A DNA stretch of 64,000 nucleotides, taken from positions 97,990 through 161,989 of the forward strand of contig CAVRFC010000002.1 of NCBI GenBank assembly GCA_963720315.1, written 5' to 3'. Position numbers and translations under genes: made by a program. Below the pieces are notes generated by a model. The model did not search any database and was not told the DNA's origin. It was given only the letters and a program-made list of their open reading frames with translations. Of the stretch, positions 1-64,000 are shown piece after piece; the first letter of the stretch is position 1; every line of letters starts with the position of its first letter. The stretch comes from an uncultured Chloroflexia bacterium (GTDB taxonomy: Bacteria > Chloroflexota > Limnocylindria > Limnocylindrales > CSP1-4).

Positions 1-548
1 CCGGCCCGGCCGGTATCTGCGCGCTTGCCGCCTCCGAGAAGGCAGACGCCATCCTCCTGCGACAGTATCGCGGACTCGTCGGTTTGTACGACCGGTCGTT
101 CGCCTCCCCGTACCGTCTGGATCCAGCGGACCGGGCCGACGCCCCCATCGTCCGCGAGGTCGAACCCGGCGTCTCGTACGTGGACGTCAATGTGCGGGAC
201 GGCCTCCGGCTCCAGCCGGGAACCTCGCTCACGATCCCGTGGGCTGCTGCGGACGTGTCGCGACTCGGCCTCCTGGTCGCAGCCGATGCTTTCCCCGGCC
301 GCGACATCATTTCGGTCAAGACGCCGACAGCGGAGGCAAGGATCGCGGGTCGCCCCAAGGAGGGGCTCGGCTGGGAGTACGTGGACATCTCGGGGGTCGA
401 GGGTGGCGTAACGATCACGGCGCTCGAGGAGGTGGATGTCTTCGAGCTCACCGGCTTCGCACCGTGGACGGGTTCCCGCCTGGCCGGGGGCGATGGGCCG
501 TTCGTGGTTCGCACCGGAGCACTCTGCGGGCCTCGCGTCGCGCCGTGA
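1..548 (+). CDS. 3' end of a gene that starts upstream of the window; hypothetical protein.
   Basis: Open frame (frame 3) runs from position 3 to TGA at 546-548 (...GPAGICALAASEKADAILLRQYRGLVGLYDRSFASPYRLDP...GALCGPRVAP*). Its stop overlaps the GTG start of the next gene (GTGA). No recognisable domain. Confidence 0.4.
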   Translation, partial: GPAGICALAASEKADAILLRQYRGLVGLYDRSFASPYRLDPADRADAPIVREVEPGVSYVDVNVRDGLRLQPGTSLTIPWAAADVSRLGLLVAADAFPGRDIISVKTPTAEARIAGRPKEGLGWEYVDISGVEGGVTITALEEVDVFELTGFAPWTGSRLAGGDGPFVVRTGALCGPRVAP

Positions 549-2644
549 TCGAGGCGGTCCAGACGGTAGCCGTCCTCGTCGCCTTCTTCGTCGTACCCGG
601 GATCACGTGGGGACCGCTCATCGCCCCAGGGACGCCGCCGGGCCTGAGCCGGATCGGGCGAACTGTCGGCTGCAGCCTCGTCGTCACGGCGGTCGCGATG
701 ACCGCGCTGGCGATCGTCGGTGTGCTCCGGCCGGTGGCCGTCGTGCCGACCCTCGCGGTTCTGTCGCTGGCCCCGCTCGCCGTCCCATCGGCTCGTCGGG
801 AAGTTGCCGGGCTGAGGCTCCCGGTCCGCCGTCCCGTCGGCTGGGCGTTGGCCATCGCCGGGCTCGGGCTGGCTGCCACATTCATCGTCCTGCCGTCCCA
901 CGCGAAACTCGACGCCGCACCGTTGCCGGCGTCCACGACGGTCTGGTATTACGCGCATCTCGCCGAGCAGGTAGCCGCGACCGGCGGATTCCCGGCCGAC
1001 TTTCCGGAATGGGGCTCGAACCGGCCCTTCCAGACCGACTACGCGCCCTTCACCGCCCATTCGGCCGCCGTCTTCGCCCTCCTGCCGGCCGACCTTCCTG
1101 CCGCGCTCGAGAGCTACCGGCTGGCGATCCTCGCGGTTGGGTTCTGCCTGGGAGTTCTGCTCCTTCGCCGCTGGTTCTCCACCTGGCTCGCGGTGCTCGG
1201 GACGGTCCTGCTACTCGGGACCGTTCGGCTGGACCAGCGCCTCCTGACCTACCGGCCGGAGGCCTTCGCCTTCGTCCTGGCACTGCTGGCACTGTGGTTC
1301 GTCGACCGCGCCGCGGTCGAGCGGACGCCGCGGATGATCGTGGCGGCCTCGGTGACGCTCGGCGTCGTGTTCGCGGCTCACGCCGAGGTATTCCTTGTGG
1401 TGCTCCCCGCCGCGGCGGGAATCGCCCTCGTCCGAGGTCCGCTTCGCCCGTCGAATGGTCGGGCCGGGTTCCGGTTTGTCGCAGGTCGGCGGGGCCTTGC
1501 CGGCCCCGCGACCGTCCTGGTCGTGGCCGTGCTGGCCGCGGTCCTCGGCTCGCTTGGCAACGCGGCCGTCGCGGGCGAGTTCCGCCTCGCCGGATACGCG
1601 GGCCGGTCGTTGACGGCGGTGGACGTTCCTCCGCCACCGCAACGGCGCATTCCGCCCGGCTGGGCGCTGTCGGGCGATCCAACGTGGGACTTCTTCGTCG
1701 CGGCAACGGAACCCGCCGACCGTGTGCTACCGACCGAATTCACGGATCCTCGACTGCTGCCCCGCTCCACGCTCCATATCTGGCCGCTTCTCGATGGGAC
1801 AACGACGCTCGGGCGGGTCGCGCTTGTCGGGCTCCTGCTCGTACCGATCGTCCTCTGGCCGAGGCTCGACGCGCGGCGCCGACGAGCAATCGCTGTCTGG
1901 CTGACATTCGGGGTCGGGCTGTTTGCAGGGACGTTCCTCATCTACGCGATTTCGGATTCCTACGTGCCGCAACGCGTCGGAGGGCGGCGCCTCCTGCCGT
2001 ATGAGCTGGTCGGGCCCGTCATCGCCGCCACCGCCGGCCTGTGGGCCGCCGATCGGTGGCTCCGGCCCGCCTGGGCCCGGTTGGCGCCCATGTGGGCGCG
2101 GCTGCTCCGGGCCGTGCTCGGGATGGTCGTCGTCGTCTTCGTGATCTCGGCGCCGGCCGGCGGCGGCGACGATGAGGAGCCGGGTCTGACCCGACTCGGC
2201 TATCAGGCCTTCGAATGGATGCGCTCGAACCTGCCACCCGGTTCGCGGATCCTCGCCAACGCCTACACCGACGGGAGCCTGACCCTCCTGTCGGGCGACG
2301 TCGGGATCCTGGACGGTCGCGCCGTCTACCTCGAGGATCCGGAATTCCTCGGCGAAACGACCTCGCTGCTGCTCGGCGCGCGGCGGTTCTTCATGGATCC
2401 TGGCGATCGACGTGGAGCAGCGTTCCTCGCGGACGAGAACGTCGAGTATCTGCTCGTGGTCGGGCCGCGGGGCACGAGCAGCGACCTAGCCGGCTATCGC
2501 CCATTCCCGACGGACATCGACGCCCTCACCGGAGACAGTCGCTACACTCTTATTCAGCGGTTCGGGAATCAACGCCTGATGCTATTCCGGGTCGAGTCGT
2601 CGGGCGTCGGGGCCAGCCACTTGACGAGACCCGTGCCGCTCTAG
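545..2644 (+). CDS. Polytopic integral membrane protein with a C-terminal extracytoplasmic domain of about 250 aa; putative GT-C-fold glycosyltransferase or polysaccharide-assembly protein.
   Basis: ORF 239..2644. Hydrophobic helices begin around 545 (VIEAVQTVAVLVAFFVVPGITWG...), where a GTG start overlaps the upstream stop (GTGA at 545-548). More than 12 predicted TM helices, then a soluble C-domain (GDDEEPGLTRLGYQAFEWMR...YLLVVGPRG...). The stop is 8 nt before the next gene and is followed by a GAGG SD. Fold assignment rests on topology and genomic context only. Confidence 0.55.
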   Translation: MIEAVQTVAVLVAFFVVPGITWGPLIAPGTPPGLSRIGRTVGCSLVVTAVAMTALAIVGVLRPVAVVPTLAVLSLAPLAVPSARREVAGLRLPVRRPVGWALAIAGLGLAATFIVLPSHAKLDAAPLPASTTVWYYAHLAEQVAATGGFPADFPEWGSNRPFQTDYAPFTAHSAAVFALLPADLPAALESYRLAILAVGFCLGVLLLRRWFSTWLAVLGTVLLLGTVRLDQRLLTYRPEAFAFVLALLALWFVDRAAVERTPRMIVAASVTLGVVFAAHAEVFLVVLPAAAGIALVRGPLRPSNGRAGFRFVAGRRGLAGPATVLVVAVLAAVLGSLGNAAVAGEFRLAGYAGRSLTAVDVPPPPQRRIPPGWALSGDPTWDFFVAATEPADRVLPTEFTDPRLLPRSTLHIWPLLDGTTTLGRVALVGLLLVPIVLWPRLDARRRRAIAVWLTFGVGLFAGTFLIYAISDSYVPQRVGGRRLLPYELVGPVIAATAGLWAADRWLRPAWARLAPMWARLLRAVLGMVVVVFVISAPAGGGDDEEPGLTRLGYQAFEWMRSNLPPGSRILANAYTDGSLTLLSGDVGILDGRAVYLEDPEFLGETTSLLLGARRFFMDPGDRRGAAFLADENVEYLLVVGPRGTSSDLAGYRPFPTDIDALTGDSRYTLIQRFGNQRLMLFRVESSGVGASHLTRPVPL

Positions 2645-2652
2645 AGGTTTGC

Positions 2653-3705
2653 GTGCCCAGCATCCTGCGGCTCATCGGAGTGCTCGTCGCGGTCGCGGTC
2701 GTGGTGATTGTGATCGCATTGGCGCGACGGGACGCGAGCCGGGCGATCGTCCTGCCACTCCTCCTGATCGGCGTCGGCCTGCTGGCTATCTCGATAGCGC
2801 CGGACCTGGTCAGACCGGTTCAGGATTTCATCGGCTTGGGAGACCAGCCGGTCGGACGGATCATCACGGTGCTCGTCCTGTCGGTGATGCTCGCCTACCT
2901 CTTGATTTTTCTCGTCTTTGCCAAGGCCGAACGCCAGACCCAGAGGATGCGGCGGCTGATCCGGGCACTATCGGCTGCCCAGATGGAGCAGGAGCAGCTT
3001 GGTGGCCATTCCGGCGGCATTCTCGTCGTGATCCCGGCCTACAACGAAGCGGAGGCGCTGCCGAGTGTGCTCGCCGAGGTGCCGCCGACGGTGGCCGGAC
3101 GGGCGACGCGCATCCTCGTTGTCGACGACGCCTCCCGCGATGGCACCCGTCGCGTGGCGATGCAGCACGGCGCCCACGTTGTAACCCACCCGGTCAACGG
3201 CGGTCAGGGATCCGCCCTCCAGACCGGCTATCTCATCGCGGAGCGGCTCGGTGTCGAGGTTGTCGTGACGCTCGACGCGGATGGCCAGCATGTCCCGACG
3301 GAGATGGAGCGCCTCGTCGGCCCGATCGTTGCCGACGAGGCCGATTTCGTAGTGGGCTCGAGGCGATCTGGGTCGTACGAGCGCGAGGAAGGCGCCGACT
3401 CAATGGCCCGGAACGTTGGGATCGGCGTCTTTACCCGCATCATCAATGTGCTCGGCGGGACGCACGTCACCGACGTCGCGAACGGCTACCGGGCGATTCG
3501 GGCGGACCGCCTGGCCGAGATCGTCTTTACCGAGGACCAATTCCATAACCCTGAGCTGCTGCTCGGCGCGGCGCGGGCCGGCCTCCGGATCCGCGAGGTT
3601 CCGGTCACGATCCGCGTCAGGTCGGCCGGAACGTCGAAGAAGGGCGGCACGCTCCGCTACGGCTATGGCTTCCTTCGGGTGATCGTCCGCTCCTGGCTGC
3701 GCTGA
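2653..3705 (+). CDS. GT2 glycosyltransferase, polyprenyl-phosphate sugar synthase-like (DPM1/Ppm1/GtrB-like), with N-terminal TM segments.
   Basis: GTG at 2653 preceded by GAGG. Three N-terminal hydrophobic helices, then GT2 motifs: LVVIPAYNEAEALPSVL, ILVVDDASRDGT, TLDADGQH (DxD), VVGSR. C-terminus (...GTLRYGYGFLRVIVRSWLR*) is typical of Dol-P-Man-synthase-like enzymes. Confidence 0.8.
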   Translation: MPSILRLIGVLVAVAVVVIVIALARRDASRAIVLPLLLIGVGLLAISIAPDLVRPVQDFIGLGDQPVGRIITVLVLSVMLAYLLIFLVFAKAERQTQRMRRLIRALSAAQMEQEQLGGHSGGILVVIPAYNEAEALPSVLAEVPPTVAGRATRILVVDDASRDGTRRVAMQHGAHVVTHPVNGGQGSALQTGYLIAERLGVEVVVTLDADGQHVPTEMERLVGPIVADEADFVVGSRRSGSYEREEGADSMARNVGIGVFTRIINVLGGTHVTDVANGYRAIRADRLAEIVFTEDQFHNPELLLGAARAGLRIREVPVTIRVRSAGTSKKGGTLRYGYGFLRVIVRSWLR

Positions 3706-4962
3706 GCGCTCATCACCGGGCTCGCGGTACGGCTTGGATGGAACGACCTCCAACGTCTCGCGTTGCCACGCCTCGATCCGGCGACCAAGCAGGAGGTTGA
3801 GCCAGCCGTTCAGGAAGGCGAGGTTCACGATCACGATCGCCAGCGGCAGGCTCCCCAAGCGTGGTGGGTGACCTCCGGCGCGAAGGGCCCAGCCGACAGC
3901 GGCGAGGGCGAGGACGATGAGCCCGGCACCTACGGGCAGCAGATAGGCCGGCTGGCCGCCAAGGCCCAGAACCAGTGCGCTTGCTCCCGCGATCGCCGCC
4001 AGGATCGGCGTCCCCCAGCGGAGGATCTTGTGGGACCAGATCGCGAGGAATGCCGATGGGCGGCGCCACGGGGTCAGGCGCCCGACCATGGACAGGTTCG
4101 CGCGAATGCCCTGCGTTGCCATTCGCGCCCGACTTCGGAACTGCTCGCGCAGTTCGCCCATCGTCCGGTCCGTCGCCGTCGCATCCGGAACGGCCAGCAC
4201 GACTAGCCCTTGCTCGCGAGCTACGAGCGGGAGCTGCTGATCCATCGAGACATGCGGCGGAACCTCGCGGTACGCCGACCGGCGAATGGCAAGGATTGCG
4301 CCCGTGACGGCCGTCAGCCAGCCAGCCCGACTCTCAGCCGCGCGGACGAACTGTTCATACCGCCAGTAGGCTCCCTCGTTTCGGGCGGTTTCGGTCCGTT
4401 CCTCGTCGAGCCAGACGATCCGGCCGGTCGTGGCGCCCACCCGTCGATCCTCGAACGGGGCGAGGAGTGCCGCGAGAGAGCCTGGCCGAAACCTGGTCTC
4501 GGCGTCAGTGAGGACGACGATCTCGCCGCGGCTCGCTGCGAAGATGGCGGCCTGAGCCGCCGCCTGGCCACCGCGCGGCAGGTCGAGCAACCGGATCCTC
4601 GTGTCCTGCCGGGCGGCCGCCATCGCGACCTGTGCTGTCTCGTCTGTCGAACCGTCGGAAGCGATGATCACGTCCAGTTCGAACGGGACCTCCTGCGCGA
4701 GGACGTCCGCGATCCGATCACCAAGCTGGGTGGCCTCGTTATGGATGGCGATCCCGATCGTGACGATCGCGGGTCGGGAATCACCGGGCCGAACCCGGAA
4801 CGGCCTGACGGCGGCGACGAGCCATGCGGTCGCCGGGTAGCCGACGTAGACCCACACGAGCAGGCCCGTCGCGACCCAGAAGATCAGGGAGACCACGGCC
4901 CAAGAGTAGACCCCGAATGAGGCGAGTGTCAGCGCGGTGCCCAGGGCAGGTCCGGAAACCAT
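3400..4962 (-). CDS. GT2 glycosyltransferase flanked by TM helices (processive/cellulose-synthase-like topology). 3' end uncertain.
   Basis: ATG at complement(4960..4962): MVSGPALGTALTLASFGVYSWAVVSLIFWV... GT2 core: IVTIGIAIHNEATQLG, IIASDGSTDET, VVLTDAETRF, QxxRW-like QFRSRARMATQGIR. At least four C-terminal TM helices follow. The frame stays open to 3400, which is 300 nt antisense into the convergent GT2 gene. A tandem TGATGA at complement(3710..3715) in the adjacent frame hints at an indel near the true 3' end. Confidence 0.65.
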   Translation of the reverse strand: MVSGPALGTALTLASFGVYSWAVVSLIFWVATGLLVWVYVGYPATAWLVAAVRPFRVRPGDSRPAIVTIGIAIHNEATQLGDRIADVLAQEVPFELDVIIASDGSTDETAQVAMAAARQDTRIRLLDLPRGGQAAAQAAIFAASRGEIVVLTDAETRFRPGSLAALLAPFEDRRVGATTGRIVWLDEERTETARNEGAYWRYEQFVRAAESRAGWLTAVTGAILAIRRSAYREVPPHVSMDQQLPLVAREQGLVVLAVPDATATDRTMGELREQFRSRARMATQGIRANLSMVGRLTPWRRPSAFLAIWSHKILRWGTPILAAIAGASALVLGLGGQPAYLLPVGAGLIVLALAAVGWALRAGGHPPRLGSLPLAIVIVNLAFLNGWLNLLLGRRIEAWQRETLEVVPSKPYREPGDERSAQPGADDHPKEAIAVAERAALLRRSGRPDADRDRNLADPEAGPRRAEQQLRVMELVLGKDDLGQAVRPNRPVAVRDVGDVRPAEHIDDAGKDADPNVPGH

Positions 4963-6108
4963 CCCCGGAGCCGATCGACCAGCCGAGCCGCTTCCGCAGA
5001 TCGCGTGTGGCGCTTGGCGAAGGCCGTTCCCGACGCGCGGAGTGCGAGCGGGTCGATCCGCCCATCGAAGGGCCGCTGGACGGCGTCGGCCAGCTCGGAC
5101 GGGGCCTTCGTGTGGATCGGCACGAACAGGCCCGCACCGGCGAGCTCGGCGAGCGTGCCAACCGGCCGTGCGACGACCGGCAGGCCCACGGCCATCGCGT
5201 CGAGCACGACCTTCGGGAAATCCTTCGGAGCCGGAGGAGAGTACGAACAGGTCCGATTCGGCGAGAAGGTCCATGTAGCGGCCGCGGTCGGCGACATGAC
5301 CATGCCACGTGATGCGCGATCCGACGCCAAGCCGTTTTGCGGACGAGATCATCGCCGGCATCTCGGGACCCTCGCCGAGGACCGAGAGGCTGGCCGTGGG
5401 AAGGCGAAGTAGCGCGGCTATGACGAGATCGAGGCCCTTTCCGGGGGCGATCCGGCCGGCCCAAACGAGTTCAATGCGTTCAGCCGACACGGGCCATTGA
5501 CGGGCGGCCGGGTCCCGGATTTCGCGATCCTCGATGAGGCTCGAGACGATTCCGCCTCCGGAGAGGATGTCACGACCGACAACGATCCGATGTCGGCCGC
5601 CCGCCAACCGGCCAATGCCGTCGTACGCGGCGCCGATCGCGACGGCGGCCGTTCGATTCGCCGGGGCTCGACGCTGGCTGGCCGCAACCAATCTGGCACT
5701 CCCCGTGACATAGCCGAAGCGCGGCAGGCGGGCGGTACGGGCGAGCCAGGCGGCCAGGGCGGCATTCGACGATGGAACCCGGATCCAGACGAGATCCGCA
5801 CCAGTCAGGGCTTCCCGCAGGATCGGGGCGTTCCGGCGGAGGATTGCTGGCAAGGATCGAAGGTATCCGGCGATCCCGTCGAACGGTGTCGTGGCGACGA
5901 TTCGAAGCCGCTCGTCGACGGGCGGCCGCGTCGGCGGACCATGGGCCGGCCGGACGGGCGCGCAGAGGATGATCTCGTCGATCGCACCGCCCGGGACATC
6001 GAGCAGGGCGGCAAGGAAGATGTCGAACGTCGACGAGGCGGGGTGGACCCGGTCATGCCACGCGACGTACGGGTTGTCGTCGAGGACGGCGAGTCGGATG
6101 CCACTCAC
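4929..6108 (-). pseudogene. GT4-family (GT-B) glycosyltransferase, interrupted by a single-nt frameshift. Either a pseudogene or a sequencing indel.
   Basis: GTG at complement(6106..6108) overlaps the flippase stop (GTGA). N-terminal part in one frame: VSGIRLAVLDDNPYVAWHDRVHP...LVWAGRIAPGKGLDLVIAAL...ESDLFVLSSGSEGFP. C-terminal part in another frame: FPKVVLDAMAVGLPVVARPVGTLAELA...GWFPDLPWAPR*. The canonical E-x7-E motif (SEGFPxVVLEAMA) is split between frames at plus-strand ~5214-5222 (ccc run). Confidence 0.7.
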
Positions 6109-7469
6109 GGGGTGCGAACCCGGCGCGCGAGCCGCGCAACGAGGTCCCGCGCGGAAGCAGCTACGGCGGCAATGTCCGACCGCTTGATGAGGAGCGTCTC
6201 GGCCACGCTCAACCCGGCAACCCGCGTGAACACCGCCACGGTCAGGATCGCGGTCAGTGAGTACGAGATCGATGACGCCGCCGCCGCCCCGTTGATCCCG
6301 AATTGGGGCACGAGCGCGATGTTCGCAACGATGTTCGCCACCAGCCCGATTCCCAAGATCAATGAGCCGACGCCAGGTCGGCCGCTTCCTGTGAGATACC
6401 GCGTCAGGATCGCGACCACGCTGTACGCGACGACACCTGGCAGGATCAGCCGGAGAGCGACGCCGGCGTCGACGAACAGGGGTCCGTAGACGACCCGCAC
6501 GAAGCGCGGGCCGAGGGCGAACGCGGGGACCGCCAGGAGCATGGTGGCCGCTAGTGTCGTACGCGTAAGGATCGCAGCCGTTCGGCCGGCATCGGCGAGC
6601 GGGTCGACGGCCCGGCTGAACATCACCTGCCCGACGGCATTGGGGACGTACCACAGGGTCTCTGCCAGGCCACTCGTCACCGAGTAGACGCCCGTTGCCC
6701 GGATCCCGCTGAACAGGTTGACGAAGAACGAGTCGACGCGAAACTGCAGCCGTTCCGCGACGACGCCGGGGGCCGCGTGGAGGCCGAATCGGAATTGCTC
6801 GGCGAACAGCGGAGCAGATGGCCGGCCACCGACCAGGCCGTCCCGATGCGCCACTACCAGGACAGCCACGAGCGTCAGTCCGAGCGATGCAATATTCACT
6901 GCCAGCGCCGCCGCTAGATCCACATGGGCGACGAGGGCGATAGCCGCCAACATCGCCAACAGCGTTCCCCGCCGCGCCAGACGAAGGAAGCTGTACGCCG
7001 CGATCCGCCGCCTGCCGAGCATGGCAAACAGGCCGAACCCGAAGAGCAGCTCGCCCGGGATTGCGACCGCGGCGAAGACGAACTGGCGGTCGGAGAGGTT
7101 CGGGATGAGGTCGGCGAGCGGCCCGGTGGCGGGTCCCGCGTCCGCCACGCCGTACAACCAGAGGGAGACGAGCATCGCGGCGCCGCCGGCCACCGCGGTC
7201 CAAATGAGCGCGTTGGAGAATGCTCGCCGGCCGTCCTCCTTGTCCCTGCCGGCCATGACCGCGAGCGCCTGGTCCATTCCGAGGCCGACGAGGGTGGCGG
7301 CGATCTGTGAATACAGAAGTACGAGGGCAAAGCGGCCCTTCGCCGCCGGGCCCAGGGCTCTGGCCAGAAGGATGTCGGTCGCGAAGATCAGAACCGCCAG
7401 GCCGAACCTCGACGCGATCGTGACGGTCGTGTCCCGAAGGAGCCGCGACGAGCCGACGTGGCGTTTCAC
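6105..7469 (-). CDS. Wzx-type polysaccharide/oligosaccharide flippase (MOP superfamily, PST family).
   Basis: In-frame GTG at complement(7467..7469) (VKRHVGSSRLLRD...), 13 nt after the upstream stop. About 12-14 TM helices throughout, ending with a basic tail (ARRVRTP*). Stop overlaps the GT4 start. Confidence 0.75.
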   Translation of the reverse strand: MKRHVGSSRLLRDTTVTIASRFGLAVLIFATDILLARALGPAAKGRFALVLLYSQIAATLVGLGMDQALAVMAGRDKEDGRRAFSNALIWTAVAGGAAMLVSLWLYGVADAGPATGPLADLIPNLSDRQFVFAAVAIPGELLFGFGLFAMLGRRRIAAYSFLRLARRGTLLAMLAAIALVAHVDLAAALAVNIASLGLTLVAVLVVAHRDGLVGGRPSAPLFAEQFRFGLHAAPGVVAERLQFRVDSFFVNLFSGIRATGVYSVTSGLAETLWYVPNAVGQVMFSRAVDPLADAGRTAAILTRTTLAATMLLAVPAFALGPRFVRVVYGPLFVDAGVALRLILPGVVAYSVVAILTRYLTGSGRPGVGSLILGIGLVANIVANIALVPQFGINGAAAASSISYSLTAILTVAVFTRVAGLSVAETLLIKRSDIAAVAASARDLVARLARRVRTP

Positions 7470-7482
7470 ATCAGGCGGCAGC

Positions 7483-8511
7483 CTAGTCCGAGCCGGACAC
7501 GGCACGCGGCACGATCGCTGCCAGGTTCCGGTCGGCCAGCGCGGACTCGTACCATCGTGCCGTCCGGGCGAGACCCTCCTCGAGGCCGACGGCGGCCCGG
7601 TATCCGAGCCCGGCCGCGGCCTTGTCGACCCGGCTTACGTTCCGCCGGATGTCGCCCGCGCGATCCGGGCCGTGACGAACCTCGAGCGCCCGGCCGGCGG
7701 CTCGCCCGATCGTCTCCGCCAACTGGTTGACCGTGGTCTCACGCCCGGTGCCCGCCTGGAAGATCTCCCCGGCGACGATCCCCGCCGGCGCGTCGAGCGC
7801 CGCCACCACCGCGGCAGCGAGGTCGCCGACGTACACGAAATCACGTGTCTGCTCGCCGTCGCCGTTGATCGTGATCGGTTCGCCGGCGAGGGCGGCCCGC
7901 ATCCAGGCCGCGACCACGCTCTTCTTGTGGAGCGAGAACGGGCCGTAGGCATTCGAGAAGCGCAGGGCGCAGGCGGCCAGCCCGTACGTGGCCGCGTATG
8001 CCTGGCAGTACGCCTCGCCGGCAAGCTTCGAGGCGCCATACGGCGAGACCGGGTGGGGCAGATCCGTCTCGTCCGCCGGCGGCGGGTGGTCTCCCGCGGC
8101 GGCATTCGACGAGGCGAACACGAAGCGGCCGACGCCCGCGAGCCGGGCGGCGTCGAGCAGGCCGAGCGTCTGCGAGACATTCGCCTCGAACGTGCCGAGG
8201 GGGTCGGTGACGGAATCCGGGATCCCGGCACGGGCGGCGAGGTGGACGACGGCATCGACGCCGTCGACGGCGCTCGCGACCGCCGATCGGTCGGCCAGGG
8301 ACCCCTCGATGAGGTCGTGGGGAACGCCCGCCAGGTAGGCGCGATTGCCGATCGACAGGTTGTCGAGGACTCGGACGCGATCCTCTCGCTCGACCAGGAG
8401 CCGGGCCAGGGATGAACCGATGAACCCGGCCCCGCCGGTGATGAGGACCGTCCGGTTCAGCGCCGCTGCGCCCCGCCCGCGGGCACGCTCTCGAGGCTGT
8501 CCGGGACCCAG
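7483..8511 (-). CDS. NAD-dependent epimerase/dehydratase (UDP-sugar 4-epimerase-like SDR). Start codon uncertain.
   Basis: Rossmann motif LITGGAGFIGS, catalytic YxxxK (SPYGASKLAGE), C-terminal GDIRRNVS. There is no in-frame ATG/GTG/TTG between the SQD1 stop (8457-8459) and the GxGxxG motif. Candidate starts are CTG at complement(8509..8511) or far-upstream codons inside SQD1. Confidence 0.7.
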   Translation of the reverse strand: MGPGQPRERARGRGAAALNRTVLITGGAGFIGSSLARLLVEREDRVRVLDNLSIGNRAYLAGVPHDLIEGSLADRSAVASAVDGVDAVVHLAARAGIPDSVTDPLGTFEANVSQTLGLLDAARLAGVGRFVFASSNAAAGDHPPPADETDLPHPVSPYGASKLAGEAYCQAYAATYGLAACALRFSNAYGPFSLHKKSVVAAWMRAALAGEPITINGDGEQTRDFVYVGDLAAAVVAALDAPAGIVAGEIFQAGTGRETTVNQLAETIGRAAGRALEVRHGPDRAGDIRRNVSRVDKAAAGLGYRAAVGLEEGLARTARWYESALADRNLAAIVPRAVSGSD

Positions 8512-9656
8512 CGGATGTTCTGGACGAAGGTGGTCGGGTCGATCCGGTCGCGCTGATCGGCGATCTTGACGAGCATCGTGTCGATCAGCTCCTCGTTGAG
8601 CAGCCGCGGCTGCAGCCCGAGATCGAGGAGCTTCGAGTGCTGGGCGTTGTAGTAATGCTCTTCCATCTCCTTGCGGGGATTCGGGGTGTGCTCGAGCCCG
8701 ACGTCCCAGCCGAGGTGCTTGCCGGCCGTCTTGACCCGCTCCGCCAGCTCGAGGACGCTGAACTGCTCGGTGAACTGGTTGTAGACGCGTAGTTCGCCCG
8801 GTCCGGCGGGGTTGGCGGCCGCCAGCGAGACGCACTGGATCGTGTCGCGGATGTTGAGGTAGCCGCGGGTCTGGCCGCCCTTGCCGTAGACCGTGAGCGG
8901 GAAGCCGATGACCGCCTGGACGCAGAACCGGTTGAGGGCAGTCCCGAACACCTCGTCGTAATGGAAGCTCGTCGCGAGGCGTGGATCCAGCGCCGACTCG
9001 TCGGTCTCGACACCGTAGACGACGCCCTGGTTGAGGTCGGTCGCCCGGAGGCCCCAGATCCGTGTCGCGAAGTGGATGTTGTGCGAGTCGTGGACCTTCG
9101 AGAGGTGATACATCGAGCCCGGCGTCTTCGGGTAGAGGAACGTGTGCGACCGGCCCTTGTGATCGACGGTCAGGTAGCCCTCCTCGATGTCGATGTCGGG
9201 TGTCCCGTACTCACCCATCGTCCCAAGCTTGACCAGGTGGGTGTCGGGCGATCGGTCGCGAATGGCGAACAGGACATTGAGGTTGCCGATGACGTTGTTC
9301 GACTGCGTGTACGTCGCGGTCCGGACGTCGATCATCGAGTAGGGAGCCGAGGGCTGCTCCCCGTAGTGCACGACGGTATCCGGGCGGAAGTCGTCGATGA
9401 CGGATTCGACGAACGCGTAGTCGGTCAGGTCCCCGACATGGAGCTCGATCTCGTTCTCGGTCACCTCGCGCCAGGCCCGGACGCGCTCGTGCAGGGTCGG
9501 GACGTGGAAGAGGGGCCGGACGCCCAGTTCGAGCTCCCACTGGCGCTTGGCGAAGTTGTCCACGACGGCCACTCGATGGCCCGCCCTTGAGAACGCCATC
9601 GCCGTCGGCCAGCCGAGATAGCCGTCACCGCCGAGCACGAGGATTCGCTGAGCCAC
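8457..9656 (-). CDS. sqdB: UDP-sulfoquinovose synthase (SQD1/SqdB).
   Basis: GTG start with GGAGGG SD 9 nt upstream. Near-continuous similarity to plant SQD1 and cyanobacterial SqdB: RILVLGGDGYLGW, VVHYGEQPSAPYSMID, NNVIGNLNVLFAI, LVKLGTMGEYGTP, YHLSKVHDSHNIHF, ATDLNQGVVYGV, AVIGFPLTVYGKGGQTRGYLNIRDT, FTEQFSV, VPNPRKEMEEHYYNA. Confidence 0.9.
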   Translation of the reverse strand: MAQRILVLGGDGYLGWPTAMAFSRAGHRVAVVDNFAKRQWELELGVRPLFHVPTLHERVRAWREVTENEIELHVGDLTDYAFVESVIDDFRPDTVVHYGEQPSAPYSMIDVRTATYTQSNNVIGNLNVLFAIRDRSPDTHLVKLGTMGEYGTPDIDIEEGYLTVDHKGRSHTFLYPKTPGSMYHLSKVHDSHNIHFATRIWGLRATDLNQGVVYGVETDESALDPRLATSFHYDEVFGTALNRFCVQAVIGFPLTVYGKGGQTRGYLNIRDTIQCVSLAAANPAGPGELRVYNQFTEQFSVLELAERVKTAGKHLGWDVGLEHTPNPRKEMEEHYYNAQHSKLLDLGLQPRLLNEELIDTMLVKIADQRDRIDPTTFVQNIRWVPDSLESVPAGGAQRR

Positions 9657-9790
9657 GTCCTGTTGCCCTCCAGAGGTTCGCCTTGGTGGGACCCCTCGTC
9701 CCGGCCTTCGGGGATCGGCCGGAGTCTACCATCGGACCGCGGGCCGCGGACGTCAGGATGCCCGGCCCGCCCGGTGGTACGCTCGCCCCG

Positions 9791-11257
9791 ATGCTCCTCC
9801 GTCAGTTCGTGATCGACGGTCTCGGCCATCTCTCGACGCTCATCGCCGACGAGTCGGCCGGGCTCGCAGCCGTCGTCGATCCCCGCCGCGACGTCGACAT
9901 CTACCTCGAGGCCGCCCGCTCAGCGGACCTGCGCATCACGTACGTTGTCGAGACGCATCTCCACAACGATTACGTCTCGGGCGCTCGCGATCTGGCGACC
10001 TTGACCGGCGCGACCCACGTCATCGGGGCCGGCGCCGATCTCGCCTACGAGCACCGGCCGATCCGCGACCGCGAGTCGTTCGACGTGGGTGCCCTCCGCT
10101 TCACGGCCCTCGAGACCCCCGGCCACACGCCCGAGCACGTCGCCTACGCCGTCGCCGACACGTCCCGAGCGGGGGAGCCGCTTCTCCTGTTCACCGGCGG
10201 GTCCCTGCTCGTCGGTGCAGTTGGCCGGACCGACCTCCTCGGCGAGGACAATGCGCTGCCGTACGCAGCCTCCATGTTCCACTCGATCCGGGAGGTGATC
10301 CTGCCGCACGAGGACTTCGTGGGGGTCTACCCGACGCACGGCGCAGGCTCCCTCTGCTCGACCGGCATCGCCTCGACGCCATGGTCGACGATCGGCTTCG
10401 AGCGGCGCCACAACCCGATGGTCCAGCCCGCCGACGTGGACGGCTTTGCCCGGCTCCTGCTCCGGGATCAGCCGGCCTTTCCGCGCTACTTCGCGCGGAT
10501 GCGCCCAACGAACCAGGCTGGCCCGCGGCTGCTCGGCGGCGGTCCGCCGGAGCCCCGGCCGATGGCGGTCGAGGATGCTCGCTCCGCCCTGGACAAGGAC
10601 GCCGTGCTCGTCGACCTCCGATCGCCGGCGGCCCATTCGATGGCCCACGTTCCGGGGTCCGTGTCGATCCCGTCAGGGTCGTCGTTCGGAACGTGGCTCG
10701 GCTGGGTGGTGGAGCCTGATCGGCCGCTCGTCCTGATGCTCGACTCGCCGGCAGACTGGGACGACGCGGCCCGCCAGGCGATACGCGTCGGCTACGAGAA
10801 TCTGCTCGGCCACGTCCGCGGCGGCTTCGCGACCTGGACGGAATCTGGCGCTCCGGTCGAGTCGGGCGGCCGCCTCACGGTCGATCAGCTCGCGTCGCGC
10901 CTCGACCGGGGCGGCCCGGAGGCGCCACTCGTCGTCGACGTCCGCCAGGTAACCGAGTACGCCGCAGGGCACGTGCCGGCCGCCCTGCATGTCGCGGCGG
11001 GCCTCCTCCAGGACCGGCTCGAGGACCTGCCACGGGACCGGCCGATCGCGACGATCTGCGCGTCCGGCTATCGGTCGAGCGTGGCCGCATCGCTGCTGCG
11101 GGCCGCCGGCTTCAGCGATGTCAGCTGGGTCGCCGATGGGCTCCCGGCATGGCGCGCTCATGGTCACCCGGTCGAACGCGGGGTGGGTTCCGCGCCCGTG
11201 TCCTCGCCTGAACCGGAGACCCACGCGGCCGCCGCCGGGCACCGGCACCCCGCGTAA
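9791..11257 (+). CDS. MBL-fold metallo-hydrolase fused to two rhodanese domains (persulfide-dioxygenase-like CstB/Blh architecture).
   Basis: ATG 9791 (MLLRQFVIDGLGH...). MBL motifs THLHNDYVSG and ETPGHTPEH. First rhodanese domain lacks the catalytic Cys. Second rhodanese domain has the active-site loop ICASGYRSS. The in-frame ATG at 9758 is an alternative start. Confidence 0.75.
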   Translation: MLLRQFVIDGLGHLSTLIADESAGLAAVVDPRRDVDIYLEAARSADLRITYVVETHLHNDYVSGARDLATLTGATHVIGAGADLAYEHRPIRDRESFDVGALRFTALETPGHTPEHVAYAVADTSRAGEPLLLFTGGSLLVGAVGRTDLLGEDNALPYAASMFHSIREVILPHEDFVGVYPTHGAGSLCSTGIASTPWSTIGFERRHNPMVQPADVDGFARLLLRDQPAFPRYFARMRPTNQAGPRLLGGGPPEPRPMAVEDARSALDKDAVLVDLRSPAAHSMAHVPGSVSIPSGSSFGTWLGWVVEPDRPLVLMLDSPADWDDAARQAIRVGYENLLGHVRGGFATWTESGAPVESGGRLTVDQLASRLDRGGPEAPLVVDVRQVTEYAAGHVPAALHVAAGLLQDRLEDLPRDRPIATICASGYRSSVAASLLRAAGFSDVSWVADGLPAWRAHGHPVERGVGSAPVSSPEPETHAAAAGHRHPA

Positions 11258-11401
11258 GGCGCCTCCGAAGGACTTCCGTACGGATCGCGCCGGGGTCGAA
11301 GGCTCGTGTACCCTTGGCCACGCGGAGTCACGATCCCAGGCGGCTCTCGCCACGATTCCCAGGAGTCCAGGCCACACGCGCGCGGTCGCGGACGCCAATC
11401 G

Positions 11402-14245
11402 ATGGAGGAAGCAGTGCTTCGACCGCCACGCCGCCACACGCGATCGCTCCTCGGCATGTTCGCCGTGGTTGTCAGCCTCGGACTCATCTGGCCCGCGGGC
11501 ATCTCGGCCGGAGGCGCCACGACCACCGCCGGGGCATCGATCCCTGCCGCGCGCTCCGAGCGCACGCCGACGGTGCGCGGCCAGGGCGCCAAGCCGCTCG
11601 ACGCCGGACGTGGCAACGGTCCCGCCAAACCGCTCCAGAAGCCCAGCGTCGACGCTGCGAACAGGAAGAGCGCGTCGTCCTCGCCCAGCGCGTCGGCTCC
11701 GGACGGTGGCGCGGGCACGACAGGCGTTGCCGCGGTCCCCGACCTCGTCACCAACTCCGGCGCGCCCGCGGCGACCTCGTTCGGCCCGTGGGAGGGCCTG
11801 AACCAGACGGCCTCCGGCTTCGAGCCGCCCGACCCCTGGGTCGCGGTTGGTCCGGACGACGTCGTCCAGACCGTCAATAACAGGCTCCGCTTCACGAACC
11901 GCGAAGGGACCTTGACCGCAGCCGACCTCGGGACCTTCGAGTTCTTCGACCTCGGCGATTTCGAGATCGCGAACTCGCCCGTCACGATCGACGGCGTCAG
12001 CGACCCGCGCTGGGTGTACGACACCAAGCACAACCGATGGCTTGGCACGACGACGGGCTGGCATTGCGACGACGATGGCGCCGGCGACGGCGACGATGCA
12101 ATCGGTTTCGTGTTCGGTGCGATCAGCACGAGCGCCGACCCGACGGGCGACTACTACCACTTCTATGTCCTGTACACGGGGTACCTCCCCCACGAGCCGA
12201 CGATCGGTACGTCCGGCGACAAGTTCACGATCGGCGTCAACGAGCACGTCATGACGAACGCAGCGTCCAACTGCGCAGATGGGATCCCCTTCGACGCCGG
12301 CAGCCTGACGACCTTCGACTGGGCGAACATGCTGGCCTTTCCGGCTCTGCCCGACTTCACCTACGACTTCAATTTCGACATGTTCGCGCCGCGGCCCGCG
12401 GTTTCCCCGCAGGGCCTCTCGAACACGATCTTCGTCGTCAGCGAGCACGTAATCGCGTCGGCAACCGAATCGAACGTCCTGTATATGCGTATCACAGGCA
12501 CCAACGCCGGCGGCGGCACCGTGCTCTCACCGCCGCTCGATCTGACCAACCTCAACATCGTCGCCAGCTTTGTGGACCCGCCCGATCCAGAGGATCCGGG
12601 AGGCACCATCGTCGACGCCGTCGATCGCCGCCCGACCGACGCCATCTGGCAGGACAACGTCCTGACGTTCGCCTCGACCTTCCCGTGCGTCGCGCCGATT
12701 GGCACCGGCCGGGACTGCGCCCGCGTCACGCAGCTCAGCACTTCCACGGCGACGCCGTCGCTCGTCCAGGACATGCTCATCGGGACGACCGGCACCGACA
12801 CGTGGCAGCCGGGAATCGGCCAGTCCCAAAGCGGCATCCTCCACGTCGTCTACACCCGGTCGTCGGCGTCCGAGGGAATGTCCTCCTACAACCGCTATCA
12901 GCTCCCCTCTGACGCCGTCAATGAGCTGAGCGCGGCTCGCGAGATCGCTAACGGCGGGGCCGTCGCGTACACCGGCACCGACTGGGGCAACTACGTCGGG
13001 GTCGCTCAGGATCCGCGCGATACGAACGCGGTCTGGCAGGGCAATCAGTACACGAGGTCCAATGGCACCTGGGGAACCCGCGTGAGCGAGCTCCAGACTG
13101 CCGGCTCGACGTTCGTCGGCATCGCGCCGGTCCGGCTGCTCGACTCCCGCTTCAACATCGGGACAACAGGGCCGTTCACGGCGAGCGTCCCCAAGAGCGT
13201 CGACATCGCCGGCCGCGGCGGAATTCCGAACGATGCCGTCGCCATCACGGGCAATCTGACGATCGTCGGACAGCAGCAGGCGGGCTACGCCTCGCTTACG
13301 CCGCTCCCGAACGCGAACCCGGCGACATCAACGATCAACTTCCCGCTCGGCGACAACCGGGCCAACAACGTAACGAGCCCGCTCAGCAACGCCGGCGGCG
13401 TCAGCCTCACCTACAAGGCCGCGGCTGGCAAGCAGACCCACTTCATCCTCGACGTTACGGGCTACTTCCTGAACGACGACTCCGGCCAGACCTATAACGT
13501 CCTGACCCCGCTTCGCGTCCTGGACACGCGGTTCGATGTCGGGCTTACCAACGCGTTCCAGGCCAACGCGAACCGGACATTCCAGGTTGCCGGCGTGGGC
13601 GCCATTCCGGCCAACGCCAAGGCGATCACCGGCAACCTGACGGTCGCCAACCAGACCGGCGGAGGTTTCGTCACGCTCGCCACGAACCCGCCGCCGGCCA
13701 ATCCCGCCACGTCGACGATCAATTTCCCCGTCGGCGACGTCCGGGCGAACGGCGTGACGGTCAAGCTCTCGGGCACTGGGACCCTGTCGGCCGTGTACAA
13801 AGCCCCGCCCGGCAGAACGACCCATCTGATCCTCGATGTCACGGGGTACTACCTCGACAACCTCAACGGCGCACGCTTCGTGGCCGTCGCGCCGGGTCGG
13901 CGTATGGACACGCGGTTCCCGGCTCCGCAGGAGGGACTGACCGGCGCGTTCAGCGCCAACAACGCCAGGACGCTGGTCATTGAGCCGTACCAGGGCGTCC
14001 CCGCGAACGCAACGGCGATCACCGGCAACTTGACCGTTGTCGGCCAGACCCGTGCCGGGTTTGTGTCAATGACACCCGTCGCTGACGACACTCCGGATAC
14101 GTCCACATTGAACTTCCCGCTCGGCGACGTCCGGGCGAACGGCGTCACTGGCCCGATGAGCGGCGCCGGCAGCGTCGGGATCGTCTACAAGGCCTCGGGT
14201 GGGCTGACCCACCTGATCCTCGATATCACCGGCTACTTCCGCTGA
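11402..14245 (+). CDS. Large secreted protein: signal peptide, ~550-aa domain of unknown function, then three tandem ~125-aa repeats.
   Basis: ATG 11402 (MEEAVLRPPRRHTRSLLGMFAVVVSLGLIWPAGISAGG, an h-region followed by an A-x-A-like cleavage site). Ser/Ala/Gly-rich linker. The C-terminus has three repeats sharing RxLDTRF...AxAITGNLTVxxQTxxGFxxxTP...P.TSTxNFPxGDxRANxVT...HxILDxTGYF. Confidence 0.7.
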   Translation: MEEAVLRPPRRHTRSLLGMFAVVVSLGLIWPAGISAGGATTTAGASIPAARSERTPTVRGQGAKPLDAGRGNGPAKPLQKPSVDAANRKSASSSPSASAPDGGAGTTGVAAVPDLVTNSGAPAATSFGPWEGLNQTASGFEPPDPWVAVGPDDVVQTVNNRLRFTNREGTLTAADLGTFEFFDLGDFEIANSPVTIDGVSDPRWVYDTKHNRWLGTTTGWHCDDDGAGDGDDAIGFVFGAISTSADPTGDYYHFYVLYTGYLPHEPTIGTSGDKFTIGVNEHVMTNAASNCADGIPFDAGSLTTFDWANMLAFPALPDFTYDFNFDMFAPRPAVSPQGLSNTIFVVSEHVIASATESNVLYMRITGTNAGGGTVLSPPLDLTNLNIVASFVDPPDPEDPGGTIVDAVDRRPTDAIWQDNVLTFASTFPCVAPIGTGRDCARVTQLSTSTATPSLVQDMLIGTTGTDTWQPGIGQSQSGILHVVYTRSSASEGMSSYNRYQLPSDAVNELSAAREIANGGAVAYTGTDWGNYVGVAQDPRDTNAVWQGNQYTRSNGTWGTRVSELQTAGSTFVGIAPVRLLDSRFNIGTTGPFTASVPKSVDIAGRGGIPNDAVAITGNLTIVGQQQAGYASLTPLPNANPATSTINFPLGDNRANNVTSPLSNAGGVSLTYKAAAGKQTHFILDVTGYFLNDDSGQTYNVLTPLRVLDTRFDVGLTNAFQANANRTFQVAGVGAIPANAKAITGNLTVANQTGGGFVTLATNPPPANPATSTINFPVGDVRANGVTVKLSGTGTLSAVYKAPPGRTTHLILDVTGYYLDNLNGARFVAVAPGRRMDTRFPAPQEGLTGAFSANNARTLVIEPYQGVPANATAITGNLTVVGQTRAGFVSMTPVADDTPDTSTLNFPLGDVRANGVTGPMSGAGSVGIVYKASGGLTHLILDITGYFR
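13105..14242 (+). repeat. Three in-frame tandem repeats (~375-384 nt each) encoding the C-terminal repeat domain of the secreted protein.
   Basis: Repeat units at about 13105-13487, 13488-13870 and 13871-14242. Conserved blocks include ctggacacgcggttc, atcaccggcaacctgac and ggcgacgtccgggcgaacggcgtcac. Confidence 0.7.
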
Positions 14246-14258
14246 TCCAAGGGCCCGG

Positions 14259-14283
14259 TTGCCTGCCAACCGCAGGCGACCCG
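14259..14283 (+). terminator. Putative intrinsic-terminator-like hairpin (GC stem, no U tract) after the secreted-protein gene.
   Basis: ggttgcctgc-caacc-gcaggcgacc: 9-bp stem with one mismatch and a 5-nt loop, 14 nt after the stop at 14245. Confidence 0.3.
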
Positions 14284-14361
14284 GCCGGTACATTCGAGCG
14301 CCACGACCGGTACATCGGGCCGAACGTCGGCTGAGCGTCCGGATGGGACGATCGTCTCACC

Positions 14362-16890
14362 GTGAGCGCGTACGTCCGATCTCGTTCCACGGCCTCCCCG
14401 CTGGAGGCCGGCTTGCGCGCGCGATCGGCTCCGGCCGTGTTCCGGGAGCTCGTTCGCGGTCTCACGGGCGAACCGCCGATCCCATTGCGCGGCGGACCGC
14501 CGGCGACGGTCGTCGTCGCCGTCCTCATCGGCCTGTATGCGGCCGCCCTTGCCGCCTTCGGCCCGGTGGCCTCGGAGGTCCTCGCAGCGCCGACGTTCAT
14601 CGCGGCGGTCATCCTGTCCGGGCCGCTCGCGGCAGTAGCCTGGCTGGCCAGCCTCGCGGTCACGATCGCGATCGTTCCCTTCGCCGAGCTGTCACGCACC
14701 GGCAACGGCTTCGATGCACCCTTCGTGCTCGCATCCGCCATGGTCCTGCGAACCATCGTCGTAGCGGCCGTATCGACCCGCACCGGCCATCTCCAGCGTG
14801 AGGCGACGCTGGCCGTCCGCCTCGACAGTGTGCTCGAGATCGCCGAGCGGTTGGCCACCACGCACGACCGGGCCGCGCTCCTCCGCGCGATCGTCGACGA
14901 AACGCACCGCGGGATCGGAGCCGACGCGACGGTCCTGAGGCTCGTCCACGAGGACCGCCTCGAGGTCGTCGCCTGGGCGGGCATGGATGACGCAACGGCC
15001 GCCCGCCTCCCGGTCTTCAGCCAGGGTGAGAGCTGGTTCGGCGAGATCTCCCGGAGCGGTCAGCCGTGGGTCGTCGACGACTCGCGCCACGCAGCGGTCG
15101 CGCCAGTTTACGACCGCTACACGGGCGTTTTCGAGTTCCGCGGCGACATCATCGTGCCGCTCAGCCACGAGGGAAAGGTCATCGGCTCGCTGTCGGCCGT
15201 GACCGTCGAGCCACGCAACTGGGAGCCGGCCGACGTGGCCTTCGTCATGGCTCTCGGGACGCACGCCGCGATCGCCCTCGAGAACGCCGATCTGATTGCG
15301 CAGACCCAGCAGCGGGCCGCCCACCTGGGCGTGCTCCAGGCGGCATCGGCGCGCCTCAGCCGGGCGAGCGGCATCGAAGCCGTCGGCCGGGCGATCGTCG
15401 AGGAGACCCGCCAGATCATCGACTACCACAACGCCCGGGTCTACGTACTCGAGCCGCGGGGCGATGTGGTCCCGATCGCCTTCGCGGGCGTGGTCGGCGC
15501 CTACGAGAAGGTCGACTTCGCGCTGCTTCGCTGCCAGCTCGGGCAGGGTTTCACGGGCTGGGTGGCCCAGCATGGCATCCCGCTCCTCATCAACGACGCG
15601 AACCTCGACCCGCGCGGTGCCAACATCCCGGGGACCGACGACGTCGACGAGTCGATGCTCGTCGTGCCGATGAGCTACGACGGCAACGTCGTCGGGGTGA
15701 TCACCCTGTCGAAGCTCGGCCTCAACCAGTTCGACGAGGACGACCAGCGCCTGCTGCTCATCCTGGCCGACCAGGCGGCGACGGCCCTCGAGTCGGCCCG
15801 CCTGCTCGCTCGCAGCGAGGGGCTCGCCGGGGAGCTGCGGCGCCTGCTGGACATGAGCGGCCAGCTGTCGGCCAGCCTCGAGTCGCGCCAGGTTGCGAAC
15901 ATCATCGCCCGGCATGTCGCGAGTGCCCTCGCGGTCGACGAGTGCGCGATCTCGTACCTGGACGTAGCCAATCAGAGGCTGGCGACGCTCGGCTGGTTCC
16001 CGGAGAAGCTGGAGGCGGACCTGACACCATATTTCGAGGTCGGCGCCTTCCCCCAGACGTTCCGAGTGCTCGAGGAGCAGACGACCGTCATCGTCGACGT
16101 CGAAGATCCAGCCGCCGATCCGGCCGAAACTGCCCTCCTGCTTTCGCAGGGTTATCGGTCCCTGGTCATGCTGCCCCTCGTCGCCAAGGGCCAGTCGATC
16201 GGCCTCGTCGAGCTCATGTCGTTCGGGCTGATCGACCTCGACGTCGAGCAGCTCGAGCTCGCCCGGACGATGGCGAACGAGGCGGCAATGGCGCTCGAGA
16301 ACGCCCGGCTCTACGAGGAGGCGCGGGCCCTTGCCGACCGCGATCAGCTGACCGGCTTCTACAACCACCGCTTCTTCCACGAGCGATTCGGCGAGGAGGT
16401 CCTCCGCGCCCAGCGGTCGCGCCAGCCGCTAAGCGTTCTCATGCTCGACCTCGACGATTTCAAGCTCGTCAACGACACCTTCGGCCACCTGTTCGGTGAC
16501 CAGGTGCTGGCCTGGACGGCCGAGCTGATCCGGTCGACGTTGCGGGAGTCGGATTTCGCCGCTCGCTACGGCGGAGACGAATTCGCGATCCTCATGCCCG
16601 ACACCACGGCCGTCGCCGCGGCGCGAGCGGCCGAGCGGATCCGCGAGGCGTTCGCGAGTTCCGCCTTCGAAGGTGGCACGCGCCGGCCGGTGGCGATCTC
16701 GCTGGCCGTCGGCGCCGCAACGTTCCCGGCCGATGGCCGAACCGCGACCGAGCTCATCGCCGTGGCAGACGCAGCACTGTACGCGGAGAAGCGGCGCGAG
16801 GCCCTGGCCGTGTCGCCCGCCACGGCACGCAAACGGCGCAGGATCGGACCGAGGCCGGACGCGCCGCCCAGCGAGGCAATGTCCGCCTGA
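14362..16890 (+). CDS. Membrane-anchored multi-GAF diguanylate cyclase (GGDEF).
   Basis: N-terminal TM helices (VVVAVLIGLYAAALAAF..., LAVTIAIVPF), then three GAF-like regions. GGDEF domain with LTGFYNHRFF, MLDLDDFKLVND, catalytic RYGGDEFAIL and YAEKRR. Confidence 0.85.
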   Translation: MSAYVRSRSTASPLEAGLRARSAPAVFRELVRGLTGEPPIPLRGGPPATVVVAVLIGLYAAALAAFGPVASEVLAAPTFIAAVILSGPLAAVAWLASLAVTIAIVPFAELSRTGNGFDAPFVLASAMVLRTIVVAAVSTRTGHLQREATLAVRLDSVLEIAERLATTHDRAALLRAIVDETHRGIGADATVLRLVHEDRLEVVAWAGMDDATAARLPVFSQGESWFGEISRSGQPWVVDDSRHAAVAPVYDRYTGVFEFRGDIIVPLSHEGKVIGSLSAVTVEPRNWEPADVAFVMALGTHAAIALENADLIAQTQQRAAHLGVLQAASARLSRASGIEAVGRAIVEETRQIIDYHNARVYVLEPRGDVVPIAFAGVVGAYEKVDFALLRCQLGQGFTGWVAQHGIPLLINDANLDPRGANIPGTDDVDESMLVVPMSYDGNVVGVITLSKLGLNQFDEDDQRLLLILADQAATALESARLLARSEGLAGELRRLLDMSGQLSASLESRQVANIIARHVASALAVDECAISYLDVANQRLATLGWFPEKLEADLTPYFEVGAFPQTFRVLEEQTTVIVDVEDPAADPAETALLLSQGYRSLVMLPLVAKGQSIGLVELMSFGLIDLDVEQLELARTMANEAAMALENARLYEEARALADRDQLTGFYNHRFFHERFGEEVLRAQRSRQPLSVLMLDLDDFKLVNDTFGHLFGDQVLAWTAELIRSTLRESDFAARYGGDEFAILMPDTTAVAAARAAERIREAFASSAFEGGTRRPVAISLAVGAATFPADGRTATELIAVADAALYAEKRREALAVSPATARKRRRIGPRPDAPPSEAMSA

Positions 16891-16996
16891 GGCCCGGCCG
16901 CAGCCGGTAGTACGGAAGTACCAGTCGGTTCCACTGCTAGTACTACGGATTGGTCTGGACGCGAAGGCCACCGGACCGTCATGCTGAGTCCCGAAC

Positions 16997-18208
16997 GTGT
17001 CAGGACCCACCACGCGCAAATCGGCCGGGGACGCGGAGGATCGCAGGATCCGCCGGTCGTGGCTGGTCCTCTCGGGATCGCTGTTCATCCTCGCCCTGGC
17101 CGCGCTGCTGCGCGTGACGGTCGACGGCGCTCGGCCGCTCGACTGGCTGATGGTCGGGGTCGTCCTCGTGGTCGCCTTCGTCGCGGTCCGGCATCGGATG
17201 GCCGTCGGGGCGCTCGAGACCAGCCGACGCGGTGAAGCGGAGAGCTTCGCCCGGATCCTCCAGGGGCTGTCACGCTCGATCTCACCGGACGCGATCGTGG
17301 ATGCGATCGTGGAAGAGATCGGGTCGGGGACCGGGGCCGACCACATCGTCGTCGCTCGCCGCCGGCCCGACGCTCGCGTCCTCGAGGCGACGCTCGTCAA
17401 CACCCGGACCGGCGGTCCGAGCTCCACGACGCTCTTCCCGATCTCCGACCTCGAGGACCCGCCCGAACTGGACCGTGCCCGGGTCATCGACCCGGCAGTT
17501 CTCGTCGCCCGGCGGATCGCCGCCCGCGCGCGGCGGATCTACGGCCTCAAGCACACCCTGTCGGCACCGCTGACCACCGATGCCGGCGTCATCGGCGCGA
17601 TCGTGGCCTCGCGTCGGACGGCAGAGGCATGGCCCGAATCGGCCCAGCGGATCCTCACCGGTGCCGCCATCGAGGCCTCCGCGGCCCTCTCGCGGGCGTA
17701 CTCGCATCGAGAGGCCGAGGCACGCGCCTCGACGGATGCCCTCACCGGGCTCCCGAACCGGCGCTACTTCGACGAGTTCTGCGCGTTGCTCGCGCGCCGC
17801 CGTCGGTCGCAGGACGCGATCGGAATCCTGATGGTCGATATCGACCGATTCAAGCTGCTGAACGACGCCCATGGGCATGCCGTCGGCGACGAGGTGCTGC
17901 GGGCGGTCGCCGGGGCGATCGCCGGCGCCGTCCGTGAGGACGACGTCCCGGCCCGGTTCGGCGGCGAAGAGTTCGCCGTCCTGCTCCGCAACCCGCACAT
18001 CGACGAGGCCGTCGAGGTCGGCGAGCGCATTCGGATGGCCGTTTCGTCGCTCGACCTGTCGAGGTACGGCGTCCAGTCGGCGAGTGTCTCGGTCGGCGTC
18101 GCGGTGGCGACTCTTCCCCAACAGCCGATCGCCGAGGTCATCGAACAGGCTGATCGCGCCCTGTACGACGCGAAGCGCCGAGGTCGCGACCGGGTCGTCG
18201 CGGCGTAG
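16997..18208 (+). CDS. Membrane GAF-GGDEF diguanylate cyclase.
   Basis: TM helices (LVLSGSLFILALAALL, LMVGVVLVVAFVAV), then a GAF-like region. GGDEF domain with LTGLPNRRYF, MVDIDRFKLLND, catalytic RFGGEEFAVLL and YDAKRRGR. Confidence 0.8.
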   Translation: MSGPTTRKSAGDAEDRRIRRSWLVLSGSLFILALAALLRVTVDGARPLDWLMVGVVLVVAFVAVRHRMAVGALETSRRGEAESFARILQGLSRSISPDAIVDAIVEEIGSGTGADHIVVARRRPDARVLEATLVNTRTGGPSSTTLFPISDLEDPPELDRARVIDPAVLVARRIAARARRIYGLKHTLSAPLTTDAGVIGAIVASRRTAEAWPESAQRILTGAAIEASAALSRAYSHREAEARASTDALTGLPNRRYFDEFCALLARRRRSQDAIGILMVDIDRFKLLNDAHGHAVGDEVLRAVAGAIAGAVREDDVPARFGGEEFAVLLRNPHIDEAVEVGERIRMAVSSLDLSRYGVQSASVSVGVAVATLPQQPIAEVIEQADRALYDAKRRGRDRVVAA

Positions 18209-18254
18209 CGCCCACGAAGCCCGCACCGTCGCCTGACGCCTGCGTGGGTGGCGC

Positions 18255-20225
18255 ATGGAGGGAATCGGGCCTTGGTCGGGTAGCATCGGCCGAGTGACGA
18301 AGGAACGCGAACCTGACGACAAATCGACGATCGACGACGAGCCCGACCACGACAGGGACACCGACGTCGACGACGCAAACATCGCTGCCGACGACGATGC
18401 ATCCGCCGATGGCGAGCTGACCAACGGCAGCCTGGCCCGGATCTTCCACGAGATCGGCGACATGCTCGAGGTCAAGGGCGAACTCGTCTTCAAGACCGTT
18501 GCCTACCACCGGGCCGCCGACGCGATCGGGCGCAGTCCGGTCGACCTCGTCGCGGCCTACCGCTCGGGGACGCCGCCAAAGGTGCCTGGGGTCGGCCAGG
18601 CGATCAGCGACAAGATCGCCGAGCTGGTCACAACCGGCCGGATGCGGTTCTACGACACGCTGCGCGCGGAGATCCCGCCGAGCCTCGTCGGCATGCTCCA
18701 GATCCCGGGCCTCGGGCCGAAGACCGTCAAGCAGATCTACGAGGAGCTCGGCATCGAGACGCTGGAGGATCTTCGCCAGGCGGCCGAGGCCGGGACCCTC
18801 AAGTCGCTCAAGGGCCTGTCGGCGAAGACCGAGAGCCTCATCCTCGCCGGGATCACGGCCCTCGAGTCGCGCCCCAAACGCCTGCTCCTCAATCGGGCGG
18901 AGGACGCGATCGACGGGATCGCCGGAGCGATCCTCGCCGCCCCCGGCGTGACCCGCGTCGAGCCCGCCGGCTCATTCCGGCGGAAGAAGGAGACGATCGG
19001 CGACCTCGACCTGCTCGTCGAGACGTCCGAGCCGAAGGCCGTGATGGACCGCTTCCTCGGACTCGGCGCCGTCGACGCTGTGATCGGCAAGGGCGACCAC
19101 AAGAGCGCCGTCCGACTCCTGCGCGGCCCGCAGGTTGACCTCATGGCGATGGCGCCGGGCGAGGCCGGGCCGTACCTCGTCCACTTCACCGGCTCGAAGG
19201 AGCACAACGTCCGGCTCCGCGCCCGCGCCCGGGACCGCGGCTGGAGCCTGTCCGAGTACGGCTTCATCCGGATCGGCGAGGACGGCGAGCCGCTGACGGG
19301 CGATGCCGCCGAGCGACGGACCTTCGCGACCGAGGAAGAGACGTATGCCTTCCTCGACTTGCCGTTCATCGAGCCCGAACTTCGTGAGAACGAGGGCGAG
19401 ATCGAGGCGGCCTTGACGGGCACCCTGCCGACCCTCATCACCCAGGCCGACCTGCGCGGCGACTGCCACACCCACTCGGAATGGAGCGATGGCGCCCACG
19501 CCATCGAGACGATGGCCGAGGCCTGCCGCCGGCGCGGCTACGCCTACGAGGTCCTGACCGACCACTCGTTCTCGCTCGCGATCGCTCGTGGCCTCGCTCC
19601 GGACCGCGTCGAGCAGCAACGGACGATCATCGCCGAGCTGAATGCCCGCTTCGAGCAGGAGGAGCGCGACGGGATGGCGCCGCCGGAGACACCGCCGGAG
19701 GGCTTCCGCCTCCTCCACGGCTGCGAGCTCGAAGTCCGGGCGGACGGCGTCCTCGACTACGACGAAGATCTCTTATCGCGCTTCGACCTGGTCGTTGCCT
19801 CGGTCCATGTGTCCCGCCGCCAGCCTCGCGCGGAGTTGACCCGCCGGACGCTCAACGCGATCCGCAGCCCGCACGTCGACATCATCGCCCACCCCTCCGG
19901 TCGAATGATCCAGACCCGGGACGATCTCGACCTCGACTGGGAATCCATCTACGCGGCGGCGGCCGCGACGGGAACCGCCCTCGAGATGAATGGCTCGCCG
20001 CACCGGCTCGACCTATCGGTGGAGCGTGCCCGTCGGGCGGTCGAGGCCGGCTGCGTCCTCACGATCGACTCCGACGCGCATAGCACCAGCGAGCTCGATT
20101 ACATTCGCTGGGGCGTCACCCAGGCTCGGCGGGCGTGGGTCGAGCCGCGATCCGTCCTCAATACGAGGTCCCGCGCCGAACTCCTGGCGTGGGTGGCCGG
20201 GGCGCCAGCCCGGTCGACGGCCTGA
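18255..20225 (+). CDS. polX: Family X DNA polymerase (PolX) with C-terminal PHP phosphoesterase domain.
   Basis: Acidic N-terminal tail. HhH motifs (IPGLGPKTVKQIYEELGI). Pol-beta-like palm (ETIGDLDLLVE, GSFRRKKETIGDLD) and SEYGF. PHP domain (DCHTHSEWSDG, DHSFSL, VHVSRR, TIDSDAHS). Confidence 0.85.
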   Translation: MEGIGPWSGSIGRVTKEREPDDKSTIDDEPDHDRDTDVDDANIAADDDASADGELTNGSLARIFHEIGDMLEVKGELVFKTVAYHRAADAIGRSPVDLVAAYRSGTPPKVPGVGQAISDKIAELVTTGRMRFYDTLRAEIPPSLVGMLQIPGLGPKTVKQIYEELGIETLEDLRQAAEAGTLKSLKGLSAKTESLILAGITALESRPKRLLLNRAEDAIDGIAGAILAAPGVTRVEPAGSFRRKKETIGDLDLLVETSEPKAVMDRFLGLGAVDAVIGKGDHKSAVRLLRGPQVDLMAMAPGEAGPYLVHFTGSKEHNVRLRARARDRGWSLSEYGFIRIGEDGEPLTGDAAERRTFATEEETYAFLDLPFIEPELRENEGEIEAALTGTLPTLITQADLRGDCHTHSEWSDGAHAIETMAEACRRRGYAYEVLTDHSFSLAIARGLAPDRVEQQRTIIAELNARFEQEERDGMAPPETPPEGFRLLHGCELEVRADGVLDYDEDLLSRFDLVVASVHVSRRQPRAELTRRTLNAIRSPHVDIIAHPSGRMIQTRDDLDLDWESIYAAAAATGTALEMNGSPHRLDLSVERARRAVEAGCVLTIDSDAHSTSELDYIRWGVTQARRAWVEPRSVLNTRSRAELLAWVAGAPARSTA

Positions 20226-20242
20226 CCGCTACCATCCAGTCC

Positions 20243-21073
20243 GTGCAACGCTCCGTGGCGCTCGAGGTTCCCGCGACTCGCCGCGACCTCGCCCTGCTCG
20301 TCGTCGTCATCGTCGGGCTGGCACGCCTGCTCGACGGCCCGCTCAACTGGCTCGTTGCCGTCCTGTTGCTCTTAGCTACTCTGCTCGGCTCGCTCCAGGT
20401 GCTCGGCCAGCTCGACGCGCCCGAGGCGGAGCACGGCGTCCCGATCGAGTCGCTCATTCTCCCGGCGGTCGCGGCGATCGGATGCATGGGCGCCATCTCG
20501 CTCGTCCCGGTCGGGGTTCTGATGCTGCCGGCGCTCGCGGCGACGGCCTTCCTCGTCGACCGCACGCTGGTCCTCGAGGAACGGATCCTCGTCTCGGATC
20601 GGGCGCTGACGCCGGAGGACCGTTCGGCGGTCCTGTCATCGACGCTGCTGGTCGCGTTCATCGCCTTCGTCGGTGCCGCGGCACTCGTCCCCGGTGGGCT
20701 GGCGGGCGGACCTGGCGAGCCCGTGCCGCCGCTTTCCGGCAGGGACCTCCTGCTTCTGGCGGGCGCCGACGCCGTCGTCGCGGGTCTGCTCGGCTACCGC
20801 GCCGCGGCGCTCCGGATGACGATGCTCCGCGACGTCCTGTGGTCTGCTGCGACCTACGCGATCGCAATCGCCATCGGCGCGGCCGCGCTCCGGGCGATGG
20901 AGATCCCGCGGCTCATCGGCCCGGCCCTCCTGACACTCGCCTTCTACCTCTGGGATGCCTTCCACGGCGCATCGCCGTCCCTCCGCCGCGACCCGCGCTG
21001 GATCTGGCAGACTGCGCTGCTCGTAATTCTCGGGATCATCGTCGCCGGCTGGAACGTGCTGATCCGCGCCTGA
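20243..21073 (+). CDS. Integral membrane protein, function unknown.
   Basis: In-frame GTG at 20243. Six to seven hydrophobic helices (LALLVVVIVGLARLL, LVAVLLLLATLLGSL, LILPAVAAIGCMGAISLVPVGVLMLPALAA...). No recognised domain. Confidence 0.5.
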   Translation: MQRSVALEVPATRRDLALLVVVIVGLARLLDGPLNWLVAVLLLLATLLGSLQVLGQLDAPEAEHGVPIESLILPAVAAIGCMGAISLVPVGVLMLPALAATAFLVDRTLVLEERILVSDRALTPEDRSAVLSSTLLVAFIAFVGAAALVPGGLAGGPGEPVPPLSGRDLLLLAGADAVVAGLLGYRAAALRMTMLRDVLWSAATYAIAIAIGAAALRAMEIPRLIGPALLTLAFYLWDAFHGASPSLRRDPRWIWQTALLVILGIIVAGWNVLIRA

Positions 21074-21103
21074 TCGGGCGTCGCGGATCCAGCGACGCGA
21101 CGC

Positions 21104-21406
21104 TCATCCGCGCAGCGTCTCGACCTCGTTGATCAGGTCCCAAGTCTCCTTTCGGACCTTCCGGTCGTGCTCGTGAATCACGTCGACTAGGGCGTCGATC
21201 CCGCTGTCAGCGGCGAAGCATGCGGGGTGCACCAGGCGGAAGCCGGAGGTGCGCAGGTCCTCGACGAACGGTATCCACGTGGGCCGCACGTCGTCAGAGT
21301 GCCCATCGGCGGCCGCGAGTCCAACGGCGGCCGCATCGCCGTCGACCGTCCGTCCGCAGCGACCGCAGTCATCAAGTTCCACCGAGACGATGTAGTCCGC
21401 AGGCAC
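21104..21406 (-). CDS. Small hypothetical protein (100 aa) with CxxC and HPAC motifs.
   Basis: ORF with GTG start: MPADYIVSVELDDCGRCGRTVDG...LVHPACFAADSG...ETLRG*. Codon usage matches neighbouring genes. No recognised domain. Confidence 0.35.
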   Translation of the reverse strand: MPADYIVSVELDDCGRCGRTVDGDAAAVGLAAADGHSDDVRPTWIPFVEDLRTSGFRLVHPACFAADSGIDALVDVIHEHDRKVRKETWDLINEVETLRG

Positions 21407-21496
21407 CGGGAATAGGCCGCCAGAAGTCCGTCCACGAAACCTTAGGCGCAGAGATCACCCGGATCTCGCTCGCCATCGGCTCCTTGCGGGACTCAG

Positions 21497-21519
21497 TTAG
21501 CCTTCGGCAGCTGCCAAGG
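21497..21519. repeat. Copy 1 of a 23-bp palindromic element (gttagccttcggcagctgccaag).
   Basis: Near-palindrome ccttcggcagctgccaagg containing CAGCTG. Sits in the 332-bp divergent intergenic region between the small hypothetical gene (-) and the TPR gene (+). A 22 of 23 match in inverted orientation lies at 41447-41469. Confidence 0.5.
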
Positions 21520-21738
21520 ATGGATCTGAGCCAACATCCACAGTCCGCTTCCCGCCCAAGGTCGCTGACCGAGACATTTGGCAGGGATCGCGGGCAGCGC
21601 GCGGCGCCGAGGGATCGGGGTGCCGTGTTTGACGAACCGGGCCGGCGATGCTAGAAAGCTGTACTCCCTCGGTACGCTTCTTCGCGTCGAAGCGATCCGC
21701 TGGGCACGTTCGCGCGATCCCGAAAGGACGACCTCCTC

Positions 21739-22596
21739 GTGACCTTCCCCGAAGTCGACTCCCAGCCATCGAGCGCCGTCAACCAGACGCGCCTGAAGCG
21801 CCAGCTGGCGGACCAGGCGATCGCCCAGGCTACGGCGGCCCAGTGGACCGAGGCGACGGAGACGAACCAGCGGCTGCTCGAGCTCGGTCCTGACGCCGAG
21901 GCAGAGAACCGCCTGGCGAAGGCCCTCTGGGAGCAGGGTGAGCTGGGGGCCGCTCGCGAGCACTACCAGACGGCCCTCGCCCTCGACCCGACGAACCGGA
22001 TCGCCGAGAGGAATATCGATCGCCTCCGCGTCCTCCTCGTCGACGCCGGCGACAAGACCGTCCCGGCTCAGGCGGGTAGCAAGGCCCCGGTCTCGATCTT
22101 CGTCGAGGAGACCGGCAAGACGGGCTTCGCCTTCCTGACCGACCTGCCGAATCCGCGCAAGCTCGCCCAGGTGAACCCGGGCGACGCCGTGGATCTCGCA
22201 CCAGAGGGTAGCCGGCTGATCGCGACGAGCAACGGGATGCGGATCGGCGTCGTCGAGCCACGCGTCGCCGCTCGCCTGCTCAAGCTGATCGCCGACGGCA
22301 ACAAGTACGCCGCCGGGGTCACGTCGCTCGGCGACAAGGACGTCCGGATCATCATCCGCGAGATCTACCAGGACCCACGCAACTACGGCAAGGTCTCGTT
22401 CCCGACGGCCGCCAAGTCGACCGACCTCCGGCCATACACGAAGGGCACCCTCGTCCGCGAGGAGATGGACCTGGAGGAGGATCTCGAGGACGACGAGGAG
22501 GACGAGGAGATCGAGGATCTCGACCGCGTCCTGCCGCCGGAGGCCACGACGGACGAGGCCTTCGAAGAAGAGGCCGACGACCTCGACGAGGCGTAG
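21739..22596 (+). CDS. TPR-repeat protein with a strongly acidic C-terminal tail.
   Basis: GTG 21739. TPR-like helices (AENRLAKALWEQGELGAAREHYQTALALDPTN). C-terminus EEMDLEEDLEDDEEDEEIEDLD...EEEADDLDEA. The next gene starts 37 bp downstream. Confidence 0.6.
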   Translation: MTFPEVDSQPSSAVNQTRLKRQLADQAIAQATAAQWTEATETNQRLLELGPDAEAENRLAKALWEQGELGAAREHYQTALALDPTNRIAERNIDRLRVLLVDAGDKTVPAQAGSKAPVSIFVEETGKTGFAFLTDLPNPRKLAQVNPGDAVDLAPEGSRLIATSNGMRIGVVEPRVAARLLKLIADGNKYAAGVTSLGDKDVRIIIREIYQDPRNYGKVSFPTAAKSTDLRPYTKGTLVREEMDLEEDLEDDEEDEEIEDLDRVLPPEATTDEAFEEEADDLDEA

Positions 22597-22632
22597 GCCC
22601 CGAGGCCCACGCCGGCCGAGTACGCTGTCCTG

Positions 22633-25431
22633 ATGGCGGGTCGCGCGTCCCTCGTCCGAGCCGAACCCGGGTTTTCGCTCCCGTTCTTCGATCGGCTCGC
22701 TCCGGCCCCACCGCCGGCGCTGGTCATCGCCCGGATCGAGGCTCATACCTCGCCGGGTGACATCGTCCTCGACCTCCACGGGCGCGGCGGCTGGGTCGCC
22801 CATGCGGCGATCGCCCGCCAGCGACCGACTGTCAGTCTCGAATCGAGCCCGCTGACCCGGCTCCTCGCCGAGCTCGTCCTTCGGCCCCCTGATCTCCGCC
22901 ATCTCGACGCGGCCTTCCAGGCCATGTCCGCCTCGCCGCGTCGCCAATCGAGCCTCAAGGTGGCCGTCGGCGAGCTGTTCGCGACGCGCTGCCCGACCTG
23001 CGAGCGGATGCTCACAGCCGACGAGTTCATCTGGGCGGGCACGCCGAATGGTGACGAGGGCGAGGCCGCCGATGCCGGACCCGCCCGAAAGCATTACCGC
23101 TGCCCGATTTGCCGCGGTCAGCGCGGCGGCGCCGACCAGCGGACCGCGCCCCTCGACGAGGACGACCTCGAACGGGCCCGGTCGATCCCGGAGGACGCGG
23201 ACATCGCCCGCAGCCGCCTGCGTGATCGCTTCCCTGTCGTCGAGGGCGGAACCGCGATCGTCGATGGCTTGCTCGACCTCCATACGCCGCGCCAGCTCGT
23301 CGGCCTCGAGGCGATCCTCGAGCGGGTCGAGGGCGATCTGCGGGCGGCTCCGGTCGAGGCTGCACTGCGGTTGGCGCTCCTGCACGCTCTGCTGCCGGCC
23401 AGTCGCCTGAACGGCTATCCGGGGCGGGTCGGATCGCTCCGGATCCAGGGCGGTCGAGTTCGCCCACCCGGCAGCGGCCAGTGGCGGGAACGCAACCCGT
23501 GGCTCGCCTTCGAAGACGGCATCCGGCTCGTCCGCGGCTTCATCCAGCGGCTGGAGGGCCACTCGCTGGGGTCCGTCCAGGCGCGCCTTGGCAGCGATCT
23601 CCGGAGCCTCGTGGACGGCTCTGCGACCGCCGTGCTCGGCGTAGCCGGGCCCTCGGCGGCCCGCTCGCTCGGTTGGGACCCGGGCGAGGCCGGTGGATCG
23701 GGAGGAGGGCGGCGTGTCCGGCTCGTCCTCGGCCAGCCGCCAGTCCGGCCGAACCAGGAGCGCCTGTCGCTCGCGTACTGGGGCACTGCCTGGGCTCTCG
23801 GTCGCGAGTCGGCGGCTGTCCTCCCGCTCGCCGCGCTGTCGGGCAGTGCCATCCGGGCTCCGTGGGGCTGGCAGGCGGCCGCCCTGGATCGATCGCTCGC
23901 GGCGGTCGAACCCTCGCTCGCTCGCGACGCCCGCGTCGTGTTCCTCGTCGATGGCGGCGGACCGGAGGCGCTCGTGGCCGCGGCGCTCGGCGGTGTCGGG
24001 GCGGGCTTCCGCCTCCTCCGCGCCCGGATCGAGGACGGCGACGACGAGCTCGCCGGGCTCATTGAGCTAGTCCCACCGGGGGCGACGATGCCTGCCGGGC
24101 CCCGAACACGGGCCAACGTCATGCTCGATGCCCTGCCGGGCGGCGTGGGCGACACGGAGGTCGCGCCGGGTCCCGGGCTGTTCGTCGCTCCAGAACGCTT
24201 CGACCGACGGCCGTTCTCAGCCGCCGAGGTCGCCCGGACGGTGACCGAGATCGCCGTCGAGACGATCAAGGCCCGCGGCGAGCCGGCCCGACACGAGCGA
24301 CTGCTGGGCGAGATCCTCGTTGGGCTCGACCGAGCCGGACAGCTGCGCCGTCTCATGGCCGTCGACGGGGAAGACGCCCAGCCCGCCGCGGACCTCAGCG
24401 CGGACTCGGTGACGCGATCGGCGGAGGAGCCAGCTACCGCCGACCGACCGATCCCCGACGACGAGCCGGAAGGCCCCGCGTTGCGCAATCCGGGCGGGCC
24501 GACGCCGGCCCGCATCCGACGCCCCGCCCGCCCCGCGGACGCGACGACCGACCAGGTCGATAGGCTGATGACGCTCATCCGGGACGAGCTCAGCCGGCCC
24601 GGTCACCGCCGGTTGACCGAGATCGAGCCGGGCCGCTGGTGGCTGGCCGATCCGGCCGATCGGGCCGCCGCGGCTGCGCCACTTGCCGATCGAGTCGAAT
24701 GGGCCGTCTACAGCCTGCTATCGACCGCGGGAACGCTGTCCGAGGCGTCATTCTTCGAGCGCATCGCCGCGCTGTTCTCCGGCCACGACCTGCCGGACGA
24801 GGCCCTCGTCAGGGCGTGCCTCCAGAGCTATCGGAGCATGGCCAGCACGCCGGACCGCCTGGTAACCGGCGATGATCTGCTCCGCCGGACCCAGCAACAC
24901 GCCGAGACGATCGCCCAGCTCGCGGATGGCGGCCATCGGCTCGGGATGAATGTCTGGATCGGCCGCCGCGAGCAGGCTCGGAAGCTTGGCACGCGACGGC
25001 TGGGTGACTGGCTCGACGAGCGCGAGCACCGGGCGTATCTCGTCCAGATCAGCCGAGCGGTCGACGACGTCGCCGAGGTCGACTGCATCTGGTATGTCCG
25101 GGGCCGAGCCGCGCTGCTATTCGAGGTGGAATGGACGGCGATGCTCGGCGAGCCGCTCCTCCGCCGGCACGCCCGGATCCCCGCCGACGATTCGCTGGTT
25201 CGCTTTTTCGTCGTCGCGCCGGAGCGGACGGAGCTCATCCGCCACAAGCTCGAGCGCTCGCCCCTCCTGCGTGAGGCGGTCGAACGCGACAACTGGCACG
25301 TGATCAAGTGGAACCACCTGCAGGCCTTCCTGGGCCGCGAACCCCTCGATCTTGCCGACCTGGAGCCCTACCTCGGCCTCGATCCCGTCGTCGAGCGATC
25401 CGGGGAGCAGATGCCGCTGTTCGAGGGCTGA
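22633..25431 (+). CDS. Large (932 aa) conserved hypothetical protein: N-terminal class-I methyltransferase-like motif plus CxxC(x24)CxxC zinc ribbon; remainder unknown.
   Basis: ATG 22633. Motif-I-like DIVLDLHGRGGWVAHAAIA, then acidic beta2 (PTVSLESS). Zinc ribbon CPTCERM...CPICRGQRGG. Long Ala/Arg/Leu-rich middle region. C-terminal block VDCIWYVRGRAALLFEVEWTAML...RFFVVAPERTELIRHKLE. No P-loop. Confidence 0.6.
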   Translation: MAGRASLVRAEPGFSLPFFDRLAPAPPPALVIARIEAHTSPGDIVLDLHGRGGWVAHAAIARQRPTVSLESSPLTRLLAELVLRPPDLRHLDAAFQAMSASPRRQSSLKVAVGELFATRCPTCERMLTADEFIWAGTPNGDEGEAADAGPARKHYRCPICRGQRGGADQRTAPLDEDDLERARSIPEDADIARSRLRDRFPVVEGGTAIVDGLLDLHTPRQLVGLEAILERVEGDLRAAPVEAALRLALLHALLPASRLNGYPGRVGSLRIQGGRVRPPGSGQWRERNPWLAFEDGIRLVRGFIQRLEGHSLGSVQARLGSDLRSLVDGSATAVLGVAGPSAARSLGWDPGEAGGSGGGRRVRLVLGQPPVRPNQERLSLAYWGTAWALGRESAAVLPLAALSGSAIRAPWGWQAAALDRSLAAVEPSLARDARVVFLVDGGGPEALVAAALGGVGAGFRLLRARIEDGDDELAGLIELVPPGATMPAGPRTRANVMLDALPGGVGDTEVAPGPGLFVAPERFDRRPFSAAEVARTVTEIAVETIKARGEPARHERLLGEILVGLDRAGQLRRLMAVDGEDAQPAADLSADSVTRSAEEPATADRPIPDDEPEGPALRNPGGPTPARIRRPARPADATTDQVDRLMTLIRDELSRPGHRRLTEIEPGRWWLADPADRAAAAAPLADRVEWAVYSLLSTAGTLSEASFFERIAALFSGHDLPDEALVRACLQSYRSMASTPDRLVTGDDLLRRTQQHAETIAQLADGGHRLGMNVWIGRREQARKLGTRRLGDWLDEREHRAYLVQISRAVDDVAEVDCIWYVRGRAALLFEVEWTAMLGEPLLRRHARIPADDSLVRFFVVAPERTELIRHKLERSPLLREAVERDNWHVIKWNHLQAFLGREPLDLADLEPYLGLDPVVERSGEQMPLFEG

Positions 25432-25525
25432 TTCCGCCCCGGTCGACCGCGACGCCTTGTCGCGCGCTGCACGGTACCCTGTCCGCCAACACACCCGAAT
25501 CAGACGCCCAATCCCGGAGGACCAT

Positions 25526-27217
25526 GTGACCCCGCCCGATCAGCCGAATTCGAACTCGCCCGTCGACGAGTTGTCCGACCAATTCTGGGAGGGCATCCTC
25601 GAGCTCAACCCGACGACGGCGACCGTGTATGGCGACGAGCGCTACGACGATCGGCTCGAGGACCCGAGCCCGGCCGGCCGGGCGCGAGCTCGCGCCCTCA
25701 TGGAGAGGACCAAGGCTGAAGCTGAGGCGATCTCGCCGGACGACCTCTCGATCGAGGACCGGATCACCCGGGACATGCTCATCGTCGTCGGCGAGTTGGG
25801 CATCGAGGAGGACGAGCAGGGCACCCATCGGCTGCGCGTCGTCGACCAGATCGGCGGGCCGCAGACCCTGCTGCCCCAGCTCTGTCAGTTCCAGCGCGCC
25901 GACACGCCCGAGCGCCTCGAGAAATTCATCGCCCGGTTGCGCGCCTATCCCGCCTACATGGCCGCCAACATCGACATCCTCCGCGAAGGGCTCGAGACCG
26001 GGCTCACCGCTCCCCGGATCGTCGCGGAGCGGACGCTCCAGCAGCTGGAGCGCTTGCTGGCGATCCCGATCGAGGAGGCGATCGTCCCGTCGATGGCCCA
26101 GGTCGCGAACGATGCTGATCGCGAACGCGTCCGAGAGGTCGTCCGCGACGAGGTCTATCCGGCCGATGCCGCCTTCCTTGAGGCGCTTCGGGGCGACTAT
26201 CTCGCCGCGACTCGGGTCGAGCCGGGTCTTTGGTCTGCCCCGAGCGGGGACGCCCTTTACAAGACCCAGATCCGGGCCCAGACGACCCTCGAGCTGGATC
26301 CGCGCGACGTCCACCAGATCGGTATGGAGGAGCTCGCGGCGACGGAGCTCGGCCATCGGGAGATCTCGAATGCGGCCGGCTTCGGCGACGACACGAAGGC
26401 CTACAGGGCGTCGCTCGCTGCCGATCCCGAAAACACCCCGAAGTCGAAGGACGAGCTGATCGCCCGTGCCCGCGAGGACATCGACCGGGCGATGGCGGAC
26501 GCCCCGCGCTATTTCGGGACCCTGCCGCGGGCCGGCTGCGACGTCAAGCCGGTCGAGGAGTTCAAGGAGAAGGACGCGCCGTTCGCCTATTACTTCCCGC
26601 CGTCGACCGATGGCTCGCGCTCCGGGATCTACTACGCCAATGGCTACGACTTGCCGAGCCGCAAATACTCCAAGCTGGCCTCGACGACGTATCACGAGGC
26701 GGTTCCGGGTCACCACTTCCAGATCGCACTTGAGATGGAGAACCCGAACCTCAACACGTTCCGCCGGCTCGGCTCGCGGATGGTCGGCGGGGCCTACGTC
26801 GAGGGCTGGGGCCTGTACAGCGAGAAGCTCGCCGACGAGATGGGCCTCTATCGCAACGACGCGGAGCGGTTCGGGATGTTCGATGCCGTCGCCTGGCGCG
26901 CGGCCCGATTGGTTGTCGACACGGGGCTGCACGCACTGCGCTGGACCCGCCAGCAGTCGATCGACTTCCTGCTGGAGGCCGGGCTATCGGAGACCGACGC
27001 GGTAATCGAGACCGATCGCTACATCGCGTGGCCGGGCCAGGCGCTGACGTACATGATCGGCTGCCGCGAGATCATCCGGCTTCGCGCCGAGATCGCGGCG
27101 AGGGACGGCTCGGCGTTCGACTTGAAGGCGTTCCACGACGCGATCCTCGGCCACGGCTCGCTGCCGCTCGCGACGCTCTCGCGGGAACTCCCCAGCTGGG
27201 TAGCGACGCCCGCCTGA
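25526..27217 (+). CDS. DUF885-family protein (putative zinc-metallopeptidase-like, HExxH).
   Basis: GTG 25526 with GGAGG SD. Motifs typical of DUF885: ITRDML, YHEAVPGHHFQIAL (HExxxH), GWGLYSE, RYIAWPGQALTYMIG. Confidence 0.8.
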   Translation: MTPPDQPNSNSPVDELSDQFWEGILELNPTTATVYGDERYDDRLEDPSPAGRARARALMERTKAEAEAISPDDLSIEDRITRDMLIVVGELGIEEDEQGTHRLRVVDQIGGPQTLLPQLCQFQRADTPERLEKFIARLRAYPAYMAANIDILREGLETGLTAPRIVAERTLQQLERLLAIPIEEAIVPSMAQVANDADRERVREVVRDEVYPADAAFLEALRGDYLAATRVEPGLWSAPSGDALYKTQIRAQTTLELDPRDVHQIGMEELAATELGHREISNAAGFGDDTKAYRASLAADPENTPKSKDELIARAREDIDRAMADAPRYFGTLPRAGCDVKPVEEFKEKDAPFAYYFPPSTDGSRSGIYYANGYDLPSRKYSKLASTTYHEAVPGHHFQIALEMENPNLNTFRRLGSRMVGGAYVEGWGLYSEKLADEMGLYRNDAERFGMFDAVAWRAARLVVDTGLHALRWTRQQSIDFLLEAGLSETDAVIETDRYIAWPGQALTYMIGCREIIRLRAEIAARDGSAFDLKAFHDAILGHGSLPLATLSRELPSWVATPA

Positions 27218-27358
27218 AGAGATGGCGATGGGCGTGACGGCGTTGCGTCCAGGGCACCGACCCTCGTAGCGCTCGCCTTTCCGAGACGGACAGCTGGCGC
27301 ACCATATCTGACTACACCAACCGCACTACGCCGCCATTCAGTCGACCATAGAGGAGGT

Positions 27359-28858
27359 CGCGCCATGACCGAGATCAATCGCCGCACGTTTCTCAAGGGT
27401 GCGGCCGCCGCCGGCCGGCGCAGCCGCCTCTCCGGTGGCCCGTTCGCTGGTCTCATCGCCGGTCGTCGCGGCGGCAAGTGAGGTCAATCTTGGGCCGCTC
27501 GGACCGGTGGCCGACGAGCGCGACGGCAAGGTGCGGCTGTGGCTGCCTGAAGGTCTCAGAGTACAAGTCGTTCCATGACACGGACGGCCCGCCGATCATC
27601 CTCGACGACGGTGCTCGCTTTCCGGGTCGCCATGACGGCATGGGCGCGTTCGTCGGCGTCGGCCGGCAACAACGTCCTGATCCGGAACCACGAGATCAAC
27701 AACCCGGGCGCACCGTTCGGCGACCTCGAGAGCTCGCGTACGACACGAAGGCCCGCGGCGGCTGCACGACCACGGTCGTGAGCATCACCGGCGAGGTACG
27801 GCAGGCCTGGACGAGCCTGAACGGCACGATGATGAACTGCGCCGGCGGCCAGATGCCGTGGGGCGCCTGGATCACCTGCGAGGAGACGGTCAACGGCCCG
27901 GACGTCGGGCCCGACTTCACGAGCGTTTCGAACATCCCCCTGACCCGGCCGCACGGCTTACATCTTCGAGGTCCCGGTCGACGGCGTCTCCGGCGCCGAG
28001 CCGGTCACCGCCGCGGGTCGCTTCCCCCACGAGGCCGTGTCATTCGACCCGGACGAGGGCATCCTCTACTTGACCGAGGACAACTTCGCGTTCCCGTCGG
28101 GCTTCTACCGCTACATCCCGCCGTCCAACCCGATGGTGACCGGCCATCTCGAGAACGGCGGCAAGCTCCAGATGCTGAAGGTCGTCGGCGTTGACCACGC
28201 CATCTCGAGGCTGGACAGGTCGCGAACACGACATACCCGGTCGAATGGGTCGACATCGCACGACCCGAATCCCCAGTTCCCGTACACGCCGGGCCAGACT
28301 GCGCCGACGACCAACGACCAGGCGTTGACGTATGTCGCGAACCAGGGCCGGGCGTTAGGCGCCGCGGGCTTCTCGCGGCTCGAGGGCCAGGTCTTCGACC
28401 GCGGCGTCGCGTACTTCACCTCGACCCAGGGCGGCGGCGCGGCCGAGACCGGCCCGGAGCTGCTCGCCGGCTACGGCAACGGCACCGGCCAGGTGTGGGC
28501 GTACCGGCCGGCTGACCAGACGCTGACGTGCGTCTTCCAGTCGCCGATCGAACAGCGTCCTGGACTTCCCGGACAACGTGACGACGAGCTCGCGCGGCAC
28601 GGTGATCCTGTGCGAGGACAGCGTCGGCGACAACTTCATCCGCGGCCTGAGCCGCAAGGGTCAGCTGTTCGACATCGCCCTCAACCGGCTGACAGAACGA
28701 CGGCCGGTCGCGCCGCGCGTTCGGCGAGGAGTTCGCCGGCAGCACGTTCAGCCGCAACGGCAAGACGCTGTACGTGAACATCCAGGCGTCGGCCGGGATC
28801 TCGTTCGCGATCTGGGGCAACTGGCAGAAGCTCGGCGTGTACCGGGCGCCTCGGTTAG
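27359..28858 (+). pseudogene. PhoX/DUF839-like Tat-secreted phosphatase, decayed by at least 8 frameshifts.
   Basis: ATG 27359 gives a Tat signal (MTEINRRTFLKGAAAAG) and reaches a stop after 40 codons. PhoX-family blocks are scattered over all three forward frames: NVLIRNHEINNPGAPFGDL, AYDTKARGGCTTTVV, MMNCAGGQMPWGAWITCEETV, DEGILYLTEDNFAFPSGFYRY, GTVILCEDSVGDNFIRGLSRKGQLFDIALNRL, GKTLYVNIQASAGISFAIWGNWQ. Confidence 0.75.
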
Positions 28859-28861
28859 ACG

Positions 28862-29182
28862 TCAGTGCTCCGGCTCGGCGACGAAGCGGGGCTCGCGCGT
28901 GTCGTCGTCCACGTTGAGGACGTAGCGGATCGGCGGCGCGCTCCGGATCGCTGCCGAGCGCTGTCGCGCCATCGTCTCGCGGAGGTCGCGCGGCCACCAC
29001 TCGAAGGGCTCGCTCGCGGACGTGGTGAAGATCTCGGAGGGCACATCAGGCTCGTCGATGAAGAGCTCGCGGCCGTCGTGCAGCCCGCCCTCGAGCGGCA
29101 GGCGGACGAGGCCGCCAGGCCGTCCATCGTCGGTCTTGTATCGGCGGGTCGAGGGCGGAAGCGTTCGTCGTTCATCGCTCAC
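28862..29182 (-). CDS. Hypothetical protein (106 aa), downstream of and co-directional with the FAD oxidoreductase.
   Basis: MSDERRTLPPSTRRYKTDDGRPGGLVRLPLEGGLHDGRELFIDEPDVPSEIF...RYVLNVDDDTREPRFVAEPEH*. Amino-acid composition looks protein-like. The longer + strand ORF 28865..30037 overlapping it is antisense to the oxidoreductase. Confidence 0.4.
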   Translation of the reverse strand: MSDERRTLPPSTRRYKTDDGRPGGLVRLPLEGGLHDGRELFIDEPDVPSEIFTTSASEPFEWWPRDLRETMARQRSAAIRSAPPIRYVLNVDDDTREPRFVAEPEH

Positions 29183-29233
29183 GAGTTGGCTCGACCGCGC
29201 CTCCGCGTGAACCGTCCCTGTTGCGACCGGCTC

Positions 29234-30631
29234 CTAGCTGTCGAAGCCAATTCCAAGCGCGTCGAGCGTCCGGAGGAGCAGCCCGCGCCGGCCTTCGTTG
29301 CGGTCGGCCCGGGCGAGCTCCCAGCGGACGGCCTGGACGGTCGCGTAGCGCAGCGGCTCGGGCGGAAACGGGATCGGCCGGCTCTGGACGAATCGCAGGC
29401 GAAGGAGGTCGGAATCCGGCCGGAGGATGAAGTCGCGGACGACGCCGCCGGCCCATCGGCTCGCCCCGACTCCGAGCCCGGTGTAGCCGAGCGCATAGCT
29501 GAGCCGCCCGCCAAGGGCCTGCCCGAACGTCACCGTGAAACGCGACGTCGTGTCGATCGCGCCGCCCCAGCGGTACGGGAACCGGAGGCCGGCCAGCCGC
29601 GGGAACGCGGCCCGGAACTGCGCTTCGAGCATCTCGAACGTGGCCGGGCGCCGGTCGAACTGCGGGCCCACGCCGTTGCCGAAATGGTAGATCGCGTCGT
29701 AGCCGCCCCACAGGATTCGATCGTCTGCGGTCAAACGGAAGTAGTGGAACTGGTTGTTCGAGTCGGACATCCCCTGCCGCCGGCGCCAGCCGATCGATTC
29801 CCGCTGGTCGGGCGTCATCGGATCAGAGACCAGCACATAGTCGTAGACCGGGACGAAATGACTCGAGAGCCGCCCAAGCCAGCCGGAGTAGGCCGAGGTA
29901 GCCACGACGACGTGATCGGCGGTCACGATGGCGCCGCCGGCGGTCCGAACCCGCACGCCTCCGGCCCGTCGCTCCACCGCGGTCACGCGCGTCAATTCGT
30001 GGATGGCCACGCCCCGCTCCTCGCAGACTCGGGCTAGACCCCGGACGAGCTTTGCCGGGTCGAGCAGCACGCTCCGGCTCGGCTCTCCTTGGAGCCCCGC
30101 CAGCCACAGCGGCGAGTGGACCTCAGCCTGGACGCGCTCACGGTCCATGAATTCGAGCTCTTCGCCCCAGGCCGCCGCCTCGTCAACCCACGCCCGGAAC
30201 TCCTCCACCTGGTGCGGCTGATCGGCGACGTCCAGGATGCCGGTTTCCTCCAGGTCGCAGGCGATCCCGTTGGCGCGGGTGAAGTCGATGAGGGCGCGGA
30301 GGTTGGCTACGCCCTCCCGCTCGAGAGTCGCGAGCTCATCCGGGTAGTGGCGAATGCCATTAGCGAGTCCATGGGTGAGGCTGGCCGAACAGAAGCCGCC
30401 GTTCCGCCCGCTGGCCCCGAACCCGACGGTCTCCGCCTCGAGGACGACCACCCGGATGTGCGGGTCCGAATCGGTCAGGGCGATCGCAGTCCACAGGCCC
30501 GTGAACCCGCCGCCAACGACGACGACATCCGCGCGCCCGTCGCCGGCCAGCGACGGATGCGCAGGCCCGGCCGGGCTCGCGGCAAGCCAGTAGCTGATCG
30601 CCTCTGACGGGTTGGTAGGGGAGTGTTCCAC
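29234..30631 (-). CDS. FAD-dependent oxidoreductase (DAO family; gamma-glutamylputrescine oxidase/PuuB-like or amine oxidase-like).
   Basis: GTG start at complement(30629..30631). Dinucleotide motif DVVVVGGGFTGLWTA. GASGRNGG. Family-typical C-terminal GYTGLGVGAS. Confidence 0.85.
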   Translation of the reverse strand: MEHSPTNPSEAISYWLAASPAGPAHPSLAGDGRADVVVVGGGFTGLWTAIALTDSDPHIRVVVLEAETVGFGASGRNGGFCSASLTHGLANGIRHYPDELATLEREGVANLRALIDFTRANGIACDLEETGILDVADQPHQVEEFRAWVDEAAAWGEELEFMDRERVQAEVHSPLWLAGLQGEPSRSVLLDPAKLVRGLARVCEERGVAIHELTRVTAVERRAGGVRVRTAGGAIVTADHVVVATSAYSGWLGRLSSHFVPVYDYVLVSDPMTPDQRESIGWRRRQGMSDSNNQFHYFRLTADDRILWGGYDAIYHFGNGVGPQFDRRPATFEMLEAQFRAAFPRLAGLRFPYRWGGAIDTTSRFTVTFGQALGGRLSYALGYTGLGVGASRWAGGVVRDFILRPDSDLLRLRFVQSRPIPFPPEPLRYATVQAVRWELARADRNEGRRGLLLRTLDALGIGFDS

Positions 30632-30837
30632 CGCCGCATGCTACTGCCCGCGATGTCCACGCATCGCGCGGAACCCCTGCGGAGCGACGTGCGGATTTCG
30701 CACGTCCTAGTACCGGTCGGTACGATATCCGCGTTGACGCTGCCGATCGGCTTATGCCAAGATTGCGCCCCCGCGTTCCGTACACCGCAACGGCTGTCCC
30801 GCCTACCGCACCGCCCTCCCGAAGCAACGGAGTGACC

Positions 30838-32247
30838 ATGACGACCGAACCCGTGGCCGCCACCGCCACCCCGAAGGCCCTCCGCCGCGAGCGCCAAGCG
30901 GCCCTGTATCGCCGGGCCATGGCGAGCCTGCCGGGAGGGACGAACTCCAACTTCCGCGCCTGGGGCGAGGACACGGTCTACGTCGATCGCGGCAAGGGCG
31001 GCACGGTCTGGGACATCGACGGCAACGAGTACATCGACCTTCGCATGGGCTACGGGCCGGTCATCCTCGGTCATGGCGACGACCGGGTCGACGACTACGT
31101 CAACGAACGAATGCGCAAGGGCGTCAGCTTCTCGCTGACCAGCGAGGACGAGGTCCAGACGATCGAGCTCATCAAGGAGCTGACAGGCTGGATCCAGAAG
31201 GCGCGGATGACCGTGTCGGGGACCGAGGCGACGATGCACGCGATGCGCGTCGCCCGGGCGTATACGGGCCGGACGAAGATCGTGAAGTTCGAGGGTCAGT
31301 ACCACGGCGTCCACGACTACGCCTTGATCAGCGTTACCCCGAACGACATGTCGGAGCTGGGCGACCAGGAGAATCCGGTCGGCCTGGCGTGGGGCCGGGG
31401 CATCCCGGAGGCCGTCGGCAAGACGATCATTCCGGCCCGCTACAACGCAATGGACGTCCTGCGCCGGATCTTCGAGCGCGAGGGCGACGACATCGCCGGC
31501 GTCATCATCGAACCGGTTCTCGGCAACGCCCAGGCCATCATGCCCCAGCCAGGCTTCCACGAGGCCATCCGAGCGTTGACCAAGGAATTCGGGTCGGTCC
31601 TCATCTTCGACGAGGTCAAGACCGGCTTCCGGTTCGCCCGCGGCGGCGCGGCCGAGTTCTTCGGTGTCACGCCGGATCTCGCGACGTACGCCAAGGCGAT
31701 GGGCAACGGCTACCCGGCGGCGGCATTCGGTGGCACCGAAGAGGTCATGAGCGTCCTGCCGGACCACGTCAGCCATGGCGGGACGTACGCCGGCAATCGC
31801 GTGGCCGCCGCGGCGGCGGTCAAGACGCTGACGATCATCAAGGAGACCGACGCGCTCGAGAAGATCCACGCTCTCGGCCGGCGGATCCAGGGCGGCCTGG
31901 CGGAGGTCCTCAACGAGAAGAGCCTGCCGCACACGTTCACCGGCCACCCATCGATGTTCGGGATCTACTTCGCCGAGAAGGCGCCGACCGAGTACCGCGA
32001 CTGGGCGACGTCCGATCACGACCTGTACGACGCGATCGCCGTGAACATGCTGGTTCGCGGGGCGATGCCGGAGCCGGACTCGCGCGAGCCGTGGTTCCTG
32101 TGTGAGGCCCACGCAGACGGCAACTACGACGACCGGATCATCTCGATCTTCAGCGACTCGCTTGACGCGGCACTCGAGGAGCGCTCCCGCGGGAAGACAG
32201 CGCCTGTCGAAGGCAAGGGTGCCCAGTCGCACCCGACCGCCGGCTAG
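30838..32247 (+). CDS. Class III (omega-type) PLP aminotransferase, glutamate-1-semialdehyde aminomutase-like.
   Basis: ATG 30838 with GGAG SD. Motifs LPGGTNSNFRAW, GPVILGHGDD, VSGTEATMHAMRVARAYTGR, IIEPV, FDEVKTGFR (PLP lysine), YAKAMGNGYP, GGTYAGN. Confidence 0.85.
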   Translation: MTTEPVAATATPKALRRERQAALYRRAMASLPGGTNSNFRAWGEDTVYVDRGKGGTVWDIDGNEYIDLRMGYGPVILGHGDDRVDDYVNERMRKGVSFSLTSEDEVQTIELIKELTGWIQKARMTVSGTEATMHAMRVARAYTGRTKIVKFEGQYHGVHDYALISVTPNDMSELGDQENPVGLAWGRGIPEAVGKTIIPARYNAMDVLRRIFEREGDDIAGVIIEPVLGNAQAIMPQPGFHEAIRALTKEFGSVLIFDEVKTGFRFARGGAAEFFGVTPDLATYAKAMGNGYPAAAFGGTEEVMSVLPDHVSHGGTYAGNRVAAAAAVKTLTIIKETDALEKIHALGRRIQGGLAEVLNEKSLPHTFTGHPSMFGIYFAEKAPTEYRDWATSDHDLYDAIAVNMLVRGAMPEPDSREPWFLCEAHADGNYDDRIISIFSDSLDAALEERSRGKTAPVEGKGAQSHPTAG

Positions 32248-32272
32248 GACATGTTCGGGAAGGGGCACGTCG

Positions 32273-33106
32273 ATGGTTCTTGACGGCAACGCAGTCCGAT
32301 CGGTCGATCGCGCCGCCGCGCTCCTACTCGCACTAGGGGACTGTCAGGGCGAGGCTGGCGTCACGGAGCTCGCCCGCCGGCTGGGCCTCCACAAGTCGAC
32401 CGCGTCACGGCTGCTTGCCACGCTCCAGAAGCGCGGCCTCGTCGAGCAGGACGAGGAGAGCGGCAAGTACCGGCTCGGCCTCGTCGTCATCCGGCTCGCC
32501 GAGCGGGCGGAGCGGACGCTCGACCTGCGGGGCATCTCGATGCCCGAGCTGGAACGCCTCGCCCGGCTGACCCATGAGACCACCGGGCTCGGAATCCTCG
32601 ATGCCGACGCTCTCCTCACGGTCGCCCAAGCGGACGGCCCGAATCTCATCGCCGTCGGCGACTGGACAGGCCGCTCGACGCCACTCCACTGCGTCGCGTC
32701 GGGCAAGGTGCTCATGGCGGCGCTCGCCGAGCGGGAGGTCCTGCGGATCGTCCGGCGCGGGCTCGTGAGCTACACGGAACGAACGATCACAGAGCTCGAG
32801 CCGCTGCTCGAGGAGCTAGCCCGGATCCGGCGCCGCGGCTACGCAACCGCCCTCGGCGAATACGAGATCGGCCTGAACGCGGTCTCGGCGCCCGTCCACG
32901 ATGCTCGCGGCCACGTCGTTGCTGCAGTCGACATCTGGGGCCCGGCGTTTCGCCTCACGCCGCGTCGAGTTCCGGAGCTGGCGGTGCAGGCCCGCGAGGC
33001 CGCTGCGGCCATCTCAATCCGACTCGGAGGCCCGGGGCCATCGAACGGCTCGACCGTCGGCACCCCGGTCGCCGGCCTGCCGGTGGGAGTCGCCGCCGCG
33101 TCCTGA
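32273..33106 (+). CDS. IclR-family transcriptional regulator.
   Basis: N-terminal wHTH (RAAALLLALGDCQGEAGVTELARRLGLHKSTASRLLATLQKRGLVEQDEESGKYRLGL). C-terminal IclR effector domain (GISMPELERLARLTHETTGL...CVASGKVLMAAL...AAVDIWGP). Confidence 0.85.
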   Translation: MVLDGNAVRSVDRAAALLLALGDCQGEAGVTELARRLGLHKSTASRLLATLQKRGLVEQDEESGKYRLGLVVIRLAERAERTLDLRGISMPELERLARLTHETTGLGILDADALLTVAQADGPNLIAVGDWTGRSTPLHCVASGKVLMAALAEREVLRIVRRGLVSYTERTITELEPLLEELARIRRRGYATALGEYEIGLNAVSAPVHDARGHVVAAVDIWGPAFRLTPRRVPELAVQAREAAAAISIRLGGPGPSNGSTVGTPVAGLPVGVAAAS

Positions 33107-33268
33107 GGTCAGCTGCGCGGCGGCGGGACGACGCGGAGGGCGGCACGGCGGTCCCCTCCCCGGACGGTCCGACGGAAGACGATCTGGCCGACGAGGAGTA
33201 GAGAGCCCGGCGCCTCGTCGCGCTCCGCGTAGAATGGCCGGGCCAGGCACGACGAGGAGTGAGCCCAC

Positions 33269-35233
<1,965 letters not shown>

Positions 35234-35239
35234 TCCCGC

Positions 35240-35881
35240 GTGCCGTTCAACTTCCTGCGCCGAAAAAAGGCCGAGCCGTCGGCTCCGGCGGCGGCTCCGG
35301 TTGCCGCCCGGGCGCGATCGGGGACGGCCTTCGACGGCCTGACGGAGGAGTGGCGGCTGCTCGGACGGATGCAGATCGAGGGCCGGCTGTCGGATGCGCT
35401 CAACAAGCGCGAGGCCATCGAGATCGCCGACGTCAGGTGGGAGCCGATCGATGGCTCGGAGCCGCTGTCCGAAGCGCCGGGGCTCCGGAGCGTCGATCCC
35501 TACGATCTCATCCTCGTCTTCGCCGGCGAAGGATCGATTCCGGAGATGAGCGACGCGGAGATTGCCGCCCACAAGGTCCACAAGGTGTCGTTCGACGTGG
35601 CTCTCGAGGCTCCGCCCTTTCGCGTGACCGGCACAGTCTTCATGCACCCAGGCTCGGAGCCGGATCGGCTCCTCGATCGGGCGACGGAGATGTTCGTCGC
35701 CGTCGTGGACGCCGTCGCGATGCTCGGCGACAAGCGGGTCGGCGACCCGGAGGTCGACACGATCCTCGTCAACCGGTTCTATCTGCGGGGCGTCGAGCAG
35801 ATCGACAAGCGGACGGGGCTCAAGGCACAGAAGCTGCCAGGGATGCCGCTAGGCGGCACCACCTGGCAAGACCGATCGTGA
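35240..35881 (+). CDS. Hypothetical protein.
   Basis: GTG 35240, 7 nt after the acs stop. MPFNFLRRKKAEPSAPAAAPV...LTEEWRLLGRMQIEGRLSDALNKREAIEIADVRWEP... No recognised domain. Confidence 0.5.
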   Translation: MPFNFLRRKKAEPSAPAAAPVAARARSGTAFDGLTEEWRLLGRMQIEGRLSDALNKREAIEIADVRWEPIDGSEPLSEAPGLRSVDPYDLILVFAGEGSIPEMSDAEIAAHKVHKVSFDVALEAPPFRVTGTVFMHPGSEPDRLLDRATEMFVAVVDAVAMLGDKRVGDPEVDTILVNRFYLRGVEQIDKRTGLKAQKLPGMPLGGTTWQDRS

Positions 35882-36008
35882 TTGCCGAGGGCGCACCATC
35901 CGTGCGTTGACCACTGCGCTCCTCGCTCACGCACCCGAGGTGCGCGCGTGTAAACACGCACGCGCGTTGCGCGCGCTCCGGTGCTCGCGGTCGCCTTCGC
36001 CTGGCACG

Positions 36009-36027
36009 CCCTCGTCGTTCACGAGGG
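36009..36027. terminator. Small hairpin (ccctcg-tcgttca-cgaggg) in a convergent intergenic region.
   Basis: 6-bp stem with 7-nt loop between convergent gene ends at 35881 (+) and 36036 (-). The preceding 120 bp also hold an imperfect long hairpin gtgcgcgcgtgtaaacacgcacgcgcg. Confidence 0.25.
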
Positions 36028-36035
36028 GCGTTGGC

Positions 36036-37277
36036 TCAGACTCGGGCTGATTCTTTCGCCCGACCGAAGAGGCGGAAGCCCGCTTTGAGCGATGGTGTCA
36101 CGGCCGACACGATTGGCGGCGTCCCGACCAGGATCTCGGCGAGGGCGTTGAAGTCGTCGCTGATCCGTTCCTTGGGATACATCTCCAGGACAGTGCGTCC
36201 CTCGTTCGCGGCCCGGACGAAGAGCAGGCCGCCCGATCGGATGAGCGCGAGGGCTGGCATGCCGACCGTCTTCTCCATGTCGGCCACGGAAACGCCGCTG
36301 TTGGCCCGGTTGACGACCAGCGCCAGCCGCTCGGCGAACCCGAGCTCGGCACCGACGTCGCGCAGCTGGACGGCGGCCCGCAGGGCGGGGACGTCCGGCG
36401 TGACCGGGACGAGGATGCGGTCGGCCCGCTCGAAGACCGCGAGGTTTAGAGCGCTGTACGAGGGATGGAGGTCGACGATCACGAAGTCGTAGCCGCGCCG
36501 CGCGGCGGTGATCGCGTCGCCGACGCGCTCGGCCTCAAGGATCTCGGTGTTCATCGGTGAGCTGGTGAGCGCGACGATCGACATGCCCGAAGGGTGAACA
36601 GAGGCGATCTCCGGGAGCGTTTCGTACGCCATGCCATCGGCGTGCTCGCGCCAGCTGTCGGCGACCGTCCGGACCTGCTCGAGGCCGAGCGAAGTGGTGA
36701 CATGGCCGGTCACGGTGTCGGCGTCGACGAGCAGGACCCGCTGGCCGTGATTGAGCTGGAGAGAGGCCGCCAGGCTGGTCGCGACGGTGGTCTTGCCGAC
36801 ACCGCCCTTGGGATTGAAGACGGCGACGATCGTCGCGCGCTTCTGCCAATCGCCCATCTCGGCCGTCGACTGGATGATCGGGCCGGAGCCGTCATCGATC
36901 GTGATCGAGCGGATGCACATCGCCTCGACGCGCCAGCGGAGCGACTCCGCGGAGTACGGCCGCGTGAAGAACTCGTCCTCGACCATCGCTCGCGACGGCC
37001 CGACCGACAGGCGGTCGAGGGCTCGCGGCGAGAGAACCATGAGGGCCGGGATCTGCCGGCCGCCGTCGCGCAGCAAGGCGTAGTACTCGAGCGAGGTATC
37101 GAAGTCGCTCTCGCCGTCGAGGATCGCGACGGCGACGTCGCGGCGACCCGCCAGGGTGGCCTCGAGGTGTTCGGGGCCTCGAATGGGTAGTGCGTCGAAT
37201 CCGGCCTCGCGGAGTTCGGCCACGACAGGGACCTGCTCCTCGGGAGGAAGTGCGATAACGATGGCCGGACGGGCCAC
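36036..37277 (-). CDS. CpaE/TadZ-like protein: N-terminal pseudo-receiver domain fused to a MinD/ParA-type P-loop ATPase.
   Basis: Receiver-like N-terminus (IVIALPPEEQ...DVAVAILDGESD...ALMVLS; the conserved Lys is replaced, FFTRPY). Deviant Walker A in IVAVFNPKGGVGKTTVATSLAASL. Walker B/ParA motifs LLVDADT and FVIVDLHPSY. Confidence 0.8.
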   Translation of the reverse strand: MARPAIVIALPPEEQVPVVAELREAGFDALPIRGPEHLEATLAGRRDVAVAILDGESDFDTSLEYYALLRDGGRQIPALMVLSPRALDRLSVGPSRAMVEDEFFTRPYSAESLRWRVEAMCIRSITIDDGSGPIIQSTAEMGDWQKRATIVAVFNPKGGVGKTTVATSLAASLQLNHGQRVLLVDADTVTGHVTTSLGLEQVRTVADSWREHADGMAYETLPEIASVHPSGMSIVALTSSPMNTEILEAERVGDAITAARRGYDFVIVDLHPSYSALNLAVFERADRILVPVTPDVPALRAAVQLRDVGAELGFAERLALVVNRANSGVSVADMEKTVGMPALALIRSGGLLFVRAANEGRTVLEMYPKERISDDFNALAEILVGTPPIVSAVTPSLKAGFRLFGRAKESARV

Positions 37278-37319
37278 AAATGGCTCCTGACTGGGTGCCG
37301 GACGCAGCCGGCGCTTCGA

Positions 37320-38894
37320 CTAGTTGTCGGACTCGGGGTCGTGGGCGCTGACGTTCAGCGTGCCGTCACCGTGGCCGGTGACGCGGGCCTGGAAGCTCGG
37401 CATGCTCGGGATCGCGTCGCGCAGCACGACGTCGGCGGCGTGGTTGACCGCGAACAGGAACTCGCCGTCAGGACCGGACGAGACGCCGACCGACTGAACG
37501 CCGGGGAGCCGTCCGAGATGGCGCTTGAAGCTGGCGATGCTCGCGACACTCACGAGCCCGACAACGACGACCTGGGTCGACTTCGACTCTGACGACCGGC
37601 CCCGATCGGAGCCCTTGCCCGGGACGAGCCCGGCCAGCCGTGCGGCCAGTGCGTCATCGCCGATCTCGGCAATCTCGTCGCCCTCGCCGCCGCTCGCCTC
37701 GGCCGAGGCAGCAGCCTCCGCCTCCGCGGCGTCGTAGTCGGGCGTCAGGCCGAGGGCTGCCTTCCGGAGGTCGTCCGGGTTGTCGCTCTCGCCGTCGTGG
37801 TGGCCAACGATGTCGATGATGTCGGCAACTGCTTCGGCCCGCTCCGCGGCGTCCGAGGCGACCTCGGCGCTGGCGGCGGCCTCAGCGGCGGCCTGGATGG
37901 CGGCGAAGGCGGACTCGCGGTCGAGGACGAAGTCGTCATCGACTTGGATGGTCTCGTCAGTCGCCGTTTCGGTGGCGAGTTCTGCGGCGCCCTCGATGGT
38001 CTCGGACGACTCTTCGGACTCGACGATCTCGACAACTTCCTCGACGGGCGTCTCGGTCTCTCCGGCCGGCTCGTCGAGTGTTTCCTCGGCGGTCTCGACG
38101 GTTTCGGCGACGTCGGCGACCTCGGTGGTCTCGGTCTCGACGGCCTCGGCCGGCTCGGCGACGACATACGTCCCGTCGAACATCTCTTCGAACGGCGGGG
38201 GCTCGGGCAGGCGCTCGGCCATCGTCGCGAAGTGGGTTGGGTCTTCCTCGGCGAGGAGGCGGGTGAAGAAGTCCTCCATCTCCTGCTCGAAGGCGGCGAC
38301 ACGAGACTGGACCTGTTCGATCTCGCGCTCGATCATGGCGGCGTGGCCGTCGATCTCGCCCTCGAGTCGTGACTTGCGGGTCGTGATCTGGCTCTCGGTC
38401 TCCTCGCGGATGCGAGCGATCTCGGCCTTGGACCACTCGCGGACGGCGGCGACGTCGTCGTCGGCCTTGCGCCGGAGCTCCGTGGCCTCCGTGGCCGAGC
38501 GGGCGTGGATCGCCTCGACGTGAACCTTCGCCTCGCCCTGGAACTGGGTCAGGGTGCGGGAGCGGGCCTCCTCGGCGGCGACCTGCATCGCCTTCGTCAG
38601 GTCCGTCATGAACTTGCTCTGCTTGCGCGGAGCGGCGGCGGTGGCGGTCGTTTCCGGTGCGTCGCTGGTCATTGCGGCTGGTGCCTCGTTGTCGGGCTCG
38701 CCGGTCGGCGCCTCGCTCTCGGTCGACGAGTTGCGCTCCGCCCCCCACGGGTCAGCGGGGGCTTCGTCCGTCGCCTGTTCGACGTCGGCCGTCTGGGCCT
38801 GAGCCTGCTCGACTTCGGTCTCGGTCTGTTCGCTGTTCGACCGCTCAGAATTCCAGGGAAGCCGGAATCCGGCGCGGGCGTCGGTTTGGGCCAT
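37320..38894 (-). CDS. Acidic coiled-coil protein (524 aa) with a conserved ~80-aa C-terminal domain; partner of the CpaE-like ATPase.
   Basis: Acidic N-terminus. Central coiled coil (ATELRRKADDDVAAVREWSKAEIARIREETESQITTRKSRLEGEIDGHAAMIEREIEQVQSRVAAFEQEMEDFF). Acidic ETAE-rich linker. C-terminus STQVVVVGLVSVASIASFKRHLGRLPGVQSVGVSSGPDGEFLFAVNH...TGHGDGTLNVSAHDP. Ends 42 nt upstream of the ATPase start. Confidence 0.6.
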   Translation of the reverse strand: MAQTDARAGFRLPWNSERSNSEQTETEVEQAQAQTADVEQATDEAPADPWGAERNSSTESEAPTGEPDNEAPAAMTSDAPETTATAAAPRKQSKFMTDLTKAMQVAAEEARSRTLTQFQGEAKVHVEAIHARSATEATELRRKADDDVAAVREWSKAEIARIREETESQITTRKSRLEGEIDGHAAMIEREIEQVQSRVAAFEQEMEDFFTRLLAEEDPTHFATMAERLPEPPPFEEMFDGTYVVAEPAEAVETETTEVADVAETVETAEETLDEPAGETETPVEEVVEIVESEESSETIEGAAELATETATDETIQVDDDFVLDRESAFAAIQAAAEAAASAEVASDAAERAEAVADIIDIVGHHDGESDNPDDLRKAALGLTPDYDAAEAEAAASAEASGGEGDEIAEIGDDALAARLAGLVPGKGSDRGRSSESKSTQVVVVGLVSVASIASFKRHLGRLPGVQSVGVSSGPDGEFLFAVNHAADVVLRDAIPSMPSFQARVTGHGDGTLNVSAHDPESDN

Positions 38895-39024
38895 GGGTAC
38901 GGTGCCTCTCCACTGACGGCTCGGGGGTTCCGGGGCGTGAGCGCATCATGGCTGCGTGGGTGGGTGCGGTGGAGTCCGCTAGAGGTACCAGCGTCAGGTC
39001 CCAGTGGTACCGCCCTCGCACCAG

Positions 39025-39040
39025 ACGTCCCCGGACGTCA
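39025..39040. promoter_or_regulatory. Perfect inverted repeat GACGTCC-N2-GGACGTC, 30 nt upstream of the moaA start. Candidate operator.
   Basis: gacgtccccggacgtc at 39025-39040. Lies in the 175-bp divergent region between the coiled-coil gene (-) and moaA (+). Two GGTACC palindromes sit 20 nt further upstream. Confidence 0.3.
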
Positions 39041-39069
39041 CTTGGCTGTAGCCCGCGTACGATAGGGAC

Positions 39070-40125
39070 GTGTCTGCCTTCGACGAACGCCGAATTCCGG
39101 ACCCCGACGCGGTCACCGACCTGCTCGGACGGCCGCTCCACGACCTGCGGATCTCGGTCACCGATCGCTGCAACTTCCGCTGCACCTACTGTATGCCGAA
39201 GGAGATCTTCGGCCCGGACTTCGCGTTCCTGCCGCGCGACCAGGTCCTGAGCTTCGAGGAGATCGACCGCCTCGCGCGCGCGTTCGTCGCGCTCGGCGCG
39301 GAGAAGCTGCGGATCACCGGTGGCGAGCCCCTCGTCCGGCGTGACCTGCCGGTGCTGATCGGGATGCTGGCGGCGATCCGCCGACCCGACGGTGGGCCGC
39401 TCGACCTGACGCTCACGACGAACGGGTCGGCCCTGCGGCGGCTCGCGGGACCGTTGCGAGATGCCGGCCTGCAGCGGGTTACGGTTTCGCTTGACTCGCT
39501 CGACGACGCGACATTCGCGGCGATGAACGGCGTCGACTTCCCCGTCGCGAAGGTACTCGACGGGATCGCGGCTGCCCAGGACGCCGGCCTCGGGCCGATC
39601 AAGATCAACATGGTCGTCCGCCGCGGGATCAACGAGACGAGCATCGTGCCGATGGCGCGTTGGGCGCGCGAGGCCGGCGTGATCCTCCGGTTCATCGAAT
39701 ACATGGACGTCGGCCACACGAACGGCTGGCGCCTCGACGACGTCGTCCCAGCGACGGAGATCACGGCCGCGATCGAGGCCGAGATGCCGCTCGAGGCCCT
39801 GCCGGCGCAGTACCGCGGCGAAGTCGCCAATCGCTGGCGCTACCGCGACGGCTCTGGGGAGGTGGGCGTCATCGCGTCGGTCAGCCAGCCGTTCTGCGGC
39901 GACTGCACCCGTGCTCGTATCTCCGCCGAGGGCAAGCTGTACACGTGTCTGTTTTCAGCCGATGGCCACGACCTGCGGGCAATCGTCCGGAGTGAGGCGT
40001 CCGACGACGAACTGCGCGAGGCGATCGCCCGGGTCTGGCGCGTCCGCGACGACCGCTACTCCGACCTGCGCACCGCCGCGACATCGGACCTGCCGCGGGT
40101 CGAGATGTTCGCGATGGGCGGCTGA
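39070..40125 (+). CDS. moaA: GTP 3',8-cyclase MoaA (radical SAM, molybdenum cofactor biosynthesis).
   Basis: GTG 39070. CNFRCTYC radical-SAM cluster. LRITGGEPL, TTNGSAL, C-terminal second cluster CGDCTRARISAEGKLYTCLF. C-terminal GG. Confidence 0.9.
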   Translation: MSAFDERRIPDPDAVTDLLGRPLHDLRISVTDRCNFRCTYCMPKEIFGPDFAFLPRDQVLSFEEIDRLARAFVALGAEKLRITGGEPLVRRDLPVLIGMLAAIRRPDGGPLDLTLTTNGSALRRLAGPLRDAGLQRVTVSLDSLDDATFAAMNGVDFPVAKVLDGIAAAQDAGLGPIKINMVVRRGINETSIVPMARWAREAGVILRFIEYMDVGHTNGWRLDDVVPATEITAAIEAEMPLEALPAQYRGEVANRWRYRDGSGEVGVIASVSQPFCGDCTRARISAEGKLYTCLFSADGHDLRAIVRSEASDDELREAIARVWRVRDDRYSDLRTAATSDLPRVEMFAMGG

Positions 40126-40130
40126 GAGCC

Positions 40131-40218
40131 GCGTCCACAGAGTTATCCACTCGGCATCCACAATGGTCGGTAACTCGTGGATACTCGGACGCGACGTGGA
40201 CCAAAGTTCGTGGATAAG
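40131..40218. promoter_or_regulatory. Cluster of six DnaA-box-like 8-9-mers (TTATCCACA-like): three forward then three reverse.
   Basis: Forward: cgTCCACAg (40132-40139), TTATCCACt (40144-40152), cATCCACAa (40156-40164). Reverse: cgtggatac (40176-40184), cgtggacc (40195-40202), cgtggataa (40209-40218). Located in the 366-bp gap between moaA and the PNP gene. Confidence 0.4.
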
Positions 40219-40491
40219 CGCGTTGACCGGTTCATCGCTCCCGCCGTACCGTAGGACTTGCCCGAAGGGGCCGTCAGAGACCGGAGAAACCGAGATCACA
40301 TCAAGGGCCTCCGATCTGGACCGGTCGCTTCGGGCGCTTTGTTGCCCGCGATCGTCGGCTCCGGCCGGCTCGGGGGCGAACGCCCGACGGACTGCGACCG
40401 GCATCCCGGTGTCGGTACGTCCGTCGGGCCGACAAAGCCGCGGGCCTCGGCCGTCTTCCCCCTGGACGCATATCCGGAGGCCCGCACGTTC

Positions 40492-41352
40492 GTGAGCGAT
40501 CCGATCGACCCTACCCGTCCGATCCCGCCCGCCGAACAGCCCGCGCGCCTCGCCGCCCTCGAGGCGGCCGTCCGGGCCCGGACCAACATCGTCCCGGAAG
40601 TCGGGATCGTCCTCGGCTCGGGGCTCGGCGGGCTCGCCGCCGACGTCGAGGATCCCGTCGCGATTCCCTTTGCCGAGCTCCCCGGCTGGCCGGCCGCGAC
40701 GGCGCCAGGACACGTCGGTCGGCTGCTGCTGGGGAAGCTCGCGGGCAAGAACGTCGTCATGCTCCAAGGCCGCTTCCACGTCTACGAGGGCAACGATCCC
40801 GGCCTCGTCGTCCAGCCGGTCCTGCTATTCCGGCGGCTCGGCGCGCGCGTCGTCGTCCTGACGAACGCGGCCGGCGGCGTCGATCCGGCGTTTGGGCCCG
40901 GGACGCTCATGGTCATTCGCGACCACCTCAACCTGACCGGGCGGACGCCGCTGCTGGGACCGAACGCCGCCGAGATCGGGCCGCGGTTCCAGGACCTGAC
41001 CGAGGCCTGGAACCCCCTGCTTCGCGAGGGTCTCCACGCCGCCGGACGGGCCGAAGGGGTCGACCTTGTCGAGGGCGTCTACGCGGGACTGCTCGGGCCA
41101 CAGTACGAGACCCCGTCGGAGGTCCTGATGCTCCGGACCCTCGGAGCGGACGCGGTTGGGATGTCGACGGTCCTCGAATGCATCGCGGCGCGCTGGTGCG
41201 GCCTGGACGTCTGCGGCGTCTCGCTGGTCACGAACGCCGGCGCCGGCTACAGCGGCGAGCCCCTGACCCACGAGGAGGTCCTCGCCGCCGGGGCCGAGGC
41301 TGGGCCACGGCTGGCAAAGGTCATTCGGCGGTTCGTCGCTGATCTGGGCTAG
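40492..41352 (+). CDS. Purine nucleoside phosphorylase (PNP/MTAP family, PunA-like).
   Basis: GTG 40492. Motifs VGIVLGSGLGGLA, GHVGRLLLGKL, VVMLQGRFHVYEG, VLTNAAGG, LLGPQYETPSEV, GADAVGMSTVLE. Confidence 0.85.
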   Translation: MSDPIDPTRPIPPAEQPARLAALEAAVRARTNIVPEVGIVLGSGLGGLAADVEDPVAIPFAELPGWPAATAPGHVGRLLLGKLAGKNVVMLQGRFHVYEGNDPGLVVQPVLLFRRLGARVVVLTNAAGGVDPAFGPGTLMVIRDHLNLTGRTPLLGPNAAEIGPRFQDLTEAWNPLLREGLHAAGRAEGVDLVEGVYAGLLGPQYETPSEVLMLRTLGADAVGMSTVLECIAARWCGLDVCGVSLVTNAGAGYSGEPLTHEEVLAAGAEAGPRLAKVIRRFVADLG

Positions 41353-41446
41353 TACGACGGCCCAGGGCTGTCCCAACTTGTGGCCAGATATCCACCCGCG
41401 GACTGTTCGGCCTCATACGCGGCAATCGGAATCGGCTAATAGCGCG

Positions 41447-41469
41447 CTCGGCAGCTGCCGAAGGCTAAC
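41447..41469. repeat. Copy 2 of a 23-bp palindromic element (ctcggcagctgccgaaggctaac), inverted relative to copy 1.
   Basis: Reverse complement gttagccttcggcagctgccgag matches 21497-21519 at 22 of 23 positions. Core cttcggcagctgccgaag is a perfect 18-bp palindrome. Sits between convergent PNP and dienelactone-hydrolase genes. Confidence 0.5.
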
Positions 41470-41518
41470 GACCGCCTCAAATGCGGCTGTTTCGGAGTCC
41501 GCCCGACTGCGAAGTGGC

Positions 41519-42409
41519 CTAGTCGTCCTCCGGGGAATATCTGGCCGGTTCGGGTTGAGCGGCGGGACCGGGTGCGGCCGACGCGTCCAGTCGCTCGCCG
41601 AGGAGCGTCACGACTCGTTCGAGCGCCGCTTCGACCTTCTTCTGGGCATCCTGATCCGGGCCCCTGTCGGTGGCGTCGGTGAGGACCGAGTGGGCATGGA
41701 CCTTGGCTTCGATCGGCTCGAAGATCAGGCCCGGCGCGAGGTCTCGGGCCAGCCGCTCCACGCGCTCTATGGGAGCGATCTGGTCGGTCGTGTAGCGGAA
41801 GGCGCGGACGCAGAAGTCGGGATCTTCGCGGCGCGCGATCAGCCGGTCGTAGTCGACGGGCGAGACACCCGGATCCGTGACCTGTCCCGGGATCTTGCCG
41901 AAGGCCTTCATCGCGAATGGCAGTGACGGCTGGCTCGAGACGGCGACGCCGACAACCGAATCGATCGCCATGGCCAGGGCGAAGCCGCCCGTCAGGCACA
42001 TCCCGATGACGCCGACCTTCGGCCGCCCGGACAGTCGAGCTTCCTCGCGGGCGAGCGCGAGCAGCCAACCGCTGATGGGGCTCGTCCGCCCCTGGACTAG
42101 CGCGACGAACTGCCACGAGATGCACAGCCGCAGGGTGCTCGTCACGAACGCCGCGCCGAGCCTGGCCTTGCGGAGCGGCGTGGTGGGTTCCTCGATCACC
42201 CCGCCGACCAGGGCCGGCATCACGACCGCGAAGCCGCGCTTCCGGATGTGTTCGGCCAGCTTCACCGTTCGCCAGCTGATCGACGGCAGCTCGTGGAGGA
42301 GGATGACTACGGGCCCATCCCCGGCGCGGTAGACGTCGTGCGCGATGCCGACGGCCTCGAAGCGCTCGCGCCGGTAGCCCTCCCGCTCTGCGGCGTTTAG
42401 TCGCGCCAT
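41519..42409 (-). CDS. Dienelactone hydrolase-family alpha/beta hydrolase.
   Basis: GPVVILLHE; nucleophile elbow GVIGMCLTGGFA; overall DLH-like length and layout. Confidence 0.7.
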   Translation of the reverse strand: MARLNAAEREGYRRERFEAVGIAHDVYRAGDGPVVILLHELPSISWRTVKLAEHIRKRGFAVVMPALVGGVIEEPTTPLRKARLGAAFVTSTLRLCISWQFVALVQGRTSPISGWLLALAREEARLSGRPKVGVIGMCLTGGFALAMAIDSVVGVAVSSQPSLPFAMKAFGKIPGQVTDPGVSPVDYDRLIARREDPDFCVRAFRYTTDQIAPIERVERLARDLAPGLIFEPIEAKVHAHSVLTDATDRGPDQDAQKKVEAALERVVTLLGERLDASAAPGPAAQPEPARYSPEDD

Positions 42410-42502
42410 GAGGTCTCCGGTATTTGTGTCAGATGCACGCCAGGCGAGCGTATGTCGAAGGAATCGTGTCAGGTGATCGTCTGGGCGAGAACGCGAAGCC
42501 GG

Positions 42503-43288
42503 CTAGCGGACCTCGAGCTCGCGCCCGGCGGCCTTGGCCGCCTTTGCCTTCTCGGCCCAGGCGCTCAGGACGTTGTCCTTGTGTGGGCGGATCGGGCAGT
42601 GCTCGTCGCGGTTGCCCATCTCGTCGCAGTAGCCAAGGGCGACGCACTTCGGGGCGAGGAACGAGCCGAGGAATGGCGAGACCTGGAAGATCTCGTGGCG
42701 GATGAGCTGGAACAGGCGGCGGATCTCCCACTGCGCCATCGTACAGAGCCGCAACCCCGACATGTGGATCAGCGCCCGGAGGTTCGTCGTCATGACGAGG
42801 TTCGTGCGGGTCGCGTTCGGGAAGACAAAGCGGGCGTCCTCGGCCGGGATACCGGCGGCAACGAGGTCGCCGTAGAGGCTCATGGATCCGCCGATCGCCT
42901 CCTCGTAGCTCGCCCGTACGTCCGGATCGGCGTCCTCGATCGAGGCCGGCAGCATCGTCGAGGCACCTTTGTACGTCACGTAGCGCTGGCTCTGCTGATC
43001 GAAGGCGACGCCCGCCCGATGGCGGACGAGCTGGTGCGACAAGGTCCGCGACACGCCGCTGATCCCAAAGGTGAAGACGATGTGCTCGATCGTGGAGCCG
43101 TGGCCTGACTCGATGACGCCCTGGATGAGCTTCTGCTGCTTCGCCGGGTCGACTTCGCCCGCGACCGCGCGCCGGAAGATCTCCTGCGGCTCCAGCTCCG
43201 AGTAGCACGTTCGGCAGGCCGTATAGATGAGCGGAACGTAGAACTTCTCGACGATCTCGCGATCGGGGAAGAGGAGTGTCGCCTTCAT
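42503..43288 (-). CDS. thyX: Flavin-dependent thymidylate synthase ThyX.
   Basis: ATG at complement(43286..43288) with GGAG about 10 nt upstream (MKATLLFPD...). ThyX signature LSHQLVRHRAGVAFDQQSQRY (RHRx7S). TIEH, TNLRALIH. The ORF-track N-terminal extension to 43786 has no support. Confidence 0.85.
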   Translation of the reverse strand: MKATLLFPDREIVEKFYVPLIYTACRTCYSELEPQEIFRRAVAGEVDPAKQQKLIQGVIESGHGSTIEHIVFTFGISGVSRTLSHQLVRHRAGVAFDQQSQRYVTYKGASTMLPASIEDADPDVRASYEEAIGGSMSLYGDLVAAGIPAEDARFVFPNATRTNLVMTTNLRALIHMSGLRLCTMAQWEIRRLFQLIRHEIFQVSPFLGSFLAPKCVALGYCDEMGNRDEHCPIRPHKDNVLSAWAEKAKAAKAAGRELEVR

Positions 43289-43431
43289 CCCGAGCTCCCG
43301 CCGGCCGGGGTTCTTCGGGATGGCCGACTTCTCGCGTGCCGGCGAAGCCCCTCCGGGTGCGGTCGTCGGCTCGGCGGTCATGGAACGCAGTCTAGTCGTT
43401 CGATCGTGGAGCGTCCGGTGCGGCTCCGGAC

Positions 43432-43848
43432 CTACCCGGCGAGGAGAGCCGCGAGGTCCTCCAGGTACGCTTCCCAGTAGCCGAGATGATCGTCGCGGGC
43501 GGTGTCGTCGGAGGTCGTTTCGGGCCAGCCGCCGTGCTCGAGGGTGATAGTCGAGCCGCCGCCAGGGAGCGGCTGTACGGTCCAGCTGACGAGCGTGTCC
43601 GCGCCATCCTCGCTGCCCTCCCAGGCCCACGTGTAAGCGAAGCCGCGGCCCGGATCCACGCTGACGACCGCGCCATCGACGGCGCTGTCGCCGAAATCGA
43701 GCCGGTATGGATCGCCGGGCCGGCCCAGCGGGCTCGCATCGGTGAACCACTCGGCGATCCGGTCCGGGTCGGTGATCGTCTCCCACGCCAGGTCGGCGTC
43801 GGCCGGGGTCTCGACGGTCAGCTGGATGGGGTCGGGTCGGATCTTCAC
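43432..43848 (-). CDS. SRPBCC-superfamily protein (AHSA1/Activator-of-Hsp90-ATPase-homolog-like).
   Basis: GTG at complement(43846..43848), 5 nt after the upstream stop. VKIRPDPIQLTVETPADADLAWETITDPDRIAEWFTDASP...VSWTVQPLPGGGSTITLEHGGW. Confidence 0.6.
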   Translation of the reverse strand: MKIRPDPIQLTVETPADADLAWETITDPDRIAEWFTDASPLGRPGDPYRLDFGDSAVDGAVVSVDPGRGFAYTWAWEGSEDGADTLVSWTVQPLPGGGSTITLEHGGWPETTSDDTARDDHLGYWEAYLEDLAALLAG

Positions 43849-43853
43849 GTCGA

Positions 43854-44060
43854 TCAGTAATAGTCCGAGCAGGAGAGGAAATAGCCGCACTCGCAGATGA
43901 GCTTGCACTTGCGCTCGTCCATCCGCGCCCCGCAGTTGGCGCAGGTCAGGACGACGACGCCGGGATCGACGGGGGGCGCGAGCGGCGGTTCGTCGATGAC
44001 ATCGGCGTCGACGAAGGGGATCGCGGGCGTCGCGACTGGGCCGTCCGGCTCCGGCATCAT
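43854..44060 (-). CDS. Small Cys-rich protein (68 aa); putative zinc ribbon.
   Basis: ATG overlaps the stop of the cyclase-TPR gene (ATGA). ...VVVLTCANCGARMDERKCKLICECGYFLSCSDYY*. Confidence 0.4.
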   Translation of the reverse strand: MMPEPDGPVATPAIPFVDADVIDEPPLAPPVDPGVVVLTCANCGARMDERKCKLICECGYFLSCSDYY

Positions 44061-46806
44061 CCCGGGGTCCCGCCGACGTGCTCGTGAGGGCCCGGCAGCT
44101 GATCCACCGGCATGTCGAGTGCATACGCGACGCTCTCGTCGAGCGTCATCGCCCGCCCGATGAGGGCGTACCGCTCTAGGTCGGTGGGGCTCATGGACGC
44201 GCGTGCACTCGGGCGGTAGCCGGACTCGTACTTCGTGTCGACGAGGTCCGCCAGGCCGACGCCGCTCGCGGCCGACAGGGCCCGAGCGGCACCCCACAGC
44301 TGGGCCGCTCGCGGCAAATCGTCCCGTCCGACGGCCTCCGACGCCAGGTCGTCGAGGGCCAGCGTGATCCCGGCCACGTCGCCCGCACCATGGAACAGCC
44401 GAAGGGCCTCGCGCAGCTCAGGGCCCGCTTCGTCGAACCTACCGAGCCGGATGAGCCCCGTCCCGATCATGTGAAGTGACCAGGCCTCCATCGACTGGTC
44501 ACCCTCCCGCCGGAAGATCTCGAGCGCCTCGCGGACATACTCGATGCCCTGGTCCGTCGCGTTCTTGAAGTAGCGGTAGTTCCCGATGCCCCACAGCGCG
44601 TTGGCCGCGCCGCGGTCGTCGCCGACCTCCCGGAACAGGTCGGAGCGCCTCGTTCATCGCCTGGAAGCCAGCGCCGTCCGGATCGCTTTCCGCCGGTGTC
44701 GTTTGCCAGGGCGTACTTGAACGAGCTGTTGTACAGCGCGTTGGCGATCTCTCGCTTGTCACCGATCGCTCGCCACAGCTGGAGCGCCTCGTCGTACGCC
44801 GGGATCATCACATCCGGGTCGGCGGTCCACCAGCCCACACCGCCCAGAGCCTCCATGAGCCTGGCCCGAAGGACGGGGTCGTCGCGCGACCACGGCTGGG
44901 AGGCGATCGCGTCGAGCCGCCGGCGGGCCTCGGCGAGGTGTCCTCGCTTCTGCCAATAGCGCCACATCGCGAAGGCGATCCCGATGGCGACCGCCGGCTC
45001 CGGGGCCGCGGTCGCGCGTTCGAGGACCGCCCGGATGTTGTCGTGGTCGAGCTCGAGGCGGCCGAGCCAGCGCCGCTGGTCCTTGCCGGTGAGTTTCGGG
45101 GCGGTGGTTTCCGCGAGGGTCAGGAAGGCGGCCGTGTGCCGTCGCTCGATCGCCTCTCGCTCTCCGCTGGCGGCAAGCTGCTCCGCGGCGAACTCGCGGA
45201 TCGTGTCCAGCAAGCGGAAGCGCGTTACCCCGCCGACCTCCTCCGACCGGACGAGGCTCTGGTCGGTTAGGGCCATGAGGCCGTCGAGGACCTCGCAGCC
45301 GATCTCCGCGGCCGGTCCGCAGACCCCCTCCGCCGTCTCGAGGTCGCAGCCGCCGACGAAAACGGCGAGCCGCCAGAGCAGTCGTCGCTCACCCTCCGCC
45401 AGGATGTCGTAGCTCCACGAGATCGCCCCGCGGAGCGTCTGCTGCCGCTCGGGGAGGTCGCGCGAGCCGGCGGCGAGGGCGCCCAGCTGGTGCTCGAGAC
45501 GCTGGAGGATCGCCTCCGGCTGGAGCAGCTTGACCCGCGCCGCGGCGAGCTCGATCGCCAGGGGCATCCCATGAAGCCGGGAGCAGATCCCGGCGACGGC
45601 CGGGGCGTTCTCGTTGGTGACCATGAAGTCCGGCCGAACGGCGACGGCGCGGGCGATGAACAGCCTGACGGCTTCGTACTGCGAGATCCCGGCGGCGGCG
45701 AGGTCTCGCTCCGCTTGCGGCAGGTTGAGCTTCTCCAGCTCCGAGAGGGCTAGGAGGTCGCGCGGAACGGGCAGGCCAGGGACCGGGTACTCCTGCTCGC
45801 CGGACACACGGAGAGGCGCACGGCTCGTCGCGATGACCGACAACCGATCGCTCGAACGCAGCAGGTCCGCGACCAGTGGCGCACCCTCGATGACCTGCTC
45901 GAAATTGTCGAGGACGAGGAGGATGTGGCGTTGGCCGAGCCACTCGACAAGGAGGTCGCGCGCGGATCGGCCGGCGGACTCGACGAGTCCGAGCACGCTG
46001 GCGATGCGCGAGGCAATGAGGCTCGGGTCCCGGACGGGCTCCAGGGGTACGAACCACACGCCGTCACCGAATTCGTGCCCGACGTCAGCTGCGAGCTGGA
46101 GCGACAACCGGGTCTTGCCGGTGCCGCCAGGCCCGGTCAGCGTTAGCAGGCGGGTCGACGCGAGGAGGACCGCCGCTTCGCGCAATTCAATTTCTCGGCC
46201 GACGAAACTCGTCAGCTGGGTGGGCAGATTGTTGGGGCGGCGGTCGAGCGAACGGATCGGTGGAAAGTCGGCTTGGAGGCCTTCGATCACGAGCTGGTAG
46301 ATCCGCTCCGGCCGGAGGTCCTTGAGGCGATGCTCGCCGAGACCGCGGATCGCGACAGCCTCGGGCAGCTCGTCGGCGACGAGTGCCGACGTCGTCTCGG
46401 ACAGGAGCACCTGACCGCCGTGACCGGCGCCGGCGACCCGGGCAGCCCGATGGACGTCGGCGCCGATGTACTCGCCGTCGGAATCGAGCATCCCGTCGCC
46501 GCTGTGGAGGCCCATCCGGACCCGCAGCGCGACGCCGTCGGGCCAGGGTTCAGCGGCGAGCCGCCGCTGAGCGTCGACGGCGGCACGGACCGCATCGGAC
46601 GGCCGCCCGAAGACGGCGACGAAGCCGTCGCCCTCGGTCTTGTCCTCGTGGCCGTCGACCGACGCGATGCCCGCTCGGATCAGTTCGCGATGCCGGGCGA
46701 GGAGGTCGGTCCAGCGCTCGCCGCGGAGCTCCTGCGCGAGCCTGGTCGAACCCTCGATGTCGGTGAACAGGAACGTCACGGTCCCGGTGGGTTTCGGGCG
46801 ACGCAC
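44057..46806 (-). pseudogene. Adenylate/guanylate cyclase (CHD) - AAA/NB-ARC ATPase - TPR multidomain protein; C-terminal TPR region disrupted by two 1-nt frameshifts.
   Basis: CHD domain: TVTFLFTDIEGSTRL, FVAVFGRPSDAVRAAVDAQRRL, VRMGLHSGD, GADVHRAARV. P-loop LTGPGGTGKTRL, LLVLDNFEQV. TPR region. C-terminal TPRs continue in two other frames (ORFs 44499..44762 and 44057..44491: ...FQAMNEALR|LFREVGDDRGAANALWGIGNYRYFKNATDQGIEYVREALEIFRREGDQSMEAWSLHMIGTG...). Frameshifts lie at about 44638-44642 (extra c) and about 44660-44690. Confidence 0.75.
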
Positions 46807-46825
46807 GAGCGTGGCGGATCCCTCG

Positions 46826-47254
46826 TCAGTGATGCTGCTGCTCCGTCACGGAACGAACACGGGCGGCGAGACCGCGAAGGATGGCGAGGGCGAGGGTCGG
46901 ACTCTCCAGGACGGCCTGCTCGAAGTCCCACGAAGCCAGGGCGAGGCAGCGCGTCGGCTCGGTCGCGATGACCTGGGCGACGCGTGGCAGCCCGTCGAGG
47001 ACCGAGAGCTCGCCGAAGAACTCGCCTGGGCGGAGGACCGCCAGTTCGTCGCCGTCGCGGACGACCCTCACGGCGCCGTCGACGACGAGGAAGAAGCCGG
47101 TCCCGATCTCGCCCTGCCGGGCGATCACCCGGTTGGCCGGAAAGTCGACCTCGATCGCTCGTTGCGCCACCAGCGCGAGGTCGGCCGGTGTGACTCCCGT
47201 GAACAGCCGGCAGGCACCGAGCAACTCGGTCCTCCGATCCTGGGTGAGCGTCAA
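46826..47254 (-). CDS. Cyclic-nucleotide-binding (cNMP) domain protein, immediately upstream of and co-directional with the cyclase gene.
   Basis: CAP-family cNMP-binding domain: LFTGVTPADLALVAQRAIEVDFPANRVIARQGEIGTGFFLVVDGAVRVV...GEFFGELSVLDG..R.A.V.A. Start uncertain: TTG at complement(47252..47254) or the ATG at 47536. The upstream part of the ORF overlaps the divergent gene. Confidence 0.6.
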   Translation of the reverse strand: MTLTQDRRTELLGACRLFTGVTPADLALVAQRAIEVDFPANRVIARQGEIGTGFFLVVDGAVRVVRDGDELAVLRPGEFFGELSVLDGLPRVAQVIATEPTRCLALASWDFEQAVLESPTLALAILRGLAARVRSVTEQQHH

Positions 47255-47374
47255 AGAAACCTCTCCACGTCGAACTCCGCTGATGCTGCCGCCGGACGGG
47301 GCCGTCGTCAACCTGCCGCTCGTGCCGGGTGGCAGAATGCGCGAGGAGGATCCGCACCGGAGGAGCGTGGCGCG

Positions 47375-47797
47375 ATGGCCAGCCGTCTCGATCTCGTCGA
47401 CCAGATCGCGGGTTTCGCCCTGTTCGCCGATCTCCCCACGCCCCAGCTCGAGCGGGTCGCGCATACCTTCGAGGAGCGCATGTACCAGGAGGGCGAGCGG
47501 GTCCTCCGCCAGGGCCTCTCCGGCTCGGCGTTCCACATAATCCTGGACGGCGACGCCGCGGTCATCATCGACGGCGAGGAGCGAGCGACGCTGTCTCGCG
47601 GCGACTTCTTCGGCGAGGTGTCGATCCTCCTCGGCGAGCCCCCGGTCGCCGATGTCGTAGCTGTTAGGGAGCTGCGCTGCCTCGTGCTCGCCGGCGCGCA
47701 GGTCCGTCCCTTCCTCCTCGACAACCCGCCGATCATGTACCGGATGCTCCAGGCGCAGGCGCGCCGGCTGCGGAACGCGAACCGGTGGCGAAGCTGA
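47375..47797 (+). CDS. Cyclic-nucleotide-binding domain protein (standalone cNMP-binding domain).
   Basis: ATG 47375 with AGGAG SD. LFADLPTPQLERVAHTFEERMYQEGERVLRQGLSGSAFHIILDGDAAVII...GDFFGEVSILLGEPPVADVVA. Confidence 0.7.
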   Translation: MASRLDLVDQIAGFALFADLPTPQLERVAHTFEERMYQEGERVLRQGLSGSAFHIILDGDAAVIIDGEERATLSRGDFFGEVSILLGEPPVADVVAVRELRCLVLAGAQVRPFLLDNPPIMYRMLQAQARRLRNANRWRS

Positions 47798-49323
47798 CCG
47801 ACCGCCCGTTCCCGCCGGGTTCCTACCCGGTCATCGTCGTCGGGAGCGGGCCGGGCGGCCTCCAGGTCTCGTACTGCCTGAGCAGATTCGGCGTGGAGCA
47901 CGCCCTGCTGTCGGCCGACGCGGAGCCGGGGGGCATGTTCCGACGCTGGCCGTTCTTCCAGCGACTCCTGTCCTGGACGAAGCCGTACGCGCCGGTCCCG
48001 CGGCTGGACCCGGCCTACGAGCGGTTTGACTGGAACAGCCTCCTGGCCGACGAGGACCAGTACCGGGCAATCATGCCGGACTTCATGGACGGTACGTCGT
48101 ACTTTCCCTCACGACCGGAGATGCAGACCAACCTCGAGGCATTCGCGGATCGGACGAACGTCCGAGCCCGGTACGGCTGCCGGTGGACGGCCACGAGGCG
48201 CGAACCGTCGGCCAACGGCGACTCCTTCGTCCTTGAGACCAGCGACGGGGAGTACCGCACGAAGATCCTCGTGATCGCCGTCGGCATCGCCGAGCCGTAC
48301 CTGCCCCAGACGCCGGGGATCGAGCTGGCGGCTCACTACGCCGACACCCAGCCCGCAGAGGCGTACGCCGACAAGCGGGTCTTCATCATCGGCAAGCAGA
48401 ACTCGGGGTTCGAGCTGGCGACTGGTCTCCTGCCGTGGGCCCGCCGGATCATCGTCGCCTCGCCGTCGCCGACGAAGCTGTCGGTCAATACGCGTTCGCT
48501 CGTCGGAGTCAGGGCGCGCTACGTCCAGCCGATCGAGGATCACGTCCTGGGAGGCGGGGTGGCGGTTCTCGATGCGGCCATCCAGGGGATCGAGCGGCTC
48601 CCCGGCGGGGCGCTCCAGGTCCGCGCCCGACCGACCGCCGGTGGCGACGAGCTCGCGTTCGAGGTCGATGCGGTCATCGCGGCCACCGGGTTCGTGGCGC
48701 CGCTGCTCGACCTGCCGGACCTCGGTGTGACCACGTTCGGACAGAGCCGCCTGCCCGCCCAGACGCCGTACTGGGAGAGTGCCTCGGTGCCGGGGATCTA
48801 CTTCGCCGGGACGATCTCGCAGGGTGCGGGCGGTCTCAAAAAGCACGGCCAGCCGGCGAACTCCGGGGCGGTCCACGGCGCGAGATACAACGCAAGGCTC
48901 CTGGCCCGGCACATCGCCGCAACCCGGTTCTCCGCGCCGGCCGCTCTCGAGCGGCCCAGGATCGCGCCCAACGAGCTCATCGAGACGCTCGCGAGCCATC
49001 TCGCCGTCTCACCGGAGCTGTGGCACCAGCGAGCCTATCTCGCCCGGATCGTCTCGCTCGGCCCGACCGACGGGCCGCGGGACGAGGGCTATGTGCCGCT
49101 CGAGGCATTCGTCGACGCCGCCGGGGACGACGGCGCCGGTGATGCCGTCGCCTTGACCCTCGAGGCGGACGGCTCGGGAGCGATCTATCCGGTCGTCTAC
49201 GTCCGGCGGGACGGCAAGTTGGAGGAGCACACGTTCGAGCCGGACATCCTGCTGCGATATGACACGCCGGACGTCCGTCGCCGTCTCGCCGAGATCGTGG
49301 CGTCGGGCGTGGCGGCCGGGTAG
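47785..49323 (+). CDS. FAD/NAD(P)-binding oxidoreductase (pyridine nucleotide-disulfide oxidoreductase / flavin-monooxygenase-like; no redox-active CxxC seen).
   Basis: GTG 47785 overlaps the previous stop by 13 nt. FAD motif VIVVGSGPGGLQ. Second dinucleotide motif VFIIGKQNSGFELA. ATGFVAP and GIYFAGT near the C-terminus. Confidence 0.7.
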   Translation: MAKLTDRPFPPGSYPVIVVGSGPGGLQVSYCLSRFGVEHALLSADAEPGGMFRRWPFFQRLLSWTKPYAPVPRLDPAYERFDWNSLLADEDQYRAIMPDFMDGTSYFPSRPEMQTNLEAFADRTNVRARYGCRWTATRREPSANGDSFVLETSDGEYRTKILVIAVGIAEPYLPQTPGIELAAHYADTQPAEAYADKRVFIIGKQNSGFELATGLLPWARRIIVASPSPTKLSVNTRSLVGVRARYVQPIEDHVLGGGVAVLDAAIQGIERLPGGALQVRARPTAGGDELAFEVDAVIAATGFVAPLLDLPDLGVTTFGQSRLPAQTPYWESASVPGIYFAGTISQGAGGLKKHGQPANSGAVHGARYNARLLARHIAATRFSAPAALERPRIAPNELIETLASHLAVSPELWHQRAYLARIVSLGPTDGPRDEGYVPLEAFVDAAGDDGAGDAVALTLEADGSGAIYPVVYVRRDGKLEEHTFEPDILLRYDTPDVRRRLAEIVASGVAAG

Positions 49324-49377
49324 GTCCGGGCCCGCCATCTGTCAGCTGTTGGCGGCTAACCGAGCAATGATTAGCCG

Positions 49378-49412
49378 TTGACGACTAATCAGCCTTCAAT
49401 TAGCCTGCAGCG
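49378..49412 (+). promoter_or_regulatory. Sigma70-like promoter TTGACG-N17-TAGCCT ending 6 nt before the ATG; implies a leaderless mRNA. Embedded ATTAGCC/GGCTAA repeats.
   Basis: ttgacg (49378-49383), 17-nt spacer, tagcct (49401-49406), ATG at 49413, no SD. Inverted repeat GGCTAA (49355-49360)/TTAGCC (49371-49376). Direct repeats gATTAGCC (49369-49376) and aATTAGCC (49398-49405). Confidence 0.35.
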
Positions 49413-50072
49413 ATGAACGCAATCGTCCTGTTCGGGGATGTGATCCGCTCCCGCCGCGACGCGACCGGTTCGACGACCTGGCTGCGGACACTCGCCTCGG
49501 AGCTGGAGGACGCCTATCCCGCCGAGTCGCGGCTGGCCGACTTCGAATTCACCCAGGGCGATGAGATCCAGGGCCTGCTTCGGCCCGGTGCCGATCCGCT
49601 CGCCGCGATCCTGCGAGCGTGGCTCCATCCGGAGCGCAGGAGGATGCGCTGGGTCGTCGTCGCGGGTGAGGTCGATCCGGGGACAGGCCCCGCGACGCAG
49701 CGGACCGGGCCGGCATTCCTCCGCGCCCGGGAGCGCCTGGACGAGGCGACGTCTCGCCGGGACGGCCTCCTGATGTCCACCGACGATCCATCGACGGATC
49801 GCCTCCTCGACGACCTCGCCCCAATCCTCGCCGAGCTCCTGGCCGACCTGACGCCGACCCAGGGCGCCATCGGCCGCCTGCTCCTGGTGGAAGGATTGCG
49901 CCGGTCTGATGCCGCGGAACGCCTGGGCAAGGCGAGGGCGACCGTATCGGTGGCAGCTGAGCGGGCCCACCTTCGCTCGATCGGGCGGCTCGCCGGGGCT
50001 CTCCGCGTACTCTTCGAAGCCGGAACCACGGCAGCCGCCACTCGACCGCCGATCGCCGAGGACGTTCCATGA
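49413..50072 (+). CDS. SatD-like protein. Family assigned from memory of the N-terminal signature; low certainty.
   Basis: MNAIVLFGDVIRSRRDAT...DFEFTQGDEIQGLL...RWVVVAGEVD resembles the SatD family (nucleotidyl-cyclase-like fold). Translationally coupled (ATGA) to a downstream membrane protein, as is typical of SatD/DUF3307 pairs. Confidence 0.5.
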   Translation: MNAIVLFGDVIRSRRDATGSTTWLRTLASELEDAYPAESRLADFEFTQGDEIQGLLRPGADPLAAILRAWLHPERRRMRWVVVAGEVDPGTGPATQRTGPAFLRARERLDEATSRRDGLLMSTDDPSTDRLLDDLAPILAELLADLTPTQGAIGRLLLVEGLRRSDAAERLGKARATVSVAAERAHLRSIGRLAGALRVLFEAGTTAAATRPPIAEDVP

Positions 50073-51118
50073 CCGATCCGATCCTCACCATTGGCTGGTT
50101 GGTTCTCGCCCATCTCGTCGCCGACTTCATCATCCAGACGACGGGCGTCGTCGCGGCGAAGACGTCGCGCGATGGCGGGGCCTGGCGCGGCCTCCTGGCC
50201 CACGGGTTCGGCGTCGCCGTCTGCCTCGTGCCGGTCGCCCTCGCGTTCGGCGTTCCCGGCCTTTGGTCTCTCATCGCGATCACCGTCGCTCACGTCGTCA
50301 TTGACCGGATCAAGATCGTCGCCACGCACGCGGCCGAGGCCCGGGCCCTCGCGGAAGCCCGCGAGCGACACGAGGGGCGCGTTCCGGCGGGAGGCCTCGG
50401 GAGAGCCTGGACGCCGCTGCCGGCGGTCTACTTCGCCCTCGACCAGGTGGCTCACCTCACGGTCATCGGCGTCGCCTGGGCGATCTGGCTTGCGGGCCAG
50501 GCCCCGACCGTGGAGTGGTCCGCGGCGATCGGCCGCCTGCTCGGCGCGCGGGATCAGGCAGTTATCAACGAGGTCAGCCTGGTCGCGGTCGTGTTCCTGT
50601 CGCTGCTCATCGCGAACACCCGCGCCGGGGCGTTGTTCGTCGCGACGCTCGTCCGGCCGATCGAGGCCGCGACCGGGTCGGACGAGGCGCCCCAAGGCAC
50701 GCTGCCGGGCACCGCGGCAGGGGCCGCCTCCGGGCGGGCCAGCGAGGCGCAGGGCGAACGGCCGCGCGGCTGGTCGTTTCGTATCGGGCCCGTCGCGGGT
50801 CACGTCCTGGCCGATCCACCGCCACGCTCTACGGCGGCCGCAGCCCAGGACCCGCCGGGCGCCGAGCGGGAGCGAGCCGCCGTGCCGCCGGCCCAGGTCG
50901 GCGCGACGATCGGCGTGCTCGAGCGGCTTCTCATCGTGACGCTGCTACTCGTCGGGGCAGACGCAGCGATCGGGTTCGTCGTGGCCGCGAAAACGATCGC
51001 CCGCTTCCGGCTCCTCGACGACCGCGACTTCGCCGAGTATTACCTGCTCGGGACGCTCGCCAGCGTGTCCGTCGCGATCGTCACGGCGCTGGCCGCGCGG
51101 GCGGCGCTACCGGGCTGA
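50069..51118 (+). CDS. Integral membrane protein, DUF3307-like. Family tentative.
   Basis: ATG overlaps the SatD-like stop. TM helices at both ends (ILTIGWLVLAHLVADFIIQT, GFGVAVCLVPVALAFGV, LIAITVAHVVIDRIK, IGVLERLLIVTLLLVGADAAIGFVVAAK, YYLLGTLASVSVAIVTALAA) flank an Ala/Gly/Pro-rich loop. Confidence 0.5.
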   Translation: MTDPILTIGWLVLAHLVADFIIQTTGVVAAKTSRDGGAWRGLLAHGFGVAVCLVPVALAFGVPGLWSLIAITVAHVVIDRIKIVATHAAEARALAEARERHEGRVPAGGLGRAWTPLPAVYFALDQVAHLTVIGVAWAIWLAGQAPTVEWSAAIGRLLGARDQAVINEVSLVAVVFLSLLIANTRAGALFVATLVRPIEAATGSDEAPQGTLPGTAAGAASGRASEAQGERPRGWSFRIGPVAGHVLADPPPRSTAAAAQDPPGAERERAAVPPAQVGATIGVLERLLIVTLLLVGADAAIGFVVAAKTIARFRLLDDRDFAEYYLLGTLASVSVAIVTALAARAALPG

Positions 51119-51126
51119 GTCCACCC

Positions 51127-52291
51127 TCAGGCGGGCGTGGCCAGCCGGGCCAGCCGGTCGGTAGCCGCGCGGAGCGTCTCGAGTCGCTTCGGAAAGGCGA
51201 ACCGCAACTTCGTCCGGCCGAGATCCGGATTCGAGTAGAACGACGACCCCGGCACGCCGGCGACGCCCGGATCGAGAATCAGCCGCCGGGCGAAGGTCAC
51301 GTCGTCTTCGTCGGTCAAATCGCGAATGTCGGTCATCACGTAGTAGGCACCGGCCGGCTCGTGGATTCGGAAGCCCGCCTTGGCGAGCGCCGGCAGCAGG
51401 GTGTCGCGGCGCTCGCGGTAGGACGCGGCCAGCGACGCGTAGTAGGAATCGGGGAACGCGAGGGCGGTGACCGCCGCCTGCTGGAGTGGGGCAGCTGCGC
51501 CCACGGTCAGGAAGTCGTGGGCCCGCCGGATGCCGACGCTGAGCAACGGCGATGCGATCACCCAGCCGACCCGCCAGCCGGTCACCGAGTAGGTCTTCGA
51601 CATCGAGTCGATCGAAACAGTTCGATCGGCCATCCCGGGCAACGTCGCGAGCGGGATGTGCTCGCCCTCGTAGACGATGTGCTCGTAGATGTCGTCGGTG
51701 AAGGCGAGCAGGTCGTGCTCCTGACACAGAGCGGCGATCAGCTCAAGCTCGTCAGCGGCGGAAGACCTTGCCCGTTGGGTTATGGGGCGAGTTGACGACG
51801 ATCGCCCGCGTCCTTGGCGTCACGGCGGCCCGCAGCCCGTCGGGGTCGATCGACCAGTCCGGCTCGTGGAGGGTCACGTACCGCGGCACGGCGCCCGACA
51901 GGATCGCGTCCGGTCCGTAGTTCTCGTAGAACGGCTCGAAGACGATCACCTCGTCACCCGGGTCCAGGAGCCCGAGCATGGCCGCGATCATCCCCTCAGT
52001 CGCGCCGCATGTGACCGTGATCTGCGTCTCGGGGTCGACATCCCAGCCCGGGTGGAAGCGAGCCGTTTTCGCCGCGATTGCCTCGCGGAGCGGCCGCGCA
52101 CCCCACGTGATGGCGTACTGATTGATATCGGCGTAGAGGGCGGCAGCCGCCGCGTCCTTCAGGTCCTCGGGAGCGGGGAAGTCCGGAAAGCCCTGGGCGA
52201 GGCTGACGGCACCGGCCGCGACCGCCAGGCGGTTCATCTCGCGGATGACCGATTCGGTGAACGACTCCGCCTTGCGGCTGATCCGGCGCAT
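51127..52291 (-). pseudogene. Class I/II PLP aminotransferase (aspartate/aromatic aminotransferase-like), split by a 1-nt frameshift.
   Basis: N-terminal ORF 51752..52291 ends at IVVNSPHNPTGKVFRR*. The continuation (...AADELELIAALCQEHDLLAFTDDIYEHIVYEG...SMSKTYSVTGWRVGWVIA..., PLP lysine in SMSK) lies in the frame of ORF 51127..51642. The shift is at the cc run around 51752-51760. Confidence 0.75.
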
Positions 52292-52321
52292 GGCGATGAG
52301 TGTAGCCGCGGGCCGAGCGCT

Positions 52322-52945
52322 TCAGCCTCGTCGCGGCGGATCGGATGGTGGCGGGCGCCGGCTCCGATTGAGGAACGCGAGCACGGCGATGAACGCGAGG
52401 CTGACTGCAACGAGCACGAGGATGCCCTGGCCGATGCCGGCGCCACCGGCCAGCACGCCCTGGAACGCGATTGCGACGATGACCGCCGAGACGACGACGA
52501 GCCCGATCAGGCTGGTCCGGGCGCTGGGCCCGGTGGCGTCGTCCCCGCCGAGGGGCCGAAGGCCGATCACTCCCGCTGTCGCGATGAGGGCGGCGGCCGG
52601 GAGGACGAAGGCGAAGGACTGGAAGCCGCGCGCCCCGAGGACCGCCGCGACGACCTGGGCCGCCAGCGCGATCCCGATCGCCACCAGCCCGCCGGCCGCG
52701 GGCCGCCATCCTCGGTATGCCCCGAAGGCCAGCGCGGGTATCACGAGCCAGGCCACGAAATCGACGAGGTAGACCGTGCGGTCGAGATCGGAGGCACTCG
52801 GGCACGCATCCTCGAAACAGTCGCTCCACCAGGTCAGGAAGATCGCGATCGGCAGGGACACGAGCAGCACCAACCAGCCGATGGCCGCCAGGGCGGCAGT
52901 AGCTGCACGGGCACCGGATGCGTTCGATTGCTCGCGGCGATTCAC
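52322..52945 (-). CDS. Hypothetical integral membrane protein.
   Basis: GTG start overlaps the upstream stop (GTGA). Five to six hydrophobic helices. No recognised domain. Confidence 0.5.
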   Translation of the reverse strand: MNRREQSNASGARAATAALAAIGWLVLLVSLPIAIFLTWWSDCFEDACPSASDLDRTVYLVDFVAWLVIPALAFGAYRGWRPAAGGLVAIGIALAAQVVAAVLGARGFQSFAFVLPAAALIATAGVIGLRPLGGDDATGPSARTSLIGLVVVSAVIVAIAFQGVLAGGAGIGQGILVLVAVSLAFIAVLAFLNRSRRPPPSDPPRRG

Positions 52946-55020
52946 ACGAGCTGGCGCGGGATCGTTTCGAGCCAGCCGCGCTCGAAGAACGGCGCGTCAT
53001 CGAGTGTCACCCGGAGCCCGACGTTCATGTGGAAGTCGGATTCGGTACTGCGCATCGTGCCGGAGGCCTCGATGAGGATCTCGGAGCCGTGGTCTCGCAC
53101 CCGGTAGACCACCTCATTGTGCAGTCGGGCGTACGCGGGCTCGGCATCCGAAGCGGTCATCTCGAGCCGCTCCCCGGTATAGAGGCTGGAGGTGCCGTCA
53201 GGCAGAACGATCTCGCCGAACTCGCTCGACGTGACGGTCACCGTTCCTGCAACGACATCGTCAGTCACCCGCCACGTCGGCGGCTCCTCGGTCGAGGAGC
53301 CGATGGTCCGCATCGCCGCCGGCGTCGTCTTGAACGGTGGGACCGGGAGTGACCCGCCTCCGATCGTCGGCAGGATGAGCCGGCTGTCCGCGTCGCCGCC
53401 GAGGTGGAGTCCATATTCCGCGCTAAACGGCGACGGCCAGATGACCGGCCAGTAGGACGACGCCACCGACAACCTGATCCGATGACCGGGCAGGAATCGA
53501 TAGGCGGTGGAGCGCATCTGGATCCGGACGCTGGTGACGATGCCCGGTTCGAGCGGCGAGGGCGAGACGTGCGAGTCGCGATGCGTGAGGTTCAGGATGC
53601 CGGCGGTCACCTGCGACGATGTTCCATCGGGGGCAACGTCGCTGAGCCGAACCACCGCGGTCGCGATCGGCGCGCTCGACTCCCAGGCGAGGACGGCCGC
53701 CGGGAAGCCGACGACGTCGAACGGTGCCTCGAGCGGCCGGCTCGTGAAGGTCGGGATCACCGATTCGTCCGGTCGGAGGTCGCGGGCCAGGCCGTTCGGG
53801 GCGCCGCCAGCGCCCCATGACAGAGCCGCCCGGGTGCCGTTCGTCGGGCGGTGGCGGAATCGTTCCACGGACGGCTCCGCGTCGGCCCCGTCCTCGAGAC
53901 CGCCGACCAGCGGCAACGGGCCGGCGGCGAGATGGAGGACCCGCTCCCCGGCGTCCGCCGGCGGCCACGTTGGCAGCCCCAGCCACTCGCCGGGCCAGGC
54001 CACCGGGAAGGGTTCCGGATCGGCATATTCGCGGCGGAACAGGACGACGCCGGGCTCGTCCATCACGCCGCTGTCGATGCCCTTGAGCCAGTGGTCGAAG
54101 AACCGGACCATCTCGTGGAGCCAGTCGAGGTTCGGGCCCGGGTAGGCGTCGTCCGGCAGCGAGTGGACCCAGTTCCCGATGAGCGACCGTCGCGGCGCCG
54201 CGCAGCGTTCCTGCATCCGCAGGACCGGATCGACGTATTCGTCCATCCAGCCTCCGATCGAGAAGATCGCCGCCTCGATCGCGCCGTAGTCGGGGGCGAG
54301 CGAACCCTGCCGCCAGTACGGGCCGTCGTGCTGCTGGCGCAGCCACTCGAACAGCCAGACCGGAGTTTTTTCGAGGCGGTCGCGCCACTCGTCTGCCCAC
54401 GCCGTCCCGCGGTACTCGGCCTTCGGCGGCATCGCATTCATGCCGACCATGCTGACCGCGTACTGGCTCAGTTCCGAGACGGTGACGCAGCCGCCGATGT
54501 AGTGGACGTCGTCCGTGTAGCGGTCGTCGGTGGCCATCACCGGCACGATCGCCTTGAGATGCGGCGGACGGAGCATCGCGACTTGGATCGAGGTGAAGCC
54601 GCCGTACGAGATTCCCCACATCCCGACATTGCCGTTGCACCACGGCTGGGCTGCCAGCCACTCAACGGCGTCGTAGCCATCCTGGGTTTCGCGCGACGTG
54701 TATTCGTCGAGGGCGATGCCTGGGGACGAGCCGGTCCCACGGATGTCGAGCCGGCAAAATGCGAAGCCGCGGGCGGCCAGCCACTCGCCGCGACCCATGT
54801 CGCTCGCGAGCCGCCAGTCGTCCTTCCGGTACGGGATCATCTCGAGGATCGCCGGAAACGTCCCCTCCGGCTCGTCGGCCAGCGGTCGGGGCAGCCACAG
54901 GTTCGCCGAGAGTTCGAGTCCATCGCCCGCAGGGATCCGGACGTCGTACAGCACGCCGACCTCGTGGCGCGGCTGGCTTGCGGGGCGGCTGACTTCAGGA
55001 TCGACCGATGGGCCGGACAT
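52942..55020 (-). CDS. CocE/NonD-family alpha/beta hydrolase (X-Pro dipeptidyl-peptidase S15-like).
   Basis: ATG at complement(55018..55020) (MSGPSVDPEV...). FPAILEMIPYRKDD. Nucleophile GMWGISYGG. C-terminal beta-sandwich typical of CocE/NonD. Confidence 0.8.
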   Translation of the reverse strand: MSGPSVDPEVSRPASQPRHEVGVLYDVRIPAGDGLELSANLWLPRPLADEPEGTFPAILEMIPYRKDDWRLASDMGRGEWLAARGFAFCRLDIRGTGSSPGIALDEYTSRETQDGYDAVEWLAAQPWCNGNVGMWGISYGGFTSIQVAMLRPPHLKAIVPVMATDDRYTDDVHYIGGCVTVSELSQYAVSMVGMNAMPPKAEYRGTAWADEWRDRLEKTPVWLFEWLRQQHDGPYWRQGSLAPDYGAIEAAIFSIGGWMDEYVDPVLRMQERCAAPRRSLIGNWVHSLPDDAYPGPNLDWLHEMVRFFDHWLKGIDSGVMDEPGVVLFRREYADPEPFPVAWPGEWLGLPTWPPADAGERVLHLAAGPLPLVGGLEDGADAEPSVERFRHRPTNGTRAALSWGAGGAPNGLARDLRPDESVIPTFTSRPLEAPFDVVGFPAAVLAWESSAPIATAVVRLSDVAPDGTSSQVTAGILNLTHRDSHVSPSPLEPGIVTSVRIQMRSTAYRFLPGHRIRLSVASSYWPVIWPSPFSAEYGLHLGGDADSRLILPTIGGGSLPVPPFKTTPAAMRTIGSSTEEPPTWRVTDDVVAGTVTVTSSEFGEIVLPDGTSSLYTGERLEMTASDAEPAYARLHNEVVYRVRDHGSEILIEASGTMRSTESDFHMNVGLRVTLDDAPFFERGWLETIPRQLV

Positions 55021-55078
55021 GACGACAAGGATAGGAGCGGCGCGACAGACCGCGCGGCGCCGACCGCGGCGTGCGACG

Positions 55079-55693
55079 ATGCGCGTCGTGAGCACGTCCG
55101 AGCCGGCGGGCGATCCCGAGGCAGCCGAAGTCACCGTGGGGCCGTGGGTTCGCCGCACGCGCCGGACGGCCTACGACAACGCTTGGATCACCATCTGGCA
55201 CGACGAGGTCAGCCGGCCCGATGGCGGCCCCGGCATCTACGGGGTGGTCCACTTCGCGAACCTCGCCGCCGGCGTCGTCGTGCTGGACGAGCACGATCGC
55301 GTCCTCCTCGTCGGGCAGCACCGCTACACGCTCGACGCCTGGTCGTGGGAGATCCCCGAGGGCGGCGTGGCGCCCACCGAGGCGCCGCTCGACGGCATCC
55401 GACGTGAGCTCAAGGAGGAGACCGGCGTCGAGGCCGCCGAGTGGATCGAGCTGGCCCGCTTCCACCTCTCGAACTCGGTCTCCGACGAGGCCGGAATCCT
55501 CTACCTGGCGACGATCGTCACCCACGGCGCGGCCGCCCCGGAGCCGACCGAGGAGATCGAGAGCCGCTGGGTTCCGTTCGACGAGGCGCTTGCCATGACA
55601 CTCGACGGCCGGATCACCGACGCGATGTCTATCATCGGCCTCCAGCGGGTTGCCCTGGCGCGGGTGGCCGGCGGCGCGTCGCAGGGCGAGTAG
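55079..55693 (+). CDS. NUDIX hydrolase (ADP-ribose pyrophosphatase-like).
   Basis: ATG 55079. Nudix box GGVAPTEAPLDGIRRELKEETGV. Confidence 0.8.
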   Translation: MRVVSTSEPAGDPEAAEVTVGPWVRRTRRTAYDNAWITIWHDEVSRPDGGPGIYGVVHFANLAAGVVVLDEHDRVLLVGQHRYTLDAWSWEIPEGGVAPTEAPLDGIRRELKEETGVEAAEWIELARFHLSNSVSDEAGILYLATIVTHGAAAPEPTEEIESRWVPFDEALAMTLDGRITDAMSIIGLQRVALARVAGGASQGE

Positions 55694-55700
55694 CAGGCCA

Positions 55701-56876
55701 GTGGGGAATGACTGGGATGCCATCGTCGTCGGGCTCGGCGCGATTGGTTCCGGGGCTGCTTACTGGCTGAGTCGCCGGTTCGGCGACGGCGTCCTTGGGC
55801 TGGAGCAGTTCGGGTTCGGGCATGCCAACGGCGCCTCTCAGGACCACAGCCGGATCATCCGCCTGTCCTATCACCGACCGGACTACGTTCGGCTGGCGAA
55901 GCGGGCGTACGAGACGTGGGCCGAGGTCGAAGCCATGTCCGGCGCCAATATCGTGACCACGACCGGCGGCCTGGACGTGGCTCCGCGCGAGGCGTCGATC
56001 CCGCTCCATGACTACACGGGTTCGATGACCGCCGAGGGCGTCCCGTTCGAGCACCTCGACGCAGCCGAGATCATGCGGCGCTGGCCCCAATGGCGGCTCG
56101 GCGACGAGCACCACGGCCTCTACCAGGCACAGTCCGGCATCGCCGACCCGATCCGCGCCAACGAAGCGCACCAGCGCCTCGCGCGCGAACACGGCGCCTC
56201 TCTCCGCGACCGCTCTCCGGTCGTAGCCCTTCGCGACGCAGCGGGCGAGATCGAGGTCGAGACGGCCGACGGCGCCGTCCATCGCGCCGGCCACGTCGTG
56301 CTCGCCGCCGACGCCTGGACGAACGACCTGCTGCGCCACTTCGACCGGCGGCTGCCCCTGACCATCACGAAGGAGCAGGTCACCTACTTCGCCTGCCCGG
56401 ATCCCGCCGCCTTCGCGCCAGACCGCTTCCCGATCTGGATCTGGATGGACGAGCCGTGCTTCTATGGCTTCCCGACATACGGCGAGCCCGGCCCGAAGGC
56501 AGCCCAGGATGTCGGCGGAGACGAGACGACACCCGACGCCCGGACGTTCGACCGCGACGAGGCCGCCTTCGGGCGCCTCGAGGACTTCCTGGCGCACCAC
56601 CTGCCTGGCCACCTCGGGCCGCCGATCTACACGAAGACCTGCCTCTACACGCTGACCCCGGACCGCGACTTCGTACTCGATCGGCTGCCCGACCATCCGA
56701 ACGTGCTCGTCGCGCTCGGTGCCGCGCACGGCTTCAAATTCGCCTCGCTCTTCGGCCGGATCGCCGCGGAACTCCTCGTCGACGGAGGGACGCAATCGCA
56801 AGCCGAGATCCAGCGCTTCCGAATCGATCGGCCGATCCTGCTCGAAGCGAACCCGGTGACGAGCTTCATGGTATGA
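55701..56876 (+). CDS. Monomeric sarcosine oxidase / N-methyl-L-tryptophan oxidase-like FAD enzyme.
   Basis: GTG 55701. DAIVVGLGAIGSGAAYWL dinucleotide fold. HGFKFASLFGRIAAEL at the C-terminus. Length and order match MSOX/MTOX. Confidence 0.75.
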   Translation: MGNDWDAIVVGLGAIGSGAAYWLSRRFGDGVLGLEQFGFGHANGASQDHSRIIRLSYHRPDYVRLAKRAYETWAEVEAMSGANIVTTTGGLDVAPREASIPLHDYTGSMTAEGVPFEHLDAAEIMRRWPQWRLGDEHHGLYQAQSGIADPIRANEAHQRLAREHGASLRDRSPVVALRDAAGEIEVETADGAVHRAGHVVLAADAWTNDLLRHFDRRLPLTITKEQVTYFACPDPAAFAPDRFPIWIWMDEPCFYGFPTYGEPGPKAAQDVGGDETTPDARTFDRDEAAFGRLEDFLAHHLPGHLGPPIYTKTCLYTLTPDRDFVLDRLPDHPNVLVALGAAHGFKFASLFGRIAAELLVDGGTQSQAEIQRFRIDRPILLEANPVTSFMV

Positions 56877-57841
56877 GTCCACAGATGGCCGACCCCTCCG
56901 ACGCCCCGCGCAAGCCGCCGCGCCTTCGGCCCGGCGATACTGTCGGCGTCGTCGCACCGGCCAGCTCGTGGGAGAACCGCAGCGAGCTTCTTCGGGGAGT
57001 GGCGAGCCTCGAGGCGTGGGGCCTGACCGTCCGGCTCGGCGACCACATCAACGACCGCCACGGCTACATGGCCGGCCGCGACGAGGACCGTGCGGCGGAT
57101 CTCCACGCGATGCTCGCCGACCCGGAGATCCGGGCGATCGTCTGCCTCCAGGGCGGTTATGGGATGCCGCGCCTCATTCCGCTGCTCGACGAGAAGCTGT
57201 TCGCAGCGAACCCCAAGGCAATCTGCGGCTACAGCGATCTCACGACCCTCCACCTGGCGGCCGGCACGTGGGGCAACGTGATCTCCTTCTACTCGAATGG
57301 CGCGTCGGGCGTCGGTTCGCCGGAGGTCACAGAGTTCTCGAAGACGAGCCTCCACCGGGCCCTGTTCAGCGACGAGCCGTACGGCCCGATCGGCCCGAAT
57401 CCTGACGATCCGTATGTCCGGACGATCGTCGGTGGGCGCGCCACCGGCCGGCTTGCCGGCGGCTGCGCGGGATTGCTCAGCTCGTCCGTCGGGACCCGGC
57501 TCCAACCGGATTTCCGCGGCCGGATCGTCGTCCTCGAGGAGATCGAGATGGAGGGCTATGTCCTCGACGGCATTCTCACCCAGCTCCGAAACGCGGGCCT
57601 GTTCGACGATGTCGCCGGCATCGTCGTGGGAGACATCAAGACGAAGTGGTCGGGCGGAATCGCGGAGCTGTCGACAGAGGACATCGTCGAGGAGCTCCTT
57701 GGGCCGCTCGGCGTCCCGCTTACGTTCGGCCTGCCGATCGGGCACGGGAAGCACCACGCGACCGTCCCGTTTGGCGCCATGGCGACGCTCGAAGCCGACG
57801 CTGGCACGCTCGTCGTCGACGAGGTTGTGACAGCCGACTGA
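56873..57841 (+). CDS. LD-carboxypeptidase (peptidase S66, LdcA/MccF-like).
   Basis: ATG overlaps the previous stop (ATGA). GDTVGVVAPASS, GYMAGRDEDRAADLH, CLQGGYG, nucleophile region GYSDLTTLH, C-terminal LEEIEMEGY...GHG. Confidence 0.8.
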   Translation: MSPQMADPSDAPRKPPRLRPGDTVGVVAPASSWENRSELLRGVASLEAWGLTVRLGDHINDRHGYMAGRDEDRAADLHAMLADPEIRAIVCLQGGYGMPRLIPLLDEKLFAANPKAICGYSDLTTLHLAAGTWGNVISFYSNGASGVGSPEVTEFSKTSLHRALFSDEPYGPIGPNPDDPYVRTIVGGRATGRLAGGCAGLLSSSVGTRLQPDFRGRIVVLEEIEMEGYVLDGILTQLRNAGLFDDVAGIVVGDIKTKWSGGIAELSTEDIVEELLGPLGVPLTFGLPIGHGKHHATVPFGAMATLEADAGTLVVDEVVTAD

Positions 57842-57965
57842 CGCACGGTGCGGTCCACGCTTGCAGCGGCACGTTCGGCTGTGGGAAGCTCCGCGGCAGT
57901 CTGCAGGCGTCGGGACGGGACAGGGGTCCGGCCGGCGCGATCGGCGGACGTTGAGGAGGAGTCAC

Positions 57966-59885
57966 GTGATGCGACCACCCCTACGCACCCGGGCGATGCG
58001 AGCGCTTGTCGCGCTCGGCCTCGCGCTCTCGACCCTCCTGCCGGGGGCATCCTTCACCGGCGCCGCCGAGGGCGACCTCGTGATCAAGGCGGGCACCGAC
58101 CAGGATCTCCAGGTCCTGAACCCGTGGAACTCGGTCGTCGTCGCCGACTTCGAGGTCTTCACGCTCAACTACGACCTGCTCGTGAACTTCGGGCAGGACC
58201 TCGAGCCTGTGCCGGGCTTCGCCGAGTCGTGGACCCAGGACGGCACCACGTGGACCTTCAAGATCCGGCCCGACATGCAGTGGTCGGACGGCGAGCCAGC
58301 GACATCTGAGGACGCCCGCTACACGTATCAGCTCGTCATCGACGCCGCGGACAAGAGCGAGGCGAGCGAGGACGGCTACTACCTCGGCCAGGGCTATCTC
58401 GAGCCGTACCTCACCAATGCCGGGATCACCGCGGTAAGCGCGCCTGACCCGGAAACACTGGTCGTCGAGACCGAGTTCGAGAACACGCTCCTGCTCCAGG
58501 CCTACGTGCCCATCCTCCCGAAGCACATCTGGTCGACGCACACAATCGACGAAATCGCGAACGCCGCCGACGTGACGCCGTTCACCAATGAGCCGCCGAT
58601 CGTCGGCACCGGGCCGTACCAGGCCGTGGAATGGGAACCCGGCAACTTCATCAGGTTCGCCCGCAACCCGAACTACTGGGGCGAGGAGGGTGCCGCCGAC
58701 GAGGTGATCATCCAGCACTTCGGCAGCGCCGACACCATGGTCCAGGCGCTCAAGACAGGCGAAATCGACTACGTCCGGGGAGTGCTCGCGGACCAGTTCG
58801 ACGATCTCAAGGACGACCCGGACATCGCGGTCGTCGAGGGCATCGCGAACGGTTACACGGAACTGTCGTTCAACACCGGCGGCAACAAGGAGGGCTACGG
58901 CGGCTCGACGTCGGCACTCGCCGACATCGCCTTCCGCGATGCCCTCGGCTACGCGATCGATCAGCAGGCCCTCGTCGACGCCACGCTGGGCGGCTACGGA
59001 ACGCCAGGCTCCACGATCATCCCGCCGTTCCACACCCGCTGGCACGTCCCACCGGCGAATCCGCGCCGATTCGACATCGAAGAGGCCAAGAAGCGGCTCG
59101 ACGCCGCTGGCTACGCCCTCGATAGCGCGGGCAAGCGGCTCGACAAGGACGGCAAGGTTATCAACCTCCGGCTCACCTGGCCGGACTCGGAACCCGAGAA
59201 TGGAACGAACGCCGAGTTCCTCGTCGAGTGGTTCGGCGATCTCGGAATAACCGTCGACGCGGCCGTGACGGCCGAAGGGACGCTCATCGACGACGTCACC
59301 GGACCGCCGAACGGGCCCGCGAACTACGACATCTACATGTGGGGCTGGGTCGGCGACCCGGATCCCACTTCGCTCCTCAACTTCTTCAGGACCGAGGAGA
59401 TCGGCGGTGCGAGCGACAGCTACTACTCGAACCCCGAGTACGACCGGCTGTTCCTCGAGCAGCGCGCGGAGTCGGACGTTGCGACGCGGAAGGATCTCCT
59501 GACGCAGATGCAGGAGCTCGTCTACGCCGAGGCGCCGTATCACATCCTCTATTACGATGCCGAGCTCCACGCCTATCGTACGGACAAGTTCGCTGGCTGG
59601 ACGAACCAGCCGAGCGAGGGCGGCACGCCGCTCTTCGGCTACGGATCGTTCGGCTACACGAAGCTCACCGACCTCGCCGCCGCCAGCCCTGAGCCGTCCG
59701 GCTCAGCGGCGGCACCGAGCGGTGGTGCCAGCCCGGCGGCGAGCCCCGCAGGCTCGGGTGCACCCACCGGCGATACGTCGAACACGGCGTTCCTGCTCGT
59801 GGTCGGCATCGCCGCGCTCGTCTTGGTCCTCGTCATCGCCGCCATCTTGATGCGCCGACGGAGAGTTGCCGGCGAAGAGGAGTGA
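57966..59885 (+). CDS. ABC transporter substrate-binding protein (family 5, peptide/nickel, DppA/OppA-like) with signal peptide and a C-terminal TM anchor.
   Basis: GAGGAGGA SD. Signal MRPPLRTRAMRALVALGLALSTLLPGA. SBP_bac_5-like body. C-terminus is a Pro/Ala/Ser linker followed by a hydrophobic helix FLLVVGIAALVLVLVIAAILMRRRR. Confidence 0.85.
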   Translation: MMRPPLRTRAMRALVALGLALSTLLPGASFTGAAEGDLVIKAGTDQDLQVLNPWNSVVVADFEVFTLNYDLLVNFGQDLEPVPGFAESWTQDGTTWTFKIRPDMQWSDGEPATSEDARYTYQLVIDAADKSEASEDGYYLGQGYLEPYLTNAGITAVSAPDPETLVVETEFENTLLLQAYVPILPKHIWSTHTIDEIANAADVTPFTNEPPIVGTGPYQAVEWEPGNFIRFARNPNYWGEEGAADEVIIQHFGSADTMVQALKTGEIDYVRGVLADQFDDLKDDPDIAVVEGIANGYTELSFNTGGNKEGYGGSTSALADIAFRDALGYAIDQQALVDATLGGYGTPGSTIIPPFHTRWHVPPANPRRFDIEEAKKRLDAAGYALDSAGKRLDKDGKVINLRLTWPDSEPENGTNAEFLVEWFGDLGITVDAAVTAEGTLIDDVTGPPNGPANYDIYMWGWVGDPDPTSLLNFFRTEEIGGASDSYYSNPEYDRLFLEQRAESDVATRKDLLTQMQELVYAEAPYHILYYDAELHAYRTDKFAGWTNQPSEGGTPLFGYGSFGYTKLTDLAAASPEPSGSAAAPSGGASPAASPAGSGAPTGDTSNTAFLLVVGIAALVLVLVIAAILMRRRRVAGEEE

Positions 59886-59986
59886 CGGCGTCGGGCGGTC
59901 GGCAGCAGCACCCGCGCCCGTGAACCCGCGACCCGGGGAGTGCCGCTCGTCGGCACTCCCCGGCTGATTCTCCACCGGGCCGGATC

Positions 59987-60964
59987 GTGGGCTTCTCCTA
60001 CCTGGCGAGGCGGCTCGGGTCCGCGTTCCTGACGATCGCGATGATCGTCATCATCAACTTCGTCCTGTTCCGGGCGATGCCTGGATCTCCCGAGCGGGTG
60101 ATCCTGCGCGGGACGCCGAACGTGACCCAGGCTCAGCTGAACGCCGCGCGCGAGCGTTGGGGCCTGAACGATCCGCTCTTCCCGGACCAGTTCGGCGCGT
60201 TCGTCGCTGCGACGGTGCGAGGCGATCTCGGCTACTCGTTCGTTGCCCGCGGCCAGACGGTCGGGCAGGTGATCAGCCAGCGGATCTGGCCGACGGTCAT
60301 CCTGTTCGGCCTCGGGGAGATCATCGCCATCGTAGTCGGCCTTTCCCTGGGCGCGTTCTCCGGCTGGCGGCGCGGCGGCCTCGTCGATCAGGTCGGGAAC
60401 GGAGTCTCCCTCATCTTGTATTCGACGCCGTACTTCATCATCGGGATGGCTCTGCTGCTGGTATTCGGGACTGGCCTCGGCTGGTTCCCGACGTACGGCA
60501 TGCTCGAGGCAGGGGCGCAGTACACCGGCATCTTGGACCGGCTGGCCGACTTCCTGGCTCACCTGGCCCTGCCGCTGGCGACGGTCGCGCTCGGGCTCAT
60601 CGGCCAGTACTCGATCGTGATGCGCTCGTCGATCGTCGAGACCCTGTCAGAGGACTACGTCACGACCGCTCGGGCCATGGGCCTGCGGGACGGCAGGATC
60701 CTCCGCCATCACGCCCTGCCGAACGCGCTGCTGCCGACGGTCACGCTGATCGCGATCAATCTCGGGTACATCGTCGCTGGCGCGATCACCGTCGAAGTCG
60801 TCTTCAACTGGCCGGGCCTCGGAACGCTGGCGGTTGAGGCGCTGGAAGCACGCGACTACCCGGTCCTCCAGGGCGTCTTCCTCGTCCTCAGCGTCTCAGT
60901 CGTCCTCGCAAATCTCGGGGCCGATATGATTTACGGCGTCCTCGATCCGCGGGTCCGGACCTGA
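59987..60964 (+). CDS. ABC transporter permease (DppB/OppB-like).
   Basis: GTG 59987. BPD_transp_1 EAA-like region (ARAMGLRDGRILRHHALPNALLP). Six TM helices. Confidence 0.85.
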   Translation: MGFSYLARRLGSAFLTIAMIVIINFVLFRAMPGSPERVILRGTPNVTQAQLNAARERWGLNDPLFPDQFGAFVAATVRGDLGYSFVARGQTVGQVISQRIWPTVILFGLGEIIAIVVGLSLGAFSGWRRGGLVDQVGNGVSLILYSTPYFIIGMALLLVFGTGLGWFPTYGMLEAGAQYTGILDRLADFLAHLALPLATVALGLIGQYSIVMRSSIVETLSEDYVTTARAMGLRDGRILRHHALPNALLPTVTLIAINLGYIVAGAITVEVVFNWPGLGTLAVEALEARDYPVLQGVFLVLSVSVVLANLGADMIYGVLDPRVRT

Positions 60965-61905
60965 TGGCGGGGCAGGTCGTCCTGGCGCCGCAGCATGAGG
61001 GACGACGATTCGTCCGGGTAGGTGGTCTTCTGCGGGCCGTCCTCCGGCGCCGGGATGGCCTGATCGGCCTCGTCATCCTCGCCTTCTTCTCGCTGCTGGC
61101 CATCGCTCCGGAGTTCTTCGTCGGGCCCCTCGAGACCGCGGTTACGGCGACGGGACCCCGCCTGTCGCCACCGATCGAGGGCTACCCGCTCGGGACGGAC
61201 CACCTCCGCCGGGACATGGTCAACCTGACCGTTCACGGGGCCCGGGTCTCGATGGTCATCGGGCTCCTCGCGACGATCATCACCGTGTTAGTCGGGGCCG
61301 TCGTGGGGATCGTCAGCGGCTTTGCCGGCGGCCGGCTCGATGGATTCCTCATGCGGATCACGGACTTCTTCCTCGTGATCCCGACGTTCGTTCTCGCCCT
61401 GATCCTCACGCCTATCCTCCGCGACCTCGTGGGTTCGGGATCGCGGGAGATCTTCGGCATCCGGATGACCCTCGTTGTCATCGTCGTCGTGATCGGCATC
61501 ACGAGCTGGTCGTCGACCGCCCGGATCATCCGATCGCAGACGCTGTCCCTCAAGGAGCGCGCCTTTGTCGACCGTGCACGGGTCATCGGGGCTGGGAGTG
61601 GCCACGTCATGCGCCGCCACATCCTGCCGAACGTCATCAACCTCATCGTCGCGAACGCTGTCATCGTCTTTGCTGGGGCCGTCCTGACCGAGACATTCCT
61701 CTCCTTCGTCGGTCTCGGCGACCCGCTCCAGCCGTCCTGGGGACAACTCCTCGAATCGGCCCGCGCGATCGGAGCGCCCGGGCTTGGCGCGTGGTGGTAC
61801 TTCGTCCCGCCCAGCGCGTGCATCGTGCTCGTCGTCCTGGCCTTCACCCTCGTCGGGAGCGCCCTCGACGACCAGCTCAACCCCAAGCGGAGAGAGCGCC
61901 GATGA
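60964..61905 (+). CDS. ABC transporter permease (DppC/OppC-like).
   Basis: ATG overlaps the previous stop by 1 nt. DRARVIGAGSGHVMRRHILPNV EAA-type loop. Six TM helices. Confidence 0.85.
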   Translation: MAGQVVLAPQHEGRRFVRVGGLLRAVLRRRDGLIGLVILAFFSLLAIAPEFFVGPLETAVTATGPRLSPPIEGYPLGTDHLRRDMVNLTVHGARVSMVIGLLATIITVLVGAVVGIVSGFAGGRLDGFLMRITDFFLVIPTFVLALILTPILRDLVGSGSREIFGIRMTLVVIVVVIGITSWSSTARIIRSQTLSLKERAFVDRARVIGAGSGHVMRRHILPNVINLIVANAVIVFAGAVLTETFLSFVGLGDPLQPSWGQLLESARAIGAPGLGAWWYFVPPSACIVLVVLAFTLVGSALDDQLNPKRRERR

Positions 61906-63014
61906 CCGTCGCCAGCCGTCGGCAATCGCTCCCGAAGCAAGCCGATCCCAGCGCACCGCTCCTCGTTGTCGAGAACCTCAAGACGCATTTCTCCCTTGGC
62001 GCCGAGACAGTGCACGCCGTCGATGGCATCAGCTTCACGCTGAACCACGGCGAGGCGCTTGGGATTGCGGGTGAGTCGGGCTGTGGAAAGACCACGACCG
62101 CCCTATCGCTGATCCGCCTCCTGCCATCGAACGCCGAGATCGTCGAGGGCAGCGTCCGGCTCTACGGCATCGACCTGGTCACCAAGTCCGCCAACGCCCT
62201 GCGGCGCTATCGGTGGCGGGAGGTCTCGATCGTCTTCCAGGGAGCGATGAACGCGCTGAATCCAGTGCACCGCCTACGCGATCAGATCGTCGAATCGCTC
62301 ACGGAGCGGCTCGGCACGTCCGAGAAGGACGCCCGTAAGCGCGCCGGCGAGCTCCTCGAGCTCGTCGGAATCCCGAAGAAGCGTGGCGACGCGTATCCCC
62401 ACGAGCTATCGGGCGGGATGCGCCAGCGAGCCATGATCGCGATGGCCCTGGCCTGCGACCCGGCGATCGTGATCGGCGACGAGCCGACGACGGCGCTCGA
62501 CGTCATGGTCCAGGCGCAGATCCTCGCCTTGCTCGAGGACCTTCGCCACAAGCTGGGGCTTTCGCTGATCCTCATCACCCACGACCTGTCGGTGATCGCC
62601 GAGACCTGCGACCGGGTTCTCATCATGTATGCCGGCCGCGTCGCCGAGGAGGGCACGGTCGATGAGGTGTTCCGCCGGCCTCGGCACCCCTACACCCAGA
62701 AGCTCCTGGCGGCGTTTCCGAACATCCGCGCCGACCGGCGGACGCTCGAGGTCATTCCCGGGTCGCCGCCGGACCTCCGCCACCCGCCGCCGGGTTGCCG
62801 TTTCGCGCCGCGCTGCCCGTTCGCGATGGAGGTCTGCACCGAAGTCGTCCCGCCGGAGGTGACGTTTGGCCAGGTCCGGGTCGCGTGTCATCTCTACCCG
62901 CCGGGGAGCGACGGGGCGCAGGTGACGACGGCGCCACCGAATGCGATCGGCGCCACGGTGCCGCTCGTCGAGCCGCCGCCGGCCGAGCCGCCGCTCGAGG
63001 TCGCGGGCGGATGA
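61902..63014 (+). CDS. ABC transporter ATP-binding protein (DppD/OppD-like) with C-terminal oligopeptide-transporter extension.
   Basis: ATGA overlap. Walker [10 protein letters not shown]. Signature LSGGMRQR. Walker [14 protein letters not shown]-loop ITHDL. C-terminal CRFAPRCPF motif. Confidence 0.85.
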
Positions 63015-64000
63015 GCGGGAACCCCATGCGGAACGGCGACGCCACGCCGAGTGGCGACGCCACGCCGAGTGGCGACCCTGCGCCGAGCGCCGGCCCCGCG
63101 CCGAGCGCCGCCCTCGCCCCGAGCGGCGACGAGATCGTCCGGCTCGACGGCCTCGAAGTCCACTTCCCCGTGCGGGGCGGTGGGCTCCTCGACGCCATCC
63201 TCAGGCGTCCGCGTGGCGTCATCCGGGCGGTCGACGGGATCGACCTGACCTTGCGTCGTGGCGAGGTCCTCGGGCTCGTGGGCGAATCGGGCAGCGGCAA
63301 GACGACGACGGGGCGGGTAGTGGTCAAGTTGACCCGCCAGACCGCGGGACGAATCTCGCTCGACGGGAAGGACGTGTCGGACCTTTGGGGGTCGCGCGCG
63401 CTCCGCGACTACCGGCGGCGCGTCCAGCTCATCTTCCAGGACCCGTACGAGACGCTCAACCCGAAGCACACGATCCGCGAGTTCGTCATGGAGCCGCTGC
63501 TCGTCAACGGGATCGGGACGCCGGCGGAACGTGACAGCCGCGTCGTGGATGCACTCGAGTCGGCGGGACTCCGTCCGGCTCGCGACTTCGCTGGGCGGTA
63601 TCCCCATGAGCTGTCCGGTGGCCAACGCCAGCGAGTCGTGATCGCCGGGGCGCTCGTCATGGGGCCGCAGGTGATCGTCGCCGACGAGCCGGTCTCGATG
63701 CTCGATGTCTCGATTCGAACGGAGCTCCTCCGACTGATGCTCGACCTGCGCGCCGAGAGGGGCCTTACCTACCTCTTCATCACTCACGACCTGTCGCTCG
63801 CGTGGGTCATCGCCGACCGGATCGCCGTCATGTATCTCGGCAAGATCATGGAAATCGGGCCGGCGGAGCAAGTCATCCGGGCGCCCCACAACCCGTACAC
63901 CCAGGCCCTCGTGTCGGTCTCCCCGACGCCGGAGCCACCGACGGCGGGCGAGCGGGCGAGGCGGACGATCCTCGTCGGCGAGACGCCCGATGCGGCCAAC
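63011..64000 (+). CDS. ABC transporter ATP-binding protein (DppF/OppF-like); partial, runs off the window end. N-terminal Ser/Pro/Ala/Asp repeat extension.
   Basis: ATGA overlap. Walker [18 protein letters not shown]. Walker [19 protein letters not shown]-terminus [32 protein letters not shown] is encoded by short tandem DNA repeats. Confidence 0.8.

Follow-up and report, generated by a model that had tools for sequence, protein, structure and literature searches.

Precedents for an envelope glycan of the kind discussed here are multi-component transmembrane glycosylation and, in monoderm bacteria, wall polysaccharides made by the Wzx/Wzy/LCP route (PMC8035078). The secondary wall polysaccharide of Bacillus anthracis has a C55-P base and involves Wzx flipping, Wzy polymerisation, LCP attachment and decoration by GtsABC, a GT-A/flippase/GT-C module (PMC8035078). 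Sulfosugars occur in archaeal glycans: the Agl3-dependent N-glycan of Sulfolobus acidocaldarius contains sulfoquinovose (PMC4388408), and an N-glycan with 6-C-sulfofucose in Thermoplasma acidophilum is cited in PMC12421959. In the literature searched, we did not find a bacterial pathway for a sulfoquinovose-containing surface glycan. In Mycobacterium tuberculosis, galactosamine decoration of arabinogalactan involves PpgS (Rv3631), Rv3632 and Rv3779, a set in which a small membrane protein stimulates a polyprenyl-phosphate-sugar GT2 and a GT-C decorates the wall polysaccharide.

Here, we analyze a 64,000-nt stretch of DNA (the window) from an uncultured soil Chloroflexota bacterium. From sequence, we think it rather probable that the locus at its left end directs synthesis of a polyprenyl-linked, cell-wall-associated glycan with sulfoquinovose or a derivative, accompanied by a GacIJKL-like side-chain module. 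ORF and Pfam/NCBIfam profile searches of positions 1-9656 reproduced the gene content, order and strands given in an earlier note on this DNA. The genes, together with the partial one at the left edge and the next one on the right, are:

3..548, plus strand: C-terminal 181 aa of a polytopic membrane protein of 648 aa; the 5' part lies beyond the window's left edge
545..2644, plus strand: membrane glycosyltransferase of GT-C fold, 699 aa (fold match)
2653..3705, plus strand: DUF2304 3-TM domain fused to a GT2 polyprenyl-phosphate sugar synthase, 350 aa (PF00535, 81 bits; PF10066, 35 bits; both above cut-off)
3400..4962, minus strand: membrane-embedded GT2 (TM-GT2) of the Glyco_tranf_2_3/synthase-like class (PF00535, 79 bits; PF13641, 63 bits; PF13632; PF13506)
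4929..6108, minus strand: GT4 glycosyltransferase, 392 aa once repaired (PF00534 and PF13692, matched on the repaired protein)
6105..7505, minus strand, likely start 7469: MOP-superfamily (Wzx/PST-type) flippase for a lipid-linked glycan (PF13440, 36.9 bits; PF01943, 33.2 bits; both above cut-off; MurJ match weak)
7483..8460, minus strand: GalE-type SDR, NDP-hexose C4-epimerase, about 325 aa (PF01370, 222 bits)
8457..9656, minus strand: UDP-sulfoquinovose synthase SqdB/SQD1 homologue, 399 aa (alignment to SQD1)
9788..11257, plus strand, divergent from sqdB: MBL-fold protein with two rhodanese domains (PF00581, 97 bits, two domains; PF00753, 31.6 bits)

The minus-strand genes are tightly packed. 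GTGA overlaps of 4 nt had been described; one is present between flippase and GT4 (6105-6108), but the sqdB/SDR junction is CTGA, the SDR starting with a CTG that overlaps the sqdB stop and is conserved in 9 loci. GTGA also joins the 3..548 ORF to the GT-C gene (545-548), and a 13-nt spacer separates the SDR stop (7483) from the flippase GTG at 7469, as noted before. The plus-strand unit does converge on the sqdB operon, but its true start is outside the window, left of position 3.

Synteny was compared across 63 related species-level Chloroflexota loci, with denominators that vary by gene. The SDR lies directly 3' of sqdB in 52/58 loci, usually with a 4-nt overlap, and further downstream follow the MOP flippase (49/56), GT4 (44/51) and TM-GT2 (38/46). 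The orthologous loci are thus not plain sqdB-sqdX operons, and since dozens of species-level genomes share this gene order, the arrangement is far beyond chance. Because sqdB is linked to a flippase and membrane glycosyltransferases, the sugar is probably destined for a variable surface glycan and not for the usual membrane lipid. Wall-polymer genes occur within 10 kb of sqdB in a minority of related loci (Pfam-confirmed: Wzy_C in 18, the initiating phosphoglycosyltransferase Bac_transf in 10, LCP ligase in 5). In one locus (L088), the paired GT-C and DUF2304-GT2 genes are accompanied by Wzy_C, Bac_transf, a methyltransferase, GT4, GT2 and flippase, and loci with the same cassette allele as the window carry LCP and Acyl_transf_3/SGNH O-acetyltransferase genes in the left flank. 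Genes for an initiating phosphoglycosyltransferase, Wzy or LCP were not found in 1-49 kb of the window.

The cassette itself varies sharply between close relatives. Compared with the closest one (L006, which has a 99% identical SqdB), the window is 92-98% identical in nucleotide sequence over 7500-16000 and 58-76% over 944-7500, with GT4 unalignable; the drop falls exactly at the epimerase/flippase boundary. A second relative (L087, SqdB 98% identical) has the same cassette allele as the window. GC3 is 0.80-0.83 in the cassette and 0.87-0.91 in the flanks. Given the sharp fall in identity at this boundary, all of the part from the flippase leftward is a variable, serotype-like cassette in which close relatives differ.

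The 8457..9656 product is a member of the SqdB/SQD1 family by sequence, and it is a predicted UDP-sulfoquinovose synthase. Its match to Arabidopsis thaliana SQD1 (1qrr/1i24) is gapless over 382 residues (514 bits, E 3e-153), and GalE proteins reach only about 23-43 bits, so that it groups with SQD1, as had been proposed. In the alignment, the catalytic triad is retained, and the conserved features include GxxGxxG, T145, M146, E148, Y149, Y182, H183 and K186. The closest solved structures to the coupled SDR are the C4-epimerases 6wjb/6wj9, GalE 4zrm and 2p5u, WbgU and WbpP; its sequence has SSN where dehydratases have TDE, and YxxxK is present. Sulfofucose is the C4 epimer of sulfoquinovose, and we know of no sulfofucose biosynthetic genes. 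An sqdB translationally coupled to a C4-epimerase would be the obvious route to sulfofucose, a link to the window that we raise as a hypothesis only.

On the plus strand, the fold of the 545..2644 protein is confidently assigned as GT-C. At least 12 TM helices had been predicted and about 13-14 were found, but the domain predicted at about 250 aa is smaller, a globular one of about 150 aa at the C-terminus. The earlier note had identified the following gene as a DPM1-like GT2; the polyprenyl-phosphate type holds, but an N-terminal DUF2304 membrane domain had been missed. Its best NCBIfam matches are PpgS (5e-31) and AglJ (5e-29), both below equivalog cut-offs, and among solved structures it comes closest to ArnC and Pyrococcus DPMS. 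GacJ presumably belongs to DUF2304, and from sequence the protein appears to be a GacJ+GacI-like fusion of PpgS/AglJ/ArnC/DPMS-like type. Upstream, the 3..548 product is 68% identical to residues 468-648 of the 648-aa protein encoded before the GT-C gene in L087. The latter has a weak, sub-threshold match to PF10131 PTPS_related (E 1.5e-4), which we take to be a GT-C clan member, and is probably a second GT-C-like protein; in another locus (L003), two tandem genes of about 650 aa occupy this position.

These parts suggest the following pathway, at one edge of what would be a variable cell-envelope glycan locus in a monoderm-type, Limnocylindria-like Chloroflexota. SqdB would convert UDP-glucose and sulfite into UDP-sulfoquinovose, and the coupled epimerase would supply a UDP-galacto-sugar or C4-epimerise UDP-sulfoquinovose. 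GT4, from its linkage the most likely candidate for the sulfosugar transferase, and TM-GT2 might then extend a lipid-linked acceptor on the cytoplasmic face, and judging by family and linkage the flippase would move this unit outward. Outside the membrane, the unit would be polymerised and/or attached. Related genomes have Wzy_C, Bac_transf and LCP genes in the locus itself; the window's genome would have them to the left of the window or at another place. Finally, the DUF2304-GT2 and GT-C (GacI/J/L-like) would make a polyprenyl-phosphate monosaccharide and transfer it to the polymer on the outer face.

The sugar made by SqdB could be a different one. At the position of SQD1 Arg101 the window protein has Pro (GEQPSAP instead of GEQRSAP), as in about 80 of the 85 nearest bacterial loci, whereas Arg is found in SQD1, Agl3 and S. 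meliloti SqdB, all verified enzymes compared, and is essential in Agl3 (R101A is inactive). The score against NCBIfam NF041015 (458 bits) is also below the cut-off of 575. Enzymes of the Pro101 clade might thus halt at UDP-glucose-5,6-ene or the 4-keto form, or add a different nucleophile, and release another C6-modified UDP-sugar, in which case the locus would make an ordinary or different deoxy-sugar glycan. We regard this as very improbable in view of the gapless SQD1 match and the retained residues. In our own alignment, position 101 presumably corresponds to the NAD-contacting Lys84 of GalE, and SDRs vary there. Moreover, sulfur-related neighbours recur: the MBL-rhodanese gene, whose product may be a source of sulfite or another sulfur donor, adjoins sqdB in 28/63 related loci, including glycan-gene-free ones, and a PF03601 transporter is nearby in 12/63. 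The state of the operon raises a further question that is compatible with any reading of the product. The GT4 ORF is not intact: one surplus base within a CCC run splits it at 5214/5215 (between EGFP and KVVLDAM). Once repaired, the protein aligns over 99-100% of its length with intact proteins of 392 aa, at 82-86% identity. The TM-GT2, with an N-terminal TM, about four C-terminal TMs and the conserved motifs SDGSTD, TDAET and R.R..G, is present from 4962 as described, but its ORF overruns to 3400 (520 aa; orthologues have 395-398 aa), reading antisense across the 3' end of the convergent GT2, as about 21 nt have been deleted at 3707-3716 relative to L087, and with them the ancestral stop near 3712. 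Both lesions are unique to the window in comparison with L087, which lacks the extra base. With GT4 frameshifted and the TM-GT2 stop lost, this strain may have lost the function of the pathway, or an otherwise functional system may have been misassembled. Decay or long-read MAG error is possible though doubtful: related long-read contigs (L086, L087) contain many fragmented genes, but the remaining genes are all intact, the seemingly defective CTG start is conserved and a C-terminal extension need not inactivate TM-GT2.

Two further alternatives concern the fate of the sugar. SqdB and GT4 might make the sulfolipid SQDG, or a sulfoquinovosyl glycolipid on a glycosyl-diacylglycerol core made by TM-GT2; the flippase, DUF2304-GT2 and GT-C would then serve another, unrelated glycan pathway encoded alongside; alternatively, the flippase would move the glycolipid to the outer leaflet. 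The SQDG synthases SqdX/SQD2 are GT4 enzymes, and sqdB adjoining GT4 is the classical cyanobacterial layout. TM-GT2 resembles membrane glycolipid or oligosaccharide synthases (PF13506 match), in about 7 related loci sqdB occurs with none of the glycan genes, and in some genomes such a lone sqdB lies beside fatty-acid synthesis genes. Still, we consider a sulfolipid unlikely: linkage to sqdB is as tight for the flippase as for GT4, the flippase stop codon overlaps the start of GT4, related loci intersperse sqdB with Bac_transf, Wzy_C and LCP genes, and a hypervariable cassette is unexpected for a lipid headgroup pathway. By annotation name, none of the GT4 homologues is a sulfoquinovosyltransferase in any source, only generic cell-wall glycosyltransferases. 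A sulfoquinovose oligosaccharide might also be flipped and then passed as a whole onto proteins by the GT-C, as a bacterial analogue of the Sulfolobus Agl3/AglB route; this rival is closest to the earlier note, and we judge it improbable. The C-terminal domain of the GT-C resembles that of AglB, but the WWDxG oligosaccharyltransferase motif was not found in the 545..2644 protein, and taken together with the DUF2304-GT2 it is more suggestive of a GacIJKL-type module that adds single sugars as side chains than of an enzyme that transfers a whole oligosaccharide.

A surface glycan fits both the Wzy_C, Bac_transf and LCP neighbours and the hypervariability of the cassette between close relatives. 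The grouping of SqdB with SQD1, the makeup of the orthologous loci and the GT-C fold, the three points on which the note would have been refuted, all agree with the earlier proposal. Support is partial, because it is genomic inference in which the user of UDP-sulfoquinovose is only a candidate, the GT-C and DUF2304-GT2 are more GacIJKL-like and linked to sqdB in only 16/40 loci, SqdB has Pro for Arg101 and GT4 is frameshifted in the window sequence.

Compared with known systems, SQDG operons (cyanobacterial sqdB-sqdX, alphaproteobacterial sqdB-sqdD-sqdC) share the first enzyme family and a glycosyltransferase near sqdB, which in S. meliloti is directly 3' of it, but they are without flippase, polyprenyl-phosphate-sugar synthase, GT-C, coupled epimerase and cassette variability, and the Arg101-containing S. 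meliloti SqdB is only 40% identical to the window protein. As in the Sulfolobus Agl3 system, a UDP-sulfoquinovose synthase would feed a lipid-linked, flipped and extracytoplasmically transferred glycan instead of a membrane lipid. That system is archaeal and dolichol-based with an AglB bearing WWDYG, whereas the window is bacterial with a wall-polysaccharide-like cassette, and its SqdB, with a full-length match, resembles SQD1 far more closely than does Agl3, which has about 40% identity to SQD1. With the M. tuberculosis PpgS set the locus shares a polyprenyl-phosphate-sugar GT2, a small membrane protein and a GT-C, but the window GT2 scores 108 bits against an equivalog cut-off of 370, and sugar and phylum differ. 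All wall-polymer gene types of B. anthracis occur around sqdB in related loci, although there is no sulfosugar in that polymer and the window itself is without Wzy, initiating transferase and LCP. GacIJKL-type systems likewise combine a GT-A synthase of polyprenyl-phosphate sugars, a small helper with 3 TMs, a flippase of Wzx type and a PMT_2-like GT-C, and decorate a wall polysaccharide outside the membrane. In the window, the DUF2304 helper is fused to the GT2, the flippase lies in the convergent sqdB operon and not with GT2 and GT-C, the phylum is Chloroflexota and the sugar could be a sulfosugar.

The real reading frames of the locus, picked out by GC content at codon positions in a window of ~69% G+C, bear out most of the earlier note's gene assignments, which are backed by Pfam and NCBIfam scans. 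The locus continues past the left edge of the window.

Genes of the sqdB locus (assignments backed by Pfam/NCBIfam)
8457..9656, minus strand: SqdB
7483..8460, minus strand: GalE-type SDR
6105..7469 (or 7505), minus strand: MOP/Wzx-family flippase
4929..6108, minus strand: GT4, split by an extra base
start at 4962, ORF to 3400, minus strand: membrane-embedded GT2 (TM-GT2)
3..548, plus strand: 3' end (181 codons) of a membrane-protein gene, converging on the sqdB operon
545..2644, plus strand: polytopic protein of 699 aa (GT-C)
2653..3705, plus strand: GT2 of 350 aa with an N-terminal DUF2304 membrane domain (DUF2304-GT2)

The arrangement claimed earlier, five minus-strand genes facing a convergent plus-strand unit, stands, except that GT4 is split and TM-GT2 is without its ancestral stop. 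As to the short junctions described for the operon, a GTGA overlap is found at 6105-6108 (as well as at 545-548) and a 13-nt spacer separates the SDR stop from the flippase GTG at 7469, but the sqdB stop and the SDR start overlap in CTGA (8457-8460). The spacer between GT-C and DUF2304-GT2 measures 8 nt. The CTG at the SDR start was considered as a lesion and rejected, since CTGA is kept in the nine closest loci. Elsewhere among the relatives, the sqdB/SDR junction reads GTGA (13), ATGA (12) or TTGA (1), and the sequences suggest a non-canonical SDR start maintained through translational coupling.

SqdB aligns with A. thaliana SQD1 (1qrr, 1i24) over 382 residues without a gap (residues 3-384; 514 bits, E 3e-153), and the next-best SDRs, ordinary epimerases and dehydratases, score at most 43 bits. 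The protein keeps the GxxGxxG motif (GGDGYLG) as well as GTMGEYG and YHLSK, which hold the catalytic Thr145/Tyr182/Lys186 triad defined for SQD1 and also His183 (residue roles after PMC4388408). The NCBIfam equivalog NF041015 matches positions 2-373 of 384 with 458 bits (E 2e-137), short of its cut-off of 575. At the position of SQD1 Arg101, SqdB reads GEQPSAP and has a proline (Pro101; SqdB residue 102, window ~9351..9353), and the R101A mutant of Agl3 is inactive. Arginine is present in SQD1, Agl3, S. meliloti SqdB, a Pseudonocardia copy and two outgroup loci. Among the 85 nearest bacterial loci, which span several phyla, ~80 have proline, the clade comprising Chloroflexota, Terriglobia, Solirubrobacterales and some Alphaproteobacteria; judged from these sequences, Pro101 is thus a trait of the clade and no defect of the window's gene. 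No biochemically verified enzyme with Pro101 was found among the clade members checked, and a SqdB of this type may yield some other product. We assign SqdB to the UDP-sulfoquinovose synthase family (SQD1/SqdB/Agl3), with the conversion of UDP-glucose and sulfite into UDP-sulfoquinovose as its predicted reaction.

Structure matches place the SDR nearest to C4-epimerases (6wjb/6wj9, T. maritima and Thermus GalE, WbgU, WbpP), and its sequence does not contain the dehydratase TDE motif. The flippase, polytopic and ~460 aa long, exceeds the cut-offs of PF13440 (36.9 bits, cut-off 23) and PF01943 (33.2 bits, cut-off 28.2). The model of the GT-C protein, built from 58 homologues (pLDDT 90.2, pTM 0.92), has a GT-C membrane fold. 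In the loop after helix 97-124, E155 and D165 (PEWG...FQTDY) show conservation of 90% or more and may be candidates for the acidic catalytic residue that GT-C enzymes have in the first extracytoplasmic loop. The DUF2304-GT2 protein matches PF00535 (81 bits), its nearest solved structures are ArnC (E 2e-11) and Pyrococcus DPMS (E 2e-10), and its best NCBIfam models are PpgS and AglJ, both far under their equivalog cut-offs; it is a predicted polyprenyl-phosphate glycosyltransferase of the DPM1/GtrB/ArnC/PpgS type. Adjacent GT-C and DUF2304-GT2 genes with a Wzx-type flippase in the convergent operon are the parts of multi-component transmembrane glycosylation (GacIJKL/GtrABC type), and the flippase may be a candidate partner of the two-gene module. 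For TM-GT2, a sequence search against solved structures was uninformative, and an AF2 model from the single sequence had too low a confidence for use (pLDDT 44).

SqdB has its nearest homologues (84-99% identity) in 'Candidatus Limnocylindrales'/Chloroflexota MAGs, whereas a look-up for an identical SqdB sequence gave no hit. The high GC content had pointed to Actinobacteria, an origin rejected because the homologues indicate Limnocylindria-type Chloroflexota. We compared 63 distinct species-level loci, using as denominators those with enough sequence downstream of sqdB. The SDR follows sqdB in 52 of 58 loci, the flippase in 49 of 56, GT4 in 44 of 51, the membrane GT2 in 38 of 46 and DUF2304-GT2 in 16 of 40. 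Genes for Wzy_C (18/63), an initiating phosphoglycosyltransferase with CoA_binding_3 and Bac_transf domains (10/63), an LCP ligase (5/63) and a PF03601 transporter (12/63) occur no further than 10 kb from sqdB, with representatives of each confirmed by Pfam. The initiating phosphoglycosyltransferase, Wzy polymerase and LCP ligase are all absent from positions 1-49 kb of the window; such genes are also present in L086, a locus of the same allele as the window, and in L088, another related sqdB locus. In L088, the GT-C and DUF2304-GT2 pair stands beside Wzy_C, Bac_transf, a methyltransferase, GT4, GT2 and a flippase, and the same-allele loci have LCP, Acyl_transf_3/SGNH, LPG_synthase_TM and more GT-C-like genes in their left flank.

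Two further neighbours recur in this set. In its 12 loci (L039-L046, L048, L052, L065 and L030; e.g. L042:14872-15993), the gene for the PF03601 (Cons_hypoth698) membrane protein separates GT4 from the membrane GT2. It is presumably the family that NCBI calls 'putative sulfate exporter', and given this name it would be another sulfur-related neighbour of sqdB. A conserved protein of ~320 aa, which has no Pfam match and is absent from the window, accompanies the operon in 15 loci, either upstream of sqdB or between flippase and GT4; it is directly upstream of sqdB in L021, L030, L035, L036, L039-L045, L048, L052 and L065 and also occurs at L003:13722-14567. Outside the related loci, a plasmid search found sqdB-sqdD in S. 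meliloti, with an Arg101-type SqdB. The Pseudonocardia autotrophica plasmid pPA12743CP (L090; NZ_AP018921.1 273939-289155) has an sqdB-like gene that is 56% identical, Arg101-type and adjoins a GT2, a GNAT gene and a murJ-annotated flippase. These neighbours are not orthologous to the window genes, and L090 is a second, non-orthologous instance of sqdB near a flippase.

The locus is sharply divided in its conservation. Relative to L006, the locus of a close relative with 99% SqdB identity, nucleotide identity is 92-98% over 7500-16000 and falls to 58-76% from 7500 to 944, with GT4 unalignable; L087, with 98% SqdB identity, has the cassette allele of the window. The break thus lies exactly at the epimerase/flippase boundary: the precursor genes are conserved, and the flippase and transferases are swapped between close relatives. 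The cassette genes also have a lower GC3. O-antigen, capsule and wall-polysaccharide loci behave in this way.

Two cassette genes carry lesions. GT4 is split by one additional base of a CCC run (5214/5215); the joined frames give a protein of 392 aa, which over 99-100% of its length is 82-86% identical to intact proteins of that size, and L087 lacks the additional base. The TM-GT2 ORF of 520 aa extends to 3400, where ~105 run-on codons (3400..3716) lie antisense over the 3' end of the convergent DUF2304-GT2 gene; its orthologues have 395-398 aa. A homopolymer frameshift was rejected as the cause of this run-on, because ~21 nt of L087 are missing in the window at 3707-3716, in the convergent intergenic region, and the ancestral stop was lost with them. 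The contigs of L086 and L087 have many broken genes, with sqdB, SDR and flippase split. Uncorrected long-read assemblies typically show such fragmentation, which is relevant to the question of whether the GT4 frameshift in the window is real. The window copy may be decaying or mis-assembled.

To the right, an MBL-fold and double-rhodanese protein (9788..11257, plus strand) is encoded divergently from sqdB. The pairing recurs in 28 of the 63 related loci, including loci without glycan genes, and the MBL motif is HLHNDY, with the fourth His replaced by Tyr. Since rhodanese and persulfide-dioxygenase chemistry releases sulfite, the protein may supply the sulfur donor of SqdB. A 979-aa protein without Pfam or NCBIfam match (11306..14245, plus strand) is conserved beside the MBL-rhodanese gene. 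Two patches in it (~12500-12750 and 13500-13750) diverge sharply from L006 amid surroundings that are 92-98% identical, and the protein may be surface-exposed. Further right are two GAF-GGDEF diguanylate cyclases (14362..16890 and 16997..18208, plus strand) conserved in many relatives; surface polysaccharide production is often under c-di-GMP control.

From the observed families, linkage and variability we infer substrates, acceptor and final polymer. The most economical reading, which we consider probable, is that the locus makes a cell-envelope glycan, linked to polyprenyl, with sulfoquinovose or a derivative among its sugars. GT4 and the membrane GT2 would work on the cytoplasmic side, the MOP protein would act as flippase, and the GacI/J/L-like module of DUF2304-GT2 and GT-C would add a side-chain sugar outside the membrane. 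This is the surface glycan proposed in the earlier note, and as a genomic inference it survives the checks that the note itself named as able to refute it: SqdB groups with SQD1, the flippase stays linked to sqdB and the GT-C fold is there, with added support from synteny. The main rival, less probable, is sulfolipid synthesis with GT4 as the SQDG synthase. GT4 is closely linked to sqdB, but the linkage of the flippase is equally tight and the cassette behaviour argues against a sulfolipid role. Moreover, the naming of all GT4 homologues listed is generic: none of the 120 is called a sulfoquinovosyltransferase (SqdX/SQD2, KEGG K06119), and IMG describes them as 'glycosyltransferase involved in cell wall biosynthesis'. 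A reference for comparison with GT4 was sought beside sqdB in the loci lacking the core genes and in the outgroup loci, and no SqdX-like GT4 was detectable there; the neighbours belong to fatty-acid synthesis, transport or are unrelated.

En-bloc protein glycosylation would also make use of a flippase and a GT-C protein. It is less likely because the GT-C lacks the oligosaccharyltransferase motif WWDxG and is paired with a polyprenyl-P-monosaccharide synthase. No WWD occurs in 58 of 58 GT-C family members, which conserve NA[YW]TDG (572-577) where the STT3/AglB/PglB type would have WWDxG. Keyword searches of part of the literature found no paper that ties sulfoquinovose or sqdB to flippases, to Wzx/Wzy or to a polysaccharide gene cluster of bacteria.

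To our knowledge, sulfoquinovose is regarded as a phototroph product that takes the form of the lipid SQDG, archaeal N-glycans being the single exception. If the envelope-glycan reading is true, an abundant and widespread non-phototrophic class of soil and freshwater would have sulfoquinovose or its C4 epimer in its wall glycans. These would be a non-lipid sulfosugar pool unrecognised in the organosulfur cycle, with different glycosidases needed for release, and would give Chloroflexota anionic, phosphate-free wall polymers as functional counterparts of teichoic and teichuronic acids. The MBL-rhodanese protein would become a testable candidate for sulfur donation to SqdB in vivo.

The C4 epimer, sulfofucose, is part of the Thermoplasma N-glycan. 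It is a long shot that Limnocylindria-type Chloroflexota place a C-sulfonated sugar in a strain-variable wall polysaccharide and that the coupled epimerase makes UDP-sulfofucose from UDP-sulfoquinovose; we rate this low because galE-type genes are common members of glycan loci for ordinary reasons. The biosynthetic pathway of sulfofucose is not known, and a soil Paracoccus grows on it (PMC12421959). Abundant soil bacteria in which sqdB and a C4-epimerase gene are translationally coupled would be an obvious, if doubtful, candidate source. If true, the coupled epimerase would be a testable candidate for how sulfofucose arises, the locus would be the first biosynthetic route to it, and soil users equipped for it, such as Paracoccus wurundjeri, would have an environmental source.

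In type, the locus is a variant of known glycan-assembly systems rather than something of a new kind. A non-lipid glycan known to contain sulfoquinovose is the N-glycan of Sulfolobus, made via the Agl3 route (PMC4388408). The pathway proposed here would combine two known mechanisms, the monoderm Wzx/Wzy/LCP wall polysaccharide and multi-component transmembrane glycosylation (PMC8035078).

Follow-up and report, generated by a model that had tools for sequence, protein, structure and literature searches.

Staphylococcus aureus CstB converts persulfides to thiosulfate without releasing sulfite, and its Fe ligands are H56, H119 and D145 (PMC12934615). In Burkholderia phytofirmans PRF (BpPRF), the rhodanese can run in the direction from thiosulfate to sulfite (PMC9163753). 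Here we compare with these systems a locus from a soil metagenome-assembled genome of the class Limnocylindria (Chloroflexota), in which a UDP-sulfoquinovose synthase gene (SQD1; 8457–9656, − strand) and a gene for a three-domain CstB-like protein (9791–11257, + strand) diverge from a 134-bp spacer. The original prediction had located both genes and their divergent spacer correctly—though with a length of 135 bp—and had proposed that the second gene, by its architecture, makes sulfite for the first. As the model enzyme CstB makes thiosulfate and frees no sulfite, CstB architecture does not imply a sulfite producer, and the channelling of sulfite into sulfoquinovose is pure conjecture. With a probability of roughly 0.55, we instead read the locus as two functionally independent units placed back to back, the CstB-like protein being a general sulfane-sulfur enzyme that flanks a variable sulfoquinovose locus.

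Architecture and metal site of the CstB-like protein

The cstB-like reading frame is open from a TTG at 9587, and its conserved N-terminus begins at the ATG at 9791 (488 aa, stop included at 11257); the N-termini of all homologues and PDB relatives read “MLLRQF/MYLRRF/MFFKQF.” Pfam finds Lactamase_B and two Rhodanese stretches, in agreement with a persulfide dioxygenase (PDO)-like metallo-β-lactamase (MBL) domain (residues ~1–250), a pseudo-rhodanese (~258–350) and a catalytic rhodanese (~363–456). The predicted fusion of an MBL fold to one inactive and one active rhodanese (CASGYRS) is thus present: the middle domain carries Asp at the place of the catalytic Cys (“LMLDSPADW”), and Cys423 lies in the C-terminal active-site loop (C423-A-S-G-Y-R428-S; 11057–11077, + strand), which aligns with the CstB C408 loop “CQSGIRS.” Both arginines are kept, R385 and R428 being the equivalents of CstB R370 and R413. 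The protein matches PDB 3tp9 (290 bits, E = 2e-85) and S. aureus CstB (PDB 3r2u; 185 bits, E = 2e-53) over its full length, whereas the match to the Blh model is weak (34 bits, far below its cut-off of 625) and lies at profile positions 187–233, which implies another order of domains. Of the proposed CstB/Blh architecture, the CstB part therefore stands and the Blh part does not.

The motif HLHNDY (H56-L-H58-N59-D60-Y61; 9956–9973, + strand), in which H56 matches Fe ligand H56 of CstB, had been considered atypical against HxHxDH. However, F or Y after HxHxD is the rule in CstB relatives (S. aureus CstB and 3tp9 both read “HIHADF”), so this motif is not the anomaly. Judging from the alignment, the real deviation, previously overlooked, is the replacement of the third Fe ligand by Gly137: CstB H56/H119/D145 correspond to H56/H112/Gly137, and one of the three PDO ligands is missing, a loss that counts against the original prediction on its own terms. 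Specifically, Gly136-Gly137 (10196–10201, + strand) lie in “LFTGGSLLVGA,” which aligns without gaps with CstB “LFSGDFIFVGD,” and the Asp ligand is thus absent. Of the 28 Limnocylindria copies, 27 have Gly137, and the exception (L055) carries Ala-Ala, likewise without Asp. Cys189 (10355–10357, + strand) equals CstB Cys201, the self-S-sulfonated loop cysteine, but the next residue is Ser, not Gly (“HGAGSLCS” aligned with “HGAGSPCG”).

About one third of the CstB-like representatives (40/123) belong to this Gly-for-Asp subfamily (“Gly-type”), which forms a single clade in a simple neighbor-joining (NJ) tree. Positions 12, 13, 59, 140 and 182 co-vary with the Gly-type. N59 is specific to it (34/40 vs. 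0/83 Asp-type), position 13 is N, D or H throughout (N or D in 26/40 vs. 0/83), and the loop Cys-Gly, found in 82 of 83 Asp-type representatives, occurs in just 14 of the 40.

If loss of the 2-His-1-Asp triad had inactivated the PDO-like domain, there would be no oxygenase chemistry and hence no oxidised sulfur from persulfide; the protein would be confined to sulfur transfer of the rhodanese type or to carrying persulfide, or would be a hydrolase with a 3-His Zn site. The absence of the Asp ligand from all 28 copies fits such a dead domain, as does the combination of Y61 and Gly137, which rules out a binuclear glyoxalase-II site too, and several Gly-type relatives sit in contexts without oxidative sulfur genes (GlcDEF-like and cysteine desulfurase-like genes in L167, Usp genes in L168). 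Yet H56, H58, D60, H112, H183 and Cys189 are strictly conserved, both among copies 61–96% identical and across the whole Gly-type clade, which argues for a working metal site, and the residues at position 13 (second-shell Q13 in CstB) make a substitute ligand plausible, given that N or D there is confined to the Gly-type. Some Gly-type genes also adjoin sulfite oxidase, TauE and TsdA: one relative (L085) lies beside a sulfite-oxidase-type Mo enzyme, Sulf_transp, a TsdA-like gene, TauE and a rhodanese. We thus regard a catalytically dead domain as unlikely.

Under the preferred reading, the CstB-like protein would be a stand-alone CstB-family enzyme (PDO-like domain, pseudo-rhodanese and rhodanese). 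The two catalytic cysteines, that of the PDO loop (Cys189) and that of the rhodanese (Cys423), are retained along with the arginines that steer anionic sulfur species, whereas the metal site is remodelled, Gly replacing the Asp ligand so that H56, H58 and H112 are left. Persulfide or thiosulfate sulfur would be loaded onto Cys423 and Cys189 and then oxidised in a metal- and O2-dependent step. The same job seems apparent for Gly-type relatives beside sulfite oxidase, TauE, TsdA, YeeE-like and ArsR-type genes (e.g., L086, with ArsR/HTH_5, PRF, DUF302 and a rhodanese nearby). We infer this activity, its product and the absence of functional coupling to SQD1; most likely, the enzyme has a housekeeping role with persulfide/thiosulfate, and its place beside the variable SQD1 locus is fortuitous.

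The SQD1 operon and the divergent spacer

The neighboring gene is, as predicted, a genuine SQD1/SqdB-type UDP-sulfoquinovose synthase (399 aa, GTG start). It aligns with Arabidopsis SQD1 (PDB 1qrr) over 382 residues without gaps (514 bits, 57.6% identity) and keeps T145, Y182, H183 and K186; the NCBIfam model UDPsulfquin_syn scores 458 bits, under its cut-off of 575. Four further genes follow on the − strand. The second, an NAD-dependent sugar epimerase/dehydratase (7483–8460; Pfam Epimerase, 221 bits), has a probable CTG start that, from the junction sequence, overlaps the SQD1 stop, and it comes after SQD1 in most Limnocylindria loci. Kept downstream of this pair is a Wzx-like polysaccharide flippase of the Polysacc_synt family (6105–7505), then a GT4 glycosyltransferase (about 4929–6104), split by a frameshift near 5200–5330 (Pfam Glycos_transf_1 on both halves), and a GT2 glycosyltransferase (3400–about 4920; Pfam Glycos_transf_2); the last two (clusters c8 and c4) are conserved downstream in relatives. 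These five genes would form one operon whose product may be a sulfoquinovose-containing glycolipid or surface glycan. Across the window (i.e., the whole 64-kb stretch of DNA analysed), no sulfate-assimilation or sulfite genes were found.

The spacer (9657–9790) contains two separate back-to-back promoter motifs. When 28 orthologous spacers (79–249 bp) were aligned, conservation was limited to both −10 elements and the Shine-Dalgarno of SQD1; the alignment revealed no shared operator, and the spacer has no Rfam match. The putative promoter of the SQD1 operon is an extended −10, TGGTAGACT (9723–9731, − strand), ~75 nt upstream of the GTG; from it the operon would be transcribed with a leader of ~65–70 nt that includes the Shine-Dalgarno GGAGG (9671–9667, − strand). 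On the other strand, the extended −10 of the cstB-like gene, TGGTACGCT (9775–9783, + strand), ends 7 nt before the ATG, which implies a leaderless mRNA; nearly every one of the 28 orthologues has TGnTAnnnT 6–8 nt upstream of its start codon, and the cstB-like transcript is thus probably leaderless. This motif is kept in one relative (L018) though SQD1 sits 7.9 kb away. Likewise, TG(C/G)TAGACT at −58 to −122 occurs in 20 of 27 paired and 17 of 33 unpaired Limnocylindria SQD1 loci, i.e., the SQD1 −10 is equally present without a CstB-like gene. The co-regulation inferred originally from the shared region thus finds no counterpart in the spacer.

Distribution of the pairing and the case for sulfite supply

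Roughly half the Limnocylindria SQD1 loci (30/~58) have the divergent pairing, which bears out its expected conservation in related genomes, but not beyond one sub-clade of the SQD1 tree (a simple NJ tree as well): basal Limnocylindria lack it, and in other phyla none of 19 loci has a PDO or rhodanese within 10 kb of SQD1. In a metagenome sample centred on the CstB-like gene (ranked by similarity and composed of short contigs), 11 loci were paired and 52 unpaired, so that ~80% of the orthologues have another 5′ neighbor, most commonly fabG, and ~20% have SQD1; the 3′ flank is conserved (GGDEF/PolX or MOSC/Nramp/MgtE). In the tree of CstB-like proteins (also NJ), copies next to SQD1 and copies next to fabG are intermingled. 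Inside its clade the pairing has been broken ~11 times, twice by inserted other glycan genes (L018, L020/L081), and in four loci (L023, L032, L033 and L046) a lone SQD1 lies between cstB-like and a fabG-fabF-fabZ-accC-accA cluster. Between cstB-like and the fab/acc lipid cluster, an indel pattern is seen for SQD1, either by itself or together with its glycan/glycolipid operon.

SQD1 and CstB-like distances are correlated (r = 0.75; 0 of 2000 permutations), which points to vertical co-inheritance, not repeated recruitment. The adjacency would thus be inherited synteny in one Limnocylindria clade, with the cstB-like gene as a constant flank that has a block of PolX/GGDEF or MgtE/Nramp/MOSC genes on one side and the fab/acc lipid-synthesis cluster on the other, and with SQD1, with or without its operon, as an insertion/deletion at the fab/acc border. 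However, several patterns count against mere adjacency. The junction is kept between loci whose CstB-like proteins differ by up to 42% in amino-acid sequence; it persisted while the gene on the other side of cstB-like changed several times (BIG979, GGDEF, Nramp, MOSC); and in one lineage SQD1 still stands beside cstB-like after loss of the remaining operon.

The rival reading, a dedicated sulfite generator for SQD1, is the one first proposed. In that scheme, persulfide sulfur would be oxidised, or thiosulfate split on Cys423 and the resulting persulfide oxidised, and SQD1 would add the freed sulfite to UDP-4-keto-glucose-5-ene, with the divergent promoters permitting joint control; the altered active site (no Asp, Cys-Ser for Cys-Gly) would cause release of sulfite rather than thiosulfate. 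Consistent with this, the pairing is co-inherited across deep divergence, a two-gene unit is retained in five loci (the four above and L027), and the Gly-type differs from the thiosulfate-only CstB exactly at the glutathione-mimicking loop residue. The sulfite oxidase and TauE beside the L085 relative would also suit a sulfite-releasing variant—a point against our preferred reading—and BpPRF does go from thiosulfate to sulfite (PMC9163753). Nevertheless, the absence of a shared operator in the aligned spacers, an SQD1 promoter motif independent of its neighbor, the missing Fe ligand and the lack of sulfite release by characterised CstB all weigh against it, as do the lack of a PDO/rhodanese neighbor in most SQD1 operons (among them those of basal Limnocylindria and all other phyla), the prevalence of fabG or other genes beside the cstB-like orthologues, and a junction repeatedly broken, in two cases by insertions that part the promoters. 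Sulfite supply to SQD1 is thus doubtful, and two independent units remain our preferred reading.

Comparison with known systems

The CstB-like protein shares with S. aureus CstB the order PDO, pseudo-rhodanese, rhodanese, as well as H56, H58, D60, the second His ligand, the C201 and C408 equivalents, both steering arginines and an aromatic residue for the last His of HxHxDH. It differs in overall sequence (~31% identity), in D145 → Gly, Cys-Gly → Cys-Ser, Q13 → His and A59 → Asn, and in its setting: the gene is not part of a cstR/cstA/sqr/tauE operon but forms a monocistronic, probably leaderless unit. The best solved relative, Alicyclobacillus acidocaldarius 3tp9 (~38% identity, residues 1–462 aligned), has the three domains and H13 in common with it, but retains the Asp ligand (“FSGDFVFVGD”) and Cys-Gly. 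This structural-genomics entry was deposited as “beta-lactamase and rhodanese domain protein,” a name that gives no function, and we know of no functional study of it. Far more distant (43–71 bits over the PDO domain) are BpPRF (5ve3-5), ETHE1 (4chl) and the Myxococcus PDO (4ysb), which share the MBL-fold PDO core and His ligands and, in BpPRF, the C-terminal rhodanese. Unlike the CstB-like protein, these three have one or two domains and HxHxDH with an Asp ligand; Thr occupies position 13, and the Cys loop gives way to a glutathione pocket.

The synthase belongs with Arabidopsis SQD1, bacterial SqdB and archaeal Agl3, and it keeps the catalytic residues of Arabidopsis SQD1. Its gene order, with glycosyltransferases following, resembles sqdB-sqdX loci, where a glycosyltransferase comes after the synthase gene. 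Unlike plain SQDG synthesis loci, however, the operon adds an epimerase and a Wzx-like flippase, which point to an exported glycan or glycolipid instead of, or besides, plain SQDG membrane lipid. As a whole, the locus recalls variable surface-glycan loci set between conserved housekeeping genes, such as the O-antigen clusters between galF and gnd: here, too, changing gene sets lie 5′ of cstB-like (the SQD1 operon, a LytR/Bac_transf/Wzy cluster, a PqqD/GT2 cluster, or nothing, with fabG following directly), while the other flank is conserved.

The sulfoquinovose synthase locus and its divergent neighbor

The UDP-sulfoquinovose synthase gene, SQD1, is a 399-aa ORF (8457..9656, minus strand) in a window of ~69% G+C, and its protein is 99% identical to that of L001, a Limnocylindria (Chloroflexota) MAG from Microflora Danica. 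Its predicted identity was borne out by a gapless alignment to Arabidopsis SQD1 (PDB 1qrr; 382 aa, 514 bits, 57.6% identity) in which four key residues are kept. Specifically, Arabidopsis T145, Y182, and K186—which, from the SQD1 structure papers, we take to be the catalytic residues—and H183 are all identical (query T146, Y183, K187, and H184). The N-terminus carries the NAD-binding glycine motif (GGDGYLGW), and Pfam Epimerase (extended-SDR) matches. The NCBIfam equivalog NF041015 scored 458 bits, below its cut-off of 575, though it clearly outscored all other models; we read this score as reflecting a strict cut-off and not non-membership, the match to plant SQD1 being stronger.

Four genes follow SQD1 on the same strand: a sugar epimerase/dehydratase (7483..8460), a Wzx-like flippase (6105..7505), a GT4 glycosyltransferase (4929..6104, frameshifted in the assembly), and a GT2 glycosyltransferase. 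Because the order SQD1–epimerase–flippase–GT is seen again in most Limnocylindria loci, the operon would be expected to make a sulfoquinovose-containing glycolipid or an exported glycan. The GT4 gene is broken near 5200–5330, with Glycos_transf_1 matching both halves; an indel error in the long reads or a pseudogene would account for this. The epimerase has no ATG, GTG, or TTG start where it meets the 3′ end of SQD1 (8457..8460, minus strand; likewise in L001–L007). The junction (GCGCTGAACCG) is kept in the closest relatives, pointing to a CTG start that overlaps the TGA stop of SQD1; in more distant relatives the epimerase starts a few bases further downstream, at a GTG or ATG.

On the plus strand, the ORF ending at 11257 is open from a TTG at 9587. 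Nonetheless, all homologues and both PDB relatives begin at the Met of 9791, and a conserved -10 element lies 7 nt before it, so the upstream starts (TTG 9587, ATG 9758) were rejected. The cstB-like gene is thus 9791..11257 (488 aa) and the spacer 9657..9790, i.e., the two genes are divergent, as had been described, across 134 bp instead of 135.

The CstB-like protein aligns end to end with 3tp9 from Alicyclobacillus acidocaldarius (E=2e-85; query residues 1–462) and with Staphylococcus aureus CstB, 3r2u (E=2e-53; residues 1–450 to CstB residues 25–459). Its domain order—a persulfide dioxygenase (PDO)-like MBL domain, a pseudo-rhodanese in which Asp replaces Cys, and a catalytic rhodanese (CASGYRS)—matches the CstB type, and on these alignments the fold assignment is secure. 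The original prediction of one inactive and one active rhodanese therefore holds, the middle domain having no Cys and the C-terminal domain carrying it, while of the proposed “CstB/Blh” architecture only the CstB half survives. The Blh model (NF040641) gave 34 bits against a cut-off of 625, and the MBL motif falls at profile positions 187–233, so the Blh dioxygenase is not N-terminal and the domain order differs. The JGI annotation name, glyoxalase II, was also rejected. That enzyme has a binuclear center with three His at site 1, two His plus an Asp at site 2, and a bridging Asp; here Tyr61 replaces the site-2 His and Gly137 the bridging Asp, and TIGR03413 (cut-off 201) scored 63 bits. Nor is the protein a canonical ETHE1-type PDO, for which HxHxDH, the Asp ligand, and Thr13 (part of a Thr13-Asp-water network; PMC12934615) are expected and Y61, Gly137, and H13 were found; the PDO domain scored 50–71 bits against the canonical PDOs 4ysb and 4chl.

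The C-terminal tail (11180..11254, plus strand) is poorly conserved across homologues P0001–P0109 and ends in many close homologues in a His-rich patch (GHRH, GHHH, DHEH) that may bind metal. Directly 3′ of the cstB-like gene is a 979-aa ORF (11306..14245, plus strand) with no Pfam match and three internal ~110-aa repeats (NFPLGD(V/N)RANxVT...LILDVTGY), kept only in the nearest relatives (L001–L005, L083, L087, and L155).

A Gly-for-Asp clade of CstB-like proteins

The MBL motif, HLHNDY, had been called atypical, yet the motif is HIHADF in both CstB and 3tp9, and Phe or Tyr dominates its last position among 123 full-length representatives. The departure lies instead at the metal. CstB binds Fe through a 2-His-1-Asp facial triad, H56, H119, and D145 (PMC12934615); the protein studied here keeps the two His (H56, H112), while Gly137 aligns without a gap to D145 (LFTGGSLLVGA vs. 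LFSGDFIFVGD), such that the predicted PDO ligand set is present for its histidines and absent for its Asp. The Asp ligand occurs in 0/28 Limnocylindria copies (61–96% identity), with Gly in 27 and Ala in L055. A search of 1.84 billion representatives returned 1,385 matches at E<=1e-30, and at the ligand position the 123 full-length representatives divide into 40 with Gly and 83 with Asp, the Gly type forming one contiguous block in their tree (neighbor joining on simple distances, as for all trees here).

A few further positions close to the metal differ along with the ligand. Gly-type proteins have Gly at position 12 (mostly Ala or Ser in the Asp type), Asn at position 59 (Ala or Glu), Leu, Met, or Ile at position 140 (Phe), and Thr at position 182 (Ala or Gly). 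Position 13 is Asn, Asp, or His in the Gly type (Asn/Asp in 26/40) and His, Gln, Cys, Ile, or Ala in the Asp type (Asn/Asp in 0/83). In the loop, Cys is followed by Gly in 14/40 Gly-type and 82/83 Asp-type proteins; for CstB Cys201-G202, the protein here keeps Cys189 and has Ser next (GAGSLCS). The rhodanese Cys423 (CstB C408) with R385 and R428 (R370, R413) is kept in every full-length Limnocylindria copy scored, and conservation holds throughout for H56, H58, D60, H112, H183, Cys189, Cys423, and the two steering arginines.

That the PDO-like domain, with its Asp ligand gone, is oxygenase-dead is a reading we consider doubtful, as this pattern of conserved residues indicates a functional protein whose metal site has been remodelled rather than decayed. 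Three-His metal centers are known from thiol dioxygenases (cysteine dioxygenase), and a rebuilt mononuclear center in the Gly-for-Asp clade could be of this kind (H56/H58/H112) or could be completed by the Asn, Asp, or His at position 13.

Source annotations call Gly-type proteins “hydroxyacylglutathione hydrolase” or “MBL fold metallo-hydrolase,” and the names of cluster members told us little about the Gly-type representatives (mostly “hydroxyacylglutathione hydrolase,” one from Actinomycetota). No biochemical study of the clade was found in the literature searched. Comprising about a third of the aligned CstB-like representatives and all Limnocylindria copies examined, the clade is a concrete target for groups working on the CstB mechanism.

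Outside Limnocylindria, Gly-type relatives occupy mixed gene contexts, some with TauE or similar sulfur neighbors. In locus L085, from another lineage, the Gly-type gene (7001–8395) sits in a compact sulfur cluster with a sulfite-oxidase-type Mo enzyme, a cupredoxin, Sulf_transp (YeeE-like), DUF6691, a TsdA-like cytochrome, TauE, a rhodanese, and two LysR genes, and this cluster would be a good system for learning the product of the Gly-type enzyme. Elsewhere the Gly-type gene lies beside an ArsR/HTH_5 regulator, DUF302, and a rhodanese (L086) or among unrelated genes (L084, L167, L168).

Origin and regulation of the SQD1–cstB-like pairing

Among the 80 species-level genomes of the SQD1-centered sample, a divergent cstB-like gene lies 80–250 bp from SQD1 in 30 loci, all within one derived clade of the SQD1 tree, ~11 members of which are unpaired. 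In two of these unpaired members (L018; L020/L081) other glycan genes are inserted between the two, and basal Limnocylindria have other conserved genes upstream of SQD1. No PDO or rhodanese was found within 10 kb of SQD1 in any of 19 loci from Acidobacteriota, Solirubrobacterales, Alphaproteobacteria, and Anaerolinea, and a relaxed tblastn of all SQD1 loci (E<=1e-3; CstB, 3tp9, and Myxococcus PDO as queries) added nothing beyond L018. Conservation of the pairing is thus confirmed within a single clade and does not extend to independent lineages. The neighbors of unpaired SQD1 genes (GGDEF, PolX, MgtE-N/CBS, Nramp, MOSC, GT2, the secreted protein c14, UDP-glucose dehydrogenase-like, and Bac_transf) include no sulfite source; MOSC alone has any loose sulfur link. 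Gene calls in these loci were heuristic (GC3-based), and the assemblies contain frameshifts. In the window itself, a class I/II aminotransferase is split over two ORFs (51127..51642 and 51752..52291, minus strand; profile positions 4–164 and 211–346), a probable frameshift or pseudogene.

Seen from the other gene, the pairing is a minority state. The CstB-centered sample comprised 80 short metagenome contigs ranked by similarity to the query; 63 had upstream sequence that could be used, and the SQD1 pairing occurs in 11 of these and is missing from 52. On the 5′ side a co-directional FabG gene is found most often (20/50 metagenome contigs); the 3′ flank is constant (GGDEF/PolX or MOSC/Nramp/MgtE), and SQD1-adjacent and fabG-adjacent copies are interleaved in the CstB-like tree. 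In four loci (L023, L032, L033, L046), a lone SQD1 stands exactly between the cstB-like gene and a fabG-fabF-fabZ-accC-accB-accA-accD cluster. The simplest picture would be a conserved cstB-like flank beside a variable indel: SQD1 alone, the SQD1 operon, or other glycan clusters (as in L083) would be what is gained or lost, and the site would be the boundary between that flank and the lipid-synthesis cluster.

Several further observations concern these flanks. The lone SQD1 genes (at ~10001–11200) have no epimerase, flippase, or glycosyltransferases, and L027 and L127 share an SQD1 or CstB-like clade with these loci, the fabG match itself being seen in L023, L032, L033, and L046. In many metagenome contigs fabG directly abuts the cstB-like gene. 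In the window, a block of two GAF-GGDEF diguanylate cyclase genes and a PolX/PHP DNA polymerase gene (14362..20225, plus strand) keeps its synteny with the cstB-like gene over much of the class.

SQD1 and CstB-like distances co-vary over 26 pairs (r=0.75; 0/2000 permutations). This favors one origin of the pairing, followed by vertical co-inheritance and repeated loss, and on the same ground we rejected repeated independent recruitment of SQD1 beside the cstB-like gene.

The spacer carries no sign of the co-regulation that had been proposed for the pair. Across 28 aligned orthologous spacers (79–249 bp), three elements are conserved: TG(C/G)TAGACT ~58–122 nt 5′ of the SQD1 start, the SQD1 Shine-Dalgarno sequence (GGAGG), and TGnTAnnnT 6–8 nt ahead of the start codon of the cstB-like gene. 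The first is present at 20/27 paired and 17/33 unpaired SQD1 loci, and the last also in L018, where the two genes stand 7.9 kb apart. From these comparative motifs we read the spacer as holding two independent extended -10 promoters and the cstB-like mRNA as leaderless. The promoters emerged only from the orthologous-spacer alignment, a generic sigma-70 and terminator scan having returned nothing; the 28 spacers conserve no palindrome and no other shared element, and an Rfam scan of the spacer (E<=1) gave no match. A persulfide sensor, SQR, CstA, and TauE are absent from both the 64-kb window and the Limnocylindria loci, and no sulfate-assimilation or sulfite genes occur elsewhere in the window.

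The original observation of two divergent genes thus stands, while its interpretation is supported only in part. Our preferred reading, at a probability of roughly 55%, is inherited synteny: the variable sulfoquinovose locus would adjoin the gene of a housekeeping enzyme for sulfane sulfur, a member of an uncharacterised Gly-for-Asp subfamily of CstB. That the junction has persisted for so long, and that one relative has a sulfite-oxidase/TauE context, keeps alive the idea that the CstB-like enzyme is a dedicated sulfite supply for SQD1; the adjacency does not, however, go beyond what shared ancestry gives, with a single clade of origin and repeated loss, and we judge a sulfite-delivery link to be unlikely.

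Sulfite or thiosulfate as product

The in vivo sulfite source of SQD1 has been debated for plants, and we found no relevant paper linking UDP-sulfoquinovose synthase to a rhodanese or PDO, or Limnocylindria to sulfoquinovose. If true, sulfite delivery would make the CstB-like protein the first dedicated enzyme of this kind for sulfoquinovose synthesis and would tie the detoxification of reactive sulfur to the making of sulfolipid or sulfoglycan in Limnocylindria, a class abundant in soil. A more specific version, to which we give only a slim chance, is that the rebuilt Gly-type site releases free sulfite and was recruited beside SQD1, so that persulfide or thiosulfate sulfur enters sulfoquinovose directly, bypassing assimilatory sulfate reduction. 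Free sulfite might then have replaced enzyme-bound S-sulfonate and thiosulfate as the product, and recruitment beside SQD1 would have occurred in one Limnocylindria lineage.

Characterized relatives point both ways. CstB converts two persulfides to thiosulfate and releases no sulfite, the Cys201 S-sulfonate being handed to persulfidated Cys408, a design that its authors suggest avoids free sulfite (PMC12934615). The Burkholderia PDO-rhodanese fusion PRF, which has two domains, runs in the opposite direction: thiosulfate and a thiol yield persulfide and sulfite, and the persulfide is then oxidized to sulfite (PMC9163753). As CstB thus ends in thiosulfate but the Burkholderia fusion in sulfite, architecture is silent on whether the CstB-like protein produces sulfite.
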